Assembly: GCF_043585085.1 (NCBI RefSeq)
Contig: NZ_CP121320.1
Direction: 5' to 3' (one strand)
Source: Hoeflea sp.
Lineage (GTDB): Bacteria; Pseudomonadota; Alphaproteobacteria; Rhizobiales; Rhizobiaceae
Length of the DNA stretch: 64,000 nt
Made by a program: the position numbers and the translations under genes. The notes under the pieces are model-generated. The model had not been told where the DNA came from and searched no databases. It saw only the letters and a list, made by a program, of their open reading frames with translations. Shown piece after piece: positions 1-64,000 of the stretch; position 1 is the stretch's first letter, and every line of letters starts with the position of its first letter.

Positions 1-2
1 CC

Positions 3-362
3 ATCAGCGACATGCTGCCCGACCGGTTGTCCTATCTCAAAAGCTATTTCCGGACCGACAGGACCAGCGGCTGGTTCTATGTGTCGTTGTCTGGCTGCGC
101 GATACTGTTCGGCTGGCTTTCCAATGCCGCGGCAAACGCCGCCACCGCTCACGACACCGCCAAGTGGACGCTGCTGGCCTGTTTCGCAGCGCTGGCGCTG
201 CTAGAACATCTTTTTCTGGTTCTGCCTGTTCGCGATTCCGCGCTCTGGGCCTGGGCCATGGAACGCAAGACCAGGAAAAAATCACCGCCAACCCGGGACA
301 ATTCGGGCGCAAATCTCTCAAAATCGGATTCCAAAACATCCCGCGCAGCAGCGCGGGCATGA
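3..362 (+). CDS. puhE: Photosynthetic complex assembly protein PuhE, C-terminal part (5' truncated by window edge)
   Basis: Frame open from the window edge; LSYLKSYFR and [20 protein letters not shown] are typical PuhE segments; lies directly upstream of hemA. Confidence 0.8.
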
Positions 363-382
363 CGCCAGGGGGACCTTACCAG

Positions 383-1600
383 ATGGATTTCAACACCTAC
401 TTCCAAGAGCAGCTCAACACCCTGCACAAGGCCGGCAATTATCGGGTCTTTGCAGAGCTCGAGCGTCATGCCGGCGGGTTTCCCAAGGCCACGCGCCATC
501 GCGACGATGGCAGCGTGCATGATGTCACGGTCTGGTGCTCGAACGACTATCTCGGGATGGGGCAAAACCCGAAAGTCATCGAAGCCATGCACAGCGCGAT
601 TGACCAATGCGGCGCCGGTGCTGGAGGCACCCGCAACATTTCGGGCACCAACCACGCCCATGTGCTGCTGGAGCGCGAACTGGCCGATCTTCACGGCAAG
701 GAATCGGCGCTGATCTTCTCATCGGGCTACGTCTCGAACTGGGCGGCGCTAGGGACGCTGGGCGCCAAGATCCCCGGTCTGATCATCTATTCGGACGCGC
801 TCAACCACGCTTCGATGATCGAAGGCATTCGCCACAGCCGCGCCGAAAAGCGCCTGTTCAAACACAATGACCCCAAGGATCTGGCCAAGGTGATGGCAGC
901 CGACGATCCGGCGGCGCCGAAACTGGTGGCCTTTGAAAGCGTCTATTCGATGGATGGCGACATGGCGCCGATCGAGGAGATCCTCGATGTGGCCGAGCGC
1001 TTCGGTGCGATGACCTATCTCGACGAGGTGCATGCGGTTGGCATGTACGGACCGCGCGGCGGCGGTGTTGCAGAACGCGATGGCCTGATGGATAGGGTCA
1101 CGATCATCGAAGGCACGTTGGGCAAGGCCTTCGGCGTGATGGGCGGCTACATCACCGGCTCCGCGGCCGTGTGCGATTTCATTCGCAGCTTCTCGTCGGG
1201 CTTCATCTTCACCACCGCGATCCCCCCAGCAATTGCCAAGGGTGCCACGGCTTCTATCCGGCACCTGAAGGCCAGCAAGAGCGAGCGCAGCGAGCACAAG
1301 GCAAGGGTCGCCCAGCTTCGCGCAGCGCTTGATGCCAAGGGCATCCCGCACATGCAGAATCCCAGTCACATCGTTCCGGTGATGGTGGGAGACGCCAAGA
1401 AGTGCAAATGGATCTCGGACATCCTGCTCGACAATTACGGGATCTATGTGCAGCCGATCAATTACCCGACCGTGCCGGTGGGCACCGAGCGGCTCAGGTT
1501 CACCCCGACGCCGATGCACAGTGAGGACGACATCCGCCATCTGGTGGACTCGCTGTGCGATCTGTGGTCGCAATGCGCGCTGTCGCGGGCTGTCGCCTGA
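383..1600 (+). CDS. hemA: 5-aminolevulinate synthase
   Basis: [33 protein letters not shown] and PLP lysine in GTLGKAFG; start moved to ATG 383 behind AGGGGGA. Confidence 0.96.
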
Positions 1601-1696
1601 GAGGCGTTCTGGCGTCAGCGCAGCCGTACAGATTTCAAGACGCATGCCCTGCCCTGCGGCAGCGGTTGCGCTCACAAGCTCAAAGGAGGCCTTCCG

Positions 1697-2461
1697 GTGG
1701 CGGTGGTGACATTTTCGCTTTTCGGGTTTTCCTCCCTGCGCCAACGCCTCTGGGCGTTTTCGCAGATGGGTCTGGCAAAGCCGTCGCTGCGCAAGACACC
1801 GGACCTGGGCTTTTTCAAACTGATGGGCACGGGGTCGGGCGCAGGGTTTTCCACCCGGCCAAACTTCGGCGTCTACTCCCTGCTGGCCGAATGGCCGTCG
1901 CTGGAGATCGCGCGTGAACGCATCAGATCTGCCAGATCGTTGTCAGGCTACCGGAAAACAGCTGACCGCACTGCAACGGTCTATCTCGAGCCCGTTTCGT
2001 CACGCGGCCAGTGGGACGGACATCATTTCGACACTGGCCCTGAGGCACCGGAACAGTGCATGCCGCTGGTAGCGATGACCCGCGCCTCGATCCGGCCATC
2101 GAAGCTGATCCGGTTCTGGAGCCGAGTTCCAGCCATCTCGGATGCTGTTGAGCGTGAGCCCAGCCGGCGTTTCATGATCGGCACCGGCGAGATCCCGTGG
2201 CTGCACCAGGTCACGTTTTCACTGTGGAATTCGGTCGATGAGATGGAACGCTTCGCGCGCACGAGCCCGACCCATGGCGAGGCCGTAAGGCAGGCCTATC
2301 ATGACAACTGGTTTAGCGAATATTGCTTTACACGCTTCAACCTTCTGGCCATGGATGGCCATTGGGAGGGGTTGACGAACGTCACCGAGCGGGCTGAAAC
2401 GTCCGTGAACGATCCGCTGGACAGCCGGGCGATTGCGGCCCGCCTCGCTGCAGCACGCTGA
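1697..2461 (+). CDS. crtA: Spheroidene monooxygenase
   Basis: FFKLMGTGSGAGFS, IGEIPWLHQVTFSLW-like and PTHGEAVR segments match CrtA; GTG start with GGAGG at 1685-1689. Confidence 0.85.
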   Translation: MAVVTFSLFGFSSLRQRLWAFSQMGLAKPSLRKTPDLGFFKLMGTGSGAGFSTRPNFGVYSLLAEWPSLEIARERIRSARSLSGYRKTADRTATVYLEPVSSRGQWDGHHFDTGPEAPEQCMPLVAMTRASIRPSKLIRFWSRVPAISDAVEREPSRRFMIGTGEIPWLHQVTFSLWNSVDEMERFARTSPTHGEAVRQAYHDNWFSEYCFTRFNLLAMDGHWEGLTNVTERAETSVNDPLDSRAIAARLAAAR

Positions 2462-2475
2462 GACAGGACATTGCC

Positions 2476-3000
2476 ATGAACGCGCACCCGATCATCATTC
2501 CTGCCATTGCCGAGGACGGCTCGCTCTATCCGGTGGAGAAGCTGAAGGCGCATGAGGACGGGCTGTTCCATCTTGCCATCTCGATCTTCGTGTTCGATGG
2601 CGAGCACCTGCTGATCCAGAGGCGGGCGGCATCGAAATATCACTGCGGCGGGCTGTGGGCCAACACCTGCTGCTCGCATCCCTATTGGGACGAGCCGAGT
2701 GACAGTTGCGCCCGCCGGCGTCTGAAGGAAGAACTGGGATTCAATGTGCCGCTGTCACGCCGCAGGGTGGTGGAGTACTCCGCCGATGTCGGCGGCGGGC
2801 TGCACGAGCACGAAAAGGTCACCATGTATGTCGGCAACGCCGACAGGGCGATGCTGGAGATCAAGCCAAACCCGCTTGAGGTCGACGAGGTTCGCTGGGT
2901 CACGCCCGCCGATCTGGCAACCGAGATTGCCGTGCATCCGGAGCGGTTCACACCGTGGTTCCGGATCTATGCCGAGCGCTATCCGGACCTGCACGTCTGA
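2476..3000 (+). CDS. idi: Type 1 isopentenyl-diphosphate delta-isomerase
   Basis: HLAISIFVF, LWANTCCSHP, RRLKEELG and EHEKV Nudix-type IDI motifs. Confidence 0.93.
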   Translation: MNAHPIIIPAIAEDGSLYPVEKLKAHEDGLFHLAISIFVFDGEHLLIQRRAASKYHCGGLWANTCCSHPYWDEPSDSCARRRLKEELGFNVPLSRRRVVEYSADVGGGLHEHEKVTMYVGNADRAMLEIKPNPLEVDEVRWVTPADLATEIAVHPERFTPWFRIYAERYPDLHV

Positions 3001-3043
3001 CCGTCACAGGGCCCGGCCGCAAGCCTGCAATTTCACTTGCTGA

Positions 3044-3090
3044 ACCAAAAGACATCACCCCGGGACTTCACCGGGGTGAAGTCTTTTGGT
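3044..3090. terminator. Bidirectional hairpin downstream of idi
   Basis: ACCAAAAGAC/GTCTTTTGGT outer arms and TCACCCCGG/CCGGGGTGA inner arms. Confidence 0.7.
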
Positions 3091-3203
3091 GACCAGAAAA
3101 CCGGTGACGGTTGTGCCGGAGACGCAGACCTTCGATCCGTTCGGAGCGACGTTCGCCGAGCTGGATTGTGATGGTCTTCAAGCGGATTGCAAAAGCATAA
3201 AGA

Positions 3204-3229
3204 GCCGGAGATCCGTTGGGATCTCCGGC
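3204..3229 (-). terminator. Intrinsic terminator of the puf operon
   Basis: Perfect 11-bp stem GCCGGAGATCC/GGATCTCCGGC with 4-nt loop, followed by a T-rich run on the minus strand. Confidence 0.75.
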
Positions 3230-3277
3230 CCTTGGTGCGCAAGCCCCGCTGAGGGAAAGCACGGCTTGCGGCAGGGC

Positions 3278-4438
3278 TCAATCGGCGGAGGCCAGAGCCG
3301 TTGCTTCGGTGCCGGTGGCGGCCCCAGTGTTGGCAGGAGTGAGCGCTGACGTGTTCGTCGAGCCCATCACCTGGGTTTCACCGGGTTTGTAGGTTGTGAA
3401 GTCAGGCACATCGGTGTTGGTTCTTGTGCCCAGTGAATCCACGAATTCCTTGAGCATCGAGACGCCGTAGAGTGGCTTCTGAACGCCGTTGTGGCAGGTG
3501 GCGCAGGAGACCTTGAGCACATCGCCCTCGGGTCCCTTGCGGTTGTCCGGGAACACGGGAGCGAGGCCGGTCATGTAGGACTGGTTGATCTCGCGTGCCA
3601 TCCGGATGCCGTGCCAGGCGGTCACGCGCTGCGGCGGGCTCTGGTCCCAGTCGTTGAAGGCGCGGGAGTTGTGACAGGTCATGCAGTTTGCCCCGAGGCT
3701 TTCCGACATGTGCATCATCAGAGCCCAAGTCTCCTCGGTCTCCTTGGTGGTGGTCGGGTTCTCGCCATTGGGCAGAGCTGTGAGCGAATGCACCCGGATC
3801 GGCTTGTCGTCAAGCAGATAGCTTTCCAGCGCATTTGTCGGCATCGAGGTGTTGCCGACCTGCTCGCCAACGATGTTTTGACCATCGCGCCATCCCAGCG
3901 CCCTGCCCTTCTTGCCAGGTCCGAGATCTGTCGACCAGACATTGGCCGGAACCGGCTGGCCGCGATGGCAAGTGTAACACGTCACGCCCACGTCACCGAC
4001 GTGGGTCTGCCAGTCCACATTGATGGTCTGGGTCATCTGGATCATCCGGCGGGCGACGACCTTGGTGTAGACATCATCAAGCGCCAGGTTTTCCTCATTG
4101 TGGCAATAGGCGCAGCCCTGTTCGGGCGCTATCCACTCGGTGATCGAGGCCATGAACAGATTGAACTGATCATCCGAAAGGTCTCCGAGAACCTGAACGT
4201 TCTCGTAAACATCGCCCGCCCGATCCCCTTCCGGATCCGCTTCATAAAGCAGTTCGGGAATAACATTGGCGAGGCGCAGGTCCGCCTGCTTCTCACGGTC
4301 CATGGAGTGGAACATGCCGGTTCCGCGGTAGCCGATCTGTTCGGTGTCGATCGGGGGGAAATCCCAGTCGGCGCCGAAGAGGACGGCAGCGCCGACAAAC
4401 ACGCCGGCAGCGGTGGCAAATGGTATCCAGAGTTTCAT
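3278..4438 (-). CDS. pufC: Reaction-centre-bound tetraheme cytochrome c subunit
   Basis: Four CxxCH motifs (CAYCH, CYTCH, CMTCH, CATCH) with axial Met/His contexts; follows pufM. Confidence 0.96.
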   Translation of the reverse strand: MKLWIPFATAAGVFVGAAVLFGADWDFPPIDTEQIGYRGTGMFHSMDREKQADLRLANVIPELLYEADPEGDRAGDVYENVQVLGDLSDDQFNLFMASITEWIAPEQGCAYCHNEENLALDDVYTKVVARRMIQMTQTINVDWQTHVGDVGVTCYTCHRGQPVPANVWSTDLGPGKKGRALGWRDGQNIVGEQVGNTSMPTNALESYLLDDKPIRVHSLTALPNGENPTTTKETEETWALMMHMSESLGANCMTCHNSRAFNDWDQSPPQRVTAWHGIRMAREINQSYMTGLAPVFPDNRKGPEGDVLKVSCATCHNGVQKPLYGVSMLKEFVDSLGTRTNTDVPDFTTYKPGETQVMGSTNTSALTPANTGAATGTEATALASAD

Positions 4439-4442
4439 GATC

Positions 4443-5405
4443 TTAACCCCCTATGGCCGGATCGACGACTGCTGGCCACAGGTCGGGCAATGGCGCGACG
4501 ATGCCGTGCTTGATGCCCCAGAGGTACCAGTTGTCGACCACGGTGCCGGTCAGCAAGATGCCGATGCCGCCAGTGATCGGTGTAAGAACCGCGAACCACC
4601 AGGCCCAGCGGTGGATGGATTCCATCGAGGCGTTGAAGCCCATGGTCCATCTCCAGAACAAAGCCGCACGCTCAGATGCGGTGCCGCGGTCGGTGATCTG
4701 CTCGAGCTCGCGCTCGCCGCCATAACGGGTGACGGCAAGGATTGTCGCACCATGCATGGCGAACAACAGAACCGAACCGTAGAGGAAGACGATCGAGAGG
4801 CAGTGGAACGGATTGTAGTAGAGATTGCCGTACCGGATCGAGAACGCTGCGGTCCAGTCCAGATGCGGGAAGATGCCGTAGGGCACCGCTTCGGCCCAGT
4901 TGCCCATCAGCAGCGGCCGGAACAGGCCGAGCACCAGGAACAGCCAGATCGCCGCGCCAAAGGCCCAGAAGATGTGGGTCCCGAGACCGAGCGCACGGGC
5001 CCTGACATAGATCCTCGCCCACCACAGCAACACGGCTGCAAGCAGAAAGACGCTGGAGATGATGTACCAGCCGCCATCATTGAGCGGCGGGATCGACAGG
5101 CCGTATTTCGCCGGCGGCGGCTCCAGCGCCAGCCAGAACAGCTGTCGGATGAACTGGAACGGGTCCCAGCCGACCGAGGCCAGCATGTTGAAGCCGACGG
5201 TGACAAACCAGATGCTTCCGCAGATCAGCGAGGCCGTGCCCAGAAAGCCGAGATAGATCGGACCGATCTGGGCGTTGCCGAGCCAGCCGGCAAGCCAGTT
5301 GTAGAAGGGGCGGCCGATGCGTTCATCGTCGCCGCGCGGGAGCGGGATGCCGGCCTCAACCGGGCCCCGGACCTGCACTTGGGTAAAGATGTTTTGATAT
5401 TCCAT
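4443..5405 (-). CDS. pufM: Reaction centre M subunit
   Basis: [12 protein letters not shown] start; [38 protein letters not shown] and SIHRWAWW retain His182, His202, Tyr210, His219, Glu234 and His266 equivalents. Confidence 0.99.
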
Positions 5406-5418
5406 GGTCAGGTCCCTT

Positions 5419-6264
5419 TCAGCTCCAGATCGGCAGATCGAGCCACCAATTCCACCATTGCGGCCAACCCTGGTTCCAGAGCGGACCGGAGATGACAATG
5501 CACACCGCGCTCCAGAAACCTGCGTTCAACGCCAAGATCAGGCCCAGCCGGTGAATGCCGAGCGTGCCGACCGAATAGCCAATGATGTCGCGGAAGAATG
5601 TGTCTTCATATTCAGGGGTCTTGACTTCCATCGGCTTGTTCTCGCGGGTCCCGTCGCGGCCGGGATTGGCGGCCGACAGGATCAGGCCACCATGCAGCGA
5701 CAGCGCCAGCGTCGTCGTGAAGAACAGGCTCACGGCCAGCATGTGGGCCGGGTTGTAGTGGAAGTGGAGATATTGATAGCCGACGTTGGACACCCAATCG
5801 AGATGGCTGAAAATGCCATAGGGGAAACCATGGCCCCAGGCGCCCAGCAGCACCGGGCGGATCACCACGAGCGTGACATAGGCGAAAATCGCGACCGAAA
5901 AGGCAAAGGGCACGTGGTAGCCGATGCCCAGCTTTCGGCAGATTTCCACTTCCCGCAGCGCCCAGGACGCAAAGGCCCCGATCGCGCAGATGGTTATGAT
6001 CTGCCAGAGCCCCCCTTCCGCCAACGGTGCGAGGCCGAGACCATAGCTCAGGTCCGGCGGGGCGATCGATATGCGCCAGATGTTCCAGGTCGGCCCGATG
6101 GCTGCGCCATAGAGGATCAGAGCAGTTCCCACCGCCGAAAAGAACGCTGTGGTCAGGCCGAAGAACCCGACATAGAAGGGTCCGACCCAAAAATCGAACA
6201 GGTCACCGCCCAACAGGGTGCCACCGCGAACGCGGTATTTTCTTTCAAAACTCAGCAGCGCCAT
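5419..6264 (-). CDS. pufL: Reaction centre L subunit
   Basis: [36 protein letters not shown] and GIHRLG. Confidence 0.99.
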
Positions 6265-6326
6265 CGCTCATCTCCATCCCCGCAGGCCGTTGCGGACATC
6301 TCTCAGTCTCATTCCTGGTTTCGACC

Positions 6327-6360
6327 GCGGGCGGAGGGCCGAAGTCCTGATTCCGCCCGC
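6327..6360 (-). promoter_or_regulatory. pufA-pufL intercistronic stem-loop (mRNA stability element)
   Basis: GCGGGCGGA/TCCGCCCGC arms enclosing GGAC-UUCG-GCCC on the mRNA strand. Confidence 0.7.
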
Positions 6361-6378
6361 AGTCATTGTTGTCAGCGT

Positions 6379-6576
6379 TCAGCCGATCATCGAGGGAATA
6401 AGCCCCAGGATGGTCGCCGGTTCGAGTGCGCCGGTCACGACCGGTGCGCCCTCGAGCCAGTTGAAGCGTGCCGTGCTGAGCAGGACGAGATGAATCATCA
6501 CAGCCAGCGCGAACAGGAAGACGCCTTGGACGACCAGCGTTTTGCGCGGGTCGAAAATCATCCAGATTCTCCACAT
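6379..6576 (-). CDS. pufA: LH1 alpha chain
   Basis: [11 protein letters not shown], conserved His in IHLVLLS, RFNWLE; SD AAAGGAG. Confidence 0.98.
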
Positions 6577-6588
6577 TTCGCTTCTCCT

Positions 6589-6810
6589 TTACGCGAGCAT
6601 TGGCAGGAGTGAGGTCACGGTCTGGCCAACGCCTTCAAGCGAAGCGTAGCCTTCCGGACCCGGGATCCACGGCCGCCAGAACCACACGAGAAGATGCGCG
6701 ACCACGGCGATTGCCACGAACCCGATCATCCCCTGGAGGTAGTACGAGTGGAACTCCTGTGCTTCGCCTTCGGTCATTCCCGAAAGCGAAACGGTGTTTG
6801 GACTGGACAT
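6589..6810 (-). CDS. pufB: LH1 beta chain
   Basis: [14 protein letters not shown] and [12 protein letters not shown]; SD AGGAGG. Confidence 0.98.
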
Positions 6811-6926
6811 TGAAGTACCTCCTAGTCACAAGCGCTGCGGTGCCCCGCAGCCGGGTGCCTCGGTCCACCGGAAACCGGCGGCCTTGGCGGGTTTTGCCGG
6901 CTTTGGACACCGGCAAACTGGTTCGG

Positions 6927-7163
6927 TCAGGCGAGGAACGCGTAACCGGCAGTGGCATGGGCCGAAGCCCGCGCCTCTGCGAAAATGGATTGGCCATGGG
7001 TCTCGACCGTCCGGCCGCGAAACGCCGAAAGCGCCCGCGATGCCGCCACCATGACGAAACAGATGACGAAGGCGAGTGCCACCAGAAGCCGGTACTCGAT
7101 ACGGTCGGTCCGGGATTGCCCGCGGGCTGCCTGCCGATCTCTATGATGGATTGTCATGGTCAT
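6927..7163 (-). CDS. pufQ: PufQ regulatory protein (78 aa)
   Basis: EYRLLVALAFVICF hydrophobic segment and SIFAEARASAHATAGYAF tail; between bchZ and pufB; SD GGGAGA. Confidence 0.85.
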   Translation of the reverse strand: MTMTIHHRDRQAARGQSRTDRIEYRLLVALAFVICFVMVAASRALSAFRGRTVETHGQSIFAEARASAHATAGYAFLA

Positions 7164-7200
7164 CGCACTTCTCCCTGATTGCCGGATATGAACCGGCGTT

Positions 7201-8661
7201 TCATGCAGCCCGCCCGCGCCTGAGCGCGCGCGAAGCCTGATCCACATCGTCTTGAATGACCTGTTCGGCGCCACGCGCCCGGGCTTGTGCCTCGGATGCA
7301 TCGCGGAGCCGTTTGGCCGCGGAAATTCTCACCAGCACCGGCTCCAGGCCGATGGCGTGATCGAGTTTTGCCTTGGCTTCCGGGGCCCAGGGGATCTCGC
7401 CGCGCAACTTGACTGGCGTTGCCTCGACCTGGTCCATGTCGGTGGCCAGCGGAAGGATTGAGAACAGCGCGTCAAAGAGCGCGTTGCAGACTTCCTGGAT
7501 CAGCCAGGACGCGCCCGAATAGCCCATCACCGGCGTGCCGGTGTGGCGCCGGATGATCGCCCCGGGGAACGACACCGGGACGTAGATCGCCCGGCTGCCG
7601 GCTTCGGCGAGATACATGCGCTCATTGTAGGAGCCAAACATCACCAGCGGCGGCTTGTCCCTGATCAGTTCGCGGATCGCCTGGTTGTCGGTTTTCTTGC
7701 CGGCAATGCGCTGGACCGAAAACGAACAGGGCATGCCCATCTCGTCGGTGAGGAAATTGCGGATGCCGCGTTCATAGGTTTCGCCGGCCACGATGGCGTA
7801 GCTTGCGGTGGCGAAGAAATCCTGGGTGACCGAGCGCCACAGATCCCACATCGGCTTGAGCGTAGTGTGCTTCTCGCGCTCGATGAACGGCTCGGGATCA
7901 AGTCCTAGGATTTCGCCGAGCGAGCGCAGGAACGCCGTCGTCGAGTGGATGCCGATGGGGGCCTGGAGATAGGGCCGGTCGAGCGCCTCGCAGAGCAACC
8001 TGCCGAATTCCCGGTGCAGACAGACATTGGCCTCCGCATCGGCAAGCTTGGAGACATCAGCCAGATGGCTGCCGAGCGGGAAGGTCATGTTGACTTCGGC
8101 GCCGATGCCTTCGATCAGGCGGCGGATTTCGGCCAGATCCGAGGGCTGGTTGAAGGTGCCGTAAATCGCGCCGATGATGTTGACCTTGGGTTTCTCGCCT
8201 TCCTTGCGGGGCTTGACCTCACGGACCTTGCCCTTTTTCGGGCCATATTCGGTCCACAGCCATTTCAGCGCCCGATCGGCGGATTGCCACTGGTCCTCGT
8301 CGATGGTGCGGGGCAGAAAACGCTGGATGTTCATGCCTTCCGGCGTCACGCCGCCGCCGATCATCTCGGCGATGGAACCGGTGACGACGACTGCCGGCAG
8401 ATTGGGATCGAGCACGGCGCGGGCACGCTTCATCGCGGCTTCGGTGCCGTGCTGGCCGAGCTCTTCCTCGCCCAGGCCGGTGACGACGATGGGCAGTTCA
8501 TGCGGCGGCAGCGCATCAGTGTAATGCAGCACCGAGGTGACCGGCAGGTTTTCGCAGCCCACCGGACCGTCGATGATCACCTGCATGCCCTTGATCGCGG
8601 TGAAGACATAGACCGAGCCCCAATAGCCCCCTGCCCTGTCATGATCTATGATCAGAGTCAT
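7201..8661 (-). CDS. bchZ: Chlorophyllide a reductase subunit Z
   Basis: [31 protein letters not shown]; C-terminal PCP-red-like tail. Confidence 0.97.
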
Positions 8662-10202
8662 GTGCCCACAGCCTCCCCGGAATCGACCGCATTTTTCGAT
8701 GCGGCGGCCTTGGCGGCGAATTTCTTGCGGAAGGCCGGACGATCCACTGGCGTGTCTTCCCAGACACCGGCATTGTCGCCATGGCCGACGCCTTCGAAGA
8801 AGTCCTTCATCCGGTCAAAGCGCGGCTTGTTGTCGATCGCCGCGTTGACCACGGCAGCCAGCGAGCCCGCACCGGCTGGTCCCATCAACGGCCGGGCCGA
8901 GATCAGGTTGGTAAAGTAGAGCGCCGGTGTGGCCTGTTCCTTGGCCTTCTGCACAACCGGCGTGGTGCCGATGGCGAGATCCGGCTTGAACTCGGCCATG
9001 GCGGCCAGGTCCTGCTCAAGCGAGGCGCGGTATTCGACATGAACGCCATGGGCTTCAAGCCAGTCGGCATCCAGCCTGGAGAACTCCGTCTTCGGGCAGG
9101 CGGTGCCGACATATTTGAGATCCGCGCCGCTTTCGACCAGCAGTCTGGCAACAATCAGCTCGGAGCCTTCATAGCCCGAGAGCGTGATGCGGCCCTTAAT
9201 GCGGTTTTCAGACAGGGCGCCGCGGATCGCTCCGCCAAAGGCGTTGCGGGCCGCGTCGATGCGGGTCTGGGAGACGTTGCAGCTGTCACCGATCGCCTGC
9301 AGCCAGCCGTCGGTGCCTTCAAAGCCGACCGGCGCGGAACCGATCACGGTGCGGCCGGCAGCGCGGAATGCGCGGACGGAAGCGGTGTAGAAGGGATGAA
9401 TGGCGGCAACGGCAGCGCAATCGAGCGCGGCATAGAGCTCACGCCATTCGCGAACCGGGACAACCGGACCGGCGGCAAGGCCCATTGGCTCAAGCATGGC
9501 TGCGATCATCATCGGATCGGCGGGGAACATCTCACCCAGGAGCGTGATCGAGGGACGTTCCTCGACACCGGCGCGCGGTGCCTGAACCGGACCGCTCTCG
9601 GCCTCCTCGTGGGCGTAAGTCAGCATCGCCGAGGACAGGACATCCTTGGCTTCCGCATGGGTCGGCACACCAAAACCCGGCACATCAATGCCGACAATGC
9701 GCACACCGTTGATCTGTTTGGGGAGCATCTGCAGCGGAACACCCGAGGCGGTCGGTACACACAGACTCGTCACCACGATGGCGTCATAGGCCTCCGGATC
9801 GGCCATCTCGTGGACCGCGTCGCGGATGTCCTCGTAGAGCTTGCCGGTGACCAGCGATTCCGAATTGAACGGCACATAGCCGACCGAGCGCTTGGCGCCA
9901 TAGAAATGCGAGGTGAAGGTCAGCCCGTAGACGCAGCAGGCCGAGCCCGAGAGGATGGTGCCGACGCGGCGCATCCGAAGCCCCACTCTCAGCGAGCCAA
10001 AGGCCGGGCACATGGATTGCGGCTGGTCATGCGGGCCTTTCGGATAATCCGCCTCAAGCCGTTCCATCAGGTCGGATTTGCCCGAGGCCATGGCCTGGGC
10101 TTTCATCTTTTCGGCGCCGGAGGCACAGGACATGCCTTCGGCGGGCGTATCATCAACCGACACGGGGGCTAACTCTTCTCGATTTGGCGAAAGATCGTCC
10201 AT
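8658..10202 (-). CDS. bchY: Chlorophyllide a reductase subunit Y (start ATG 10202 or GTG 10208)
   Basis: [24 protein letters not shown] and SLCVPTASG cluster-ligand motifs. Confidence 0.97.
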
Positions 10203-10204
10203 GA

Positions 10205-11212
10205 TCACACCGTGTCGTAGACGACTTCGAGGGACGGCCGCGCCAGGGCCGAGGCCGGGCACATGTCTTCGGGCATCGCCGGGACGAGCACATAGTCGCC
10301 ACCGGTGTCGCTGGAATCGAACAGGTTGATCAGGCCATCCTGGTCAAGCGGTTCGGGCAGCACCGGCGGAGCAATGCCGAGATTGATCGCAAGCGACTGG
10401 AACAGCGGCCCCCAGCGGTTGTCCGGGTGACCGATGATCTGGTAATTGGCGCTCTTCTTGCGGATGTCGTCATCCTGCGGGATCGCGGCCAGAACCGGAA
10501 TGCCGACAGCCTTGGCGAATGCGGCCGCCTCACCCGAGCCGTCATCCTTGTTGATGACCATGCCGGCAACGCCGACATTGCCGCCGAGCTTGCGGAAATA
10601 CTGCACCGCGGAGCAGACATTGTTGGCGACATAGAGTGACTGCAGGTCGTTCGAGCCGACAACAACCACCTTCTGGCACATGTCGCGCGCAATCGGAAGG
10701 CCGAAGCCGCCGCAGACCACGTCGCCCAGAAAATCGAGCAGCACATAGTCGAAGTCCCAGTCATGGAAGCCGAGCTTCTCAAGGGTTTCAAAGCCGTGAA
10801 TGATGCCACGGCCGCCGCAACCGCGACCAACTTCCGGGCCGCCAAGCTCCATGGCGAAAACGCCATCACGCTTGAAGCAGACATCGGAGATGGTGATGTC
10901 CGCACCGGCTGCCTTCATCTTGGACGAGGTCTCGATGATGGTCGGGCAGGCGCGGCCGCCAAACAGCAAGGAGGTGGTGTCGCTCTTGGGATCGCAGCCG
11001 ATCAGCAGCACCTTCTTTCCGAGCTGGGCCAGCATGCAGGACAGATTGGCCAGCGTGAAGGATTTGCCGATGCCGCCCTTGCCGTAGATCGCGATGATCT
11101 GGGTGTCTTTCTTGACCGGTCCGGTGTGCGGCTGATCAGGCTCGATCGCTGCCTCTTCTCTCAAGAGATCATGGACGCTGTCGGTTGCGTTTCCGCCGAA
11201 GCCTTCAGTCAT
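10205..11212 (-). CDS. bchX: Chlorophyllide a reductase iron protein
   Basis: YGKGGIGKS, GCDPKSD, EVGRGCGGRG and DFLGDVVCGGF NifH-like motifs; ATGA overlap with bchC. Confidence 0.98.
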   Translation of the reverse strand: MTEGFGGNATDSVHDLLREEAAIEPDQPHTGPVKKDTQIIAIYGKGGIGKSFTLANLSCMLAQLGKKVLLIGCDPKSDTTSLLFGGRACPTIIETSSKMKAAGADITISDVCFKRDGVFAMELGGPEVGRGCGGRGIIHGFETLEKLGFHDWDFDYVLLDFLGDVVCGGFGLPIARDMCQKVVVVGSNDLQSLYVANNVCSAVQYFRKLGGNVGVAGMVINKDDGSGEAAAFAKAVGIPVLAAIPQDDDIRKKSANYQIIGHPDNRWGPLFQSLAINLGIAPPVLPEPLDQDGLINLFDSSDTGGDYVLVPAMPEDMCPASALARPSLEVVYDTV

Positions 11213-12153
11213 TGAGGTTCCCTCCAATCAATGATCATTTTCAGACAGCCGGGGTCGCCGAAGGCGGTCCGGTATGCAGCCTCGGCGTCTGCCGGGCTCG
11301 AGCTGTGGGTAATCAGGCCATCGAGCGAAAGCCGGCCAGCGGCGAGCAGATCGAGGACTGCGTGAACATCACCGGGCCTGAACTCAGCGGCGATGCGGAA
11401 TTGCGCTTCGCGCATGAAGGCTGGCGTGAAACGGAAGCTCATGGTCTCGCTGTAGAAGCCAGCCAGGGTGACTTCCCCGCCGCGCTCAAGCACTGCGATG
11501 GCCTTGTCGAGAATGTCCGGATCGCCTGAGGCGTCGATGACGGAGGCGAAGGTCTGGCCCTTGCAGGCTTCCGAAGTCGTGACCTCATAGCCGTCCGCAC
11601 CATCCTTGCGCGCTGGATTGATTTCCCAGACTGTCGGTGCCTTGTGCCCCATGGCAATGATGAGGCGTGCGGTCAAACGGCCGACGATGCCGTGACCGAT
11701 CACCAGATCAGGGGTCCTCATGCCCGGAAGCGTGAGCGCGTGGTAGGCGGTGGCTGCCAGTGACAGAAGGGTTCCGGTCTGTGCCAGATCCTCGGTGATC
11801 GGAATCACACGGTCGGCGGGTGCAACCAGATCTGAGGCAGAGGCACCAAACAAGGCCGCTGCATCACGGTAACCGCGGGCGCCGGGCACAAAGACGAGAC
11901 TGCCTTCAAGACCTGACGGCGCGTCGCGACCTGCCGAAACGACCCGCCCGACAGTCTCGTAGCCAGGCACCAGCGGATACCCCATTCCCGGGAACGCCGG
12001 CATGCGGCCTTCGAACAGAAGCTTTTCGGTGCCTGCACTGATGCCACTCCAGGCTGAGCGAACAACGACATCGCCATTGCCGGGATCGGCAACGTGCAGC
12101 GCCTGCAATCCGATGCGCTCTGGTTGTTCAAAAACAATTGCCTGTGTTTGCAT
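11209..12153 (-). CDS. bchC: 3-hydroxyethyl bacteriochlorophyllide a dehydrogenase
   Basis: WSGISAGTEKLL, PGMGYPLVPGYE and LATAYHAL-like segments; first gene of bchCXYZ. Confidence 0.95.
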   Translation of the reverse strand: MQTQAIVFEQPERIGLQALHVADPGNGDVVVRSAWSGISAGTEKLLFEGRMPAFPGMGYPLVPGYETVGRVVSAGRDAPSGLEGSLVFVPGARGYRDAAALFGASASDLVAPADRVIPITEDLAQTGTLLSLAATAYHALTLPGMRTPDLVIGHGIVGRLTARLIIAMGHKAPTVWEINPARKDGADGYEVTTSEACKGQTFASVIDASGDPDILDKAIAVLERGGEVTLAGFYSETMSFRFTPAFMREAQFRIAAEFRPGDVHAVLDLLAAGRLSLDGLITHSSSPADAEAAYRTAFGDPGCLKMIIDWREPQ

Positions 12154-12196
12154 CTTGTTCGGTCTGCCTTCAAAGGACGAGACTCTGCCTCCTGTA

Positions 12197-12240
12197 TGTA
12201 ATATTGATTTTACATCAATATCTGTCAACTCAAATTTACA
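12197..12240 (-). promoter_or_regulatory. bchC promoter with tandem PpsR/CrtJ palindromes
   Basis: TGT-N12-ACA at 12197-12214 and 12223-12240, 8 bp apart; on the minus strand TTGACA-17bp-AATATT. Confidence 0.9.
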
Positions 12241-12256
12241 TTCGTTCAGATGAATG

Positions 12257-13456
12257 TCAGGGAAATGCGACAACAATGGTTGCCATCAGCGGTGAGCGGC
12301 AGGCCTTGACGTCAAAACCGGAGAAGCCGGCGTTCCTGGCCAGTGCGCCGATCTCTTCGGGCGTCCGGCAGCGGCCAGGCCCCATCGCCATGACATAGAC
12401 CCCGAAATAGGCGGTGGCGGAGCGCTGTCCGCGTGAGTGATTGCCCGCCATCGGCTCGGCAATGACCAGCGTCTGCCCCGGATCCATGGCGGCGCGGACA
12501 TTGCGCAAGAGCCGCAGCACAACCGCATCCTCATGATCGAACAGCACCCGCACCAGCGAGACGCAATCATGGCCGCGGGGCAGCGCATCATCGAGAAAGC
12601 TGCCGCCATAGCAACGCGGGCACTGGCCCAGCGGGTGATCGGCGAACCTGACCCGCGCCCGCTTGGCGACCGGCGGCAGATCAAACAAGGACATCCGCAG
12701 GCCGGGATAGCGTTTGGCGACGGCCGTGAGGAAGGCCCCCTCGCCGCCGCCGATGTCGATCAGGCTTGTGTGCTTGCTGAAATCATAGGCGTCGAGAATT
12801 TCATCCGACAGCATCGACTGGCTGGCCGCCATCAGTGCCGAATAGGCTGCAGCATCACCAGGCTTGACCACTGTTTCCCTGCCGGACCCGGCATAGGACC
12901 AGAGCCGCCGCATCTCCGTGTCGGCGTGCGAGCCATCAAACAGGGCAACCGGATCATTGAGATCGCGGTAGAGAAGCGCATGATGATTGATCATCGCGCG
13001 CAGCCCTTCATCGCTGCAAACAATGGCGCCGTGATCGTCCAGCGTGACAAAGCCGTCCGTGCCAGCGGTTACGAGGCCAACCGATTGCGCCGCCTGTACC
13101 AGCCGGGCCAGACGATCCTGTGGAAAACCCGTGCGGGACGCGAGTTCCGCCATGGTGACAGGACCATCTGCAAGCCCATCAAGGAGGCCGGATTTCAGGC
13201 TGGTGAAGAGAATCTGGCTTTGCACGAAGCCGGTCACAAGGGCGAAAAGATCGTTTTCCCGGGCACGTGAATAGGTGCTGGTGAAGGGAAGCCGCTGAGC
13301 CAGACGGCGAAAGCCGGGGCGGGCGACCAGCCGCGCACGCCAGGCCTGCAGCCGCGAACGCCAGCCAGGGCGCAATGGATGTTCCGACTGCGAAGCCAGA
13401 TCCGGGCGGCTGGCCGGGCGAGTATCCGGGTGACTGGCCGGAACGGTGGAAACCAT
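12257..13456 (-). CDS. crtF: Hydroxyneurosporene O-methyltransferase
   Basis: GFVQSQIL dimerisation segment, LIDIGGGEG SAM motif and LVRVLFDH. Confidence 0.93.
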   Translation of the reverse strand: MVSTVPASHPDTRPASRPDLASQSEHPLRPGWRSRLQAWRARLVARPGFRRLAQRLPFTSTYSRARENDLFALVTGFVQSQILFTSLKSGLLDGLADGPVTMAELASRTGFPQDRLARLVQAAQSVGLVTAGTDGFVTLDDHGAIVCSDEGLRAMINHHALLYRDLNDPVALFDGSHADTEMRRLWSYAGSGRETVVKPGDAAAYSALMAASQSMLSDEILDAYDFSKHTSLIDIGGGEGAFLTAVAKRYPGLRMSLFDLPPVAKRARVRFADHPLGQCPRCYGGSFLDDALPRGHDCVSLVRVLFDHEDAVVLRLLRNVRAAMDPGQTLVIAEPMAGNHSRGQRSATAYFGVYVMAMGPGRCRTPEEIGALARNAGFSGFDVKACRSPLMATIVVAFP

Positions 13457-13460
13457 TGTC

Positions 13461-14330
13461 TCAGGCGGCCACTGTGGCCAGGCTCTTGGGAACCAGCCGC
13501 TTGGCCTCACCCAGGATCAGTTGCTTGAGCATGTCGGAGCCACGGCACTCGGGGATCGACGCGGCCGCCTGGCTGACCAGATCCTGAAGCCTCTGAACCG
13601 CTCCGCCAAGGCCCAGCTCATGCACCGCATTGGGCCGGTCATGGGCCGCATCCTGACCGCAGGGCTTGCCGATTTCCTCGGCGCTTGATGCGAAATCACG
13701 CAGGTCATCAGCGACCTGGAAGGCATCACCCAACGCTTCGCCAAGCCCATACCAGTTTTGTGGATCAGCACCGGCTGCAATGGCGCCGGCAGTGGTCGAG
13801 CCGATGAACAGCGATGAGGTCTTGGCGCGGTGATAGACCTTGAGATCGATGCTCTTCTCGCTCTCCCAGGCTTGACCGGCAATGATGCCATGGGGCATGC
13901 CGACGGCACGGCCAATGACCCCGATCAGCGGCGCAATCCGGTCCGGCGTGACCAGGCATTCGCGTGCGATGGTCTCGAAGGCCAGAACGATCAGCGCGTC
14001 ACCGGCGAGCACGGCAGTGGTTTCACCATATGCGGTGTGGACACTGGGCTTGCCACGGCGGATGGCGGCGTCGTCAAAGCATGGCAGATCATCATGCACC
14101 AGTGACGCGCAGTGCAGAAGTTCGATGGCAGTGGCAGCGGCATTGGAGGCGTTGGGTGCTTCGTCGCCTTCCGCAAGCGCCACGGCTAGGCACAGCCGCG
14201 GCCGGATGCGGGCGCCGCCGGGGAACACCGAATAACGCAGCGCGTCACAGATGATTGACGGATTGCCGCCAGCGGTTGCGAATGTAATGGCCTGTTCCAG
14301 GTTGCGGTCGATGCGTTTTTGCAGATCCAT
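13461..14330 (-). CDS. crtE: Geranylgeranyl diphosphate synthase
   Basis: GGARIRP, HCASLVHDDLPCFDDAAIRRGKP and FQVADD. Confidence 0.95.
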   Translation of the reverse strand: MDLQKRIDRNLEQAITFATAGGNPSIICDALRYSVFPGGARIRPRLCLAVALAEGDEAPNASNAAATAIELLHCASLVHDDLPCFDDAAIRRGKPSVHTAYGETTAVLAGDALIVLAFETIARECLVTPDRIAPLIGVIGRAVGMPHGIIAGQAWESEKSIDLKVYHRAKTSSLFIGSTTAGAIAAGADPQNWYGLGEALGDAFQVADDLRDFASSAEEIGKPCGQDAAHDRPNAVHELGLGGAVQRLQDLVSQAAASIPECRGSDMLKQLILGEAKRLVPKSLATVAA

Positions 14331-14360
14331 CCGGGCTCTCCCTCCAGCGCCAACTTACAA

Positions 14361-14404
14361 TGTCACTTTAATATGACATTAATATGTGTAAAATAATCCT
14401 GACA
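14361..14404. promoter_or_regulatory. Tandem PpsR palindromes in the divergent crtE/crtD spacer
   Basis: TGT-N12-ACA at 14361-14378 and 14387-14404, 8 bp apart, in an AT-rich spacer. Confidence 0.88.
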
Positions 14405-14444
14405 TAATTGGATGGATTGTCAACGCTGTTTGCCACCATGATCA

Positions 14445-16004
14445 ATGGAGAGTGAGATCAACAGGACACCGCGCCAGAAAGTGATCATCGTGGGAGCGGG
14501 AGCCGGAGGGCTTTCCGCCGCCATTTCGGCGGCATCTGCCGGCATGGACGTCACCGTTGTCGACCGTGCCGCAACACCGGGGGGCAAGATGCGCAGGCTG
14601 GACGTGGGCGGCCGGCAGGTGGATGCGGGCCCGACAGTCCTGACCATGCGTTGGGTGTTTGAACGGCTGTTTGCGATGGCCGGAACCTCGCTTGAGGCGC
14701 GAATCCGGCTCAACCAGGCCCATGTGCTGGCCCGTCATGGCTGGTCCGACGGTGCACAACTGGATTTGTTTGCAGATGTCGAGGAAAGCGCGCGGGCAAT
14801 CGAGGCCTTTTCCAACCGGGCAAATGCTGAAGGCTATCGCCGGTTCGCAGCTCAAAGTGCGGCGATGTTCGCGACGCTGAGACCAAGCTACATCGATGCG
14901 CAGCGGCCCGGGCCCCTGTCGCTGATGGCGCGGATCGGTCCGCTCAATCTTAGGGAACAATGGGCACTGAAGCCGTTTTCGACGCTGTGGTCAGCGCTTG
15001 GCGAGCATTTCTCCGATCCGCGGCTGAAGCAATTGTATGGCCGCTACGCCACCTATTGCGGGTCCTCGCCGTTTCAGGCGCCCGCGACGCTGATGCTGGT
15101 CGCCCATGCCGAACAGGATGGCGTGTGGCTGGCGCAAGGCGGCATGCACGGACTGGCGAGAAGCATGGAAGCGCTGGCGCGGGAACTGGGCGTCACATTC
15201 CGCTATGGGGCCGATGTGTCGGCGATTGAAAGCGGCAGACAGGGGGTCACCGGGCTGACGCTGACCTCCGGTGAGCAGCTTTTGGCTGACCGGATCATCT
15301 TCAATGGCGACATCTCGGCGCTCAAGGGCCTTGTGGATGGCACGGACACAGGCGTCACACCGACCCCGCGGTCCAAACGCTCCTTTTCGGCGCTCACCTT
15401 TGCGATGACGGCGCGCACATCGGGCTTTCCGCTGGCGCATCACACGGTGTTCTTTTCCGATGACTACCGAGCGGAATTCGAGGCCATGTCAAAGCGGCGG
15501 ACGATGCCCTCAAGCCCGACCACCTATATCTGCGCCCAGGATCGCGACGATGCAGGAAACCTGCCTGATGCGATCGAGCGCGAACGCATGTTGTTCATCC
15601 TCAATGCTCCTGCGGATGGCGACCGGACACATTTCAATGACAAGGAAACTGCAACATGTCTCGATCAGGCACTCGCACTGCTTTCGGCCTCGGGGCTGGA
15701 GATAGAGAAGAGCGGCATGGATTGCGTTCCCACGACTCCGGCGCAGTTTCACCAGTTGTTTCCGGCAACGGGGGGCGCGCTTTACGGCCGGGCCTCGCAC
15801 GGATGGACAGCCTCGTTCCGGAGACCGGGATCGCGGACGCGGATCCCGGGGCTTTATCTGGCGGGGGGCAGCGCCCATCCGGGGCCGGGCGTGCCGATGG
15901 CGACGCTTTCCGGCATGCTGGCGGCGGAGAGCCTGGTCGAGGACCTCGCTTCGATGCGCCTGTCCCGCCCGGCGGTTATCTCTGGTGGTATGTCGACGGC
16001 CTGA
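14445..16004 (+). CDS. crtD: 1-hydroxycarotenoid 3,4-desaturase
   Basis: GAGAGG FAD motif, PGGKMR, DAGPTVLTMRWVFE and HPGPGVPMATLSG. Confidence 0.95.
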   Translation: MESEINRTPRQKVIIVGAGAGGLSAAISAASAGMDVTVVDRAATPGGKMRRLDVGGRQVDAGPTVLTMRWVFERLFAMAGTSLEARIRLNQAHVLARHGWSDGAQLDLFADVEESARAIEAFSNRANAEGYRRFAAQSAAMFATLRPSYIDAQRPGPLSLMARIGPLNLREQWALKPFSTLWSALGEHFSDPRLKQLYGRYATYCGSSPFQAPATLMLVAHAEQDGVWLAQGGMHGLARSMEALARELGVTFRYGADVSAIESGRQGVTGLTLTSGEQLLADRIIFNGDISALKGLVDGTDTGVTPTPRSKRSFSALTFAMTARTSGFPLAHHTVFFSDDYRAEFEAMSKRRTMPSSPTTYICAQDRDDAGNLPDAIERERMLFILNAPADGDRTHFNDKETATCLDQALALLSASGLEIEKSGMDCVPTTPAQFHQLFPATGGALYGRASHGWTASFRRPGSRTRIPGLYLAGGSAHPGPGVPMATLSGMLAAESLVEDLASMRLSRPAVISGGMSTA

Positions 16005-16885
16005 GCGACTGCGGCCGGTACGGGCTGTCTGTGATCTCCTTTGTCGGCTCGGTGTTCTCCCCCTATTACCACTGGGCAGGACGTCGCGACCCCGAGAATC
16101 ATGTCTGCATCAACGTGGCTCTCTACCGTCCGGGCGGCAATTGCTGGAGCATGACCGAGCGCGGACGCGGCGCGATGCGCCGTGACGCCACATCGTTTCA
16201 AGTCGGACCAAGCAGTATCCGCCGCGATGGTTCCGATATCATCATCGATTTTGACGAGATCTCGGTTCCCCGTCCACCAGCGCAATGGCTGCCAAGACGG
16301 ATCAAGGGGAGCATCCGGTATTCGCCAGATGCTGTGACCTCACAGGTTTTCGACATTGACCAGAACGGTCGTCACCGCTGGTGGCCGGTCTCGCCTACCG
16401 GACGGATCAGCCTCAAGATGGAAACCGGTGGCGAGGATTGGACCGGCCATGGCTATATGGACAGCAACTGGGGCACCGAACCGCTGGAGGAAGGCTTCAA
16501 GCTCTGGGACTGGGCACGTGGCCTAACACCCGATGGCGACGCGGTGATCCTCTATGATGCGATCCGCAAGGATGGCGGGCGTGGCCAGATCGCGCTCCGG
16601 ATCGGCCGTGACGGGGCAGTGCAACCATTCGAGATGCCCGCCAAGACATCGCTGTCGAAAGGCTTCTGGGGTGTTCCGCGGTCCGGTCACCACGATCAGG
16701 GCGCAGAGGCCAAGGCGCGGATTGTCCGGACGCTCGAGGACGGGCCGTTCTACACCCGCTCGGTCATGGCCACCCAGCTGCTGGGTGAAGACGTCGAACT
16801 GATGCATGAAAGCCTGTCCGGCGACCGCTTCGCCTCGCCAGTCGTCAAGGCCATGCTGCCATTCAGAATGCCGCGACGGCGGTAG
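15803..16885 (+). CDS. crtC: Hydroxyneurosporene synthase / carotenoid 1,2-hydratase (start uncertain; overlaps crtD)
   Basis: PRFDAPVPPGGYLWWYVDG, SFVGSVFSPYY, GHGYMDSNWG and PFYTRS; nearest in-frame ATG upstream of these motifs is 15803. Confidence 0.9.
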   Translation: MDSLVPETGIADADPGALSGGGQRPSGAGRADGDAFRHAGGGEPGRGPRFDAPVPPGGYLWWYVDGLSDCGRYGLSVISFVGSVFSPYYHWAGRRDPENHVCINVALYRPGGNCWSMTERGRGAMRRDATSFQVGPSSIRRDGSDIIIDFDEISVPRPPAQWLPRRIKGSIRYSPDAVTSQVFDIDQNGRHRWWPVSPTGRISLKMETGGEDWTGHGYMDSNWGTEPLEEGFKLWDWARGLTPDGDAVILYDAIRKDGGRGQIALRIGRDGAVQPFEMPAKTSLSKGFWGVPRSGHHDQGAEAKARIVRTLEDGPFYTRSVMATQLLGEDVELMHESLSGDRFASPVVKAMLPFRMPRRR

Positions 16886-16904
16886 GAACACGGCTCTTGC
16901 CTGC

Positions 16905-17051
16905 CTAATTCCGCATCTCCTCCTCACGCTCACGCGCCTCCCTCTCCTCTCGCGCGCGGATGTCACGCCTAAGGGTGCGCATTTGCCAGATGATGAACAG
17001 CATGAAGCCGCCGAAGGTGAGTGCGATTTCGATCAGGCCCGCATATTTCAT
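16905..17051 (-). CDS. 48-aa single-pass membrane protein, not in the ORF track
   Basis: Translates MKYAGLIEIALTFGGFMLFIIWQMRTLRRDIRAREEREAREREEEMRN; fills the crtB-crtC gap; no clear SD. Confidence 0.65.
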   Translation of the reverse strand: MKYAGLIEIALTFGGFMLFIIWQMRTLRRDIRAREEREAREREEEMRN

Positions 17052-17075
17052 GGCATCACGCGCGCTTTGGGCATC

Positions 17076-18116
17076 TCAAACATTGATCCCGGCGGCGCGG
17101 CGGCGGTCTTCGGACCGGGCCATCAGCTCGATCATGCGGCCGGCCTTGGCGTCCAGTCCGCGCGGGGCCTGGCTGCGGCCTGCGGCTGCGGCTTCCACCA
17201 GAAAGCGAACCTCGGGATGGGCCGGCTCGGTGGACACCGGCTGGAACAGGAAGGGTGTCGAGGCTGCCTGGGCGATCAGTTCGAGCTTGCGCCTTGTCGA
17301 GGTGTGGGCGCGCAGATTGACGCTGTCATGGCCGGATTTTTCGATCTCGCGGCCAATCTCGCGGTAGATCAGCGCCGCACTGCGGATGGCCATGCGGCAG
17401 GTCAAGGGCAGCCCGGCAATGCCGGTCATGGCGCGGGCATAGAGGCTCTGGGCGGCATTGAGCAGACGTTCGGTGGTGGCACGCATCGCCGGGCAGGCTT
17501 GCGGGTTTGCAAGAAACGCATCTGGATCGATGCCCGCCTCGTCGAGCCAGTCGAGCGGCAGGTAGATGCGCCCGCGGCGCGCGTCCTCGCCGACATCTCG
17601 GGCAATGTTGGTGAGCTGCATGGCAAGACCCAGATCCGCGGCACGGGCCAGCACCGCGCGGTCGCACACGCCCATGATCAGCGTCATCATCACGCCAACG
17701 GTGGAGGCGACGCGGGCCGAATAGGCGCAGAGTTCGGAGCAGTCGCGGTAGGTACGGTTCTCGACATCCCATTCAAAGCCCTCGACCAGAGCTTCCGGCA
17801 GCGCGCGCGGCAGGGCGTAATGCTCGACCACGGCGACGAAGGCGCGGTCAGCGGGATGATCGCGCGGCGTGCCGCGGTAGATCGCATCAAGCCGGGCGCG
17901 GATCTCCGCCAGACCTTCGGCGGGGTCCGCACTTTCATCGACCAGATCGTCGGTGGCGCGGCAAAAGGCGTAGAGCGCGCGCGCCGCCATCCGGGTGGAG
18001 CCTGGCAGCAGCATCGAGGCAGCGAGGAAGGATTTCGAGCCGGCACGGATGGCTTCCTCGCATTCGCGGCGAAGCTCGGGATCAAGGGCAAAGGCTTCAG
18101 TTGACGGCACTGGCAT
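17076..18116 (-). CDS. crtB: Phytoene synthase
   Basis: GSKSF, YAFCRATDDLVD and QLTNIARDVGEDARRGRIYLP. Confidence 0.96.
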   Translation of the reverse strand: MPVPSTEAFALDPELRRECEEAIRAGSKSFLAASMLLPGSTRMAARALYAFCRATDDLVDESADPAEGLAEIRARLDAIYRGTPRDHPADRAFVAVVEHYALPRALPEALVEGFEWDVENRTYRDCSELCAYSARVASTVGVMMTLIMGVCDRAVLARAADLGLAMQLTNIARDVGEDARRGRIYLPLDWLDEAGIDPDAFLANPQACPAMRATTERLLNAAQSLYARAMTGIAGLPLTCRMAIRSAALIYREIGREIEKSGHDSVNLRAHTSTRRKLELIAQAASTPFLFQPVSTEPAHPEVRFLVEAAAAGRSQAPRGLDAKAGRMIELMARSEDRRRAAGINV

Positions 18117-19629
18117 GGGGCACGACCTTGTCGAGGATCTTGGCAGAGGACACAACGCCGGGAAGGCCGGCACCGGGATGGGTGCCTGCGCCGACGATGA
18201 ACAGGTTTTCGACTTCCTCGGAAATATTGTGCGGGCGGAACCAGGCCAGCTGGGTGATCACCGGTTCGATGCCAAAGGCGGCGCCCTTGAGCGACAGCAG
18301 CCGATCGCGGAAATCAACCGGCGTGATCAGTTTCGAGGTGACGACATGATCCTTGAGGCCGGGCAGCATGGTGGCTTCGAGATGGGCCTCGATCCTGCGC
18401 CGGTAGGGTTCGGCGGCTGTGTCCCAGTCGATGTCGCCATCGAGGTTGGGCACCGGGGCGAGAACGTAGAAGCTGTCGCAGCCCTCCGGCGCCATCGAGC
18501 TGTCGCTGGCGGATGGACGGTAGAGATAGAGGCTGAAATCATCGGCCAGATGCTTGGCGTCGAAGATATCATGCAGCAGGCCGCCAAAGCGCGGCCCCAT
18601 CATCACCGTATGGTGGGGCACGTGGTCATATTTCCGGTTCACCCCGAAATACCAGACGAACAGGCTCATGGAGTATTTTGCCTTGCCGATTTTGGCATCG
18701 GTCCAGCGCTTGCGCGGATGTTTGGCAAGCAGTTTCGAATAGGTCCAGCCGGCATCGGCATTGGAGACCACGATGGCAGCCGGGATGATTTCGCCGTTCT
18801 GAAGCCTGACCCCGGTGGCCCGGCCATTCTCGACAGTGATTTCGGCCACTTCCGCATGGGTGCGGATGGAACCGCCCTGCCCGGCGATCAACCCTGCAAT
18901 GCCCTTGACCAGCGAATGGGTGCCGCCCTTGGCGTAATGCACGCCATACTCGCGCTCGAGATAGGAGATCAGGCTGAGCACGCCCGAGGAGCGCATCGGG
19001 TTGCCGCCGATGAACAGCGGGTGAAAGCTCAGCGCCTGGCGCAATTGCTCGTTCTTGATGTATTTCGACACCAGTTTGTAGACCGAGCGCTCGGCGCGGC
19101 GCATGACGAGACTTGGCAGCGACTTCACCATGGCACCAAGACTCGCATAGGATTTGTCGATCATGCCGAGAAAGCCGGCCCTGAAACACCGTTCACTTTC
19201 GCGCAGATAGCGGCGGTAGCCCTCAACATCACCCGGAGAGAATTTGGCGATCTCGGCCTCCATTGCGGCATCATTGGCCGAGGCGTGGAACTCCCGGCCA
19301 TCATCAAAACGCACGGTGTAGAACGGATCAAGCGAGACCAGCTCGATATCGTCGGAGAGCTTGCGGCCACACAATGCCCAGAGCTCTTCGAAGACAAAAG
19401 GTGCGGTGATGATGGTTGGCCCGGCGTCGAAAGTGAAACCGTCCTGGCGGAACTGCGACGCGCGGCCGCCGGGCTGTTCGAGCTTTTCGAGCACGGTGAC
19501 GCGGTAGCCGCGCGCGCCGAGCCTGACAGCAGCTGCGAGGCCGCCAAAACCGGCGCCAATCACGACGGCATGGGGCCTGGTGTCGGCGGACTGGCCGCTT
19601 GCGAGCAAGGTGTCATGGACGGTCATCAT
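18097..19629 (-). CDS. crtI: Phytoene desaturase
   Basis: VIGAGFGGL, FDAGPTIIT and GAGTHPGAGLPGV. Confidence 0.97.
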   Translation of the reverse strand: MMTVHDTLLASGQSADTRPHAVVIGAGFGGLAAAVRLGARGYRVTVLEKLEQPGGRASQFRQDGFTFDAGPTIITAPFVFEELWALCGRKLSDDIELVSLDPFYTVRFDDGREFHASANDAAMEAEIAKFSPGDVEGYRRYLRESERCFRAGFLGMIDKSYASLGAMVKSLPSLVMRRAERSVYKLVSKYIKNEQLRQALSFHPLFIGGNPMRSSGVLSLISYLEREYGVHYAKGGTHSLVKGIAGLIAGQGGSIRTHAEVAEITVENGRATGVRLQNGEIIPAAIVVSNADAGWTYSKLLAKHPRKRWTDAKIGKAKYSMSLFVWYFGVNRKYDHVPHHTVMMGPRFGGLLHDIFDAKHLADDFSLYLYRPSASDSSMAPEGCDSFYVLAPVPNLDGDIDWDTAAEPYRRRIEAHLEATMLPGLKDHVVTSKLITPVDFRDRLLSLKGAAFGIEPVITQLAWFRPHNISEEVENLFIVGAGTHPGAGLPGVVSSAKILDKVVPHASAVN

Positions 19630-19680
19630 GGCCGTGTGTCCTTCGGGGCTGAGGGTGCGGTTCTGCGCGACACAAACATC

Positions 19681-20583
19681 TCAAGCCACCGATCTTTTGG
19701 CCGGTTGGGCGGAGGGTGAATTGGCGATCAGGGCAAAGACCTGATCAGGCGCCACCTCGTGGAAAAGGTGGCCGCCATAGGGGAGAATTTCCAGCCCGCA
19801 GCCAGGGATGCGCTGGGCTGCCTGACGCGACACGCGATCCGGCACCATCGGATCGTCCGCAGCGGCAATCAGCGTCACCGGCACTGAAATCTCTCCCAGG
19901 CGGGCGATCAGCGGCTCGAGGTGCCAGTTGGCCATCATCCCGAGCGCGCCGCTGACATGAGCTGGCTGGCGCAACAGCAGGGCGTAGCAATCGCGCCCCT
20001 GGTCGTCGATCCGCGATCCGGTTGCGCGCAGCAGATGCCCCGCCATATCCACCATCCGCGCCTGGAACGAGACAAAACGCGAGGTCAGCGGATTGGCAAA
20101 CAACAGCTTGGCGAGTGGCGACAGCAGCGCATTGCCGCGGATCGGTTCAAGCGCGCCGTTGAGGCCGGCAATGCGCCCGGGCGGAAAGGATTGCGACAAC
20201 GCCATTTCAAGCAGCACCGCAACGCCTGCGGAATGGCCAATGGCGATTGCGGGGTTGAGCTTCAGCGTGGAGAGAAGACCAGAGAGAGCCCGCGCCATCC
20301 CCGGCAATGTGAGATCCGCTGAGCGCGCGCCGCGGGTAAAGCCATGCCCCGGAAGATCGATGGCAATCACACGATGGTTCCGCGCCAGAAGCGGCATCAA
20401 ACCTCGGTGCGAATGGCTGGACGCGCCCGCGCCATGAACCAGCAGTGCAACCGGTGCATTCTCATCACCCAGTTCCTGCACGTGCCAATCCATCCCTCCC
20501 GATGCGACCAACCGACTGTGGTCGCGAAACGGCCAGTTGCGGCCTTCAATGTCGAGGTCGAGTGGACGGGCGGACAGGCTCAT
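19681..20583 (-). CDS. bchO: BchO alpha/beta hydrolase
   Basis: LVHGAGASSHS, DLPGHGFT and GHSAG nucleophile elbow; ATGA-coupled to bchD. Confidence 0.9.
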   Translation of the reverse strand: MSLSARPLDLDIEGRNWPFRDHSRLVASGGMDWHVQELGDENAPVALLVHGAGASSHSHRGLMPLLARNHRVIAIDLPGHGFTRGARSADLTLPGMARALSGLLSTLKLNPAIAIGHSAGVAVLLEMALSQSFPPGRIAGLNGALEPIRGNALLSPLAKLLFANPLTSRFVSFQARMVDMAGHLLRATGSRIDDQGRDCYALLLRQPAHVSGALGMMANWHLEPLIARLGEISVPVTLIAAADDPMVPDRVSRQAAQRIPGCGLEILPYGGHLFHEVAPDQVFALIANSPSAQPAKRSVA

Positions 20584-22502
20584 GGCCCTGCGGCCTTTTG
20601 CAGTTCCGCGCTGACTATGGCGTTGACCGCACTGGCCGACACATTTGGCAACTGGCAATATTGCGCCTGCATGGATCGCGCGAGATCCCGGGTGGCCTCG
20701 CGCGGGCGGCGCGAAATGTCGATCAGGATCGAGCGGTAGCCAAGTGCGGCGCCCTGGCGCGCCAGTATCTGGGCATCATCGCGGGCACGGGCGCGGTCTG
20801 CCCCGCCATCCAGCGCAATGTTGCCGCTGCCATCGGTGAGATAGACAATCAGCGGCGACTGGCCGCGGCGCTGAACCATGCCGGCGATTTCGAGCGAGCG
20901 GCGGATCGCGCCGGCAAGCGGCGTCGGGCCGCCTCCAGGCATGCCCGTGAGCGAGCGCTTGGCGCGGACCAACGAGCGGGTCGGTTCCAGCAGCGTTTCG
21001 GCTGCGCGCCCGCGAAAGGTGATCAGCGCGACATGGTCACGCCGCACATAGCAATCGCCCAGCAGCAGCTCAATCGCGCCCTTGGCCTCGGCCAGCCGCT
21101 CCATGGCCGTGGAGCCGGAGGCATCAACGGCGAAGATGGCGGTGGATTCGGTGCGGTGACGGAACCGGATGTAACGGAAATCCGATGGCAGGATCTTCAG
21201 CGGCGGTGCTCGACCATCCACCGACAGGGCGAAATCCGGGTTGCGCAGCCGCTGCCAGGGAATGGCTGCGCGCAATGTCGACACAATATCGGGCCGCGCC
21301 TCGGCATAGGGCGGGCGCGAGACGATACCGGCGGGCCGGCCGCGACGGGAGCCTGATTTGAAACCACCGGACTTACCGCTGCGTGCGGATTTTGATGCTG
21401 CCGAACGATCAGGCCGATCAAGTTCGGCGAGCACAGCACGGGAGGCTGCCGCGGCGGCGACCAGCATGTCCTCTTCGCTTATCTCTGTCTCGGAGGGTTC
21501 CTGCTCGGGATCACTGTCCTCGGGCGTATCGGGCTGCTCCGGCTGGTCAGCCTGCATTTGTTCGGGCTCGGCCGGTTGGGTCTCCTCCTGGGCTTGCTCT
21601 TGCTCGGGCTGAGACTGTTCATCGACGTTCAGCGACAGGCCGAGGCAAAGCCTGACGGCAACAGCCAGATGCTCGGCATCAACCGTCTCGCTGTGTTCCA
21701 GGCTTGCAAGAATCCGGGCCACGCGCAGTAGATCGAGACCCCGGCGCAAGGGGCTGCCAGGCAGCGCCAGCGAAATCGCTGCCGCGGCTTCGCGCAGACC
21801 ATCGTCGACAGGCGCAGAGGCAAAGGCCCCGGCATCGGGCAGGTTTGCTCCCATTTCGCGGGCCAGATCGAGATCGAGCTCCGCGTCGTGAATGGACAGG
21901 CCTTCAAGCCGGACATCCAGTGTCAGCCGGTCAGCGAGAGCCGCGGGGACGTCCTCGTCCTCATCCACGGATTCATCGAGCGCGATGACCGAGAACCGCG
22001 CAGGATGCTTGCGGCCAGAGCCGCCGGTGGCCACTCCGTCATCAAGCGTTCGGCCAATGATGGCGGCACTGCCGCCGCTCAGCCGTTCGGCCATGCCCAG
22101 AATGATCACACCGCCATCGGCGCGGGCAAGCAGACCCTTCTCATGCACCGGACGTCCGGCCGTGAGCGTGGCGGTGATGTCTATTCCGCCGGTCAGCCGT
22201 CCGGCGGCTGAGGAGGCGGGAATCCGGATCCAGGGGCGTTTGCTGTCAGATTTGGCGTCTACCATAGCACGGGCCATGTCCAGCCAGCGGTCGCGGACCG
22301 GACCGGCCCCGGCGCGCAACCGAACGCCGCCAATCAGCCCGGCACCGGCTGCAAGCACCTGCGCCGCGAGCAAAGCGTCGCTCCAGCGTTGACGGGACCA
22401 GCTTGTGCCGGACAGGTGCTGATCCTCCGGTGGCTTTGGGTGCAGCCCGGGGTGCTGCCCGAGGGGCTGCTTGGGATCAGCACTGGCGTCGGGATCAGGC
22501 AT
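20580..22502 (-). CDS. bchD: Magnesium chelatase subunit D
   Basis: Acidic Glu/Pro linker and vWA MIDAS FAVDASGS; GGGPTPLA. Confidence 0.95.
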   Translation of the reverse strand: MPDPDASADPKQPLGQHPGLHPKPPEDQHLSGTSWSRQRWSDALLAAQVLAAGAGLIGGVRLRAGAGPVRDRWLDMARAMVDAKSDSKRPWIRIPASSAAGRLTGGIDITATLTAGRPVHEKGLLARADGGVIILGMAERLSGGSAAIIGRTLDDGVATGGSGRKHPARFSVIALDESVDEDEDVPAALADRLTLDVRLEGLSIHDAELDLDLAREMGANLPDAGAFASAPVDDGLREAAAAISLALPGSPLRRGLDLLRVARILASLEHSETVDAEHLAVAVRLCLGLSLNVDEQSQPEQEQAQEETQPAEPEQMQADQPEQPDTPEDSDPEQEPSETEISEEDMLVAAAAASRAVLAELDRPDRSAASKSARSGKSGGFKSGSRRGRPAGIVSRPPYAEARPDIVSTLRAAIPWQRLRNPDFALSVDGRAPPLKILPSDFRYIRFRHRTESTAIFAVDASGSTAMERLAEAKGAIELLLGDCYVRRDHVALITFRGRAAETLLEPTRSLVRAKRSLTGMPGGGPTPLAGAIRRSLEIAGMVQRRGQSPLIVYLTDGSGNIALDGGADRARARDDAQILARQGAALGYRSILIDISRRPREATRDLARSMQAQYCQLPNVSASAVNAIVSAELQKAAGP

Positions 22503-23526
22503 TGCCAACCGGAGCTCCCGCAATTTCGCTGATGGCGCGGTCAACACGCACCTTGGATCCGGCTTCATCAAGCGGATCGCGGCGAAGCCGGTGACTGAGG
22601 GCCATAGGTGCAATCGCAAGCACATCCTCGACCGTCGCCTTCGAGCGCCTTGAGAGGGCAGCCTTGGCACGGGTGGCGCGCATCAGTGTCAGTTCACCGC
22701 GCAATCCATCGACTCCCAACTGCATGCACAAATGCGCCATCATGGTCATCAGCCGTTCGGACAGTTCGACCGTACCGACCGCCTTGCGACCGGCGATGAT
22801 GCGCCGGGCGAGCTTCTGCTCGTCCTTCTCCCAAACCGCGTGAAACGCATCGGAATCCTGCTCATAGGCGTCACGGCGTTTGAGCACCTCGATGCGCGAG
22901 GCGATATCGCGTGGAGATGCGACATCCACCGAGAGGCCGAACCGGTCAAGCAATTGCGGGCGCAGCTCGCCCTCTTCCGGGTTGCCGCTTCCCACCAGCA
23001 CGAAACGCGCGGGATGGCGCACGCTCAGACCTTCGCGCTCGACCACATTGACCCCGGAGGCGGCAACGTCGAGCAGCAGATCGACGAGATGGTCCTCAAG
23101 CAGATTGACTTCATCGACATAAAGAAAGCCCCGGTGCGCCTTGGCGAGCAGGCCGGGCTCAAAGGCGCGTTCGCCCGAGACCAGCGCTTTTTCGATGTCG
23201 AGAGCGCCGCAGACACGGTCTTCGGTGGCGCCCAGGGGCAGATCCACCATCGGCGCGCGGCGCTTGATTCGCTCCGATCTGGGCGCGGTGGCACAGATTG
23301 GACAGGGTTCGGCGGGTGTGGCGGGATCGCAATTGTAACGGCAGCCTTTGGTCGAAACGAGTTCAGGGGTGAGTTCCGCCAGGGCGCGAACGGCTGTGGA
23401 CTTGCCGGTGCCGCGATCGCCAAACACCAGAACGCCGCCGAGCGAAGGCTCGACTGCGGCCATCAAGAGCGCGTCTTTCATCTCATCCTGACCGACAATG
23501 GCGCTGAAGGGATAGGGCTTGGCCAT
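22495..23526 (-). CDS. bchI: Magnesium chelatase subunit I
   Basis: YPFSAIVGQ, GDRGTGKST, LYVDEVNLL and NPEEGELRPQLLDRFG. Confidence 0.98.
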   Translation of the reverse strand: MAKPYPFSAIVGQDEMKDALLMAAVEPSLGGVLVFGDRGTGKSTAVRALAELTPELVSTKGCRYNCDPATPAEPCPICATAPRSERIKRRAPMVDLPLGATEDRVCGALDIEKALVSGERAFEPGLLAKAHRGFLYVDEVNLLEDHLVDLLLDVAASGVNVVEREGLSVRHPARFVLVGSGNPEEGELRPQLLDRFGLSVDVASPRDIASRIEVLKRRDAYEQDSDAFHAVWEKDEQKLARRIIAGRKAVGTVELSERLMTMMAHLCMQLGVDGLRGELTLMRATRAKAALSRRSKATVEDVLAIAPMALSHRLRRDPLDEAGSKVRVDRAISEIAGAPVGNA

Positions 23527-23618
23527 GGCTGAAACCACCTTTCATTCCGCTTGCGCCCTCACCCAAGCTGATCCTCAAGCCTGGCTGACAGCGCGGGACA
23601 CTCCTCGCAAATCCCGAG

Positions 23619-23660
23619 TGTCCATAAAATTAGACACCTGTACGTAAATCAGAATATACA
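23619..23660 (-). promoter_or_regulatory. PpsR palindrome(s) upstream of bchI
   Basis: Perfect TGT-N12-ACA at 23619-23636 plus a one-mismatch CGT-N12-ACA at 23643-23660. Confidence 0.7.
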
Positions 23661-23752
23661 CTCCGCTGGCTTTTGCAATCGGCCTTTGACAATCCCGGCA
23701 AATAGTCTTTGAGAACGCCCACAGCTCTTTTGCGATGTATCATCTGCGTATA

Positions 23753-23796
23753 TGTAAAAATATTCTGACATTATTTTTTGTAAAATTTTGTTTACA
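23753..23796 (+). promoter_or_regulatory. Tandem PpsR palindromes upstream of dxs
   Basis: TGT-N12-ACA at 23753-23770 and 23779-23796, 8 bp apart. Confidence 0.85.
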
Positions 23797-23892
23797 TCTG
23801 ACTTCAATCCGGCAAATATGAGGGTGGTCCGGAGTCACTTTCCTGATCCCGGACCTTCCGGCACACTGCCGGACCAATTGGGAGGTTTGCCT

Positions 23893-25845
23893 ATGGGGAT
23901 CGTGACCAAACCGGAACATTCAACGCCGATACTCGATCGAACCAAAAGCCCCGAGGCATTGCGTGACATGAGCGATGCCGACCTCGTCAGTCTCGCCGAT
24001 GAGCTCAGGCGCGATACCATTGCGAAGGTGGCGGCGACTGGCGGACATTTGGGCTCGACACTGGGCGTCATCGAACTGACGGTCGCCATCCACGCAGTCT
24101 TCGATACCCCGCGCGACAAGCTGATCTGGGATGTCGGCCATCAGGCCTATGCCCACAAGATCCTGACCGGTCGGCGCGAAGCGATGGCCACCCTGCGTCA
24201 GGACGGCGGCCTTTCCGGCTTCACCAAACGCGCCGAGAGTGAATACGATCCATTCGGAGCCGCACATTCCTCGACCTCGATTTCCGCAGGGCTGGGATTT
24301 GCCACTGCGCGCTCCTTCGGCTTTGGCGATGGCGACGCCATCGCTGTCATCGGCGACGGAGCGATGTCGGCGGGCATGGCCTATGAAGCCATGAACAATG
24401 CCGGCAGCCTGGGACAGCGCCTGTTCGTCATCCTCAATGACAATGAAATGTCGATCTCGCCTTCTGTGGGCGCGTTTTCCAGACATCTTTCAGCGCTGTG
24501 CACGCAGGCACCGGCGATCGGGATGGATGCCATGATGCGCAAGGCGGCGTCGATGCTGCCGGAGCCGTTCAAGACCGGTGCGGCGCGGGCACGCCAGGCC
24601 GTCGGGGCCCTGGCAGGGACATCGAGCCTGTTTGAACATATGGGCTTTTCCTATATCGGGCCGGTGGATGGCCATGATTTGCCACAGCTTCTGGCGATCC
24701 TTCGCACGGTGCGCAATGTCGCCGACGGGCCGGTGCTGATCCACGCGATCACCCGAAAGGGCGCGGGCTATGCGCCGGCGGAAAACAGCGCCGACAAATA
24801 TCATGGCGTCGGCAGCTTCGACGCCGCGACGGGCGCGCTGTCAAAATCCAAGCCCAGTGCCCCCGCTTACACCAAGGTGTTCGCCCAGGCGCTGAGTGAC
24901 GAGGCGGACCGGGATACCGGCATTGTGGCGATCACGGCAGCAATGGCGTCTGGTACCGGGCTCGATGTGTTTTCGAAGGCGCATCCCGAGCGGATGTTTG
25001 ATGTCGGCATCGCCGAGCAACACGCGGTCACCTTTGCAGCCGGGCTGGCAGCGGCCGGGATGAAGCCATTCTGCGCGATCTATTCGACCTTCCTGCAGCG
25101 TGCCTACGACCAGATCGTCCATGATGTGGCGATCCAGGGCCTGCCGGTGCGTTTTGCCATCGACCGGGCTGGTCTGGTCGGGGCGGACGGGCCAACCCAT
25201 GCAGGAGCGTTTGACGTCGCTTATCTGTCGAACCTTCCGGGATTCACGGTGATGGCGGCGGCCGATGAGGCAGAGCTGGTGCATATGGTCGCCACCGCAA
25301 GGGCACATGACAGCGGGCCGATCGCCTTCCGCTACCCGCGTGGCGAGGGAACCGGTGTTGCACTTCCCGAGCGCGGCATTCCCATTCCCATCGGCAAGGG
25401 CCGGGTCGTTCGCGAAGGCCGCGACATTGCGTTTCTGTCTTTCGGCACCCGTCTTGGCGAATGCGAGAAGGCTGCCGACATCCTGTGTGCACGTGGCCTG
25501 TCGACAACCGTGGCCGATGCCCGGTTCGCCAAGCCCCTCGACATCGAGCTGATCGAGCAGCTGGCAAGCAGCCATGACGCGTTGATCACTGTCGAGGAAG
25601 GAGCCGGCGGTGGTTTTGGAGCGCGGGTGCTTGAACATCTTGCCTCGGCGGGCCGGCTTGATGGTTCGTTTGCCATCCGCACCCTGACCTTGCCGGACCG
25701 TTTTGAGGCGCATGCAGACCCGGCGGTTATGTATGAGCGATCCGCGCTGACCGCTCCTCAATTGGCTGATGCCGCCATTGCCAGCCTTGACACCAACGAG
25801 ACACATACCCGGTGTAAAAGAGCCGGGCTTGTCGCGATTACATAG
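23893..25845 (+). CDS. dxs: 1-deoxy-D-xylulose-5-phosphate synthase
   Basis: [29 protein letters not shown] and [10 protein letters not shown]; GGAGG at 23881. Confidence 0.97.
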
Positions 25846-26018
25846 AACGATTTCCATTTTACCCTAATTTTTTAGGGTTTTTATCTTGCTGTTTTCCGGC
25901 GTCTTTTCGATTCCGGAACAAACCGCGTTGCAGTATCGCCGGAATTATCCTCGTCTATACCACCAATCCGTCTTAACCTTTCTAATGCGGGGTCGGGTCC
26001 GCAACCTGGGGAGGTTCA

Positions 26019-26909
26019 ATGTCTGGCGACAGCGAAGGTGGTGGGTCAAACCAATTTGCCGAACCAAGGCGCAGTGCGCAGGGGGTTCCAACGGCTCCGC
26101 ATTCACGGAACCGGGCGGGAGGAGCATCATCGAAATCTGAAACCTTGGGCTGCAAGGACCGTGGCAAACTCGAACAGGCGATAAGACATCACCTGTTTCA
26201 CCACGAAGAAACGCCGGATACCATCCGCGTCGAAGACATGCTCGATGTCGACGGCACCATCCATTTTCGCCAGTTTCTCAGCGCCCTGATGGAGCACGAC
26301 CCGCGCTATTTCCGCGCAGCCCTCGAACGGCTGCGCCAGGAACATGTGCCGTTGCTGGTCATCTGCGAAACGCTGATCGTGCCAATTGCCGAGGAACTGG
26401 GACGGATGTGGTGCGAAGACACGGAGAGCTTTGCCTCGGTCACCGCAGCCTCCTCGCGCCTGCAACTGCTTTTGACCAGCCTGACCGATGCCGACGGGCC
26501 TTCTTTCTACGACGAAGAACGACCACGCATCCTGTTGATGCGCATGCCAAGCAATGACCACACGCTCGGGCTCAGCGTCATTGCATCGGTGTTTCATGAT
26601 GAAGGCTGGATGGTGGATGGCGGCCCCAGCCTGCAAAGCGGCAAGCGTGCCTACGATATGGCACGCAATGGCGGCTACAAGGTGATTGGCGTTTCGCTGG
26701 CTGTCGCCTCGACCACCCAGGATGTCGCTACGGTGATCAAGAATATCCGCGCGGCATGCCGGGGCAGCGACACCAAGATCCTGCTTGGCGGTCCCGCACT
26801 TGCACGGCGTGAAGACGCGCTTCATGCCACCGGCGCCGACATTGTGGCGCTTGATGTCCGGCAGGCTGTCCAGCAAGCAAATGCGATGATCGCACGTCAG
26901 GCCGGCTGA
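26019..26909 (+). CDS. AerR/PpaA-like cobalamin-binding-domain protein
   Basis: LGRMWCEDTESFASVT...RLQ cap motif, NDHTLG (D/ExHxxG-like), VIGVS and LGGP; SD GGGAGG; no ppsR next to it. Confidence 0.75.
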   Translation: MSGDSEGGGSNQFAEPRRSAQGVPTAPHSRNRAGGASSKSETLGCKDRGKLEQAIRHHLFHHEETPDTIRVEDMLDVDGTIHFRQFLSALMEHDPRYFRAALERLRQEHVPLLVICETLIVPIAEELGRMWCEDTESFASVTAASSRLQLLLTSLTDADGPSFYDEERPRILLMRMPSNDHTLGLSVIASVFHDEGWMVDGGPSLQSGKRAYDMARNGGYKVIGVSLAVASTTQDVATVIKNIRAACRGSDTKILLGGPALARREDALHATGADIVALDVRQAVQQANAMIARQAG

Positions 26910-26981
26910 TTAAGCCAGACCGGATCGAACGGACATCAAGGCTCAGGGCTCCCGGGCTGCGAATATCCTGCTTGGCGGGAT

Positions 26982-28145
26982 TCAACCGGCAGGATCCGTA
27001 CCGCGCATCCTGAGCGATATCTGGACCATGGCAAGCGCGAGCAGTGAAAGCACCACACATGCCCAGAAGGCCTGAACCCCGATGATCCCGAACACCGCGC
27101 CGAAACCGGCGACGATCAGAATGGAAAACCCCTGCATCATCATTCCGAACAGGCTCTGTGCTTCGGCTGAGATGTTCTCGTCGGTTCGTTTGTTGATGAA
27201 ATACAGGCAGCCGAGATAGGCGAAGGTAAAACTGAGCGCCTGCCCCAGTTGCATCACCACAAGAACACCAAGTGGCGGGGAGAAGGTCATGCCCGCCCAG
27301 CGCAAGATCGATGCGACTGCTGCAAACATGATCAGAACCCGTGCTGGAAACCGTGTGTTGATCCGCTTCCAGGCGAACATGGTGACAGCCTCTGCTGCCG
27401 CACCCAGAGCGATCAACGCGCCAATGGCCGGTTCAGAAAGTCCCTGCTGCTTCCAGACCAATGAGGAAAAGGCGTTCATGACCATATGATTGCCAAACAG
27501 GATAGCACCGGCAATCACCGGCAGCAGGACCCATGGCCGGAAAGCCTCGATAGCCTCTCGGGACAAAAGACGGCCAGTTGGATTGGTGCGTGGCCGCTCG
27601 GCGTCGCGCAACCGCGGCAGGCCGGTTGCTGCCCAGAACCGCAGGGCGCAGGCCGTTGCAAAAAGCCAGACGAACGCACCAGCTCCCAGCCACAGGATGA
27701 GATAGCCGGTGGCGAAACACATGCTCAGAAAACCGACCGTGCCCCAGGCGCGGGTGGTGCCAAATGAGAAGCCGGCCCGGGCTGCCAGCCGAAGGGTAGC
27801 CGCGTCCGCCACCGGGCTGACGAGACCAGCGGGCAGATTGGTCATTGTCCAGACCAGCAAGATCGCCCAGAAACCTTCCGCAAACCCCAGCAGCAGCGAA
27901 GACGCCGCCGCAACTCCGGTTCCGATCATGATCGCCTGCTTCCAGTCAGAAGCGCGATCAGCGAGACGGCCGGCAAGTACGCTGAACAGCAACATGCCAA
28001 GCATCGGCAGGGTGTTGATCAGGCCTATCTGCGCGTCGGTGATGCCACGCTCGTTAAGCCAGATCGGCAGATAGGTGACGGTAACCGCAGCAGGCAGAAA
28101 GGTCAGGGCGTAATAGCGGGTTGCCGCGAGTTCCGGCGTTGCCAT
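26982..28145 (-). CDS. MFS transporter (about 12 TM, HcaT-like)
   Basis: YLPIWL, GRLADR and RAWGTVGF motifs; repeated hydrophobic helices. Confidence 0.85.
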   Translation of the reverse strand: MATPELAATRYYALTFLPAAVTVTYLPIWLNERGITDAQIGLINTLPMLGMLLFSVLAGRLADRASDWKQAIMIGTGVAAASSLLLGFAEGFWAILLVWTMTNLPAGLVSPVADAATLRLAARAGFSFGTTRAWGTVGFLSMCFATGYLILWLGAGAFVWLFATACALRFWAATGLPRLRDAERPRTNPTGRLLSREAIEAFRPWVLLPVIAGAILFGNHMVMNAFSSLVWKQQGLSEPAIGALIALGAAAEAVTMFAWKRINTRFPARVLIMFAAVASILRWAGMTFSPPLGVLVVMQLGQALSFTFAYLGCLYFINKRTDENISAEAQSLFGMMMQGFSILIVAGFGAVFGIIGVQAFWACVVLSLLALAMVQISLRMRGTDPAG

Positions 28146-28270
28146 GCGGGTCGGCCTTCCATAGCGGTCGGGTTGGCGGGGGCAGTTCCCCTTGAATGCT
28201 CTGCCCATACTGCATTCCCGGCTGCCGCGCCATGGCCAATCGATCCGCCCGAGCGGGTTGCGAAATCCTG

Positions 28271-28618
28271 TCAATCGGGATGGATTGCCCGGCTGTCGTC
28301 AGGCGCCTGGGCGCGGTCGTGCAAACCGTAGTCGCGCAACACATGAGCCACCCGCAAGCGATAATCCGAGAAGAGACCAGCGCGACCGTGTGACTGCGCA
28401 CCACGGTGGGCTGTCAGGGTTCGCCATTGCATGACGGCCTCTTCATCGCGAAAGAATGACAGTGACAGGAGCTTTCCCGGCGTGGTCAGACTTTCAAAGC
28501 GCTCCACCGATATGAATCCGTCAACCTCATCGAGCATCGCGCGCATGGTCGCGGCAATCTCGAGATACTCGACCCGGCGCCCGTCCGCGGGTTCCACTTC
28601 GAAAATCACTGCAATCAT
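28271..28618 (-). CDS. Antibiotic biosynthesis monooxygenase (ABM) family protein
   Basis: [32 protein letters not shown] and HRGAQ. Confidence 0.88.
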
Positions 28619-28944
28619 GAGCGCACCATAGAGCTGTGTGGCGTTGAAGCCAGTTTCAGAAATGTCCGGTCCTCGCGCAGCAGGAATTTTTCGCGCTGGG
28701 CAAACTCGTAGTTTTCCCGGCCCAGGGGATCATCGGCAAGGCGCGCGCGGTAGGCTTCGTAGGCTGCAAGACTCTCGACCGAGTAAACGCCATAGGCCAG
28801 CGCCGACGACCCTTCGTGAGGTGAGAAATATCCGATCAAGTCAGCTCCACAGCGCGGTATGGCCTGCCCCCAATTGCGGGCATATTCTTCAAACAACGCT
28901 TTCTTGGTGGGGTCGATGTGGTAGCGGATAAAGCAGGTGATCAT
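28615..28944 (-). CDS. NIPSNAP family protein
   Basis: [25 protein letters not shown] and SLAAYEAYR; ATGA overlap with the ABM gene. Confidence 0.88.
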
Positions 28945-29108
28945 GGTGGCCTCCAGGTTGCGATGGCTCACCTTTCGCAGGTTGCGCATGTCAATGTTTC
29001 GGCCGCGCCCGAACTATCCGTGAAAGCCTGACATCAAGCGCGGCGGCCTGATCAACGCCTTGCACAATTTCAGACCTGCTGAAATGAGTTTGGCCGTCGC
29101 CCTGCGCG

Positions 29109-30512
29109 TTACGAAACACGCAGGTCAGCAGCCGGTTTGTTGCTGCGCATCAGCAACGGCGCGATCACGGCCAGGGCAGCAATCAGGAACAGGATTTCGA
29201 GCACATAGACGGCCAGATAGGGGGTGGCCGCGCCGAATCCGGTTTCCAGATCAAGGGCCAGCATGATGTCGCGCAGCACACTGCCGAGCGCAATGCCCGC
29301 CCCCGCCGATGTGGCCTGAACCGCACCCCATGCCCCGAGCGCCAACCCGATCTGTTCGCGCGGCGCCATTCGCATGGTTGCGGTCAATGTGCCGTGGCCA
29401 AAGAGGCCTGCGCCAAAACCGACCAGCGTGGTGCCGGTAACAAACAGCAATGGCCAGTCAAGCGGCGCTGCAAGGCAGATGGCAGCAAACGCGGGAACAC
29501 CCACCAGCGCGCCATAGCCCGCCATCAGCAACGGATCGAAGCCGCGGCTCAAGACCCGGGAGGCGAGTGCGAAGCCGATCAGGCTTCCACCGGCGAGCAT
29601 CGCGGTCAGTTTTGTGGTGTCTGCGACCGAAAGCGCCAGAACCTGGCCGCCATAGGGCTCAAGCAACACATCGGCCATGCCGAAACCCAAGGTTCCCAGC
29701 GCCACCACGGCAAGTCGGCGCATGGCCTGGCTGCCGCGGACCAGCTTCTGCCAGGAGTCTGCGAACTCCGGCGCCGGGCCTGTGACATCGCGCGGACGGC
29801 GGTTTCGCGCCTCCATCTTCCATAGTGCCAGCACATTGAGCACCAGCGTTGCGACAGCGGAGGCCTGAATCACCTGGATCAGACGGCCGGGGCTGAAATT
29901 TTCAAGCGCCTTGCCGAAGAGAAGCGCGCTGACAATCATCCCGATCAGCAGCATCACATACATCAGACCAACGACATTTGGCTGATCTTCCGGCGGCGCC
30001 AGGTCGGTGGCAAGGGCGAGACCGACGGTCTGCACCATGTGCATGCCCGCACCGACCAGCAGGAACGCCGTGCCCGCACCGAGATACCCGATCCAGACGG
30101 GCGCCGAGGCGGCTTGCCCCTGCCCGCTCAGAACCAGCAGCGCGAAGGGCATGATGGCGAGACCGCCAAATTGCAGCATGGTGCCGCGCCAGATGAAAGG
30201 GACCCGGCGCCAACCCAGCGCCGAGGTGTGGACATCGGACTTGAATCCGATAATTGCGCGGAACGGCGCGAAAAGAATGGGCAGTGCGATCATCACACCG
30301 ACAAGCGAGGCCGGAACACCAAGTTCGACGATCATGACGCGGTTGAGCGTTCCGATCAGCAAGACCAGCGCCATGCCGACCGAGACCTGAAACAGCGACA
30401 GCCGGAGCAAGCGGCTGAGTGGCAGATCCTCGCTTGCGACATCGGCAAACGGCAGAAACTTTGGACCGAGGCTGGCCCAGCCCTGTATCGCTTTCTGACT
30501 GATGCGGTTCAT
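29109..30512 (-). CDS. pucC: PucC family light-harvesting assembly MFS protein
   Basis: RLLRLSLFQVSVGM, GTLNRVMIVEL and GLALATDLAP; downstream of pucBA. Confidence 0.9.
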   Translation of the reverse strand: MNRISQKAIQGWASLGPKFLPFADVASEDLPLSRLLRLSLFQVSVGMALVLLIGTLNRVMIVELGVPASLVGVMIALPILFAPFRAIIGFKSDVHTSALGWRRVPFIWRGTMLQFGGLAIMPFALLVLSGQGQAASAPVWIGYLGAGTAFLLVGAGMHMVQTVGLALATDLAPPEDQPNVVGLMYVMLLIGMIVSALLFGKALENFSPGRLIQVIQASAVATLVLNVLALWKMEARNRRPRDVTGPAPEFADSWQKLVRGSQAMRRLAVVALGTLGFGMADVLLEPYGGQVLALSVADTTKLTAMLAGGSLIGFALASRVLSRGFDPLLMAGYGALVGVPAFAAICLAAPLDWPLLFVTGTTLVGFGAGLFGHGTLTATMRMAPREQIGLALGAWGAVQATSAGAGIALGSVLRDIMLALDLETGFGAATPYLAVYVLEILFLIAALAVIAPLLMRSNKPAADLRVS

Positions 30513-30705
30513 GTTCCTCCCCGCCTCTCGTCTGGTCTGTTGGCTGCCAGATCAGCCATTCGGGTCGCCGGCGGGTCGCCGGGTGCGGCGCGAGCAACGC
30601 TTCAGCAAAGCGTGCTCGCAGCCATATGACCCTGCCAATGCCCGAACTGAGGCCAAAGGGGCCCAAATCCGGGCTTGAATTCATTCCCTCATAGTTTCCA
30701 AAGAC

Positions 30706-30721
30706 GGGACCCGAAGGCCCC
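30706..30721 (-). promoter_or_regulatory. pucA-pucC intercistronic cUUCGg hairpin
   Basis: mRNA-strand GGGGCC-UUCG-GGUCCC. Confidence 0.5.
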
Positions 30722-30776
30722 GGCCTTGGTTGTCATCCCCTGCTCCGCCCGAAGACGAAGCCTGACATGTCCCACC

Positions 30777-31118
30777 CTATTTGAGCAGGGCAGTCTTGGT
30801 GCCATCGACGGTTTTGGGCTCGTCGAAAATGACGCGAGCCGTGCGGCCGTCTGGCAGCACAACCACGCCCTGCTGGCCGGTTCCGACCTGCTGGACACCG
30901 TCGAACACAACGGTTGCGTTGCCGCCGGTCGGGACAATGCCCGGGGTCTGAAGGGAGGCCTGCTCCATGGCAGCGCCGCCAGACAGGAACTGAGGCAGCC
31001 AGGTTGTGTTTCGCAGCACAGACACATGGACTGCAAACGAGCCCACTGCCACAGCTGTAAGAAAGAGCGGAACACCGACGGTCGGCTTAACAACCAACCA
31101 CATTTTTGCGTTGTTCAT
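30777..31118 (-). CDS. pucA: LH2 alpha chain with long C-terminal extension (113 aa)
   Basis: MNNAKMWLVVKPTVGVPLFL, His31 and Trp40; SD GGGGAGA. Confidence 0.95.
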   Translation of the reverse strand: MNNAKMWLVVKPTVGVPLFLTAVAVGSFAVHVSVLRNTTWLPQFLSGGAAMEQASLQTPGIVPTGGNATVVFDGVQQVGTGQQGVVVLPDGRTARVIFDEPKTVDGTKTALLK

Positions 31119-31130
31119 ATCGTTCTCCCC

Positions 31131-31286
31131 TCATCCGAACCAAGGCGAGTACACGTAGGCGAGAATATGCGCCAAAACCGCGATAAACCCGAATACACGT
31201 GTGCCGTCGATGATGTGTCGGTGAAGCTCCTCAGCTTCCCCGATCGTCAGGCCGGAAGGCCATACTTTGTCAGGATCATAGTTCAT
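31131..31286 (-). CDS. pucB: LH2 beta chain (51 aa, not in the ORF track)
   Basis: Translates MNYDPDKVWPSGLTIGEAEELHRHIIDGTRVFGFIAVLAHILAYVYSPWFG; SD AAGGAG. Confidence 0.97.
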   Translation of the reverse strand: MNYDPDKVWPSGLTIGEAEELHRHIIDGTRVFGFIAVLAHILAYVYSPWFG

Positions 31287-31409
31287 TGCGCCGTCTCCTT
31301 AAGGCGATAGCATCAAGACCCGCATCAAGAATCTGCGGATCCAACAGAGCGGCAACCCTGAAAAAAACGCATACGCGCAATCGCCCAGGGATGTCGCCAC
31401 CAAGCAAAT

Positions 31410-31453
31410 TGTCACATGATATTTACAGTTTCAAGTGTCAAGACAGATATACA
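31410..31453 (-). promoter_or_regulatory. puc promoter with tandem PpsR palindromes
   Basis: TGT-N12-ACA at 31410-31427 and 31436-31453, 8 bp apart; TTGACA on the minus strand. Confidence 0.88.
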
Positions 31454-31551
31454 TGCATTTTTTGTCACAAATCAGAGCCATTCTCGTCACGCCATATTCT
31501 GAAATGTGCTTTGATTCGAAATGCCCGGATTTCCGGGCCTACGGGGGCAAT

Positions 31552-31595
31552 CGTAAATTTTGATAGACATTTTAATGTGTTGAATTTTTGTGACG
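31552..31595 (+). promoter_or_regulatory. Near-consensus tandem PpsR palindromes upstream of the hypothetical gene at 31672
   Basis: CGT-N12-ACA at 31552-31569 and TGT-N12-ACG at 31578-31595, 8 bp apart. Confidence 0.65.
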
Positions 31596-31671
31596 ATCTG
31601 TGCTTGAATTGAACAAGTGATCGCTCTATTCTTACAGTCATTGTTTCGGGACCATTAGGCTTGGAGAACTC

Positions 31672-32238
31672 ATGACCACGCTCATTACGCGACTTTATGC
31701 CACCCAACAGCTCGCCGATAAGGCTGCTGCGGCTCTCGCGGCCGACGGCTTTCAGGACAAGCATTACACGGTGATCAGCGCACCATCCGGCAAGAAGGCA
31801 ACCAAGGCTGATCTTGGCAGCATTTCGGACGCGCTTTCGTCGGCCGGCGTGATTCCTCGCTCTGCCGGGATCTATGCCCCGCTGATCGCCGAGGGCAATG
31901 CGCTTCTGGCGGTGCGGGCGCCGGTTGGTGCCGCTTTCCGGGCCAAGGACACACTGGCCCCATTTGACGCGATTGACACCGGTGCGCGCGATGAAGTGCA
32001 TCTGCCCGCCGAAGTGTACCGTCCAACGAAGAAGTATCGCCCAAGCGCGACATCGCTTCTGGCTCGTGACGCGATGATCCTGTCCGGCAGGAGGTTCATG
32101 CGGCCACTGACGTCGACATCACGGCCGATATCAGAGATTCTCGGCCTGCCGCTGCTTTCAAAGAAGGGCCCCCGCGCCAATCTGTCTTCCTTCAGCCTGT
32201 CGGGCATGTTTGGCCTGCCGCTGCTGAGCAAACGCTGA
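31672..32238 (+). CDS. Hypothetical photosynthesis-linked protein, possibly PucD/PucE-like
   Basis: SD GGAG; N-terminal alpha/beta domain (MTTLITRLY); basic C-terminus with repeats ISEILGLPLLSK and LSGMFGLPLLSK. Confidence 0.75.
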   Translation: MTTLITRLYATQQLADKAAAALAADGFQDKHYTVISAPSGKKATKADLGSISDALSSAGVIPRSAGIYAPLIAEGNALLAVRAPVGAAFRAKDTLAPFDAIDTGARDEVHLPAEVYRPTKKYRPSATSLLARDAMILSGRRFMRPLTSTSRPISEILGLPLLSKKGPRANLSSFSLSGMFGLPLLSKR

Positions 32239-32254
32239 AGCCAGCCAACTGAGA

Positions 32255-32296
32255 CAAGAAACGCCGCGAGCTCTGACGAGCTTGCGGCGTTTCTTG
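32255..32296. terminator. Bidirectional intrinsic terminator
   Basis: CAAGAAACGCCGC/GCGGCGTTTCTTG arms with an inner GAGCT stem, between convergent genes. Confidence 0.85.
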
Positions 32297-32373
32297 TTGT
32301 CAACCCGGTGGGTAAAATCACGGACGGCACGAAGCTGCGCTTCGGTCGGCAGGTCTTAACAGAACCACAGCAC

Positions 32374-32538
32374 TCACATGCTTCTCAAACGGCCCCAGAT
32401 TGCCGAAAGCGCGGCATTGATGGCCAGCGTGCGCTGGTGCTTGGCGCGGTCGCGCAATTGCAGAAAGTCGGGTGTGCTGTCCGGCCAGGTGATTTGATTG
32501 CGGGCCGCGCCGCGCGTGGCTTTGGAATAATCGTTCAT
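32374..32538 (-). CDS. 54-aa small protein, not in the ORF track
   Basis: AAGGAG SD, then MNDYSKATRGAARNQITWPDSTPDFLQLRDRAKHQRTLAINAALSAIWGRLRSM; divergent from the LysR gene. Confidence 0.7.
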   Translation of the reverse strand: MNDYSKATRGAARNQITWPDSTPDFLQLRDRAKHQRTLAINAALSAIWGRLRSM

Positions 32539-32652
32539 GCTCGTCTCCTTGGGGTGAGGCCGAAAACGATGCGGCCGTTGTGAAAACAGATGTATTCCAA
32601 TTTTTAATCTTTATAATCAGCGATTATTGCCATTCACTCCGGACTATCAGTC

Positions 32653-33576
32653 ATGAATAAGACATCCGCTTCCGATGAAATTGCGATCTTCGTGCGCGTC
32701 GTTGAGCGGGGCGGCTTTGCTGCAGCTGCCGAGGAGACCGGATTGACGCCCTCGGGTGTCTCAAAGGCAGTCACCCGGCTGGAGGACCGGCTGGGAGTCA
32801 AACTGCTGCAGCGCACCACACGTAGGCTGATGATGACAGCCGAGGGTGAATTGCTGCTGGCACGTGGCCGAGACATCCTGGCGGCAATCGAATCCACCGA
32901 GGCCGAGGTGATGGCCGCGCGCGGAAAGCCTCGCGGAACCATCAGGGTCAATGTCGGCACCGCCTACGCCAAGCACCAGCTGGCCCCGGCGCTGCCGGCA
33001 TTTCGTGAACGCTATCCGGAAATCGATCTCATCATCTCGGTGGCCGACCGCAGGGTGGACGTGATCGGCGAGCAGCTCGATGTGGCGATCAGAACCGGAC
33101 CGCTCACCGATTCGAGCCTGGTTGCCCGACGGCTGGGCGAAGCCACGCGGGTGATTGCGGCAAGCCCCACCTATCTCGCCAAGTTCGGAGAGCCCGAACA
33201 GCCATCCGACCTGAAAAACCACATCTGCCTGACGGTGACCGGGTTCTCGCGGCTGCCAGAATGGCCGCTGAAGATCGACGGCAAGGTGACCCCGGTTGCA
33301 ATCAAGCCGACGGTGAGCTGCGACAATGCCGACATTCTTGCCGAGATGGCGCTTGCGGGCCTGGGGATCGTGCGGCTCGGCAGCTTCGTGATCGACGACG
33401 CGCTGTCGGATGGACGGCTCAAACCGCTTCTGGTCGACTGCCATGTCTCCGAAACGGTGCCAATCACAGCTTTGATGCCGCCCGGGCGGCAGCATCTGCC
33501 GCGGGTCAGGGCTTTCGTGGATTTCCTCGTCGAACAGACACGAACATCAAATCCGGCAGAGCGGCCCGGCCGCTGA
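32653..33576 (+). CDS. LysR family regulator (CrgA/DmlR-like)
   Basis: FVRVVERGGFAAAA, SKAVTRLEDRLGVKLLQRTTR and DVAIRTG. Confidence 0.95.
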   Translation: MNKTSASDEIAIFVRVVERGGFAAAAEETGLTPSGVSKAVTRLEDRLGVKLLQRTTRRLMMTAEGELLLARGRDILAAIESTEAEVMAARGKPRGTIRVNVGTAYAKHQLAPALPAFRERYPEIDLIISVADRRVDVIGEQLDVAIRTGPLTDSSLVARRLGEATRVIAASPTYLAKFGEPEQPSDLKNHICLTVTGFSRLPEWPLKIDGKVTPVAIKPTVSCDNADILAEMALAGLGIVRLGSFVIDDALSDGRLKPLLVDCHVSETVPITALMPPGRQHLPRVRAFVDFLVEQTRTSNPAERPGR

Positions 33577-33674
33577 CATTCGGACTGGGTCACGAATAAT
33601 TGCGAGCACAAACAACCGGCGGCGCATCGTTGACTGTGGCCGTTGCGATCTCTGGTCTGAAAGGCTGCGTGTCC

Positions 33675-35012
33675 CTATGCCAACACAACATTCGAGCGGT
33701 CACCGACGGCCTTGGTGGCGTTGCGGGTGTCGACAACCAGTGCCATGGCTTTGACAATTGCCGCATAATCGACACTGGTGTGATCGGTGCAGATGAGGCC
33801 CGCATCATAAGAGCCGAGCATGTCATCATCCAGGGCAACACTTTCGCGTCCGGCCAGTGCTGCATGCTCACGGGTGGGAGGAATGACGGGCACGAACGGA
33901 TCATGGAAATCCACGGTCGCGCCGTGGCTCTCCAGCAATTCGATGAGCTTGAAAGCCGGGCTTTCGCGCACGTCCTCAACATCTTTCTTGTAGGCTAGGC
34001 CGAACAGCAGAATCCGGGCGCCGGAGATGGCCTTCTGCCGCCGCATCGACAGCGCCGACACGAGCTTCTCCACCACATGGTAAGGTGCTCGGGTATTGAT
34101 CTCGCCGGCAAGCTCGATGAAGCGCGTCGAGATGTCGTACTCGCGCGCTTTCCAGGTCAGATAGAATGGATCGATCGGAATGCAGTGGCCGCCAAGCCCG
34201 GGCCCGGGATAAAACGGCATGAAACCGAAAGGCTTGGTCTTCGCAGCCTCGATCACTTCCCAGATATCAATGCCCATCTCGCCGTAAATGATCTTGAGTT
34301 CATTGACGAGCGCGATGTTGACGGAACGGAAAATGTTTTCCATCAGCTTCGATGCTTCGGCCACCTCACAGGAACTGACCGGAACGACCTTGTTGACGAT
34401 CGCGCCATAGAGATCGACTGCCAGCTCCGTCGACATCGGGCCGTCACCGCCGACAATCTTGGGAATGGTGGAGGTTTCAAACTCCTTGTTGCCGGGATCC
34501 TCGCGTTCGGGTGAAAAGGCGAGGAAGAAATCTTCGCCCTGGCTGAGGCCGGTTTTCTCAAGAATCGGTTTTAACAGACCGGTGGTCGTCGTTGGATAGG
34601 TGGTCGATTCGAGAACGATCAGCTGGCCTTGACGGAGAATTCCGGCGATCATTTCTCCCGATTTGATCACATAGGAGAGATCCGGCTCGTGGTGCTTGTT
34701 GAGCGGCGTGGGGACGCAGATCAGGATTGCGTCGCATACTGCGAGATCCGCAGCCTCCCCGGTCAGGGTCAGGGCCCCGTTGCCGGTGTAGGTCTGGACC
34801 TCCGACCCTGCGACCCGGCCGATTGTCGAATGGCCGGATGCAAGCCTTTCAAGATGGGCGGTGTTGATATCATACCCAACCACACTGAAACCGGATCTCA
34901 ATGCCGCGATCGCCAGTGGCAATCCGACATAGCCCAGACCGATGACACCCACCGTGGCTTTGCGGGATTGGATCAACGTCCGGCAACGTTCGAAATGCAT
35001 GTTTGCGGTCAA
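33675..35012 (-). CDS. Nucleotide-sugar dehydrogenase, UDP-N-acetylhexosamine type (WbpO/WecC-like); start TTG 35012 or ATG 35000
   Basis: GLGYVGLP, ICVPTPL, ESTTYP, FSPER, GPGLGGHCIP and GLAYKKD. Confidence 0.92.
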   Translation of the reverse strand: MTANMHFERCRTLIQSRKATVGVIGLGYVGLPLAIAALRSGFSVVGYDINTAHLERLASGHSTIGRVAGSEVQTYTGNGALTLTGEAADLAVCDAILICVPTPLNKHHEPDLSYVIKSGEMIAGILRQGQLIVLESTTYPTTTTGLLKPILEKTGLSQGEDFFLAFSPEREDPGNKEFETSTIPKIVGGDGPMSTELAVDLYGAIVNKVVPVSSCEVAEASKLMENIFRSVNIALVNELKIIYGEMGIDIWEVIEAAKTKPFGFMPFYPGPGLGGHCIPIDPFYLTWKAREYDISTRFIELAGEINTRAPYHVVEKLVSALSMRRQKAISGARILLFGLAYKKDVEDVRESPAFKLIELLESHGATVDFHDPFVPVIPPTREHAALAGRESVALDDDMLGSYDAGLICTDHTSVDYAAIVKAMALVVDTRNATKAVGDRSNVVLA

Positions 35013-35445
35013 TTTGGTCTCTCCGACTTGGCACCCGTCAATTAAATGGTTTTCGACGATTGGCAAATGAGTTTCGACATCCTGGCGTCCTGTCCGAAAG
35101 GAAATGCCCGACATCCGCAAACATCATCAATCCAGGATTAAGCGACATCACTCCCCTTAGCCCCAACTGTGATCACACTCCAACGAACGATCTTGTGATC
35201 GTCACGGGGGAGCCCGTGATTGATCTTGCCACCTTTCAAAGATATGCATCCTGTTGAAGTCTCTCGGGGACAACCGAAGAGATGCGAGAGCCTCCAAAGG
35301 TCCCGAAACAAAGGCTATACGAAATTTTAGCCCCCACCAATTTCACCGGGCGGCTGTCATCACAGGACGGACCTTTCCGTCAAAATCAAGACAGATCGAC
35401 GGGTTTTTCGCATTCCGGCGCCGGTCATTGAACAACGGACGAAAC

Positions 35446-36750
35446 ATGAAAATATCCATCGTTGGCGCCGGATATGTCGGACTGGTTTCCGGCGTCTGCC
35501 TCTCTGCATTCGGACATGATGTTACCTGTATCGACAACTCGTCCGAGAAAATCGATATGCTCAACTCAGGCAAGGTTCCGATCTATGAACCCGGCCTTGA
35601 GGAACTCATGGCAAAAAACGTTGCGCTGGGCAGGCTGCACTTTACCACCGACCTCGCCGCGGCGGTCGCCAGTGCCGATGCCGTTTTCATCGCGGTCGGT
35701 ACGCCCTCGCGCAATGGCGACGGGCATGCGGATCTGCAATATGTTCATGCGGTTGCCGCCGATGTGGCAAAAGCACTGACTGGCTACACGGTGATCATCA
35801 CAAAATCGACCGTGCCGGTGGGAACCGGCGATGAGATCGAGCGGATTGTGCATGAAACCAATCCGAAGGCCGACTGTTCCGTCGTTTCAAATCCCGAGTT
35901 TTTGCGCGAAGGTGCAGCGATCGAGGATTTCCTGGCGCCGGACCGGGTGCTTATTGGCGCGGAAGAACCGCGGGCCATCAAGGTGATGCAGGATATCTAC
36001 CAGTCACTGGATCCGGATCTTCACCCGCTTGTCATCACATCCCGGCGCACCGCGGAGCTGACCAAATACGCCGCCAATGCATTTCTTGCGGTCAAGCTCG
36101 CCTACATCAACGAGATTGCCGATCTGTGCGAACAGGTTGGCGCGGATGTGCAGCATGTCTCGCTGGGGATCGGGCTCGACAGCCGGATTGGCAAAAAGTT
36201 TCTCAATGCAGGCCCGGGCTACGGCGGTTCGTGCTTTCCGAAGGACACATTGGCGCTTCTGCGAACCGCGCAGGACCATGATTCACCGATCCGGGTGATC
36301 GAGACCATTGTCGGGATCAACGAGACGCGCAAACGGGCGATGGCGCGGAAAATCGAACGGGCCATCGGCGGCGAGCTGAGAGGCAAGACGATCGGCATTC
36401 TCGGCCTCACCTTCAAGCCCAACACCGACGACATCCGCGAGTCGCCGGCGCTGACAATCATCCAGGCTCTTCTGGACAAGGGCGCCATGGTCAAGGCCTA
36501 TGACCCAGCGGGGATGGATGCCGCGCGTTCCGCGATGCCCGGGATCGCGTATGCGGAAAGCATCCAGGCTGCAGCCAAGGACAGCGATGCGCTTGTGATC
36601 ATTACCGACTGGGAGGAATTCAAATCGCTTGACTTGAAGGCGCTTCGACCGGTGATGAAGTCACCGGTTCTGGTGGATCTGAGAAACCTTTACAATCCGG
36701 CGCAGGTGCGGGAGTCCGGCTTCGCCTACCACAGCGTCGGCCGCAGTTGA
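35446..36750 (+). CDS. ugd: UDP-glucose 6-dehydrogenase
   Basis: GAGYVGLVSG, IAVGTP, KSTVPVG, SNPEFLREG, GYGGSCFPKD and GLTFKPNTDD. Confidence 0.94.
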   Translation: MKISIVGAGYVGLVSGVCLSAFGHDVTCIDNSSEKIDMLNSGKVPIYEPGLEELMAKNVALGRLHFTTDLAAAVASADAVFIAVGTPSRNGDGHADLQYVHAVAADVAKALTGYTVIITKSTVPVGTGDEIERIVHETNPKADCSVVSNPEFLREGAAIEDFLAPDRVLIGAEEPRAIKVMQDIYQSLDPDLHPLVITSRRTAELTKYAANAFLAVKLAYINEIADLCEQVGADVQHVSLGIGLDSRIGKKFLNAGPGYGGSCFPKDTLALLRTAQDHDSPIRVIETIVGINETRKRAMARKIERAIGGELRGKTIGILGLTFKPNTDDIRESPALTIIQALLDKGAMVKAYDPAGMDAARSAMPGIAYAESIQAAAKDSDALVIITDWEEFKSLDLKALRPVMKSPVLVDLRNLYNPAQVRESGFAYHSVGRS

Positions 36751-36822
36751 ACGGGATCCGCCGGTGCGGAATACTCAACACTCCGACCACGGGTGCTGGT
36801 GCTTGAAAGGATGTGCGCTGGA

Positions 36823-37926
36823 ATGGACATAGCATTTTACGCGCCGTTGAAATCACCAAACCATCCCGTCCCCTCCGGCGACCGGCTGATGGCGCAGATG
36901 CTTGTTGGGGCGCTCCGCCGCAAGGGGCACAAGGTTCGAATCATCAGCGATTTTCGGAGTTTCTCCAAAGATCCCGGGGCCGATGCCTGGAACGCACTTA
37001 CTGCCAATGCTCAGAACGAGGTGACGCGGATCTCGGCGCTTTGGCGCGTGGAGCCTCCGCCCGATCTCTGGTTCTGCTACCACCCCTATTACAAGGCACC
37101 CGATCTGATCGGGCCCCAGCTGGCTGATGACTTTGGCCTGACCTATGTGACGGCGGAGTCCTCATATGCAGGCAAGCGCGATCGCGGACCATGGTCACAA
37201 TGGCAGGCTTGCGTGCGCGCTGGACTTGGGAAGGCCGCAGTCAACATCTGCTTCACTGAGCGGGACCGGTCTGGACTCCATAGCGGGGTTCCCGATGCCC
37301 GTATCGCCATGTTGAAGCCCTTCATTGATACCGAACGGTTCACCAACGGGCCTTCCGGCCAGACAGAGCCCGGCGTGAAGCTGATCAGCGTCGCGATGAT
37401 GCGCGATGGTGACAAGTTCAACAGCTACACCATACTCGCCAGGGCACTGGAGCAGATGCCCGCTGAGCTTCCCTGGTCGCTTCAGGTGATCGGCGACGGC
37501 CCGAAAGCTGACGAGACCAGGCATTTGTTCTCGAACCTGGCTGAAGAGCGGATCGAGTGGCTCGGCGCGAAGTCTGAAGTGGACGTTGCGGAGCTGCTGA
37601 AGGGTGCCTCGATCTATGTCTGGCCCGGATGCGGCGAGGCCTATGGTCTTGCCTATCTGGAAGCACAGGCTGCCGGCCTGCCTGTTGTCGCCCAGAACAT
37701 CGCCGGTGTTCCCGAGGTGGTTGTGGATGGCGTCACCGGGATCCTCACACCGCCCGGAGATATTGGTGCCTACTGTGCCGCGATTGCGCACTTGCTCAGC
37801 GATGATGACAGTCGCAAAACCCTTGGAACCGCGGCCCGGAACTTTGTCCTCAATCAACGCTCGTTTGAACGCGCGGCTGAAACCTTGGACCGAATTCTCA
37901 CCCAAGCTCTGGATCTGAAATCGTGA
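36823..37926 (+). CDS. GT4 family glycosyltransferase
   Basis: FYAPLKSP...SGDR N-terminus; EAYGLAYLEAQAAGLPVV and GVPEVV. Confidence 0.9.
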   Translation: MDIAFYAPLKSPNHPVPSGDRLMAQMLVGALRRKGHKVRIISDFRSFSKDPGADAWNALTANAQNEVTRISALWRVEPPPDLWFCYHPYYKAPDLIGPQLADDFGLTYVTAESSYAGKRDRGPWSQWQACVRAGLGKAAVNICFTERDRSGLHSGVPDARIAMLKPFIDTERFTNGPSGQTEPGVKLISVAMMRDGDKFNSYTILARALEQMPAELPWSLQVIGDGPKADETRHLFSNLAEERIEWLGAKSEVDVAELLKGASIYVWPGCGEAYGLAYLEAQAAGLPVVAQNIAGVPEVVVDGVTGILTPPGDIGAYCAAIAHLLSDDDSRKTLGTAARNFVLNQRSFERAAETLDRILTQALDLKS

Positions 37927-38672
37927 ACAGCAATCAGCCTTGGCGGCTCCTTGATGATGAGCTTGACCGGTGGCAGGCCAACGGCCGCACCGCCAGGTTC
38001 TGGCTGCGCGACGATGATGCCGTTGCGCCGACGGATCTTCTCGAGCAGTTGATCGTCCTCACGGCCTGTCAAACCATCCCCCTGACCCTGGCCGTGATCC
38101 CGCAAGACACCGGTGCAGCCCTTGCCGAGCGGATCACCAGTGCCGACCATGTGTCGGTCGCGGTTCATGGCTGGTCTCACCAGAATCATGCCGGTGAATC
38201 AGAAAAGAAACGGGAACTCGGACTCCACCGCCCCAGGACCATCGTCCTTGATCAGCTCGCAAACGGGTTTGACAAGCTGGCAGGTTTCTACGCAGGGCAG
38301 TTCAACGCCATGCTTGTGCCGCCTTGGAACCGGATCGACGCAGAACTGCTGCCTGAGCTCGCGTCGCTCGGATACCGTGCAGTGTCGGTGTTCGGCGCGG
38401 AGAAACCAGCTCCGATCACAATGATCAACACTCATGTTGATCTGATCGATTGGCATGGCAACCGGGGCGGGAGAGATCCGGAGGTGCTCATTGCCGAGAT
38501 TGTCGCTCGGTTGCGCGTCATGTTTGATCAGGGCGGGCACATGGGGTTCCTTACCCATCACCTGGTGCATGACGACGCTGCATGGAGTTTCCTCGCGTCC
38601 CTGCTGGAGCACACCAATGCCCATCCGGCCTGCCAGTGGGTGGACGCGACTGACTTGTATGGGGTTGCCTGA
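37923..38672 (+). CDS. Polysaccharide deacetylase family protein
   Basis: WLRDDDA, VHGWSHQNH, VPPWNRI and FLTHH NodB-like motifs; GTGA overlap. Confidence 0.85.
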   Translation: MNSNQPWRLLDDELDRWQANGRTARFWLRDDDAVAPTDLLEQLIVLTACQTIPLTLAVIPQDTGAALAERITSADHVSVAVHGWSHQNHAGESEKKRELGLHRPRTIVLDQLANGFDKLAGFYAGQFNAMLVPPWNRIDAELLPELASLGYRAVSVFGAEKPAPITMINTHVDLIDWHGNRGGRDPEVLIAEIVARLRVMFDQGGHMGFLTHHLVHDDAAWSFLASLLEHTNAHPACQWVDATDLYGVA

Positions 38673-38733
38673 AAACCAAGGCTGGATATTGAGCCGAACA
38701 GGACGGATCGCCCAGTGCAGTGATTACGGCTCT

Positions 38734-39567
38734 TCAGATGTCTATTTTTTGACCCTCGAAGGCGCAGAAGGCGCCCGCAAAGCGTTTCGTGGCCAGCTTC
38801 TCCATTTCCAGGAGCTCGGCATCGGTGCGCGTCGGCGAGTGGTGCATGAAACCGACACGCTTGGCTCCCGCGGTTTCGGCAAGTTTGACCGCTTGCTCCC
38901 AGGTGGAATGGCCATAGCCGCGATAGGTCTCCATCTCGTCTTCGAGATAGGTCGTGTCATACAGGAACAGGTCAACATCGCGGATGAGGTCCAAGACAAC
39001 CGGATCCAGCTCACCGGGGGTATGTTCCGTGTCGGTAATCACGGCGATTGATCGCCCACCCCAATCGACCCGATAGCCGATGGCACCGCCGGGATGGACC
39101 AGCGCACCGGTCTTGATGGAAAGGTTTGGAAAGGGCTCAAGCACATCACCAGCCTTGAAATCGACAGTGCTCATGCTGGCTCTGCAAATATCAGGGGCAA
39201 CCGGAAACCAGGGCGGTCGTATGTAGCCGTAAATCATTTCTCTGGTCGTCATCGTGCCGGCCAGGTGCCCCGACCAGAACCCAACCGTGAAGCCAGGCAG
39301 ATACATCGGCTTGAAATGCGGCAGTCCGCAAATATGGTCATAGTGGCAGTGGCTGAAGAACAGATTGAAGTCTTTCACACCTTCGGCAGCAAGCGCTTTT
39401 GCGGCATTTGGCAGGCCAGAGCCCGCATCGAAAATCAGGACATGATCGCCGCAACGCACCTCGATGCAGATCGTGTTGCCGCCGAATTGCCGGAACTCGT
39501 CGCCGCAGACCGACATGGTGCCGCGGGCGCCCCAACACCGAACCTGAAAAAGGGAATCTTCCGACAT
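38734..39567 (-). CDS. MBL-fold metallo-hydrolase
   Basis: WGARG, GGNTICIEV, DAGSG, SHCHYDH, HPGG, TDTEH, GHST and FMHH. Confidence 0.92.
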   Translation of the reverse strand: MSEDSLFQVRCWGARGTMSVCGDEFRQFGGNTICIEVRCGDHVLIFDAGSGLPNAAKALAAEGVKDFNLFFSHCHYDHICGLPHFKPMYLPGFTVGFWSGHLAGTMTTREMIYGYIRPPWFPVAPDICRASMSTVDFKAGDVLEPFPNLSIKTGALVHPGGAIGYRVDWGGRSIAVITDTEHTPGELDPVVLDLIRDVDLFLYDTTYLEDEMETYRGYGHSTWEQAVKLAETAGAKRVGFMHHSPTRTDAELLEMEKLATKRFAGAFCAFEGQKIDI

Positions 39568-39804
39568 TTTTTCTTCGGTCACAAAGCCCCGTTTCTGCGC
39601 CTGAGACAGATCCAATCCGGGAACAGCAGCTGTTCAGACCCGCGTTTTTGCATCTTCCCCTGACCGCTTGCGCATACAGCAATCCGCATTGGCCCAAATG
39701 TAGCCAAACTCATCGTCATATGCGAGGGTTGATTTTTGGTTGATCCTGATCGCTTTTGTTTGGTGCCGGGGCTAAAAACCAATTTGTGCCTGGAACTTCT
39801 TTGT

Positions 39805-41622
39805 ATGTCAGAATCCGATTTACCGTCGATCGCAATTGTCGCCGACGCCCATTTCCACGATCTGCATGCAGATTTCGGGCTGAGCCGGGACGAGGCCCAA
39901 CTGTCGATCCGCCGTTTGGCCGACACGGTCAAATCCACACGCGTGTTCAACGAGAGCGGGTACGCTCTGACCTATGCGCTTGAGGACATCGCCCGGCGTG
40001 GAATCAGGCATGTGGTGCTGCTCGGTGATTATTCCGATGACGGACAGTCTGCCACTCTCAACAGCCTCAGCCGGTTGTTTTCTGACTATGAGCAGCGGTT
40101 CGGAATGCGATTTCATGCGGTTGCCGGCAACCACGACATATTTGCATCCCGCGGACGGCATCGCTCCAAACGCTTCCTGTGCCGCGGCGGCGACTATGTG
40201 CTGTCAACCAGCGACCCGGCGCAATCGGATGCCGACGCGCGGCGAACGGTAGTGACGCCGGCCATGTATTGCCAAGGCTATCCGGCCGGGCTGGAGCCCA
40301 TGCGTCGCAATGGTTTCTTCAGGCGCGGCGACGAGATTTTGTGGGAGACACCCTTTGGTGACAGCGCCAATCCGCTTTCCCGGATCTACAATGCCAGATC
40401 GCCGCACGGTGACGTTACCCATCAGCTCATGGACGCTACCTATCTGGTGGAGCCCCTGCCCGGGCTCTGGATGCTGATGATCGACGCCAATGTGTTTACC
40501 CCACTCAAACCGTCAGGAACCGGCACGGACAGCGAGATCTTCGACGACAGCACCGACGCGGGCTGGAATGCCATGCTTGAGCAGAAGCCGTTCATTCTGG
40601 ACTGGATGAAAGGCGTGGCAGCGCGCGCCGAACAGTCCGGCAAGCGGTTGCTGGCATTTTCGCACTATCCGATGCTAGATCCGCTGCGGGATACCTCCAG
40701 CGACGAGGCAATGCTGGTCGGCGAGACAATGCTGAGCAAGCGCATTCCAAGCGCTGCGGTGGCTGACGCCTTCATCAAGGCGGGCGTCAAAGTCCATTTC
40801 AGCGGTCATCTCCATATCAATGACACCGCCCGGCATGAGAATGCCGAGGGTTTTGTCGTCAATATCGGCGTCCCCTCGCTCGTCGCCTATCCCGGAGCCT
40901 ACAAGACCGTGTCTTTGTCCGGCGAGACCCTTGAGATCGACACGGTGAGCATTGCCGGGTGCGGCCTTGATCCGGCGGTGACACAATCCTACCGGCGGGA
41001 AATCGAAGAAACAGGAGTACCGGCTGAACGGCTGCTGCGGGCCGGAAGCCATGGCGAGTTTCTCTATGAACATCTCGGACATCTCGTTTCACGGCGCCAC
41101 CTGCGCCGGGAATGGCCTCCGGAGCTGGCAACGCTGATCCACAGACTGACGCTTGCCGACGTGGCAGCCATTGCGCTGCTGACGGGGTCGGAGAACGAAC
41201 CGGATCTGGCGAACTTCGGCGAAGTGACGGCCCCCATGCCCGAGTTCAACGCAGATATGGCCACCCGGCTCAAGCGCGTGACCGGACTGCAGCCTGACAC
41301 ACTGGAGGCAATTGGGTTGCTGGATTTTCTTGAGGATTGGTACCGCCTGAAAATGGCGGGCGGGCTTGCGCTCCGGGACATTCCGCCGGAACGGAAGCAG
41401 GTCTATGACGCGCTCATGAAGCTGTTTGACAGTTGCGCCGGTGCGGCAAGACCAAACAGCCTCTCACACTGGTTCAGACTGCTGTTTGCCATCTACAGGA
41501 AATATGATGGCCTGCCATGCGAGCGATTTTCGATATGCCTGCAAACCGGCAGGGTCCTGGCCAGTCCATCTTCAAAAAGGGACAGATACTCTGGAGACAA
41601 CGTCGAAAACCAGTCTATTTAG
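39805..41622 (+). CDS. Calcineurin-like metallophosphoesterase with C-terminal extension
   Basis: ADAHFHD, LGDYSDD, GNHD, FSHYP and FSGHLH motifs. Confidence 0.88.
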   Translation: MSESDLPSIAIVADAHFHDLHADFGLSRDEAQLSIRRLADTVKSTRVFNESGYALTYALEDIARRGIRHVVLLGDYSDDGQSATLNSLSRLFSDYEQRFGMRFHAVAGNHDIFASRGRHRSKRFLCRGGDYVLSTSDPAQSDADARRTVVTPAMYCQGYPAGLEPMRRNGFFRRGDEILWETPFGDSANPLSRIYNARSPHGDVTHQLMDATYLVEPLPGLWMLMIDANVFTPLKPSGTGTDSEIFDDSTDAGWNAMLEQKPFILDWMKGVAARAEQSGKRLLAFSHYPMLDPLRDTSSDEAMLVGETMLSKRIPSAAVADAFIKAGVKVHFSGHLHINDTARHENAEGFVVNIGVPSLVAYPGAYKTVSLSGETLEIDTVSIAGCGLDPAVTQSYRREIEETGVPAERLLRAGSHGEFLYEHLGHLVSRRHLRREWPPELATLIHRLTLADVAAIALLTGSENEPDLANFGEVTAPMPEFNADMATRLKRVTGLQPDTLEAIGLLDFLEDWYRLKMAGGLALRDIPPERKQVYDALMKLFDSCAGAARPNSLSHWFRLLFAIYRKYDGLPCERFSICLQTGRVLASPSSKRDRYSGDNVENQSI

Positions 41623-42085
41623 GCCCCATCTTTGCGAGGCTGCGGGCTTCGGTAAGTTCGGTTGTGGTCTGGCTCAGACGGTCAGCGAGAACCCGCATGA
41701 CCTCGATGGTCATTTCCGGGTAGTCGGTCAGCATCTTGACGAAATCATCCTTGCGGATCCTGAGGGCCTCGATTTCTGTCGTGGCCTTGACCGTGGCTGT
41801 CCTTGAAACATCACACAAGATCGCAATCTCACCGACGAGGGAGTTTTGCGCGACCTCCGCAACCCGGATCTCGGATTTTCCATCCGGTGAATTGACGAGA
41901 ACTTCGGCCTTGCCGGTGAGGATAACATAGGCCGCGTCACCGGGGTCACCCTGATTGAAGAGCACCTCTCCTGCCCGATAGGAAATGCGTTCGGAGGCAA
42001 AAGCGAGCAGTTTCAGCTTGGTCTGATCAATGCCAGCCAAGAGCGGCACACGCCGCAGCATTTGAACCTCATCTTTAAGCAGCAT
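41615..42085 (-). CDS. Stand-alone cyclic nucleotide-binding domain protein
   Basis: LFNQGDPGDAAYVILTG and GEIAIL...RTATV phosphate-binding cassette; 156 aa, no HTH. Confidence 0.93.
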   Translation of the reverse strand: MLLKDEVQMLRRVPLLAGIDQTKLKLLAFASERISYRAGEVLFNQGDPGDAAYVILTGKAEVLVNSPDGKSEIRVAEVAQNSLVGEIAILCDVSRTATVKATTEIEALRIRKDDFVKMLTDYPEMTIEVMRVLADRLSQTTTELTEARSLAKMGPK

Positions 42086-42127
42086 AACCGCTCTCCTGTA
42101 AGTTTTGAGCCCGTGATCCCGACATTT

Positions 42128-44845
42128 CTATCCAGACACCATCTTGTTGAAGACGTCCTTTTCCAGCAGGCTCTCATAAGACCCGTCTTCAGCGATCGCT
42201 CCCCGGTTGAACAGGATGATGCGGTCGAACTCAGATGCCAATCCGGACTGGGCAAGCACCCAGATTACCGTTGGATTCTCGCCGTCGCTTTCCAGCTTCT
42301 TCAGCACCGAACGCCCGATCTGCTCCTGCGTACGTTGATCCAAGCTGGCCAGAGGTCGATTAAAGACATAGTAATCCGACCGCCGCAACAGGACCCGTGC
42401 AAGATTGAGCTTCTGGCGCTGTGCTATCGTCAGGCGCTTGCCTGAGGTTCCGATATCGAAATCAAGCCCGATCGAGAAGACTTCGTCATAAAGACCCAGC
42501 GGCCTGAGAATTTGCATGACGATCATTTTGATCTGTTCTGCACCATCAGCAAACCTGTTGCTCAGGCGGCCAAACAGCACATTGTCCATGATGCTGGCCG
42601 AGGCGATGTAACGGTCGGGATCATAGCGCTCGAACGAGTCGCGCATGTCCTCAGGCATATTGGCGTGGAAATCCTGCCGTGCCGCCACAATGGTTTGCAT
42701 CAGGTCATCGGTGAGAAGACCGAAGCGATGGCGCGGCTCAACATAGGCGAAACTCAGCTTGATGATCCGGCTCTGCTCGTCTGCCGTTGCGTCCTCGAAG
42801 GACTTGCCTTTCAGCTTGTTGAGCAACGCCTGGTAGACCGGGATATCATCCGAGGTCATAAAGGTGAGCTGCTGGAAGAACGGGTGATCCGGCGGCAGGT
42901 CACTGAACAGTTCGATCGCATTCTCGGCAATCTCATAGCCCATCTTGAACAGCGACAGATGAAGCTGGTGACTGGCGATCACCTTTCGGAAATACGGATT
43001 GTTGCCAATCGCACCATCCGCGAAGACCGCGCCCACCGCGTTGCCGAACAGAAGGTTTTCGCCCACTGTCGCCTCGGCATTGTAGGAATCAGGCTCAAAC
43101 GCCACCACCAGATTGGCCAACCCTTCCTTTTCCAGAGCTTCGCGCAAGGCGCCGCGCATGCCGATCAGCCCCTCGGCAAGTTGTTTGTGGTGTTCGGGAT
43201 CAACCTTGGAGCGCAGTGCGAGATCAAGAATATCGGTGGAAAGCTGGACCGTCTCCAGCACTGCCCCGATTGGTCCGGCCAGATCATCGGGACCGGTGGC
43301 GCTTGCCGATTGATAATCGATCCAGTCACTGGCGACGTCGTGGTCCGGATTGCCCGACAGCTTTGCCTCTTCGACATGCCAGTTGCGGTCTTTCAATTGC
43401 CTCTCATCATACTCGGCGGGCCGCACCGGAGCATGCTTCAGACCATAAAGGAGGTTCTCCCTCAGCGCTCCGGAGAAGAAATACGGATCGGACGCGACAT
43501 AGGAAATCGACCTTCCGGTTACGGCTTCGGGCAGTTCGAGAATATCGCTTTCACCTACGGTGATGCGTCCGCTTTCCGGCCAGACGATGCGGCCAAGCGC
43601 CTCGGCAAATGCTTCTCCACCATCGGCCGCATTGCCCAGGATGGCGATTTTCTCACCCTTCTGGACCTGGAGGTTGATCCTCTCGATGAGCTTGGCACCG
43701 CTGTCATCGGCAACAGTCAGGTTCACGGCGGCCAAAGGATAACTGACGATGCCCTCGGGCACCTTGTCTGACACGGTCTGAATCGATGAATCGATCATGT
43801 TATCGACAGTGAACTGGTCAACGACCTGGGTGTATTTGACCTGCACGTCCTGTCTGGTCTGATCCCAGTCAATCAGTTCCTTGAGTGGGCCCGGGAGATC
43901 CTTGTAGGCCGCGATCACGGCCACGAGCTGCCCAATATCCAACTGTCCGTTCAAGGCGAGATAACCACCAACAATGTAGAACAGGAAAGGTGTTACCGAA
44001 GCGAGGAAATTGTTGATGAATTTGACCAGAAACTTCCACTGGTACAAATCATACCGAATGCGGAAAATGCGCCCCAGCCGTGAAGCAACATCTGCCCGCT
44101 CATAATTGGACGTATCAAAGGCATGAATCGCGTGGATGCCTTCAACGATTTCACTGACCCGGCCTGAAAGCTGGCGTGCGGTCAGCTGGCGCTCGCGCCC
44201 CAGAACAAGCAAACGCTTGCGCATTTTGGGAATAAGCACTGCCTGGATGGTCACCATGAACGCGGTGATAAAGCCAAGCCACATGTTTTGCGTGAAGATG
44301 AAGGCGAGTGCCGTCAGCGCCTGCCCACCCAGCAAGGCCGGCTGCACGAAGGCATCGCCGGTAAACCCGCCGATCGGCTCGACCTCATCCTTGACCATGC
44401 TGGCGATTTCGGCAGGCTTGACCTGCTTGAACATGCGCGGCGGGAACCGCAGCACCCGGTCAACCAGCTCAAACCTTATCCGGCGCAGCAGGCGCTCGCC
44501 CAGCCTGCCCTTGTAGGTATTGATGTAAAGCTTGAACAAGCCGTTGATGATGACCAGCATCAGGAAGGACAGGCTCAAGGCATAAAGCGTGTTCAGCCGG
44601 TCCAGATCCATACCGGGCAAAAGCACTGTTTCCCCGAGCACAGGCAGATCCATCGCGATCCGGCCGAACAACTGCGTAGCGTCTGCCGATTCAAACCCGC
44701 CACCCTGGATCGGGCCGTTGACGATCCGCTTAGGGACGTCGAACGACAAGAAATAGGGAATCATCGACAATGCGATGACCAGCAGAATCCACAGCTGCTG
44801 CTTTTTGGTATGGGTCCAGATGTATCGGGAAAGTCGTGTTTCCAT
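42128..44845 (-). CDS. ABC exporter-like TMD-NBD fusion with degenerate NBD and large insertion
   Basis: N-terminal type IV ABC TMD helices; NBD scaffold recognisable but Walker A GNAADGGE, signature LTIAQ and Walker B YYVFNR. Confidence 0.88.
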   Translation of the reverse strand: METRLSRYIWTHTKKQQLWILLVIALSMIPYFLSFDVPKRIVNGPIQGGGFESADATQLFGRIAMDLPVLGETVLLPGMDLDRLNTLYALSLSFLMLVIINGLFKLYINTYKGRLGERLLRRIRFELVDRVLRFPPRMFKQVKPAEIASMVKDEVEPIGGFTGDAFVQPALLGGQALTALAFIFTQNMWLGFITAFMVTIQAVLIPKMRKRLLVLGRERQLTARQLSGRVSEIVEGIHAIHAFDTSNYERADVASRLGRIFRIRYDLYQWKFLVKFINNFLASVTPFLFYIVGGYLALNGQLDIGQLVAVIAAYKDLPGPLKELIDWDQTRQDVQVKYTQVVDQFTVDNMIDSSIQTVSDKVPEGIVSYPLAAVNLTVADDSGAKLIERINLQVQKGEKIAILGNAADGGEAFAEALGRIVWPESGRITVGESDILELPEAVTGRSISYVASDPYFFSGALRENLLYGLKHAPVRPAEYDERQLKDRNWHVEEAKLSGNPDHDVASDWIDYQSASATGPDDLAGPIGAVLETVQLSTDILDLALRSKVDPEHHKQLAEGLIGMRGALREALEKEGLANLVVAFEPDSYNAEATVGENLLFGNAVGAVFADGAIGNNPYFRKVIASHQLHLSLFKMGYEIAENAIELFSDLPPDHPFFQQLTFMTSDDIPVYQALLNKLKGKSFEDATADEQSRIIKLSFAYVEPRHRFGLLTDDLMQTIVAARQDFHANMPEDMRDSFERYDPDRYIASASIMDNVLFGRLSNRFADGAEQIKMIVMQILRPLGLYDEVFSIGLDFDIGTSGKRLTIAQRQKLNLARVLLRRSDYYVFNRPLASLDQRTQEQIGRSVLKKLESDGENPTVIWVLAQSGLASEFDRIILFNRGAIAEDGSYESLLEKDVFNKMVSG

Positions 44846-44852
44846 AAAGACT

Positions 44853-45410
44853 TCAGCTGCTCACATGGATGGATTCCAGAACATGGAATCGGCGTTCGGC
44901 GAATGGCGTGTTTACGATCTCGGGATCAAAAAGACGAAGTTCTATCATGCACAAGGTTCTCAGGACCGGTCTCTCCAAAATTGCTGGCACCTGGGACAAA
45001 GCACGTTCCAAGCCGGGAGTGTAGTCGACAATAACCGTCTTTGCATTGTCTATTAGCGAAAAAAGTACATCGCCCAGAGGGTTGCGGCTGCCGAACGGCT
45101 TGAGCGAATAGCCAAGCAGGACAAGTCCATAGGATTGCGGGGCAAACTCAAACTCGACCTCCTGAAACTTGCGCGCGATATGGCGAACGCGACACGGCTT
45201 TCCGTTGAGTTCGGAGGCCTCAAGGGGCGTTGTCTTCGGGTCGACGGAAGTCACCGAGCGGGGATGGTGGGTCAGGAAAGATGTGATCGGCCGTTCGTGC
45301 CCGCCAATCTCGACAACATGCTCGCAATCGCGCAAATAATGCGCTGCCAGCACTTGGCGTGCATCCGATCCGGCTCCGCTGAGATGAGGGATTGTCCCTT
45401 GGTGATGCAT
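44853..45410 (-). CDS. Hypothetical protein with SAM-methyltransferase-like Rossmann motifs
   Basis: VVEIGG motif I and VTSVDP motif II; stop lies 7 nt before the ABC start. Confidence 0.7.
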   Translation of the reverse strand: MHHQGTIPHLSGAGSDARQVLAAHYLRDCEHVVEIGGHERPITSFLTHHPRSVTSVDPKTTPLEASELNGKPCRVRHIARKFQEVEFEFAPQSYGLVLLGYSLKPFGSRNPLGDVLFSLIDNAKTVIVDYTPGLERALSQVPAILERPVLRTLCMIELRLFDPEIVNTPFAERRFHVLESIHVSS

Positions 45411-45447
45411 GGCTTGCGCTCCAATCGAAAGAGACTACAACACACCA

Positions 45448-46125
45448 ATGATGAACACTACCCGCCCCGGCGAACCGACCGAAAAAGACTGGCATGACAC
45501 CGCATTCGACCTGACAAGGGGGGTGGCTGCCTATACGGGGAGCCCGCTGATTGCAGGCATTGCCAATGTGATCGGGAAACATCCGGACGCCGACATCGGC
45601 AATGCATTCAACCACAAACAGGTGGCCTCGAAGATCTGGGCCCGCCAGATGCTGTTTGAATCGCTCGGCCCTGTCTATCGCAACATCCTTGTTGTCGGCG
45701 GCTGGTACGGCATCCTGTCAGGCATGCTGTTTGATGATGACCGTTTCGAGATTGGCCACATCGTCAGCAGCGACATCGACCCCGACGTGGCAATCGTCGC
45801 CAAGGCCCTGAACCGGGCTTCTTCGGACCGGTTCGAGGCCATTACCGCAGACATGTATGACATGGACTATGCCGCGCTTGGGGCCGATCTGGTGATCAAC
45901 ACAAGCTGTGAGCACATTGCGGACCTTCGGGCCTGGCTTGCGCTTTTGCCGGGCGGGACCCGGGTATTGTTGCAATCCAACGATTATTTTTCCGAGCCGA
46001 CCCACATCAGCTGCGTGCCCGATCTCGATGCCTTCCGGGCGCAGGCCGGGCTGAGAAATGAGGTGTTCGGCGGCGGGCTGAAAACCAAGAACTACACCCG
46101 CTTCATGCTGATCGGCTCGGTTTAA
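45448..46125 (+). CDS. Class I SAM-dependent methyltransferase
   Basis: ILVVGGWYG, SSDIDP, ADMYD and LVINTSCEH. Confidence 0.85.
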   Translation: MMNTTRPGEPTEKDWHDTAFDLTRGVAAYTGSPLIAGIANVIGKHPDADIGNAFNHKQVASKIWARQMLFESLGPVYRNILVVGGWYGILSGMLFDDDRFEIGHIVSSDIDPDVAIVAKALNRASSDRFEAITADMYDMDYAALGADLVINTSCEHIADLRAWLALLPGGTRVLLQSNDYFSEPTHISCVPDLDAFRAQAGLRNEVFGGGLKTKNYTRFMLIGSV

Positions 46126-47270
46126 AGCTGATCAACCAGACCACCTGGACCCAATATGGCTGCGGTCCTGCTGGCGCCGCCAAGGTCGATCCCGTGGCCT
46201 TTGGGTTTGGAGAGAGCAAGCGCATGCGTGATCTCGTCAGCCAGCCTGTCCGCATCCAGATCCGTTTCATGGATTGATCGGGCAAGCCCTCTCAGAACCA
46301 GACGGTCGGCCCGGACCTGCTGTTCGGTCTCGCCGCCGGAGGTAAAGGGCACCACCACAGACCGGCACCCTGCCTCAAGAACATCACCGACCGTATTGTA
46401 GCCCGCCTGTGAGACCGAGAGCTCTGCCGCTTTCAACAGATCGCGAAAATCCTCGCGAAACCTGTGCAGCTCCACATTGGAGCCCAGGCTCTGGACAATC
46501 CGGTCGTAGTCAAGCTGGGGCATGTTGGGCCCTGCGATGAGGCACCAACGCAAGGACTGCGGCAGGCGTTGTGCCGCACCGGTGGCCGCCTCAACGAGAT
46601 TGGCGCCCACCGCGCCTCCCCCGGCTGACACCACAATATCAAAGATGTCTGTCTTGCCAGCCTGCGTCTTCGGTGCGGCAACCAAGCCGGTGTAGATGAT
46701 CTTGTCCTGGATTGCTCCGGCAAGCGGGAATGTCTCGTCGAGGCGAACGAAATCCGGGTGGCCGTGAACCAGAACCCCGTCAAACCACGTGTTGAGAAGC
46801 GCCACGCTCTCCTCGTCCCGCCCCGGTTTGGCGCGGGCCTGCAGGATATCGCGCACGGACGAATACACACGCGGGCGCGGTTTGGTGGCGTGGATGGCCT
46901 TAAGAAACGGCAGCAGTTCGAACCGCATCTGCCTTCGTCCAAAGGGGAACGCCTCGATCAGGACAATGTCGGGTTTGAGCGTTGCGAGCGTATCGAGCAG
47001 CTTTGCCCGACGTTGGTCCTTGAAGGCCTCATCCACCGGATTTCCGTGCATGTCGGCCAATCCGGAAAAGCCCGCGTCGGCAGAAACCACCGGCGGCAAG
47101 GCAACATGGCGGACAGTGGCCGGAGGAAATCCCTTCACCGGCAAACCGCCGGTCACCATTGTGACATCATAGCCATCCTGAACCAGAGCCTGCGAAATGC
47201 GGCTCGCCCGCGCCAGATGACCGATTCCGAGCAAGTGCTGGACATAGAACAGCACCGATTGCCCGGTCAT
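46122..47270 (-). CDS. Predicted glycosyltransferase (GT-B, COG4671-like)
   Basis: YVQHLLGIGHLAR, IEAFPFGRR, VSAGGGAVG and SQAGYNT. Confidence 0.88.
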   Translation of the reverse strand: MTGQSVLFYVQHLLGIGHLARASRISQALVQDGYDVTMVTGGLPVKGFPPATVRHVALPPVVSADAGFSGLADMHGNPVDEAFKDQRRAKLLDTLATLKPDIVLIEAFPFGRRQMRFELLPFLKAIHATKPRPRVYSSVRDILQARAKPGRDEESVALLNTWFDGVLVHGHPDFVRLDETFPLAGAIQDKIIYTGLVAAPKTQAGKTDIFDIVVSAGGGAVGANLVEAATGAAQRLPQSLRWCLIAGPNMPQLDYDRIVQSLGSNVELHRFREDFRDLLKAAELSVSQAGYNTVGDVLEAGCRSVVVPFTSGGETEQQVRADRLVLRGLARSIHETDLDADRLADEITHALALSKPKGHGIDLGGASRTAAILGPGGLVDQL

Positions 47271-48505
47271 CGCTGCTTACTCCAGGCGCCGGTGAAAAGC
47301 TGCTTGAGCTGAGCGATGCTCGAATGATGATCGAACTGCGACCTGACCCGGGCCTCGACGGCATCACCCAATCGATGCCGCAAGACCGGATCGGTTATGG
47401 CCGTCTCGATGAGAGCGGCAAAGGCATCAGCATCTTCGGGTGGGCAGAGCAGACCGGTCTCATTGTGCGTGATCAGCTCGGGAATGCCTGAGATTTCGGT
47501 GGAAACTGTGGTCAATCGCTGGCTCGAGGCCTCCACGATAACGTTTGGAAGCCCGTCGCGGTCTCCATCCGCAGTGATCCGGCAGGCGAGTGCGAAGAGA
47601 TCCGAGCGCTGATACTCGGCCAGCACCTCTGTCTGATCGAGGGCGCCACGCCATTCGATCCGATCTTCAAGGCCGAGTTCCTTTGCCAGAGATTGCAGCT
47701 CGGGCAGTTTCTCGCCGCCGCCAATATGGGTGAACTTCCAATGCAGGGATGCGGGCAACCGGCTCAGTGCTTTGAGAAGGATGTCGTAGCCCTTCTTCTC
47801 GACGGCCCGGCCGACACTGACAATGCGAACAGGATCTTCAGGATCGGACCCGTCGCGTGCAGACTTTTCTCCATCAAATCTGGAGAAGCGATCGAGATCA
47901 AGCCCGTGATAGCTCAGATGAACCTCGCCCTTGGCCGCGGCCAACTTCTGGAGGTGCACAAAACCGCTCCGGGTGCAGGTGACGGTCCAGGCTGCAGCCT
48001 GCAGCTTTTGGCGCAGTTCCCAATCATCGGAGGTCCAGATATCCTTGGCATGCGCCGAGCAACTCCAGCCAATCGAGAGCATCTGGCTGGCATAGGACGC
48101 GACCGAGGCAGGCGTGTGAATGAAATGGCTGTGAAGCCAGCCCGCATCCTTCGGCCATTCGGCGCAAAGCACTGCGGCCTGACCAAAGCGGCGGACACGG
48201 TTGCGGGTGAAATCCTTGCCGAGATCCCGCACCAGCGTCGCCACAGCGCGCCAGAAACCCGGTTTGGCCAAACCTGAAAACACGGCCTTGAGAACCCTGC
48301 CGGGCTCTTCATGGAGATATTCAGGAAGGTAGAAGACCGGCGCCTTGATCTCGTCATTGACCGGATGGCGCTTCTTGTCGGTCGGATGGCGCAACGCCAC
48401 CAGAACCAGATCAAAACCGGCACGCTCCAATCCGAGAATTTCCTGGGCGATGAAGGTTTCCGACAGACGCGGATAGCCCTTCAAAACGATAACTGTTTTG
48501 CGCAT
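47267..48505 (-). CDS. GT4 family glycosyltransferase
   Basis: KGYPRLSETFI, VGRAVEKKG and DGDRDGLPNVIVEA. Confidence 0.92.
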   Translation of the reverse strand: MRKTVIVLKGYPRLSETFIAQEILGLERAGFDLVLVALRHPTDKKRHPVNDEIKAPVFYLPEYLHEEPGRVLKAVFSGLAKPGFWRAVATLVRDLGKDFTRNRVRRFGQAAVLCAEWPKDAGWLHSHFIHTPASVASYASQMLSIGWSCSAHAKDIWTSDDWELRQKLQAAAWTVTCTRSGFVHLQKLAAAKGEVHLSYHGLDLDRFSRFDGEKSARDGSDPEDPVRIVSVGRAVEKKGYDILLKALSRLPASLHWKFTHIGGGEKLPELQSLAKELGLEDRIEWRGALDQTEVLAEYQRSDLFALACRITADGDRDGLPNVIVEASSQRLTTVSTEISGIPELITHNETGLLCPPEDADAFAALIETAITDPVLRHRLGDAVEARVRSQFDHHSSIAQLKQLFTGAWSKQR

Positions 48506-48521
48506 TTCGATCAAACCAGGC

Positions 48522-49730
48522 TCAACTCTTGACAACGCTCAAGCGGCCCGGCTCGGCAGCCGTCATCCATTTTCCAACAATTTCGGAAATGTGTGGAAGT
48601 CCTTCAAGGCGCAATCCGCCCGCTTCGGCGGATGGAGGTGCACGACCGGGCAACGCTTTGAGCGCATCGGCCATGCGCAGCGGCTCAGCGGCTTCTTCAG
48701 GCAACAACATATCGATCAGGCCCAGCTCTGCGGCACGACGGGCGCGGATCAACTGCTCTTCGCGCGGTTTGACGCGCGGAACAATCAGCGCCGGCTTGTC
48801 GAATGACAGAATTTCGCAATAGGTGTTGTAGCCGCCCATGGCGACCACGCCCTTAGCACCTGCTATCAGATCTTCCATGCGGTTGTCGAACTCGATGATC
48901 TCCAAATAGGGGATCTTGCCGCCTTTGCGCTTGAGCTTCCGGCGTTGCTTTGCAGGCATGTAGGGACCCAGCACCACCAGCGCCTTGCAAGTGAGGGTCG
49001 GATCCTGCTGGTAGGCATGAATGACATCGTGAACAAGATCTGCGCCATCACCGCCGCCACCGGTGGTGACGAGAATATAATCCCCTCTTGGCTGGCGATC
49101 AGAATCCTTGTCGCGGGAGGCCCGGCGCTGCAGAAAGCCGACAAAATCCATCTTTGAACGAATGGTGTCGGGCACATCGAGGCCGACAAGCGGATCATAG
49201 AAATCCGGTGGCCCGTACACCCAGATCCGGTCATACAGGCGATCAATCTTCTCCATCACCCCTTTGGCTTTCCACTCCGCATCCAGCAGATGCGGCGCGT
49301 CCATGACTTCGCGCAGGCCAAGCACCAGACGTGTTCCGCGGGTCTTGAGATAGGCAAGCGTATCCTCCACCTCCCCCTTCAGACCAAGGGGCTCCTTGTC
49401 GACGATAAAGATGTCCGGTTTGAAGGTCTCAGCCGTATGGCGGATGATCGAGGTTCGCATTTCAAGCGTGTCGTGCAGATCAATGTGCCGATCGAGCGAG
49501 GTGTATTCGCCATTTCTGAGCTTGATGACACTTGGGATTTTGACGAAATCCACGCGCGCGCGATAGTCAAAGGCACCGGCGATGGTTGCACCGGAGATAA
49601 TGAGAATATTGAGGCCGCGGTAATCCTCGACAAGCGAGTGCGCGATTGTCCGGCAGCGCCGCAAATGCCCCAGGCCAAACGTATCGTGGCTGTACATTAG
49701 AATGCGGGCGTCTTCAAAGCGCTCGATCAT
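48522..49730 (-). CDS. Predicted glycosyltransferase (GT-B, COG4671-like)
   Basis: YSHDTFGLGHLRR, VTTGGGGDG and AMGGYNTYCE. Confidence 0.9.
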   Translation of the reverse strand: MIERFEDARILMYSHDTFGLGHLRRCRTIAHSLVEDYRGLNILIISGATIAGAFDYRARVDFVKIPSVIKLRNGEYTSLDRHIDLHDTLEMRTSIIRHTAETFKPDIFIVDKEPLGLKGEVEDTLAYLKTRGTRLVLGLREVMDAPHLLDAEWKAKGVMEKIDRLYDRIWVYGPPDFYDPLVGLDVPDTIRSKMDFVGFLQRRASRDKDSDRQPRGDYILVTTGGGGDGADLVHDVIHAYQQDPTLTCKALVVLGPYMPAKQRRKLKRKGGKIPYLEIIEFDNRMEDLIAGAKGVVAMGGYNTYCEILSFDKPALIVPRVKPREEQLIRARRAAELGLIDMLLPEEAAEPLRMADALKALPGRAPPSAEAGGLRLEGLPHISEIVGKWMTAAEPGRLSVVKS

Positions 49731-49890
49731 GATTGAAGCCTCGCATCTCCAAATTACAATCCCGGAGCGGCATGAAATCCTCTTGAGCGAGGGACAACAA
49801 AACAAACCTCCAGGTCACGGCTCAAATGCCGTCTGCCTGTTCAAATTATTTGTGAACACTTGTGTCCACTGATCGCATGCCAGAATGCCT

Positions 49891-51783
49891 TCAAACCCGC
49901 AACTCCCGGGCATCGACATTCTTGCGCGCGAGCACCAAATGTCCGTCTCCGAGATCCTTGGCCTGCAACTGTTCATCAGCATCAGAGGCAACAAACATGT
50001 TGCCCCAATTGCTGGTGTCGGACGCTCCGCTGGAGCGCAGCGTGGCAAAATCGAGCGGACGGTCAAGATCCGGAAACGGAACCGCCGCCAACAGAGATTT
50101 TGTATAGGGATGAACCGGGGACCGCATCAACGTGGTCCGCGGCGCCAGTTCAACAATCCGGCCCCCGCACATGACGGCAATACGGTCGGCCATGTAATCG
50201 ACGACGGCGAGATTGTGCGAAATGAACAGATATGTCAGCCCCAGATCCTTTTGAAGGTCCTTCAAGAGGTTGAGAATCTGGGCCTGAACCGACACATCAA
50301 GCGCCGAGACGGGCTCATCGCAGATCAACAGGTCCGGCCCCAGAGCCAGCGCCCTGGCGATCCCGATGCGCTGGCGCTGACCGCCGGAAAAGCTGTGCGG
50401 GTAGCGATTGAGAAAGCGCTTGTCCAACCCGATCGCTTCCATCAGCTTGGCCACGGTCTCAAGCCGCGAGGCCGGGGTGCCGCGCTGATGGATTTCCAAT
50501 GGCTCGAGCAGGATGTTCTGGATTGTCATTCGCGGCGAAAGCGAAGATACCGGATCCTGAAAAACCATCTGGACGCTGGTACGCAAATCCCGCAGTTGCT
50601 GCTCGGAAGCCCCCAGCACGTCAATCTCGCCACCGCGCCCATGGTACATGACGGAGCCCGAATCCGGTGTTACCGCGCGCATCAATATTTTGCTGACGGT
50701 GGTCTTGCCGCAGCCGCTTTCACCCACAAGTCCGAGGCATTCGCCGCGTTTGATGTCAAAGCTCACACCATCGACCGCGCGCACCGATGCGGACTCCTCC
50801 CTCGCAAACATTCCGGATTTGCGAGTGCTGTAGGATTTGACGACATCGCGAACCGTGAGCACCACGTCTGATGCATTGTCGCTCGAAACGGCTTGCTTGC
50901 CCAGAAGGCGTCCGGCGTTAACCGGGATTTCCCGCAAGGCCTTGAGACGTTGACCGGTCTTCATATCAAAGTGCGGCACTGCTGCCATCAAGCCCTTGAG
51001 ATAGGCATGGCCGGGGCGCCGAAAGATGGGCTCAACCTCGCCCGCCTCCATGATCTGCCCGTGGTAGATCACAACCACCTCATCGGCGATGTTGGCGACC
51101 ACACCGAGGTCGTGGGTGATCAGCAGCATCGCCATATTGAACTTCGACTGCAGTTCCAGCAGCAGCTCCAGGATCTGGGCCTGAATGGTAACATCGAGCG
51201 CTGTTGTCGGCTCATCCGCGATCAACAGCGCCGGCCTGCAGACCAATGCCATGGCGATCATTGCGCGCTGACGCATCCCACCGGACAGCTCAAACGGATA
51301 CATATCGAAGGCCCGGCGCGGATTGGGGAACCCAACGAGCCCAAGCATTTCCTCGCTGCGATCGCGCCGTTCGGCTTTGGTCATATTGATGTGGATGCGC
51401 AGGGTTTCGCTGATCTGGTCGCCGATCGTGTGCAGCGGTGACAGGGAGGTCATCGGCTCCTGGAAAATCTTGCCGATGCGCGCGCCACGCAAGGCCCGGA
51501 TTTGCGGACCGTCCTTAGGGAGCGAATTTATGTCGATCGGTTCGGCATCCGTCTCCGGATCGTTGAACAGGATTTTGCCTGTTGCTGCCGCGGTTTTCGG
51601 AAGAATGCCCATCACGGACTGGCTGATGACCGATTTGCCGGATCCCGACTCCCCGACGAGGGCTGTGACCTTTCCCGGCAGCACCCTGAGACTTGCGTCC
51701 TTGACGGCGTCAAGCTGTCCGCCAAGAAGCGAAAATGAAATCCTGAGGTTCTCGATGCGCAGAAGGTCGGAACCTGAAGACAT
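49891..51783 (-). CDS. Fused double ATPase of a Dpp/Opp-type ABC importer
   Basis: GESGSGKS/LSGGMRQR/IADEPT and GESGCGKT/FSGGQRQR/ICDEPV, all intact. Confidence 0.95.
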   Translation of the reverse strand: MSSGSDLLRIENLRISFSLLGGQLDAVKDASLRVLPGKVTALVGESGSGKSVISQSVMGILPKTAAATGKILFNDPETDAEPIDINSLPKDGPQIRALRGARIGKIFQEPMTSLSPLHTIGDQISETLRIHINMTKAERRDRSEEMLGLVGFPNPRRAFDMYPFELSGGMRQRAMIAMALVCRPALLIADEPTTALDVTIQAQILELLLELQSKFNMAMLLITHDLGVVANIADEVVVIYHGQIMEAGEVEPIFRRPGHAYLKGLMAAVPHFDMKTGQRLKALREIPVNAGRLLGKQAVSSDNASDVVLTVRDVVKSYSTRKSGMFAREESASVRAVDGVSFDIKRGECLGLVGESGCGKTTVSKILMRAVTPDSGSVMYHGRGGEIDVLGASEQQLRDLRTSVQMVFQDPVSSLSPRMTIQNILLEPLEIHQRGTPASRLETVAKLMEAIGLDKRFLNRYPHSFSGGQRQRIGIARALALGPDLLICDEPVSALDVSVQAQILNLLKDLQKDLGLTYLFISHNLAVVDYMADRIAVMCGGRIVELAPRTTLMRSPVHPYTKSLLAAVPFPDLDRPLDFATLRSSGASDTSNWGNMFVASDADEQLQAKDLGDGHLVLARKNVDARELRV

Positions 51784-51923
51784 AGGTCATTATCTCATTG
51801 ATACAGCGTCGAACGGCTGAGACGTTATCGCACAGTTCCCAAGCTGTCCATGACCTATACGCCAAGTGTAACAGAGGCGTGAAAACATGTTGGCGACGGG
51901 CACGGGAGACATGCTTGCACGCC

Positions 51924-52910
51924 CTAATTGATCTCCGCGCAGAGCGCGCTGTCCGTGAGCACCTCTTCGCATTTCAGACTACGGCGGAAATCATCATAGT
52001 ACATGGTCCATTCATTGTCGGCCGCAGCCCGGTAAGGGCCAAACTTGAAATATTGGTTTTTACCCAGTCCATGGTCATTGTGGCCGATGTGCCCCTTTAC
52101 GGTGACCACCCATTGGTTATTGGCAAAAATCTCGATGTGTCCGGTTCCGTCGGGACCCGGTTTTGAGAGGATGGCAAAATCCATCCAGCCCGACGTCGGA
52201 AGCGGCAACGGGCTTCCGCGATCGATAACGGTCAACTTGTCCGAACAGGAATTGAACAACGCACCATCTTCGGGTTCAAACTCGGAATCGGTGGCCACCA
52301 GCGCGCGGATCTGGTTGGTGTCCGGGCGAAGCCAGACTTGCGTTATACCGTCTTCGCAGTCAGCGGGAACGCCCTTGGGGCCTGTCGACAGGCCGGGATA
52401 GTAGTTCGTCTCAACCGTCGCAAACAGCCGACCATTGTAGACCCTGAGCGCCAGCAGCGGGCTGAAATTGCCGACGGCCTCGGGGCCGATTTCGCGCTTC
52501 CACTGGGCGATCACATAACGGTGCTTGTCCTCCGGAACGGGGTCACCGAACTTGACAGCGAAACCGAACCAGACTGGGATGTCATAAGGCACCCTGAGCG
52601 GGGTCTTTTCCCAGATTTCCGCACGTTCACTGCACCCGTCGCTGTCGGCTGGGCAGATCGGCTTGACGCCCAGTTTGAGCGCGCCCGCGCCGTTGAATTT
52701 TTCCGTTTTCTCAAATTCCACGATGCCTGCGGACTGTTCGAAATTGTCACGGTAATAAAGACCACCCTCGGGGCTAAAATCGTCACCGTCAAAACCATCG
52801 ACAAGCGTCTTTTTCCATTCCTGCGCCGCTGCCGGCAAAACACCTGATGAAACACTGATTGCGAGAGCAACCAGGGTACGCGTTGCAATGGCGCCAATTC
52901 GAACGTTCAT
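51924..52910 (-). CDS. Exported polysaccharide lyase-like protein (jelly-roll)
   Basis: Signal peptide ending AAA-QE; ERAEI, WFGFAV, VIAQWK and YFKFGPYR; SD GGAGA. Confidence 0.75.
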   Translation of the reverse strand: MNVRIGAIATRTLVALAISVSSGVLPAAAQEWKKTLVDGFDGDDFSPEGGLYYRDNFEQSAGIVEFEKTEKFNGAGALKLGVKPICPADSDGCSERAEIWEKTPLRVPYDIPVWFGFAVKFGDPVPEDKHRYVIAQWKREIGPEAVGNFSPLLALRVYNGRLFATVETNYYPGLSTGPKGVPADCEDGITQVWLRPDTNQIRALVATDSEFEPEDGALFNSCSDKLTVIDRGSPLPLPTSGWMDFAILSKPGPDGTGHIEIFANNQWVVTVKGHIGHNDHGLGKNQYFKFGPYRAAADNEWTMYYDDFRRSLKCEEVLTDSALCAEIN

Positions 52911-53011
52911 GTTGTCTCCGATTTTTTCATCAGGATCAGATATACTTAGATGGCAGATTGCAAAGTTATCTGTTGCCGTCAAGAACAGTCAGCAATTTCA
53001 ACCAAAAGGTT

Positions 53012-54163
53012 TCAATGAGGCTCCCGCAACTGCTTTGCAGCCTCGGCATAGCCGCCGGCCGCCCCGTCCACAAAGTGCATGTGATCGCGTTCAATCGCGG
53101 AGGGCACGATACATGTCATCAGGGCCGCGTTCTGGCTGTGAATTCCATAGCGGCAGACACCGGAGGCGACGGCCTTGTCAAGCAGCTCGACAAGGCCGCG
53201 CTTGGTCGAAGCACTGATGTCGACGGTTAGTTTCAACCCGTCGTCAAACTTCCGGAAATCGGTGTTCAACGCCACATCGCGAAGATAGTCCCGCGAGCTG
53301 AAACCGCCGACACGCCCGTTGAAGACACCCAGGATCACAACCACAAGCCAATCGCGAAAAATGGAGAGGCGCGCTTTCATGCGGCTGCCCTGCGGTGGAG
53401 TGGCTTTGGCCTCGGCTTCGACACCATCGAGCGCCAGGCCGTAACTCGGTCCGCTTGACGGAATCGGGTGTCCGTTGCGATCCTCCGTCCCGAGCAGGGC
53501 AAGAACATCGGAAACAAGAGTGGCAAAGACACCGCTGCCGGAGCCCTGCACCGGCAGTATGATGACGGAAACAATCTGGTCGTGACGCGCCCGGATCGGG
53601 CTCCAGCGGCAGGACAATCCGGTGAGATCTGGCATTGATCCTTCAGGCGCCTTCTCAATCCGGAACCGGCCTGCCTTCATCTCAGCTTCAGCCCAGGATG
53701 CACCGCCGCCTGCGAACATGGCATAAGTCACATTCGGGCTCGCCTGATAGCGGGCCACCCTGACCTCAAGGCCATTGGCCTCGATTTCGGAAACGGGCAC
53801 GATTGCGCCACGCAATTCGATGCCAAGTTCTTCACCGACCCATCGCACCACCGCCGAAAGCGCGGTCCTTGCCGCCTCGACACCATCCGGCGGGATCGCG
53901 ACGCTGGCCCCATCACCGCCAAAAACGAACAGCAATTCGCGTCCCTTCAAGGCGTTGAGCATCGCCGAGATCACCGAGGCTCCGGCCATGTTGACGGACT
54001 TGTATTTTCCTTTGGAAATTGCGCCGGTCGAATCCACCACATCGGCAACCGCCAGTGACCAATTGCCGGGCAAGGCGCGGTATCGCGAGACGTCTTCGAC
54101 GCCTTCAAAATCGGTGAATGTGGGAAGCCCGGCCAGAAAGTCGTCTTGCGCTGCTTTGTCCAT
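53012..54163 (-). CDS. DUF3095 family, nucleotide-cyclase-like protein
   Basis: ADVVDST, YKSVNMAGA and FVFGGDGA; C-terminal HFVDGAAGGYAEAA. Confidence 0.8.
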   Translation of the reverse strand: MDKAAQDDFLAGLPTFTDFEGVEDVSRYRALPGNWSLAVADVVDSTGAISKGKYKSVNMAGASVISAMLNALKGRELLFVFGGDGASVAIPPDGVEAARTALSAVVRWVGEELGIELRGAIVPVSEIEANGLEVRVARYQASPNVTYAMFAGGGASWAEAEMKAGRFRIEKAPEGSMPDLTGLSCRWSPIRARHDQIVSVIILPVQGSGSGVFATLVSDVLALLGTEDRNGHPIPSSGPSYGLALDGVEAEAKATPPQGSRMKARLSIFRDWLVVVILGVFNGRVGGFSSRDYLRDVALNTDFRKFDDGLKLTVDISASTKRGLVELLDKAVASGVCRYGIHSQNAALMTCIVPSAIERDHMHFVDGAAGGYAEAAKQLREPH

Positions 54164-54265
54164 TTCCAGCCTCTATCGCGTTTCACAGGCATCCGGCATT
54201 GCCGAGGCTGACACCGGCACACAATGGCAGGTCTGATCAGCATGCACACCGATGCCAGATGGACC

Positions 54266-55303
54266 TTATGAATCAGAAGGCAATGTGTGGAAGTCGAAAC
54301 TGGTTCCTTCGCGCACATACCAATCCACAAACGCCCTCACTCCGGTTTCCAGCGACGTCTGGGGCTTTGAGCCGGTCAACGCCACCAGTAGCTCGGCATC
54401 TGCGAAGGTTTTCTCCATATCACCCGTTTGCATCGGCAACAGTTTGCGCTTTGCCGGTTTGCCCACGGCCTTTTCGATCATCTCGATGAACTCGAGCAGG
54501 CCGAAGGGTGTGCCACCTCCGATATTGACCACACGGTAAGGCGCCATTGCCGAGAGCGTGTCCTTGACAGCGTCTGATTTGACCCGGTTGGCCTCCGAGG
54601 GAACGATCCGCGAAAGATCGACAATCGATGCGATGAGATCATCAATAAAGGTGAAATCGCGGCTCATCCGGCCTTCACCGTAGATCTCGATTTCCCTGTC
54701 TTCGAGAATGGCTTTTGTGAACTTGAACAGCGCCATGTCGGGGCGCCCCCAAGGTCCGTACACCGTGAAAAAGCGAAAGGCCGTCGTCGGAATCCTGTAA
54801 ATATGGGAATAGCTGTGCGCCATGGCCTCCATGGCTTTCTTGCTGGCGGCATAGAAAGTCAGTTGCTCGTCCGCCTTGTCCTGTTCGGAATAGGGAATTG
54901 ATTGGTTGGCACCATAGATCGAGGATGTCGATGCGAGCATCAAATGCGACACATCGAGAGCGCGCGCCAGTTCCAACACGTTCCAGGAACCGGTGATGTT
55001 TGAATCAAAATAGGCTTTGGGATTTTCGACGCTGTAACGCACACCGGCCTGGCCTGCGAGATGGATTATGACATCGGGCCGCTCGGCCGCAGCATTGTGC
55101 AGCGCCGCCGCATCTTCGAGCATGCCGATGACGGCTGTGAAGTTCGGGTCGCGTTCGAGGATCGAATGCCGCTTTTGCTTGAGGCGGACATCGTAGTAGG
55201 AGGTCATGCCATCAAACCCGACGACGGTATGGCCATCCTCAAGGAGCCGCTTTGCCAGGTGAAATCCGACGAAGCCGGCTGTTCCCGTAATCAAGTATCG
55301 CAT
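54266..55303 (-). CDS. NAD-dependent epimerase, UDP-glucuronate 4-epimerase-like
   Basis: [38 protein letters not shown] and RDFTFIDD. Confidence 0.92.
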
Positions 55304-55541
55304 GAATTTGTGAGCTTTCAGTGGAAATAGGTTTGCAAAAAGCGAGCCTGGTCTTAAGCACGGCCAATCCCCCAGGTGGTCGCCCCGGCGGCCAAGGCCC
55401 TCGGCGACAGCTGCACCATTTGGTCTTCGGCGGTTTGACACTTATATGTAGGCCAAACTGAATGGCAATAGTGGGGCAAAGCCTCCCCGGCACCGATTTT
55501 GCCTCGGGCAAAGACGGCAATATGAAAAGTAAGGGCACAGA

Positions 55542-56912
55542 GTGAGCGAAGCTGGCACGGAGATATCCGAGACACTGATGGATCGTGTCGTGGCATGGAT
55601 GCGGCAGACCGCATTGCAGGGCGGCGACCTACGGACAATCGTTGTCGGAACCTGCGAGCGGCTGACAGCTGCGGGGCTTCCGCTGGCAAGGGCGCATCTG
55701 AGCTTCTCGATGCTGCATCCACTCTACGACGCGTCAAGCTTTACCTGGCGCCGCGGGGCAGAGATTCAAACACAGGATTTTGCGAATATCAGGGACGATA
55801 TAAAGCCCGAAACCTTCGCAGCGAGCCCGTATTATTATCTGATGAAGAACGACCTTGATCATTTGCGGCGCCGGCTTTCGGACACGGCCTCGACCGAGTT
55901 TCCGATCTTCAAGGATCTGCACGAACTCGGGATCACCGATTATCTGGCCTTCGTGCAATCGTTCGAGGAGCCAAACCGGGGAATGCTGGGATCCTGGGCG
56001 ACCGATGCAAAAAGCGGCTTCAGCGATGACATGATCAAGGCTCTCTTGCGCATCGAGGGCAACCTTGCGATGGCGGCACGCATCGCCGTTCTGGGTCAGC
56101 TGGCGGAAAACATGCTGACCACCTATATCGGCGGCGATGCAGGAAAGAGGGTCCTGTCCGGTCAAATCCGTCGCGGCGACGGCGAGACCGTGCGCGCGAT
56201 GCTGGTAATGGGAGACATGCGAGGCTCAACCCATCTTGCGGAAGGCAACAGCCGCCAGACTTTCATCGACACGCTGAATGATTTTTTCGACGCCATTGCA
56301 CTGCCGTTCAATCGAAATGGCGGCGAAATTCTCAGTTTCATCGGCGACGGATTTCTCGCAGTCTATCCCTGCGATCGCCACCGGGTGCCATCCGAACTGG
56401 CGGCAAAGGCCGCAATGGCGGCCGTAAGGCAAGCCAATGCTCGCATGAGCGCACTTAATGCCAGCCGCACACATCTCGGTCTGGATCCGATCGGTTTCGG
56501 ACTGGGATTGCATGTCGGCAATGTGATGTATGGCAATGTCGGGCTGAAAAACCGTTTGGCGTTTTCCGCCTTCGGCGCCTCGGTCAATGAGGTGCAGCGG
56601 CTCGAGGGCCTCACCAAAAAGCTGCAAAGCCCCGTGGTGGCGAGCGAGGAGTTCGTGAAATATTGCGGCGGCGACTGGATCTCGCGCGGTGAGGAACAAT
56701 TGCGCGGCATCGACCACAAGGTCTCGGTGTATGTGCCAAGCGCATCCAACATCGAGCTGAAAGCCTCCGACGCTTTTGTGGACAGCGCCCACAAGCCCCG
56801 TTCTGATGCCGAAGAGGTTATGGACCTGATCCAGAGCAGCAGGCTTACCCAAAAAGATGCGGCAGGGGCGAGAAAGCTCACCAACCACTTGATCACAAAC
56901 TCGACAAGCTGA
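55542..56912 (+). CDS. Soluble class III nucleotidyl cyclase with N-terminal GAF-like domain
   Basis: GDMRGST, SFIGDG, GLHVG, GNVG and VNEVQRLE. Confidence 0.92.
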   Translation: MSEAGTEISETLMDRVVAWMRQTALQGGDLRTIVVGTCERLTAAGLPLARAHLSFSMLHPLYDASSFTWRRGAEIQTQDFANIRDDIKPETFAASPYYYLMKNDLDHLRRRLSDTASTEFPIFKDLHELGITDYLAFVQSFEEPNRGMLGSWATDAKSGFSDDMIKALLRIEGNLAMAARIAVLGQLAENMLTTYIGGDAGKRVLSGQIRRGDGETVRAMLVMGDMRGSTHLAEGNSRQTFIDTLNDFFDAIALPFNRNGGEILSFIGDGFLAVYPCDRHRVPSELAAKAAMAAVRQANARMSALNASRTHLGLDPIGFGLGLHVGNVMYGNVGLKNRLAFSAFGASVNEVQRLEGLTKKLQSPVVASEEFVKYCGGDWISRGEEQLRGIDHKVSVYVPSASNIELKASDAFVDSAHKPRSDAEEVMDLIQSSRLTQKDAAGARKLTNHLITNSTS

Positions 56913-57128
56913 CGGTTTTCAGCAACCGTACCGCCTGTGACCAGGTCTGATACCGCTCCAAGCCCTCCGGGTTGCTTGCCGCTGCAATCTGAAGCTTTCA
57001 CAATTGCCGGTATGGATGGACAGTCCCAAAGGTCTGGGATACGGTTTTGTCTCGGTGATGAATTGCCGAGGCAGGCGGGGCATAGAAACACCTATTACCT
57101 CAGCAGGTAAGCCGTGTGTGTTTTGATC

Positions 57129-57148
57129 TGTTTCGCAATTGCGTAACA
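57129..57148. promoter_or_regulatory. 20-bp palindrome, candidate operator
   Basis: TGTTTCGCAATTGCGTAACA, 18 of 20 positions self-complementary, 21 nt before the SBP start. Confidence 0.5.
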
Positions 57149-57169
57149 AGACTATGATCAAGTGGGACC

Positions 57170-59077
57170 ATGGCTTTGATCAAGAGGCGCACAGTACTTG
57201 GCATGCTCGCCGCAGCTGCAACTCCGGCAATTGCGCGGGCGACTCCTGTTGAACAGGATTTCTTCAAGGATCAGGTTGCAAAAGGTGCCCTGCCCGCGGT
57301 CAAAGACCGGCTTCCGCTGGTTCCACGGATTGTCAATCTCAGGAAAAAAGGCCGGGAGCCCGGCGCGCATGGCGGCACTGTCCGCATGCTCATTGGCCGG
57401 CAAAAAGATATCCGGCTGATGACCATCAACGGCTACGCCCGCCTCGTCGGCTATGACGAACAGCTTGAGCTCCAACCCGATATTCTCAAGAGTTACGAAC
57501 AGATCGACGACCGGATCTTCACATTCCACCTGCGCCCCGGTCATCGCTGGTCGGATGGAAGCCCGTTTACGAGCGAAGACTTCCGGTATTATTGGGAAGA
57601 CGTGCTGACCAACAAGAAATTGCGCAGGCGGGGTCTGCCGCGGGAACTGCTGTCGCAAGGCAAGCCGCCGATTTTCGAAGTTATCGATGAACTGACCGTG
57701 CGATATACCTGGGGCAGTCCGCATCCGGGTTTCCTGCAGAGCCTGGCCTCCGCGCAGGCGCTGACACTCGCCCTGCCGTCCGCCTACATGAAGCAGTTTC
57801 ATGTCGATTATGTCGGCGAGGAAAAGGTCGCCGAAGCAATCGAAAAATACAGGGTCGAAACCTGGGCGGATCTGCACACCAAGCTGTCGAGAAGTTATCG
57901 TCCCGAAAACCCGGATCTACCAACACTTGATCCCTGGATGAACACCACCGAGCCCCCGGCTCAGCAGTTCGTATTCGAGCGGAATCCCTATTTCCACAGG
58001 ATCGATGAGAACGGGCTTCAGTTGCCCTATGTTGACCGGTACCTGCTCAATGTCAGCTCCTCGGACATCATTTCCGCCAAGACCGGAGCCGGCGAAACAG
58101 ACCTGCAGATCAGCAATCTGGACTTCTCCGACTACACCTTTCTCAAATCGGCCGAGAAACTGCATCCGGTGAGTGTCAGTCTCTGGAAGCGGGTTCAGGG
58201 ATCACGCATTGCGCTGTTTCCAAACCTGAACTGCGCCGATTTGGCTTGGCGGGAGTTTCTGCGTAATCTCAATGTCCGGCGGGCGCTCTCGCTTGCGATC
58301 AACCGTCACGAAATCAACATGGTGTCGTTTTTCGGCCTGGCGCGCGAAAGCGCAGACACCGTGCTGAAAGAAAGCCCGCTCTACCGGAAGGAATATGCGG
58401 AAGCATGGGCGCAGTTCGACCCGGCTCAAGCGAATGCGCTTCTCGACAAGGCAGGCTATGCCGAACGAAACAGCTCCGGGATTCGCCTGTTGTCAGATGG
58501 CCGACCGATCGAAATCGTCATCGAAACCGCAGGCGAGAGCAATCTGGAAACCGATGTCCTCGAACTGGTGATCGATCACTGGCGGGCGATCGGTCTGGCC
58601 CCGTTTACCCGTGTTTCTCAGCGGGACATTTTCAGAAGCCGCGCCATCGCAGGCGAAACCAAGATGGCCGTCTGGGTCGGTCTCGACAACGGCGTGCCGA
58701 CCGTCGACATGTCACCCGAAGGACTGGCGCCAACCGCCGACGACCAGATGCAGTGGCCGCTCTGGGGCATGAACCATATCACCCAGGGCAAGGAAGGCCT
58801 GCCGATTGACATGCCGGAGCCCAAACGCTTGCTTGATCTCTTCGAATCCTGGGAACGCTCGACCAGCACGGCGCAACGCGAACAGATCTGGCATGAGATG
58901 CTGGCGATCCGGGCAGAAAATGTCTTCTCAATCGGCATCGTCAATGCCGCCTTGCAGCCGATTGTCCGATCATCGCGCTTGAAGAATGTCCCCGAAGAAG
59001 CACTCTACGGCTTTGCGCCGACCTGCTATTTCGGGGTCTATATGCCTGATACCTTCTGGTTTGATGAAAGCGCCTGA
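57170..59077 (+). CDS. ABC substrate-binding protein, family 5 (Dpp/Opp), Tat-like signal
   Basis: KRRTVLG signal, LPAVKDRLP, FHLRPGHRWSDG and FERNPYF. Confidence 0.93.
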   Translation: MALIKRRTVLGMLAAAATPAIARATPVEQDFFKDQVAKGALPAVKDRLPLVPRIVNLRKKGREPGAHGGTVRMLIGRQKDIRLMTINGYARLVGYDEQLELQPDILKSYEQIDDRIFTFHLRPGHRWSDGSPFTSEDFRYYWEDVLTNKKLRRRGLPRELLSQGKPPIFEVIDELTVRYTWGSPHPGFLQSLASAQALTLALPSAYMKQFHVDYVGEEKVAEAIEKYRVETWADLHTKLSRSYRPENPDLPTLDPWMNTTEPPAQQFVFERNPYFHRIDENGLQLPYVDRYLLNVSSSDIISAKTGAGETDLQISNLDFSDYTFLKSAEKLHPVSVSLWKRVQGSRIALFPNLNCADLAWREFLRNLNVRRALSLAINRHEINMVSFFGLARESADTVLKESPLYRKEYAEAWAQFDPAQANALLDKAGYAERNSSGIRLLSDGRPIEIVIETAGESNLETDVLELVIDHWRAIGLAPFTRVSQRDIFRSRAIAGETKMAVWVGLDNGVPTVDMSPEGLAPTADDQMQWPLWGMNHITQGKEGLPIDMPEPKRLLDLFESWERSTSTAQREQIWHEMLAIRAENVFSIGIVNAALQPIVRSSRLKNVPEEALYGFAPTCYFGVYMPDTFWFDESA

Positions 59078-60078
59078 TGATGTTGAGATATATTGCATGG
59101 CGCTGCCTGGTGATGATCCCCACACTGCTGTTCATATCGATGCTGGTTTTTGCCATCATCGAGCTGCCGCCGGGGGATTATTTCGAAAGCTATGTGGCTG
59201 AACTTCGCGCCCTTGGTGAAGCCACCGATATGGCTGAAATCGAGGAATTGCGGGTCAGATATGGCTTCGATCAGCCCTTGCCGGTGCGCTACGTGCAATG
59301 GGTCGGCGGAATGCTGGTGGGTGATTTCGGCTACTCCTTCGAATACCGGCTGCCGGTCAATGAAGTCGTCGGGGACCGTCTCTGGCTGACGATACTGGTT
59401 TCCTTCGTCACCATTGTCGTGACCTGGCTGATCGCGTTTCCCATCGGCATCTACTCCGCAACCCACCAGTACAGCTGGGGCGACTACGGCTTGACCCTCG
59501 TTGGCCTGATCGGGCTGGCAATTCCAAATTTCATGATGGCATTGGTGATGATGTATTTCGCCAATGTGTGGTTTGGAACCTCCATTGGCGGTTTGATGGA
59601 CGAGGAGTATTTCAACCAGCCGATGTCTTGGGAGAAGTTCAAATCGATCATGGAACATCTGTGGATACCGGTGTTCATCATCGCGACCGCCGGCACTGCG
59701 GGAATGATCCGCCGGCTGCGCGCCAATCTGCTCGACGAGCTGGAAAAGCAATACGTCACCACGGCGCGTGCCAAAGGCCTTAGCCCGTTCCGGACACTGG
59801 TCAAATATCCGCTTCGCATGTCGCTCAACTTCTTCATATCCGACATCGGGTCCATTCTGCCTGCCATCATCTCCGGCGCTGAAATCACTGCAATCGTGCT
59901 GTCGCTGCAGACGACAGGACCGATGCTGATCCAGGCGCTGCAGAGCCAGGACATGTATCTGGCAGGATCGTTCCTGATGTTCCTGGCGTTTCTGACCGTT
60001 GTCGGCGTGCTGATCTCGGACATCGCTCTGGCCTATCTGGATCCGCGGATACGCCTTCAGGGAGGGAGCACAAAATGA
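59077..60078 (+). CDS. DppB/OppB-type permease
   Basis: ELPPGD, GDFGYSF and YVTTARAKGL EAA loop. Confidence 0.95.
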   Translation: MMLRYIAWRCLVMIPTLLFISMLVFAIIELPPGDYFESYVAELRALGEATDMAEIEELRVRYGFDQPLPVRYVQWVGGMLVGDFGYSFEYRLPVNEVVGDRLWLTILVSFVTIVVTWLIAFPIGIYSATHQYSWGDYGLTLVGLIGLAIPNFMMALVMMYFANVWFGTSIGGLMDEEYFNQPMSWEKFKSIMEHLWIPVFIIATAGTAGMIRRLRANLLDELEKQYVTTARAKGLSPFRTLVKYPLRMSLNFFISDIGSILPAIISGAEITAIVLSLQTTGPMLIQALQSQDMYLAGSFLMFLAFLTVVGVLISDIALAYLDPRIRLQGGSTK

Positions 60079-61250
60079 GCAGCCCGCTTCCCGCCTCCGG
60101 AGCTCCGCTTGAGCATTTTGTATCCACTGCTCCCTTCAATCCGGATTCCGTGGAGGAAATGACGGCCGATCAGCAGCGGGTCCATCAGGCCTCGCAGCTG
60201 CGTTTGATGTGGTGGAAGTTCAAGCGCCACAGGCTGGCATTGTTCTCCGCCATTTTCCTCGCGGTGCTTTACGGCATGATCGTGATTGCGGAGTTTCTTG
60301 CTCCCTACAATCTGCACACGCGCAACACGGACTTCATTCATGCCCCGCCGCAGGGTATTCACCTGTTCCACGAGGGCGAGTTTGTCGGGCCGTTCACCTA
60401 CGGGCGGACCATGTCGTTGGACATGGAAAACCTTCGCCGCGTCTACACCGACGACACATCCGACATCCAGAAGATCCGGTTCTTCTGCAGTGGCGATTCC
60501 TACCGGTTCTGGGGATTGATTGAGGGGAGTTTCCATCTCTTCTGCCCCGCGAAAGACGGAGAACTGTTCCTGCTTGGCACTGACCGGCTTGGCCGGGACA
60601 TGCTGTCGCGGATTCTCTACGGCGCACGCATCTCGCTGACCATCGGACTGTTGGGCATTGCCTTCAGCTTTGTGCTCGGAATCGTCATCGGCGGAATCGC
60701 CGGCTATTACGGCGGGAAGATCGATCTGGTCGTGCAGCGCGTCATCGAGGTGCTGCAATCCATTCCAAGCATTCCGCTATGGCTTGCGCTGGCAGCGATC
60801 ATGCCGGTGACATGGAGCCCGATCCTTGTCTATCTGGGCATCACCATTATCCTTGGCCTGCTGGACTGGACCGGGCTTGCGCGAGCCGTCCGATCAAAGC
60901 TCTTCGCACTGCGAGAGGAAGACTATGTGCTCGCCGCGCAATTGATGGGCGCGCGCGCCAAGCGCATCATCGGACGCCATCTGGTGCCTGGTTTCATGTC
61001 GCACCTGATCGCGACGGCGACGATCTCCATTCCGGGCATGATCCTCGGCGAAACCGCTTTGAGCTTCCTCGGGCTTGGCCTGAGGCCGCCGATCACCAGC
61101 TGGGGAATCCTGCTCACTGAAGCCCGCGATGTGAGTGCGATCGCATTCTATCCGTGGCTGTTGTTGCCGACGGTTCCGGTCATTCTGGTGATCCTGGCGT
61201 TCAACTTCATGGGCGACGGCATGCGGGATGCAGCAGACCCGTACAAGTAA
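60075..61250 (+). CDS. DppC/OppC-type permease
   Basis: LGTDRLGRDMLSR, EEDYVLAAQLMGA, LSFLGLG and DAADPY. Confidence 0.95.
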   Translation: MSSPLPASGAPLEHFVSTAPFNPDSVEEMTADQQRVHQASQLRLMWWKFKRHRLALFSAIFLAVLYGMIVIAEFLAPYNLHTRNTDFIHAPPQGIHLFHEGEFVGPFTYGRTMSLDMENLRRVYTDDTSDIQKIRFFCSGDSYRFWGLIEGSFHLFCPAKDGELFLLGTDRLGRDMLSRILYGARISLTIGLLGIAFSFVLGIVIGGIAGYYGGKIDLVVQRVIEVLQSIPSIPLWLALAAIMPVTWSPILVYLGITIILGLLDWTGLARAVRSKLFALREEDYVLAAQLMGARAKRIIGRHLVPGFMSHLIATATISIPGMILGETALSFLGLGLRPPITSWGILLTEARDVSAIAFYPWLLLPTVPVILVILAFNFMGDGMRDAADPYK

Positions 61251-61268
61251 GCCCATCCAAGACAGCGG

Positions 61269-62624
61269 TCAGATCCCGTAGGCGTAAACCTCCTGAACGC
61301 GGCCGAGATCCACAATTTTGCCGCTGGTGAGCTTTGGTTCGAATTTCGGATCAAAGCCGCTTTCCAGAGCCTTCTCGTAGGTCGCCTTGTCGATCACCGC
61401 CAGCGAGCCCAGGTCCTTGTTGTATTTTTCAAGCTTGGCGCAAAGATTGACCGCCGAACCGATAACCGTCATCTCGAGCCGGTGATCATCGCCGACGACA
61501 CCAAAGACGATCTTGCCAGACGAGAGGGCAATGCCAATGCCGCCTGACGCGAACCGGGCCAGCAGCGGATCGTCGCCCCAGGTCTTGAAATCCGCCAAAA
61601 TCTCCTCGACCGTACGCACCGCGCCGACCGTGAATTCCTCATCAACATGGGCGGCACCGAAACTGGCCAGAATGCCGTCGCCGAGAAACTTGTCGATGGA
61701 ACCGCCATTGCGCTGAATGATCGGTATAAGCCGTTTCTGATACTGGCCAAGCATGCTCATGACATCCGAAGGCTGCATCGCCTGGGCCGCCTTGGAGAAC
61801 CCGCGCAAGTCCACCATCAGAATGGCGGCGTTGCGGTTGACGCCCTCACCTGCTCGCAATTGAAGATCGGATTCGCGCAGTTCCTGCGCCACATCGGAAT
61901 CAAAGAAGCGGGAGAATGTCTGCGCCGCGTCGCGGTCGGACAAGGCGCGTTCAAGAATACCCTTAGCGCGGTGCAGCGACAGCGTAAGCGTTCCGGTCAC
62001 CAGCAGGATCAGAATGATCTTCTCAACTTCCGCGCCAATCAGCAGACTATTGGAGGTCAGGTAGGTGACATAGTCGCGCGTGATCATCATGTCCTTGGAA
62101 TCGCTGAACGCGACATAGCCAATCATCCCCACCCAGCCGATGATGGCAGCCAGACCGGCGACCAGGACAAAGCGGGGCTCGAAACGCAGCGTTCGCAAAC
62201 CAATGAAGATGAAGACATACATCAGGGTAGGCGATTTGAGATAGAACGAGGGCGGCTGCCCGTATTTAATGTGAAAACTCCAGATCAACGAATAAAGCAG
62301 CGCCATATCGAAAATGATCGACGCATAGACCGCCCAATCGGGAATTCTGGCGCGCGTGGCCCAGACCAAGCCGACAAGGGTGAGGCAGATGTAAAGCCCG
62401 ATCGCGAATGGCACCGTCCATTGCAGATCCGGATCGCCGCGTTTGGGCGACAGAAAGTAAAGCACGGCCATGACCGTGATGATGGCAAGCTGAATGAACT
62501 TGATCACCACCTCGCTGGTGTTGTCATGATCCGAAATGGCCTGAACAACACGCGCGGGCAGCCTTGCTGTCTGGCTTGCAGCCGGGAAAAGGCTCTGCCG
62601 CAGCACACTGATGGAATGTATCAT
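61269..62624 (-). CDS. Membrane-anchored class III adenylate/guanylate cyclase
   Basis: About six hydrophobic helices, then VDLRGFS, DKFLGDG, EMTVIG and VNLCAKLE; SD GAGGAG. Confidence 0.92.
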   Translation of the reverse strand: MIHSISVLRQSLFPAASQTARLPARVVQAISDHDNTSEVVIKFIQLAIITVMAVLYFLSPKRGDPDLQWTVPFAIGLYICLTLVGLVWATRARIPDWAVYASIIFDMALLYSLIWSFHIKYGQPPSFYLKSPTLMYVFIFIGLRTLRFEPRFVLVAGLAAIIGWVGMIGYVAFSDSKDMMITRDYVTYLTSNSLLIGAEVEKIILILLVTGTLTLSLHRAKGILERALSDRDAAQTFSRFFDSDVAQELRESDLQLRAGEGVNRNAAILMVDLRGFSKAAQAMQPSDVMSMLGQYQKRLIPIIQRNGGSIDKFLGDGILASFGAAHVDEEFTVGAVRTVEEILADFKTWGDDPLLARFASGGIGIALSSGKIVFGVVGDDHRLEMTVIGSAVNLCAKLEKYNKDLGSLAVIDKATYEKALESGFDPKFEPKLTSGKIVDLGRVQEVYAYGI

Positions 62625-62863
62625 CTTGCCAACTCCTCGCAGCGACCAATCCACGGGTTTCGATACCGTGATGCCTTGAAGCTTAACCTAGCACAACACT
62701 GCAGCAATCCTGGGCACAAATCGATTGTCTGCCGACCCCAATCACCGCCTTTTGAAGGTGGCGTTACTGTTGGCCATATCCGAACCCGAGTGGTGTTTAG
62801 GGGGACAGAAAACGGCTTACAGCGACCATTGTGGGGAGAATGAATGAGGATGTCGGGAAAATC

Positions 62864-62940
62864 TGGTCGGAGTGAGAGGATTCGAACCTCCGACCCCGTC
62901 GTCCCGAACGACGTGCGCTACCAGGCTGCGCTACACTCCG
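62864..62940 (-). tRNA. tRNA-Pro (CGG)
   Basis: 77-nt cloverleaf: CGGAGTG acceptor, CGTCG-TTCGGGA-CGACG anticodon arm, GGTTCGAATCC and encoded CCA. Confidence 0.98.
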
Positions 62941-63094
62941 TGACCAGCGGGCTGGCTTATAGACCGGTGACCGGCGCGCCACAAGCCCCCTTCCCTTCAA
63001 TTGCGGCCTCTGGCGGCAATGTTTTTCGCACATTGCCGCTTGCCTTTGGTTCGGACACCCCAACGGCTCGGCCGCCGACTGGCAAGGTGCGGTG

Positions 63095-63361
63095 TTATTG
63101 GCTGGCAGGTGGCTCGGATTGATCGCTCTCGGCGGACTTCGCCTCAGTCTCATCGGGCTTGGGTTCAGGTTCATCCGGGTGACCGGAAAGGAAAAACCCC
63201 CAGGCGACATAGGCGGTCAGGGCTCCGAAGAAGATACCCCATGCGTCCGAACCGGCGACGAACTCGAAGATCGTCCAGGCCGCCATCAGCGTAATGATGA
63301 CAACCCGCCGGGTCATGGGCTTGAAGAACGGGTGGCGAAAATCAACGAGTACCAGCCGCAT
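63095..63361 (-). CDS. Small two-TM membrane protein, DUF3329-like
   Basis: DFRHPFFKPMTRR followed by two hydrophobic helices; SD GAAGGA. Confidence 0.8.
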   Translation of the reverse strand: MRLVLVDFRHPFFKPMTRRVVIITLMAAWTIFEFVAGSDAWGIFFGALTAYVAWGFFLSGHPDEPEPKPDETEAKSAESDQSEPPASQ

Positions 63362-63579
63362 GGCATTTTCCTTCTGCATACGGGCGCCTTGATTTCAGAT
63401 GCTCGCAAGAGAGCAGCCCGGACGCGCCATTTCTTGCGGCCACATGACCCGATCGGCTGTGCCGGGTCAATCCTGCACTGTCAGGATCTGCATAAGACAG
63501 GCTTGACTGCATCCCGGCTTCAGACCATCCAAGGGTGGGAAGCCAGGTCTGCGGCAAACCTGAGCGGCGCAGGGATGCC

Positions 63580-63684
63580 TACAGCGTCCTTTGCGCATCC
63601 AACGGGATGCGCAAAGGACGCTGTAAGACTTTGAAATGATACATGTCCGTTATCACTCAATTGAATCCAATTGAGCGGGACATG
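63580..63684. repeat. Composite palindromic intergenic repeat, rhizobial type
   Basis: Perfect 21-bp inverted repeat (63580-63600/63605-63625) plus nested CATGTCC..CTCAATTG-AATC-CAATTGAG..GGACATG. Confidence 0.7.
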
Positions 63685-63719
63685 CATTGGTCTGGAATTG
63701 TGATCTTTGGTGGGAAAGC

Positions 63720-64000
63720 ATGGGTGCAAAGACGGATTTCGACGGGCTTGAAGTCGGCTATGACGTACCCGCCCTGCCCGGCATGAATGAGACCGAAATC
63801 CAGACACCCTGTCTGGTGCTCGATCTCGATGCACTGGAGCGCAACATCATCAAGATGGGCGAACAGGCAAGATCCATGGGCGTGCGGCACCGGGTGCACG
63901 GCAAGATGCACAAGTCCGTCGATGTGGCGAAGCTGCAAGAAAGGCTCGGCGGCGCGGTTGGAGTGTGCTGTCAGAAGGTGTCCGAAGCCGAAGCCTTTGC
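63720..64000 (+). CDS. bhcC: 3-hydroxy-D-aspartate aldolase-like PLP enzyme (3' truncated, not in the ORF track)
   Basis: MGAKTDFDGLEVGYDVPALPGM, IQTPCLVLDLDALERNI, HGKMHKS and GVCCQKVSEAE closely match recalled Paracoccus BhcC. Confidence 0.85.
   Translation, partial: MGAKTDFDGLEVGYDVPALPGMNETEIQTPCLVLDLDALERNIIKMGEQARSMGVRHRVHGKMHKSVDVAKLQERLGGAVGVCCQKVSEAEAF

Follow-up and report, generated by a model that had tools for sequence, protein, structure and literature searches.

An ABC-exporter-like protein with degenerate ATP-site motifs and an adjacently encoded cyclic-nucleotide-binding protein in a putative envelope-glycan gene island of Hoeflea sp.

Introduction

Alternating access driven by ATP is the defining feature of ABC exporters, and several half-transporters of the ABCB-like group move lipids, lipid-linked glycans or glucans. 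As TM287/288, TmrAB, LmrCD, TAP1/2 and CFTR/SUR illustrate, sites in ABC nucleotide-binding domains (NBDs) can be non-catalytic and regulatory; heterodimeric exporters keep one consensus site, and their degenerate site still binds ATP. In CFTR, an exporter fold has become a gated conduit that cAMP controls indirectly, via PKA phosphorylation. A receptor-type arrangement of a degenerate GGDEF domain is known from PelD. Dozens of cyclases are encoded in alphaproteobacteria, where few effectors are known. Second-messenger receptors are placed on a membrane component of a glycan pathway in PelD, BcsA-PilZ and Alg44. HetC of Nostoc (PMC10986499) and the NHLM exporters (TIGR03796/03797) also carry a cyclic-nucleotide-binding (CNB)-like domain on an ABC exporter, in which this domain is N-terminal and accompanies a C39 peptidase domain and an ATPase of canonical type.

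In this study, a window of 64,000 nucleotides from Hoeflea sp. (the whole stretch of DNA analysed, to which all coordinates refer) was investigated around a gene whose initial annotation had read the product as a pseudo-ATPase serving as a membrane sensor, scaffold or ligand-gated channel. The protein shares the transmembrane domain (TMD) and NBD folds, coupling helices and domain order of the type-IV, ABCB-like proteins MsbA, Sav1866, PCAT1, PglK and NdvA/ChvA; unlike these, it has lost all ATP motifs, contains an insert of ~270 aa and has an apparently obligatory CNB partner. Compared with CFTR and the heterodimeric exporters, both faces of both ATP sites are degenerate and no partner is encoded, and its cyclic-nucleotide receptor, in contrast to the indirect sensing of CFTR, is predicted to be a direct subunit or domain. 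It differs from PelD, BcsA and Alg44 in the predicted cyclic mononucleotide ligand, the CAP-type domain and the ABC exporter body (not a synthase or PelD-type protein), whereas its GGDEF-fused relatives carry a degenerate GGDEF of the PelD type. The N-terminal CNB-like and C39 peptidase domains of HetC and NHLM exporters were not found in the protein, which scored 124 bits against TIGR03796 (cut-off 853).

Fold and domain organisation of the ABC-exporter-like protein

The gene and the domains of its product are as follows.

42128..44845, minus strand: ABC-exporter-like gene, predicted pseudo-ATPase, 905 aa; orthologue of S. meliloti SMb21269 and R. johnstonii pRL110047
43811..44845, minus strand: type-IV exporter TMD, residues 1-345 (PF00664, AF2 helices)
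43433..43750, minus strand: N-terminal part of the NBD, residues 366-471, with the A-loop position V378 and the Walker-A-like and Q-loop-like motifs
42611..43432, minus strand: NBD insert of ~270 aa, residues 472-745, mostly helical and confidently folded
42932..43117, minus strand: module copy 2 within the insert, residues 577-638, FEPDSYNAEATVGENLLFG... (blastp self-match, hhalign)
42131..42610, minus strand: C-terminal part of the NBD, residues 746-905, with the signature-like motif, Walker-B-like motif, D-loop and switch

The uninterrupted 905-codon frame of the initial annotation was recovered on the minus strand, and a plus-strand reading of 42128-44845 was ruled out because that frame is full of stops. 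The TMD, described earlier as intact, matched PF00664 at 88.1 bits (cut-off 28) and formed six long helices in the AF2 model (pLDDT 82.4 for the protein), which Foldseek matched with probability 1.0 to PCAT1, TmrAB, Sav1866 and MsbA. The NBD fold was recognised by PF00005 at 33.4 bits, in the N-terminal part only. The protein is thus a half-transporter of the type-IV ABC-exporter fold, and most simply it would assemble as a homodimer. None of the curated NCBIfam exporter equivalogs scored above its cut-off; the best was MsbA (150.9 bits versus 602), and the others, among them CydDC, HlyB, NdvA and bacteriocin ABC families, likewise fell far under theirs.

In homologues, near-invariance was seen in the TMD and its two coupling helices as well as at the X-loop glycines and the D-loop Asp. 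Within the TMD, this applied to ICL1 (FPP..EVEPxGGFxGDAFVxP, residues 134-169), to coupling helix 2 (AFDTSNYERAD, residues 238-252) and to the TM6-linker motif (AYKDLPGPLKELIDWDQ, residues 313-329), and invariant polar and charged residues were numerous along its helices.

The NBD is split. Residues 388-486 and 742-897 were matched separately by Pfam and NCBIfam, and PDB alignments behaved likewise. The intervening insert, itself conserved, was modelled with a pLDDT of 87.7; among PDB sequences only designed repeat proteins were retrieved (E ~0.35), and among PDB folds there was no match (best E 0.62). Module copy 2 duplicates the Q-loop strand and the start of the helical subdomain, as detected by a blastp self-match (E 3e-5) and by hhalign of residues 577-638 against residues 735-795 (probability 98.8%, E 1e-16). 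The Q-loop module is therefore present in triplicate, with copy 1 at residues 446-470, copy 2 at residues 577-638 and copy 3 from residue 735. This split had gone unmentioned in the initial annotation.

Degeneracy of the ATP-site motifs and its conservation

The register of the motifs came from aligning the protein with HMMER to solved exporters, ABCB4 among them, and the coordinates were checked by translation.

43613-43636, minus strand: Walker-A-like GNAADGGE, residues 404-411, in register with GSSGCGKS
43487-43501, minus strand: Q-loop-like YVASD, residues 449-453, in register with vsQEP
42419-42433, minus strand: signature-like LTIAQ, residues 805-809, in register with LSGGQ
42356-42373, minus strand: Walker-B-like YYVFNR, residues 825-830, in register with ILLLDE
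42338-42349, minus strand: D-loop ASLD, in the C-terminal part of the NBD
42248-42262, minus strand: switch WVLAQ, residues 862-866, in register with iaHR

Each motif that had been called degenerate held up in this register. The A-loop aromatic was lost as well, with V378 aligned to the Tyr of FSYPSR, so that A-loop, Walker A, Q-loop, signature, Walker B and switch His were all replaced and no functional-ATPase motif set was left. The same replacements were found across 120 close homologues. The A-loop position was L, V or I in all 120 (aromatic in none); the Walker A Lys position was Gly in 83 and Ala in 37, and the residue after it, normally Ser/Thr, was Glu in 84 and Asp in 36, which would repel phosphate. 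The Walker B Asp had become Asn in 119/120 and the Glu had become Arg in 112, and the switch His was present in a single homologue.

Deeper sampling gave a graded picture. Among 128 deep representatives, none had the LSGGQ signature, none had Lys, Asp-Glu and His together, and none had the full canonical set (maximum 4/7 canonical features); the close family likewise contained no homologue with canonical motifs, and it was the presence of such homologues that had been named as speaking for local decay. A Walker A Lys/Arg was kept in 78/128, and the Walker B acidic residues were kept in some. Both the Walker A Lys and the Walker B Asp-Glu were retained in 3/128, and in parts of the family ATP binding may therefore be relevant.

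Purifying selection was evident in every domain: dN/dS, computed on 25 sampled pairs, was 0.056 in the TMD (the lowest value), 0.125 in the N-terminal NBD part, 0.128 in the insert and 0.069 in the C-terminal NBD part. Relatives occur in at least 510 species genomes and fall into several hundred 50%-identity clusters. Because the replacements are fixed in 120 homologues, dN/dS is 0.06-0.13 and carriers span at least 510 species genomes, these sequence data strongly support a conserved pseudo-ATPase and not local decay, in agreement with the initial annotation. Judged by its motifs, the NBD has apparently lost the ability to bind or hydrolyse ATP in canonical fashion.

Search for a partner half-transporter

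No second PF00664 gene was called within ±10 kb in ten relatives with gene calls. The complete 4.5-Mb genome encodes one member of the degenerate family; its other ABC exporters, which include two encoded side by side as a pair of their own, share at most 22% identity with the protein and lie at a distance of more than 1 Mb. The reported lack of a partner half-transporter was thus borne out, both in relatives and near the gene in its own genome. The protein has neither an adjacent partner gene nor a consensus composite ATP site, as a heterodimeric exporter would. Since the P-loop/Walker B/switch face and the signature face are both degenerate, a head-to-tail heterodimer would contain no canonical site.

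The predicted cyclic-nucleotide-binding partner

41615..42085, minus strand: stand-alone cNMP-binding protein, 156 aa, 42 nt downstream of the ABC-like gene (PF00027)

PF00027 (78.7 bits, residues 34-121) was the sole domain found in this protein. Its phosphate-binding cassette (G-E...R-[TA]-A) is intact, with GEIAILCDVSRTATV aligned to GEIALLMNRPRAATV of PKA RI-alpha. A C-terminal helix-turn-helix DNA-binding domain was not found by domain search of the 156 aa, and identity as a Crp/Fnr transcription factor was rejected, as the Crp match covered positions 14-138 of a 214-position profile at 51 bits (cut-off 266). The protein is the orthologue of SMb21270 and pRL110046.

The CNB gene lay on the same strand, less than 300 nt downstream of the ABC-like gene, in 77/77 loci. 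In 41 of 127 deep representatives, and in all nine long representatives tested, CNB was fused to the C-terminus of the ABC-like protein. A further lineage had added a degenerate GGDEF, in which GG[DE]EF was absent from all 39 triple fusions. From synteny and fusion, the ABC-like protein is predicted to be obligately coupled to a cNMP-binding protein.

Rhizobial orthologues and genetic evidence

The surrounding island is orthologous to smb21252-smb21271 ("PPP") of S. meliloti, with one-to-one matches at 46-81% identity; orthology was assigned by tblastn of window proteins against pSymB 818-848 kb, with locus tags from the table coordinates of the source paper. SMb21269 and pRL110047 are 60-63% identical to the ABC-like protein over the full length and have the same degenerate motifs, the CNB neighbour and the island gene by gene. 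The CNB neighbours of the orthologues are annotated as Crp/Fnr regulators.

According to the sections of the sources used here, SMb21269 of Sinorhizobium meliloti 1021 is listed as 'PPP-biosynthesis; ABC exporter' (Travin et al., mBio 2023, PMC10128002), 'PPP', an envelope polysaccharide protecting against phazolicin, being a provisional inference within that paper itself. Its insertions were depleted in Tn-seq under phazolicin (log2FC -4.8/-5.4/-4.0), resembling SMb21252/53/56/59/64/65/66, and hypersensitised cells as insertions in the glycosyltransferase (GT) genes did (PMC10128002). Among the table rows used here, which do not include the CNB gene SMb21270, nine cluster genes had a phazolicin phenotype, none of them an importer gene; the adenylate cyclase gene cyaA was also depleted, for which the authors invoke transcriptional control (PMC10128002). 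In Rhizobium johnstonii/leguminosarum 3841, INSeq found pRL110047, a 'permease of ABC exporter', to be required in pea nodules and pRL110046, the CNB gene, to be required for root attachment (10.1101/2020.05.07.082560). In the same sections of PMC10128002 and 10.1101/2020.05.07.082560, no discussion was found of a dead ATPase, an NBD insert or a cNMP partner, and our literature search returned nothing on the degenerate ABC-like/CNB family. A paper on the Clr regulon was set aside as a lead because it concerns a different pSymB cluster, nodP2-smb21248.

On the reported data, SMb21269 is a genetically required component of a putative envelope-glycan pathway in S. meliloti. The Tn-seq phenotype demonstrates the need for SMb21269, not transport.

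The gene island

33675..39615: further PPP-cluster orthologues, by profile matches and orthology to the S. meliloti cluster: nucleotide-sugar dehydrogenase (=SMb21256), second UDP-Glc dehydrogenase, GT4 (=SMb21252), deacetylase-like (=SMb21253) and MBL-fold hydrolase
39736..41622, plus strand: 628-aa calcineurin-like metallophosphoesterase, candidate phosphodiesterase, in 25/77 loci
44853..45410, minus strand: 185-aa ORF, 7 nt upstream of the ABC-like gene, conserved in 17/77 loci
45409..46125, plus strand: divergent 238-aa SAM-methyltransferase-like gene
46122..49805, minus strand: three soluble GTs, in 75/77 loci: GT28_C-type (=SMb21266), GT4 (=SMb21265 redB) and GT28_C-type (=SMb21264 redA)
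49891..51783, minus strand: fused double-NBD ATPase of an Opp/Dpp-type importer
51924..52982, minus strand: PF14099 polysaccharide-lyase-like protein with a Sec signal peptide (=SMb21259)
53012..54163, minus strand: DUF3095 protein, recurring beside relatives
55542..56912, plus strand: class III nucleotidyl cyclase (32.7 bits)
57158..61250, plus strand: family-5 substrate-binding protein (SBP) and two importer permeases

The 185-aa ORF gave no match in a family search and is probably the first gene of a unit with the ABC-like and CNB genes. The SAM-methyltransferase-like protein is 63% identical to a neighbour in S. sojae and 62% identical to one in S. meliloti whose annotation reads class I SAM MTase. 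A PDB sequence search with GT28_b gave no match. The family-5 SBP has a Tat-type signal and is nearest to oligosaccharide binders; importer genes were present in 54-67/77 loci. The class III cyclase is likely the local cNMP source, and cyclases adjoin relatives of the ABC-like gene as well.

The same gene set adjoins relatives that are ~35% identical, and the GT/importer set was absent nearby in two of six distant relatives sampled. No Wzx, Wzy, OPX or other polytopic protein was found in the island as an alternative exporter, leaving the ABC-like protein as its only candidate outward translocator. Curated NCBIfam names were obtained for none of the neighbours, and promoter and terminator scans were at chance level. 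No connection of the pseudo-ATPase to its insert, the neighbouring CNB gene or the glycan surroundings had been drawn in the initial annotation.

Discussion

The predicted obligate CNB coupling and the requirement in a putative glycan pathway narrow the role of the protein beyond the sensor, scaffold or ligand-gated channel initially suggested. We propose, with a probability of about 0.5, that it translocates an envelope glycan, or gates its passage, under cNMP control and independently of ATP hydrolysis. It would provide the outward translocation step, or gate, for a glycan or glyco-conjugate made by the soluble cytoplasmic GTs. The product would move down its own gradient or be pulled by downstream periplasmic steps, so ATP hydrolysis would not be needed. 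By binding cAMP or cGMP made by the class III cyclase encoded nearby, the CNB partner would control how the NBD-like dimer opens and closes, and this motion would pass to the TMD via the conserved coupling helices, with the enlarged insert as a likely docking platform. The periplasmic lyase-like enzyme may then process the product, and the oligosaccharide-type SBP importer may recapture it. A gated translocator is favoured over a pure sensor because the island holds no other candidate outward translocator.

A somewhat unlikely alternative is a non-transporting scaffold or receptor, with the exporter fold as membrane anchor and allosteric body and translocation left to machinery encoded elsewhere; cNMP (and, in the lineage with the GGDEF fusion, c-di-GMP) would cause it to recruit or activate the soluble GTs at the membrane, much like PelD in the Pel system. 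Such GTs would need a membrane platform, receptor-type domains accumulate in the family (CNB, then the degenerate GGDEF of the triple fusions), and a GT scaffold or activator would yield the same Tn-seq phenotype as the reported one, in which SMb21269 equals the GTs. Some relatives are accompanied only by a cyclase, DUF3095 and CNB, with no GTs nearby, which also suits a scaffold. However, the TMD is the most constrained part of the protein, with its many invariant polar and charged helix residues, the near-invariance of both coupling helices exceeds the needs of an anchor, and no other exporter is present in the island, where the lyase-like enzyme and the SBP importer imply a periplasmic product. 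We consider it improbable that the protein is still powered by ATP or another NTP, either as a heterodimer with a canonical half-transporter elsewhere or by non-canonical nucleotide binding in the remodelled NBD. Heterodimers with one degenerate site are common (TM287/288, TmrAB, LmrCD), the genome holds other ABC exporters, and the Lys/Arg and acidic residues persist in some deep relatives; yet both composite-site faces are degenerate, with no canonical site even in a head-to-tail heterodimer, no partner gene is adjacent in the ten loci with gene calls, the other exporters are distant and partly paired with each other, and the A-loop aromatic, Lys and Ser/Thr are lost in 120/120.

Regulation of the co-encoded Opp-type oligosaccharide importer in a SUR/Kir6-like manner, with uptake under cNMP control, would suit the co-occurrence of the importer in most of the 77 loci and in distant lineages. 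This is highly improbable, as some relatives have no importer nearby, the importer genes here are split and partly on the other strand (49891..51783 minus versus 57158..61250 plus), and the ABC-like gene, not the importer genes, is among the listed cluster genes with a phazolicin phenotype. A dying, functionless exporter gene would explain the loss of all catalytic motifs, but local decay is refuted by conservation and genetics: the frame is intact under purifying selection, the replacement residues are identical in 120 homologues, carriers are widespread, and strong Tn-seq/INSeq phenotypes are reported in two species.

Extending the proposed translocator or gate, it is possible, though doubtful, that the family forms a new functional class of ATP-independent conduit or flippase in which cNMP, via a CAP-type subunit, replaces ATP as the ligand of the NBD dimer. 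The CAP-type subunit or domain would dock on the triplicated helical-subdomain insert and gate the transmembrane pathway, making the system a bacterial, direct-binding counterpart of CFTR.

The family is large and conserved in bacteria, every ATP-handling motif is gone from the protein, the transmission interface is kept, and the protein appears hard-wired to a cyclic-nucleotide receptor. If the proposal is true, a second messenger can re-power or re-gate an ABC exporter scaffold, alphaproteobacteria have a direct post-translational cAMP/cGMP target, and this target bears on envelope glycan release relevant to antimicrobial-peptide tolerance and legume symbiosis. For the putative 'PPP' glycan, this supplies a candidate for its export step as well as a regulatory input, and the orthologue phenotypes (phazolicin tolerance, nodule fitness, root attachment) make the system tractable. 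The database names 'ABC transporter ATP-binding protein' and, for the partner, 'Crp/Fnr transcriptional regulator', carried by hundreds of entries, are probably wrong.

Degenerate ATPase motifs in a conserved family

The analysis concerned two adjacent genes:
42128-44845, minus strand: ABC-like protein
41615-42085, minus strand: CNB partner (cNMP-binding protein)

The ABC-like gene comprises 905 codons without interruption, and a plus-strand reading of its coordinates was ruled out, this strand being closed. Pfam searches detected the ABC exporter transmembrane domain (TMD; PF00664, residues 85-312, 88 bits) and only the first part of the nucleotide-binding domain (NBD; PF00005, residues 388-486, 33 bits). 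NCBIfam exporter models matched residues of about 82-472 and 742-897 separately, with every score well under the respective cut-off, and these split matches indicate that the NBD is interrupted by approximately 270 residues. The motif register was set by HMMER alignments to solved exporters, e.g. ABCB4, and all motif coordinates were checked by translation.

Nucleotide-binding motifs of the ABC-like protein (motif: ABC-like; canonical)
Walker A: GNAADGGE; GSSGCGKS
Q-loop: vaSdp; vsQep
Signature: LTIAQ; LSGGQ
Walker B: YYVFNR; ILLLDE
Switch: vlaQs; iaHrl
A-loop: V378; Tyr

The degenerate motifs that the initial annotation had described in one uninterrupted frame were thereby confirmed in register, and the case proved stronger than claimed. 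In these alignments, neither face of the ATP site remains canonical.

Homologues of about 900 aa with 61-85% identity were retrieved by a word-indexed search from Rhizobium, Sinorhizobium, Pararhizobium, Phyllobacterium, Mesorhizobium, Hartmannibacter and Rhodobacterales. Among 120 aligned homologues, the Walker A Lys position was occupied by G (83) or A (37), the following position by E (84) or D (36), and the Q-loop Gln position by S or A. The Walker B Asp was replaced by N in 119 and the catalytic Glu by R in 112; the switch His was kept in one, and the A-loop position was aromatic in none. The replacement residues themselves are fixed, together with R804, Q809, R810, K812, D836, W862 and V863. 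Codon analysis of 25 gene pairs (80-93% protein identity) gave median dN/dS values of 0.056 for the TMD, 0.125 for the N-terminal NBD part, 0.128 for the insert and 0.069 for the C-terminal NBD part.

Relatives were present in at least 510 species when one genome per species was scanned, the nearest belonging to an uncultured Hoeflea (80%), and in 258 plasmid records, of which most are megaplasmids of Rhizobium and Sinorhizobium. HMMER, run exhaustively over 1.84 billion cluster representatives, returned 729 matches at E<=1e-30, and the best 150 of these were mostly full length including the insert, with identity down to 30%. Degeneracy was graded across 128 full-length representatives: the Walker A position was K in 38, R in 40 and A/G in 33, and the Walker B Asp position was N in 61 and D in 41. 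Walker A K-S/T was kept along with Walker B D-E in only three, no representative had more than four of seven canonical features, and LSGGQ occurred in none (0/128). Alignment of homologues for conserved degeneracy thus returned the canonical set in none of the 128, the combination of Lys, Asp-Glu and His being absent throughout. Judged by these motifs, the whole family is non-canonical, and the alphaproteobacterial clade carrying the ABC-like gene is its most degenerate end.

Fold, transmission elements and NBD insert

The AlphaFold2 model, computed from the 120-sequence alignment, reached a pLDDT of 82.4 and a pTM of 0.76. It shows six long TM helices, a first outer loop that is small and rich in beta structure, and a confidently folded NBD insert. 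Foldseek gave a probability of 1.0 against the type-IV exporters PCAT1, TmrAB, Sav1866, MsbA and P-glycoprotein. The sole low-confidence segments, residues 155-172 and 318-332, overlap two of the most conserved motifs of the family, namely EVEPxGGFxGDAFVxP after coupling helix 1 and AYKDLPGPLKELIDWDQ (also given as KDLPGPLKELIDWDQ) in the TM6-NBD linker. Segments that are modelled with low confidence yet invariant suggest interfaces that may need a partner or dimer for folding. Near-invariance extends to coupling helix 2, AFDTSNYERAD. In ABC exporters, the coupling helices and the TM6-NBD linker pass NBD movement to the TMD. The TMD and transmission interface of the ABC-like protein are preserved, and the conservation of these elements argues that the protein still works allosterically.

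Part of the insert arose by internal duplication: residues 577-638 match residues 735-795 (blastp E 3e-5; hhalign probability 98.8%, E 1e-16). The duplicated stretch corresponds to the Q-loop strand and the start of the helical subdomain. Because the first Q-loop region (residues 446-470) matches both copies (94% and 88%), the protein has three copies of the module xxYxxxxxxx[ED]N[LV]L[FY]G. When modelled as a separate chain, the insert reached a pLDDT of 87.7; searches found no significant match among PDB structures (best E 0.62) and none among PDB sequences.

Coupling to a cyclic-nucleotide receptor

The CNB partner, a protein of 156 aa, begins 42 nt downstream of the ABC-like gene and consists of a cNMP-binding domain alone (PF00027, 78.7 bits). 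Its phosphate-binding cassette, GEIAILCDVSRTATV, aligns with GEIALLMNRPRAATV of PKA RI-alpha, so that from sequence it is a competent-looking receptor. In all 77 related loci that span 20 kb or more, a CNB gene follows on the same strand at a distance below 300 nt. Protein lengths in the deep family are bimodal, and a C-terminal PF00027 domain was found in 9/9 long representatives tested and in 41 of the 127 full-length ones; such gene fusion argues for the two proteins acting as one unit. The ABC-like protein is obligately coupled to a CNB receptor. In a further lineage a GGDEF domain is added, and the absence of GG[DE]EF from 39/39 sequences indicates a receptor-type rather than catalytic domain.

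Class III cyclases, DUF3095 and phosphodiesterase-fold genes recurrently adjoin the pair, and all were found in the window. The only class III cyclase among the scanned ORFs was 55542-56912, with a weak score (32.7 bits). The gene at 54266-55441 (minus strand) was rejected as a cyclase and is an NAD-dependent epimerase/dehydratase (PF01370, 172 bits). Stand-alone CNB genes (the window gene; 16809-17273 in locus L089; pRL110046) are annotated in public records and papers as 'Crp/Fnr family transcriptional regulator', and one paper built regulon speculation on this naming; the proteins, of about 155 aa, have no DNA-binding domain.

Glycan island

The following neighbours belong to the island:
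46122-49805, minus strand: glycosyltransferases GT28_a, GT1 and GT28_b
49891-51783, minus strand: fused importer ATPase, heading the GT operon
51924-52982, minus strand: PF14099 lyase-like protein
57158-61250, plus strand: importer substrate-binding protein (SBP) and permeases

Soluble glycosyltransferases of GT28_C, GT4 and GT28_C type accompany the ABC-like gene in 75/77 loci, and an Opp-type importer does so in 54-67/77, the latter figure being restricted by the 10-kb flanks. The same set adjoins fused relatives only about 35% identical to the ABC-like protein. Other window genes code for two nucleotide-sugar dehydrogenases, an epimerase, another GT4, a deacetylase-like protein and the lyase-like protein; the last carries a Sec signal peptide and the importer SBP a Tat-type one. 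By sequence, the SBP is closest to SPH1118, the pectin-oligosaccharide binder of Sphingomonas A1, and is also near alpha-galactoside and chitin-oligosaccharide binders; its cargo is probably an oligosaccharide rather than a peptide. No TM segment was predicted in any island glycosyltransferase, and profile searches of the window detected no Wzx, Wzy, OPX or priming transferase. Importer permeases aside, the island encodes no polytopic membrane protein other than the ABC-like one, its sole candidate exporter.

The importer genes of the window are split, the SBP and permeases lying 5.4 kb from the ATPase on the opposite strand, whereas the four genes are contiguous in most relatives. In Rhodospirillales-type relatives (L006, L007, L091), the GT set is extended by a His_Phos_1 phosphatase and a fourth GT, a combination that may point to a sugar-phosphate intermediate and to a small glycoside rather than a long polymer. 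Methyltransferase-like ORFs at 44853-45410 (minus strand) and 45409-46125 (plus strand), conserved in only about 20/77 related loci, diverge with abutting annotated starts; this leaves no room for a promoter, and at least one of the two probably begins further inside its ORF.

Published genetics of orthologues

By tblastn, window proteins matched pSymB one-to-one at exactly the published coordinates of the S. meliloti PPP genes.

Window proteins and pSymB matches (identity)
ABC-like: SMb21269 (60-63%)
CNB: next gene, 844532-844981 (69%)
GT28_b: SMb21264 (79%)
GT1: SMb21265 (66%)
GT28_a: SMb21266 (57%)
Lyase-like: SMb21259 (65%)
GT4: SMb21252 (55%)
Deacetylase-like: SMb21253 (46%)
Dehydrogenase: SMb21256 (58%)

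In Travin et al. (PMC10128002), nine smb21252-smb21271 genes are needed for a provisional 'phazolicin-protecting polysaccharide' of S. meliloti. SMb21269 is listed as 'PPP-biosynthesis; ABC exporter' (pSymB 842345-844435), with log2 fold changes of -4.77, -5.38 and -4.03 (Data Set S1); the other eight are SMb21252, 21253, 21256, 21259, 21264, 21265, 21266 and 21271. The available rows of Data Set S1 do not include the importer genes and the CNB gene. The adenylate cyclase gene cyaA was strongly depleted too, for which the authors invoke transcriptional control, and within these rows making and removing cyclic nucleotide both seem to matter.

The strain 1021 orthologue (L088/L094, pSymB 841723-844435) aligns as two pieces, and that of strain 2011 and most others as one. 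The SMb21269 annotation starts at 842345, about 200 N-terminal residues short; either the 1021 record carries a frameshift or sequence error, or its annotation has been cut short. Insertions in SMb21269 are strongly phenotypic despite this. The secreted PF14099 homologue SMb21259 is required for protection (log2FC about -4.6), which is odd for a degradative enzyme, and the protein may thus process or mature the glycan.

The R. johnstonii 3841 orthologue (904 aa, 61% identical) has the same motifs, and its adjoining CNB is 63% identical to that of the window. In two studies, pRL110047 ('permease of ABC exporter') was required in nodules (INSeq, 10.1101/2020.05.07.082560), and the adjacent pRL110046, listed as an 'FNR/CRP family' regulator, was needed for root attachment. 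The old pRL tags were mapped by ABC-like/CNB adjacency and descriptions. These phenotypes indicate that the ABC-like gene is functional and acts in the same pathway as the glycosyltransferases; for the orthologue, they show a genetic requirement in glycan production.

Proposed mechanism and comparison with known systems

We favour, at a probability of about 0.5, a translocator or gate independent of ATP hydrolysis. The pathway product would cross the membrane through, or gated by, the ABC-like protein; its NBD-like dimer would be controlled by the CNB partner and cAMP/cGMP, and the triplicated-module insert would provide a probable docking surface. The sensor, scaffold or ligand-gated channel first suggested has been narrowed in favour of a gated translocator by CNB coupling, genetics and sole-exporter status, and the scaffold now stands as a rival. 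As a non-transporting, PelD-like scaffold or activator the protein would fit the genetics equally well, but the conserved TMD and the absence of a second exporter are then explained less well, and we regard this role as possible and rather unlikely.

That the protein still uses NTP, or has a heterodimer partner encoded far away, is doubtful, because the P-loop and signature faces that it would contribute to a head-to-tail dimer are both degenerate and, as first noted, no partner half-transporter is encoded nearby. That the protein regulates the importer of the island is still less probable. Local decay is hardly credible, as the same replacements recur in 120 homologues and dN/dS is low, and the initial view of a conserved pseudo-ATPase holds.

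Orthologues are listed in three genetic screens, and the searchable literature, as far as its text is accessible, yielded no description of the dead ATPase, insert or cNMP coupling of this family. By structure, the ABC-like protein belongs to the type-IV ABC exporter superfamily; in function, it lacks the ATPase motifs that define such transporters, and it scores below every curated family cut-off. In contrast to heterodimeric one-degenerate-site exporters, CFTR and SUR, it has no consensus site left and a predicted direct cyclic-nucleotide receptor subunit. HetC/NHLM exporters, unlike the ABC-like protein, combine an N-terminal CNB-like domain with a peptidase and a live ATPase.
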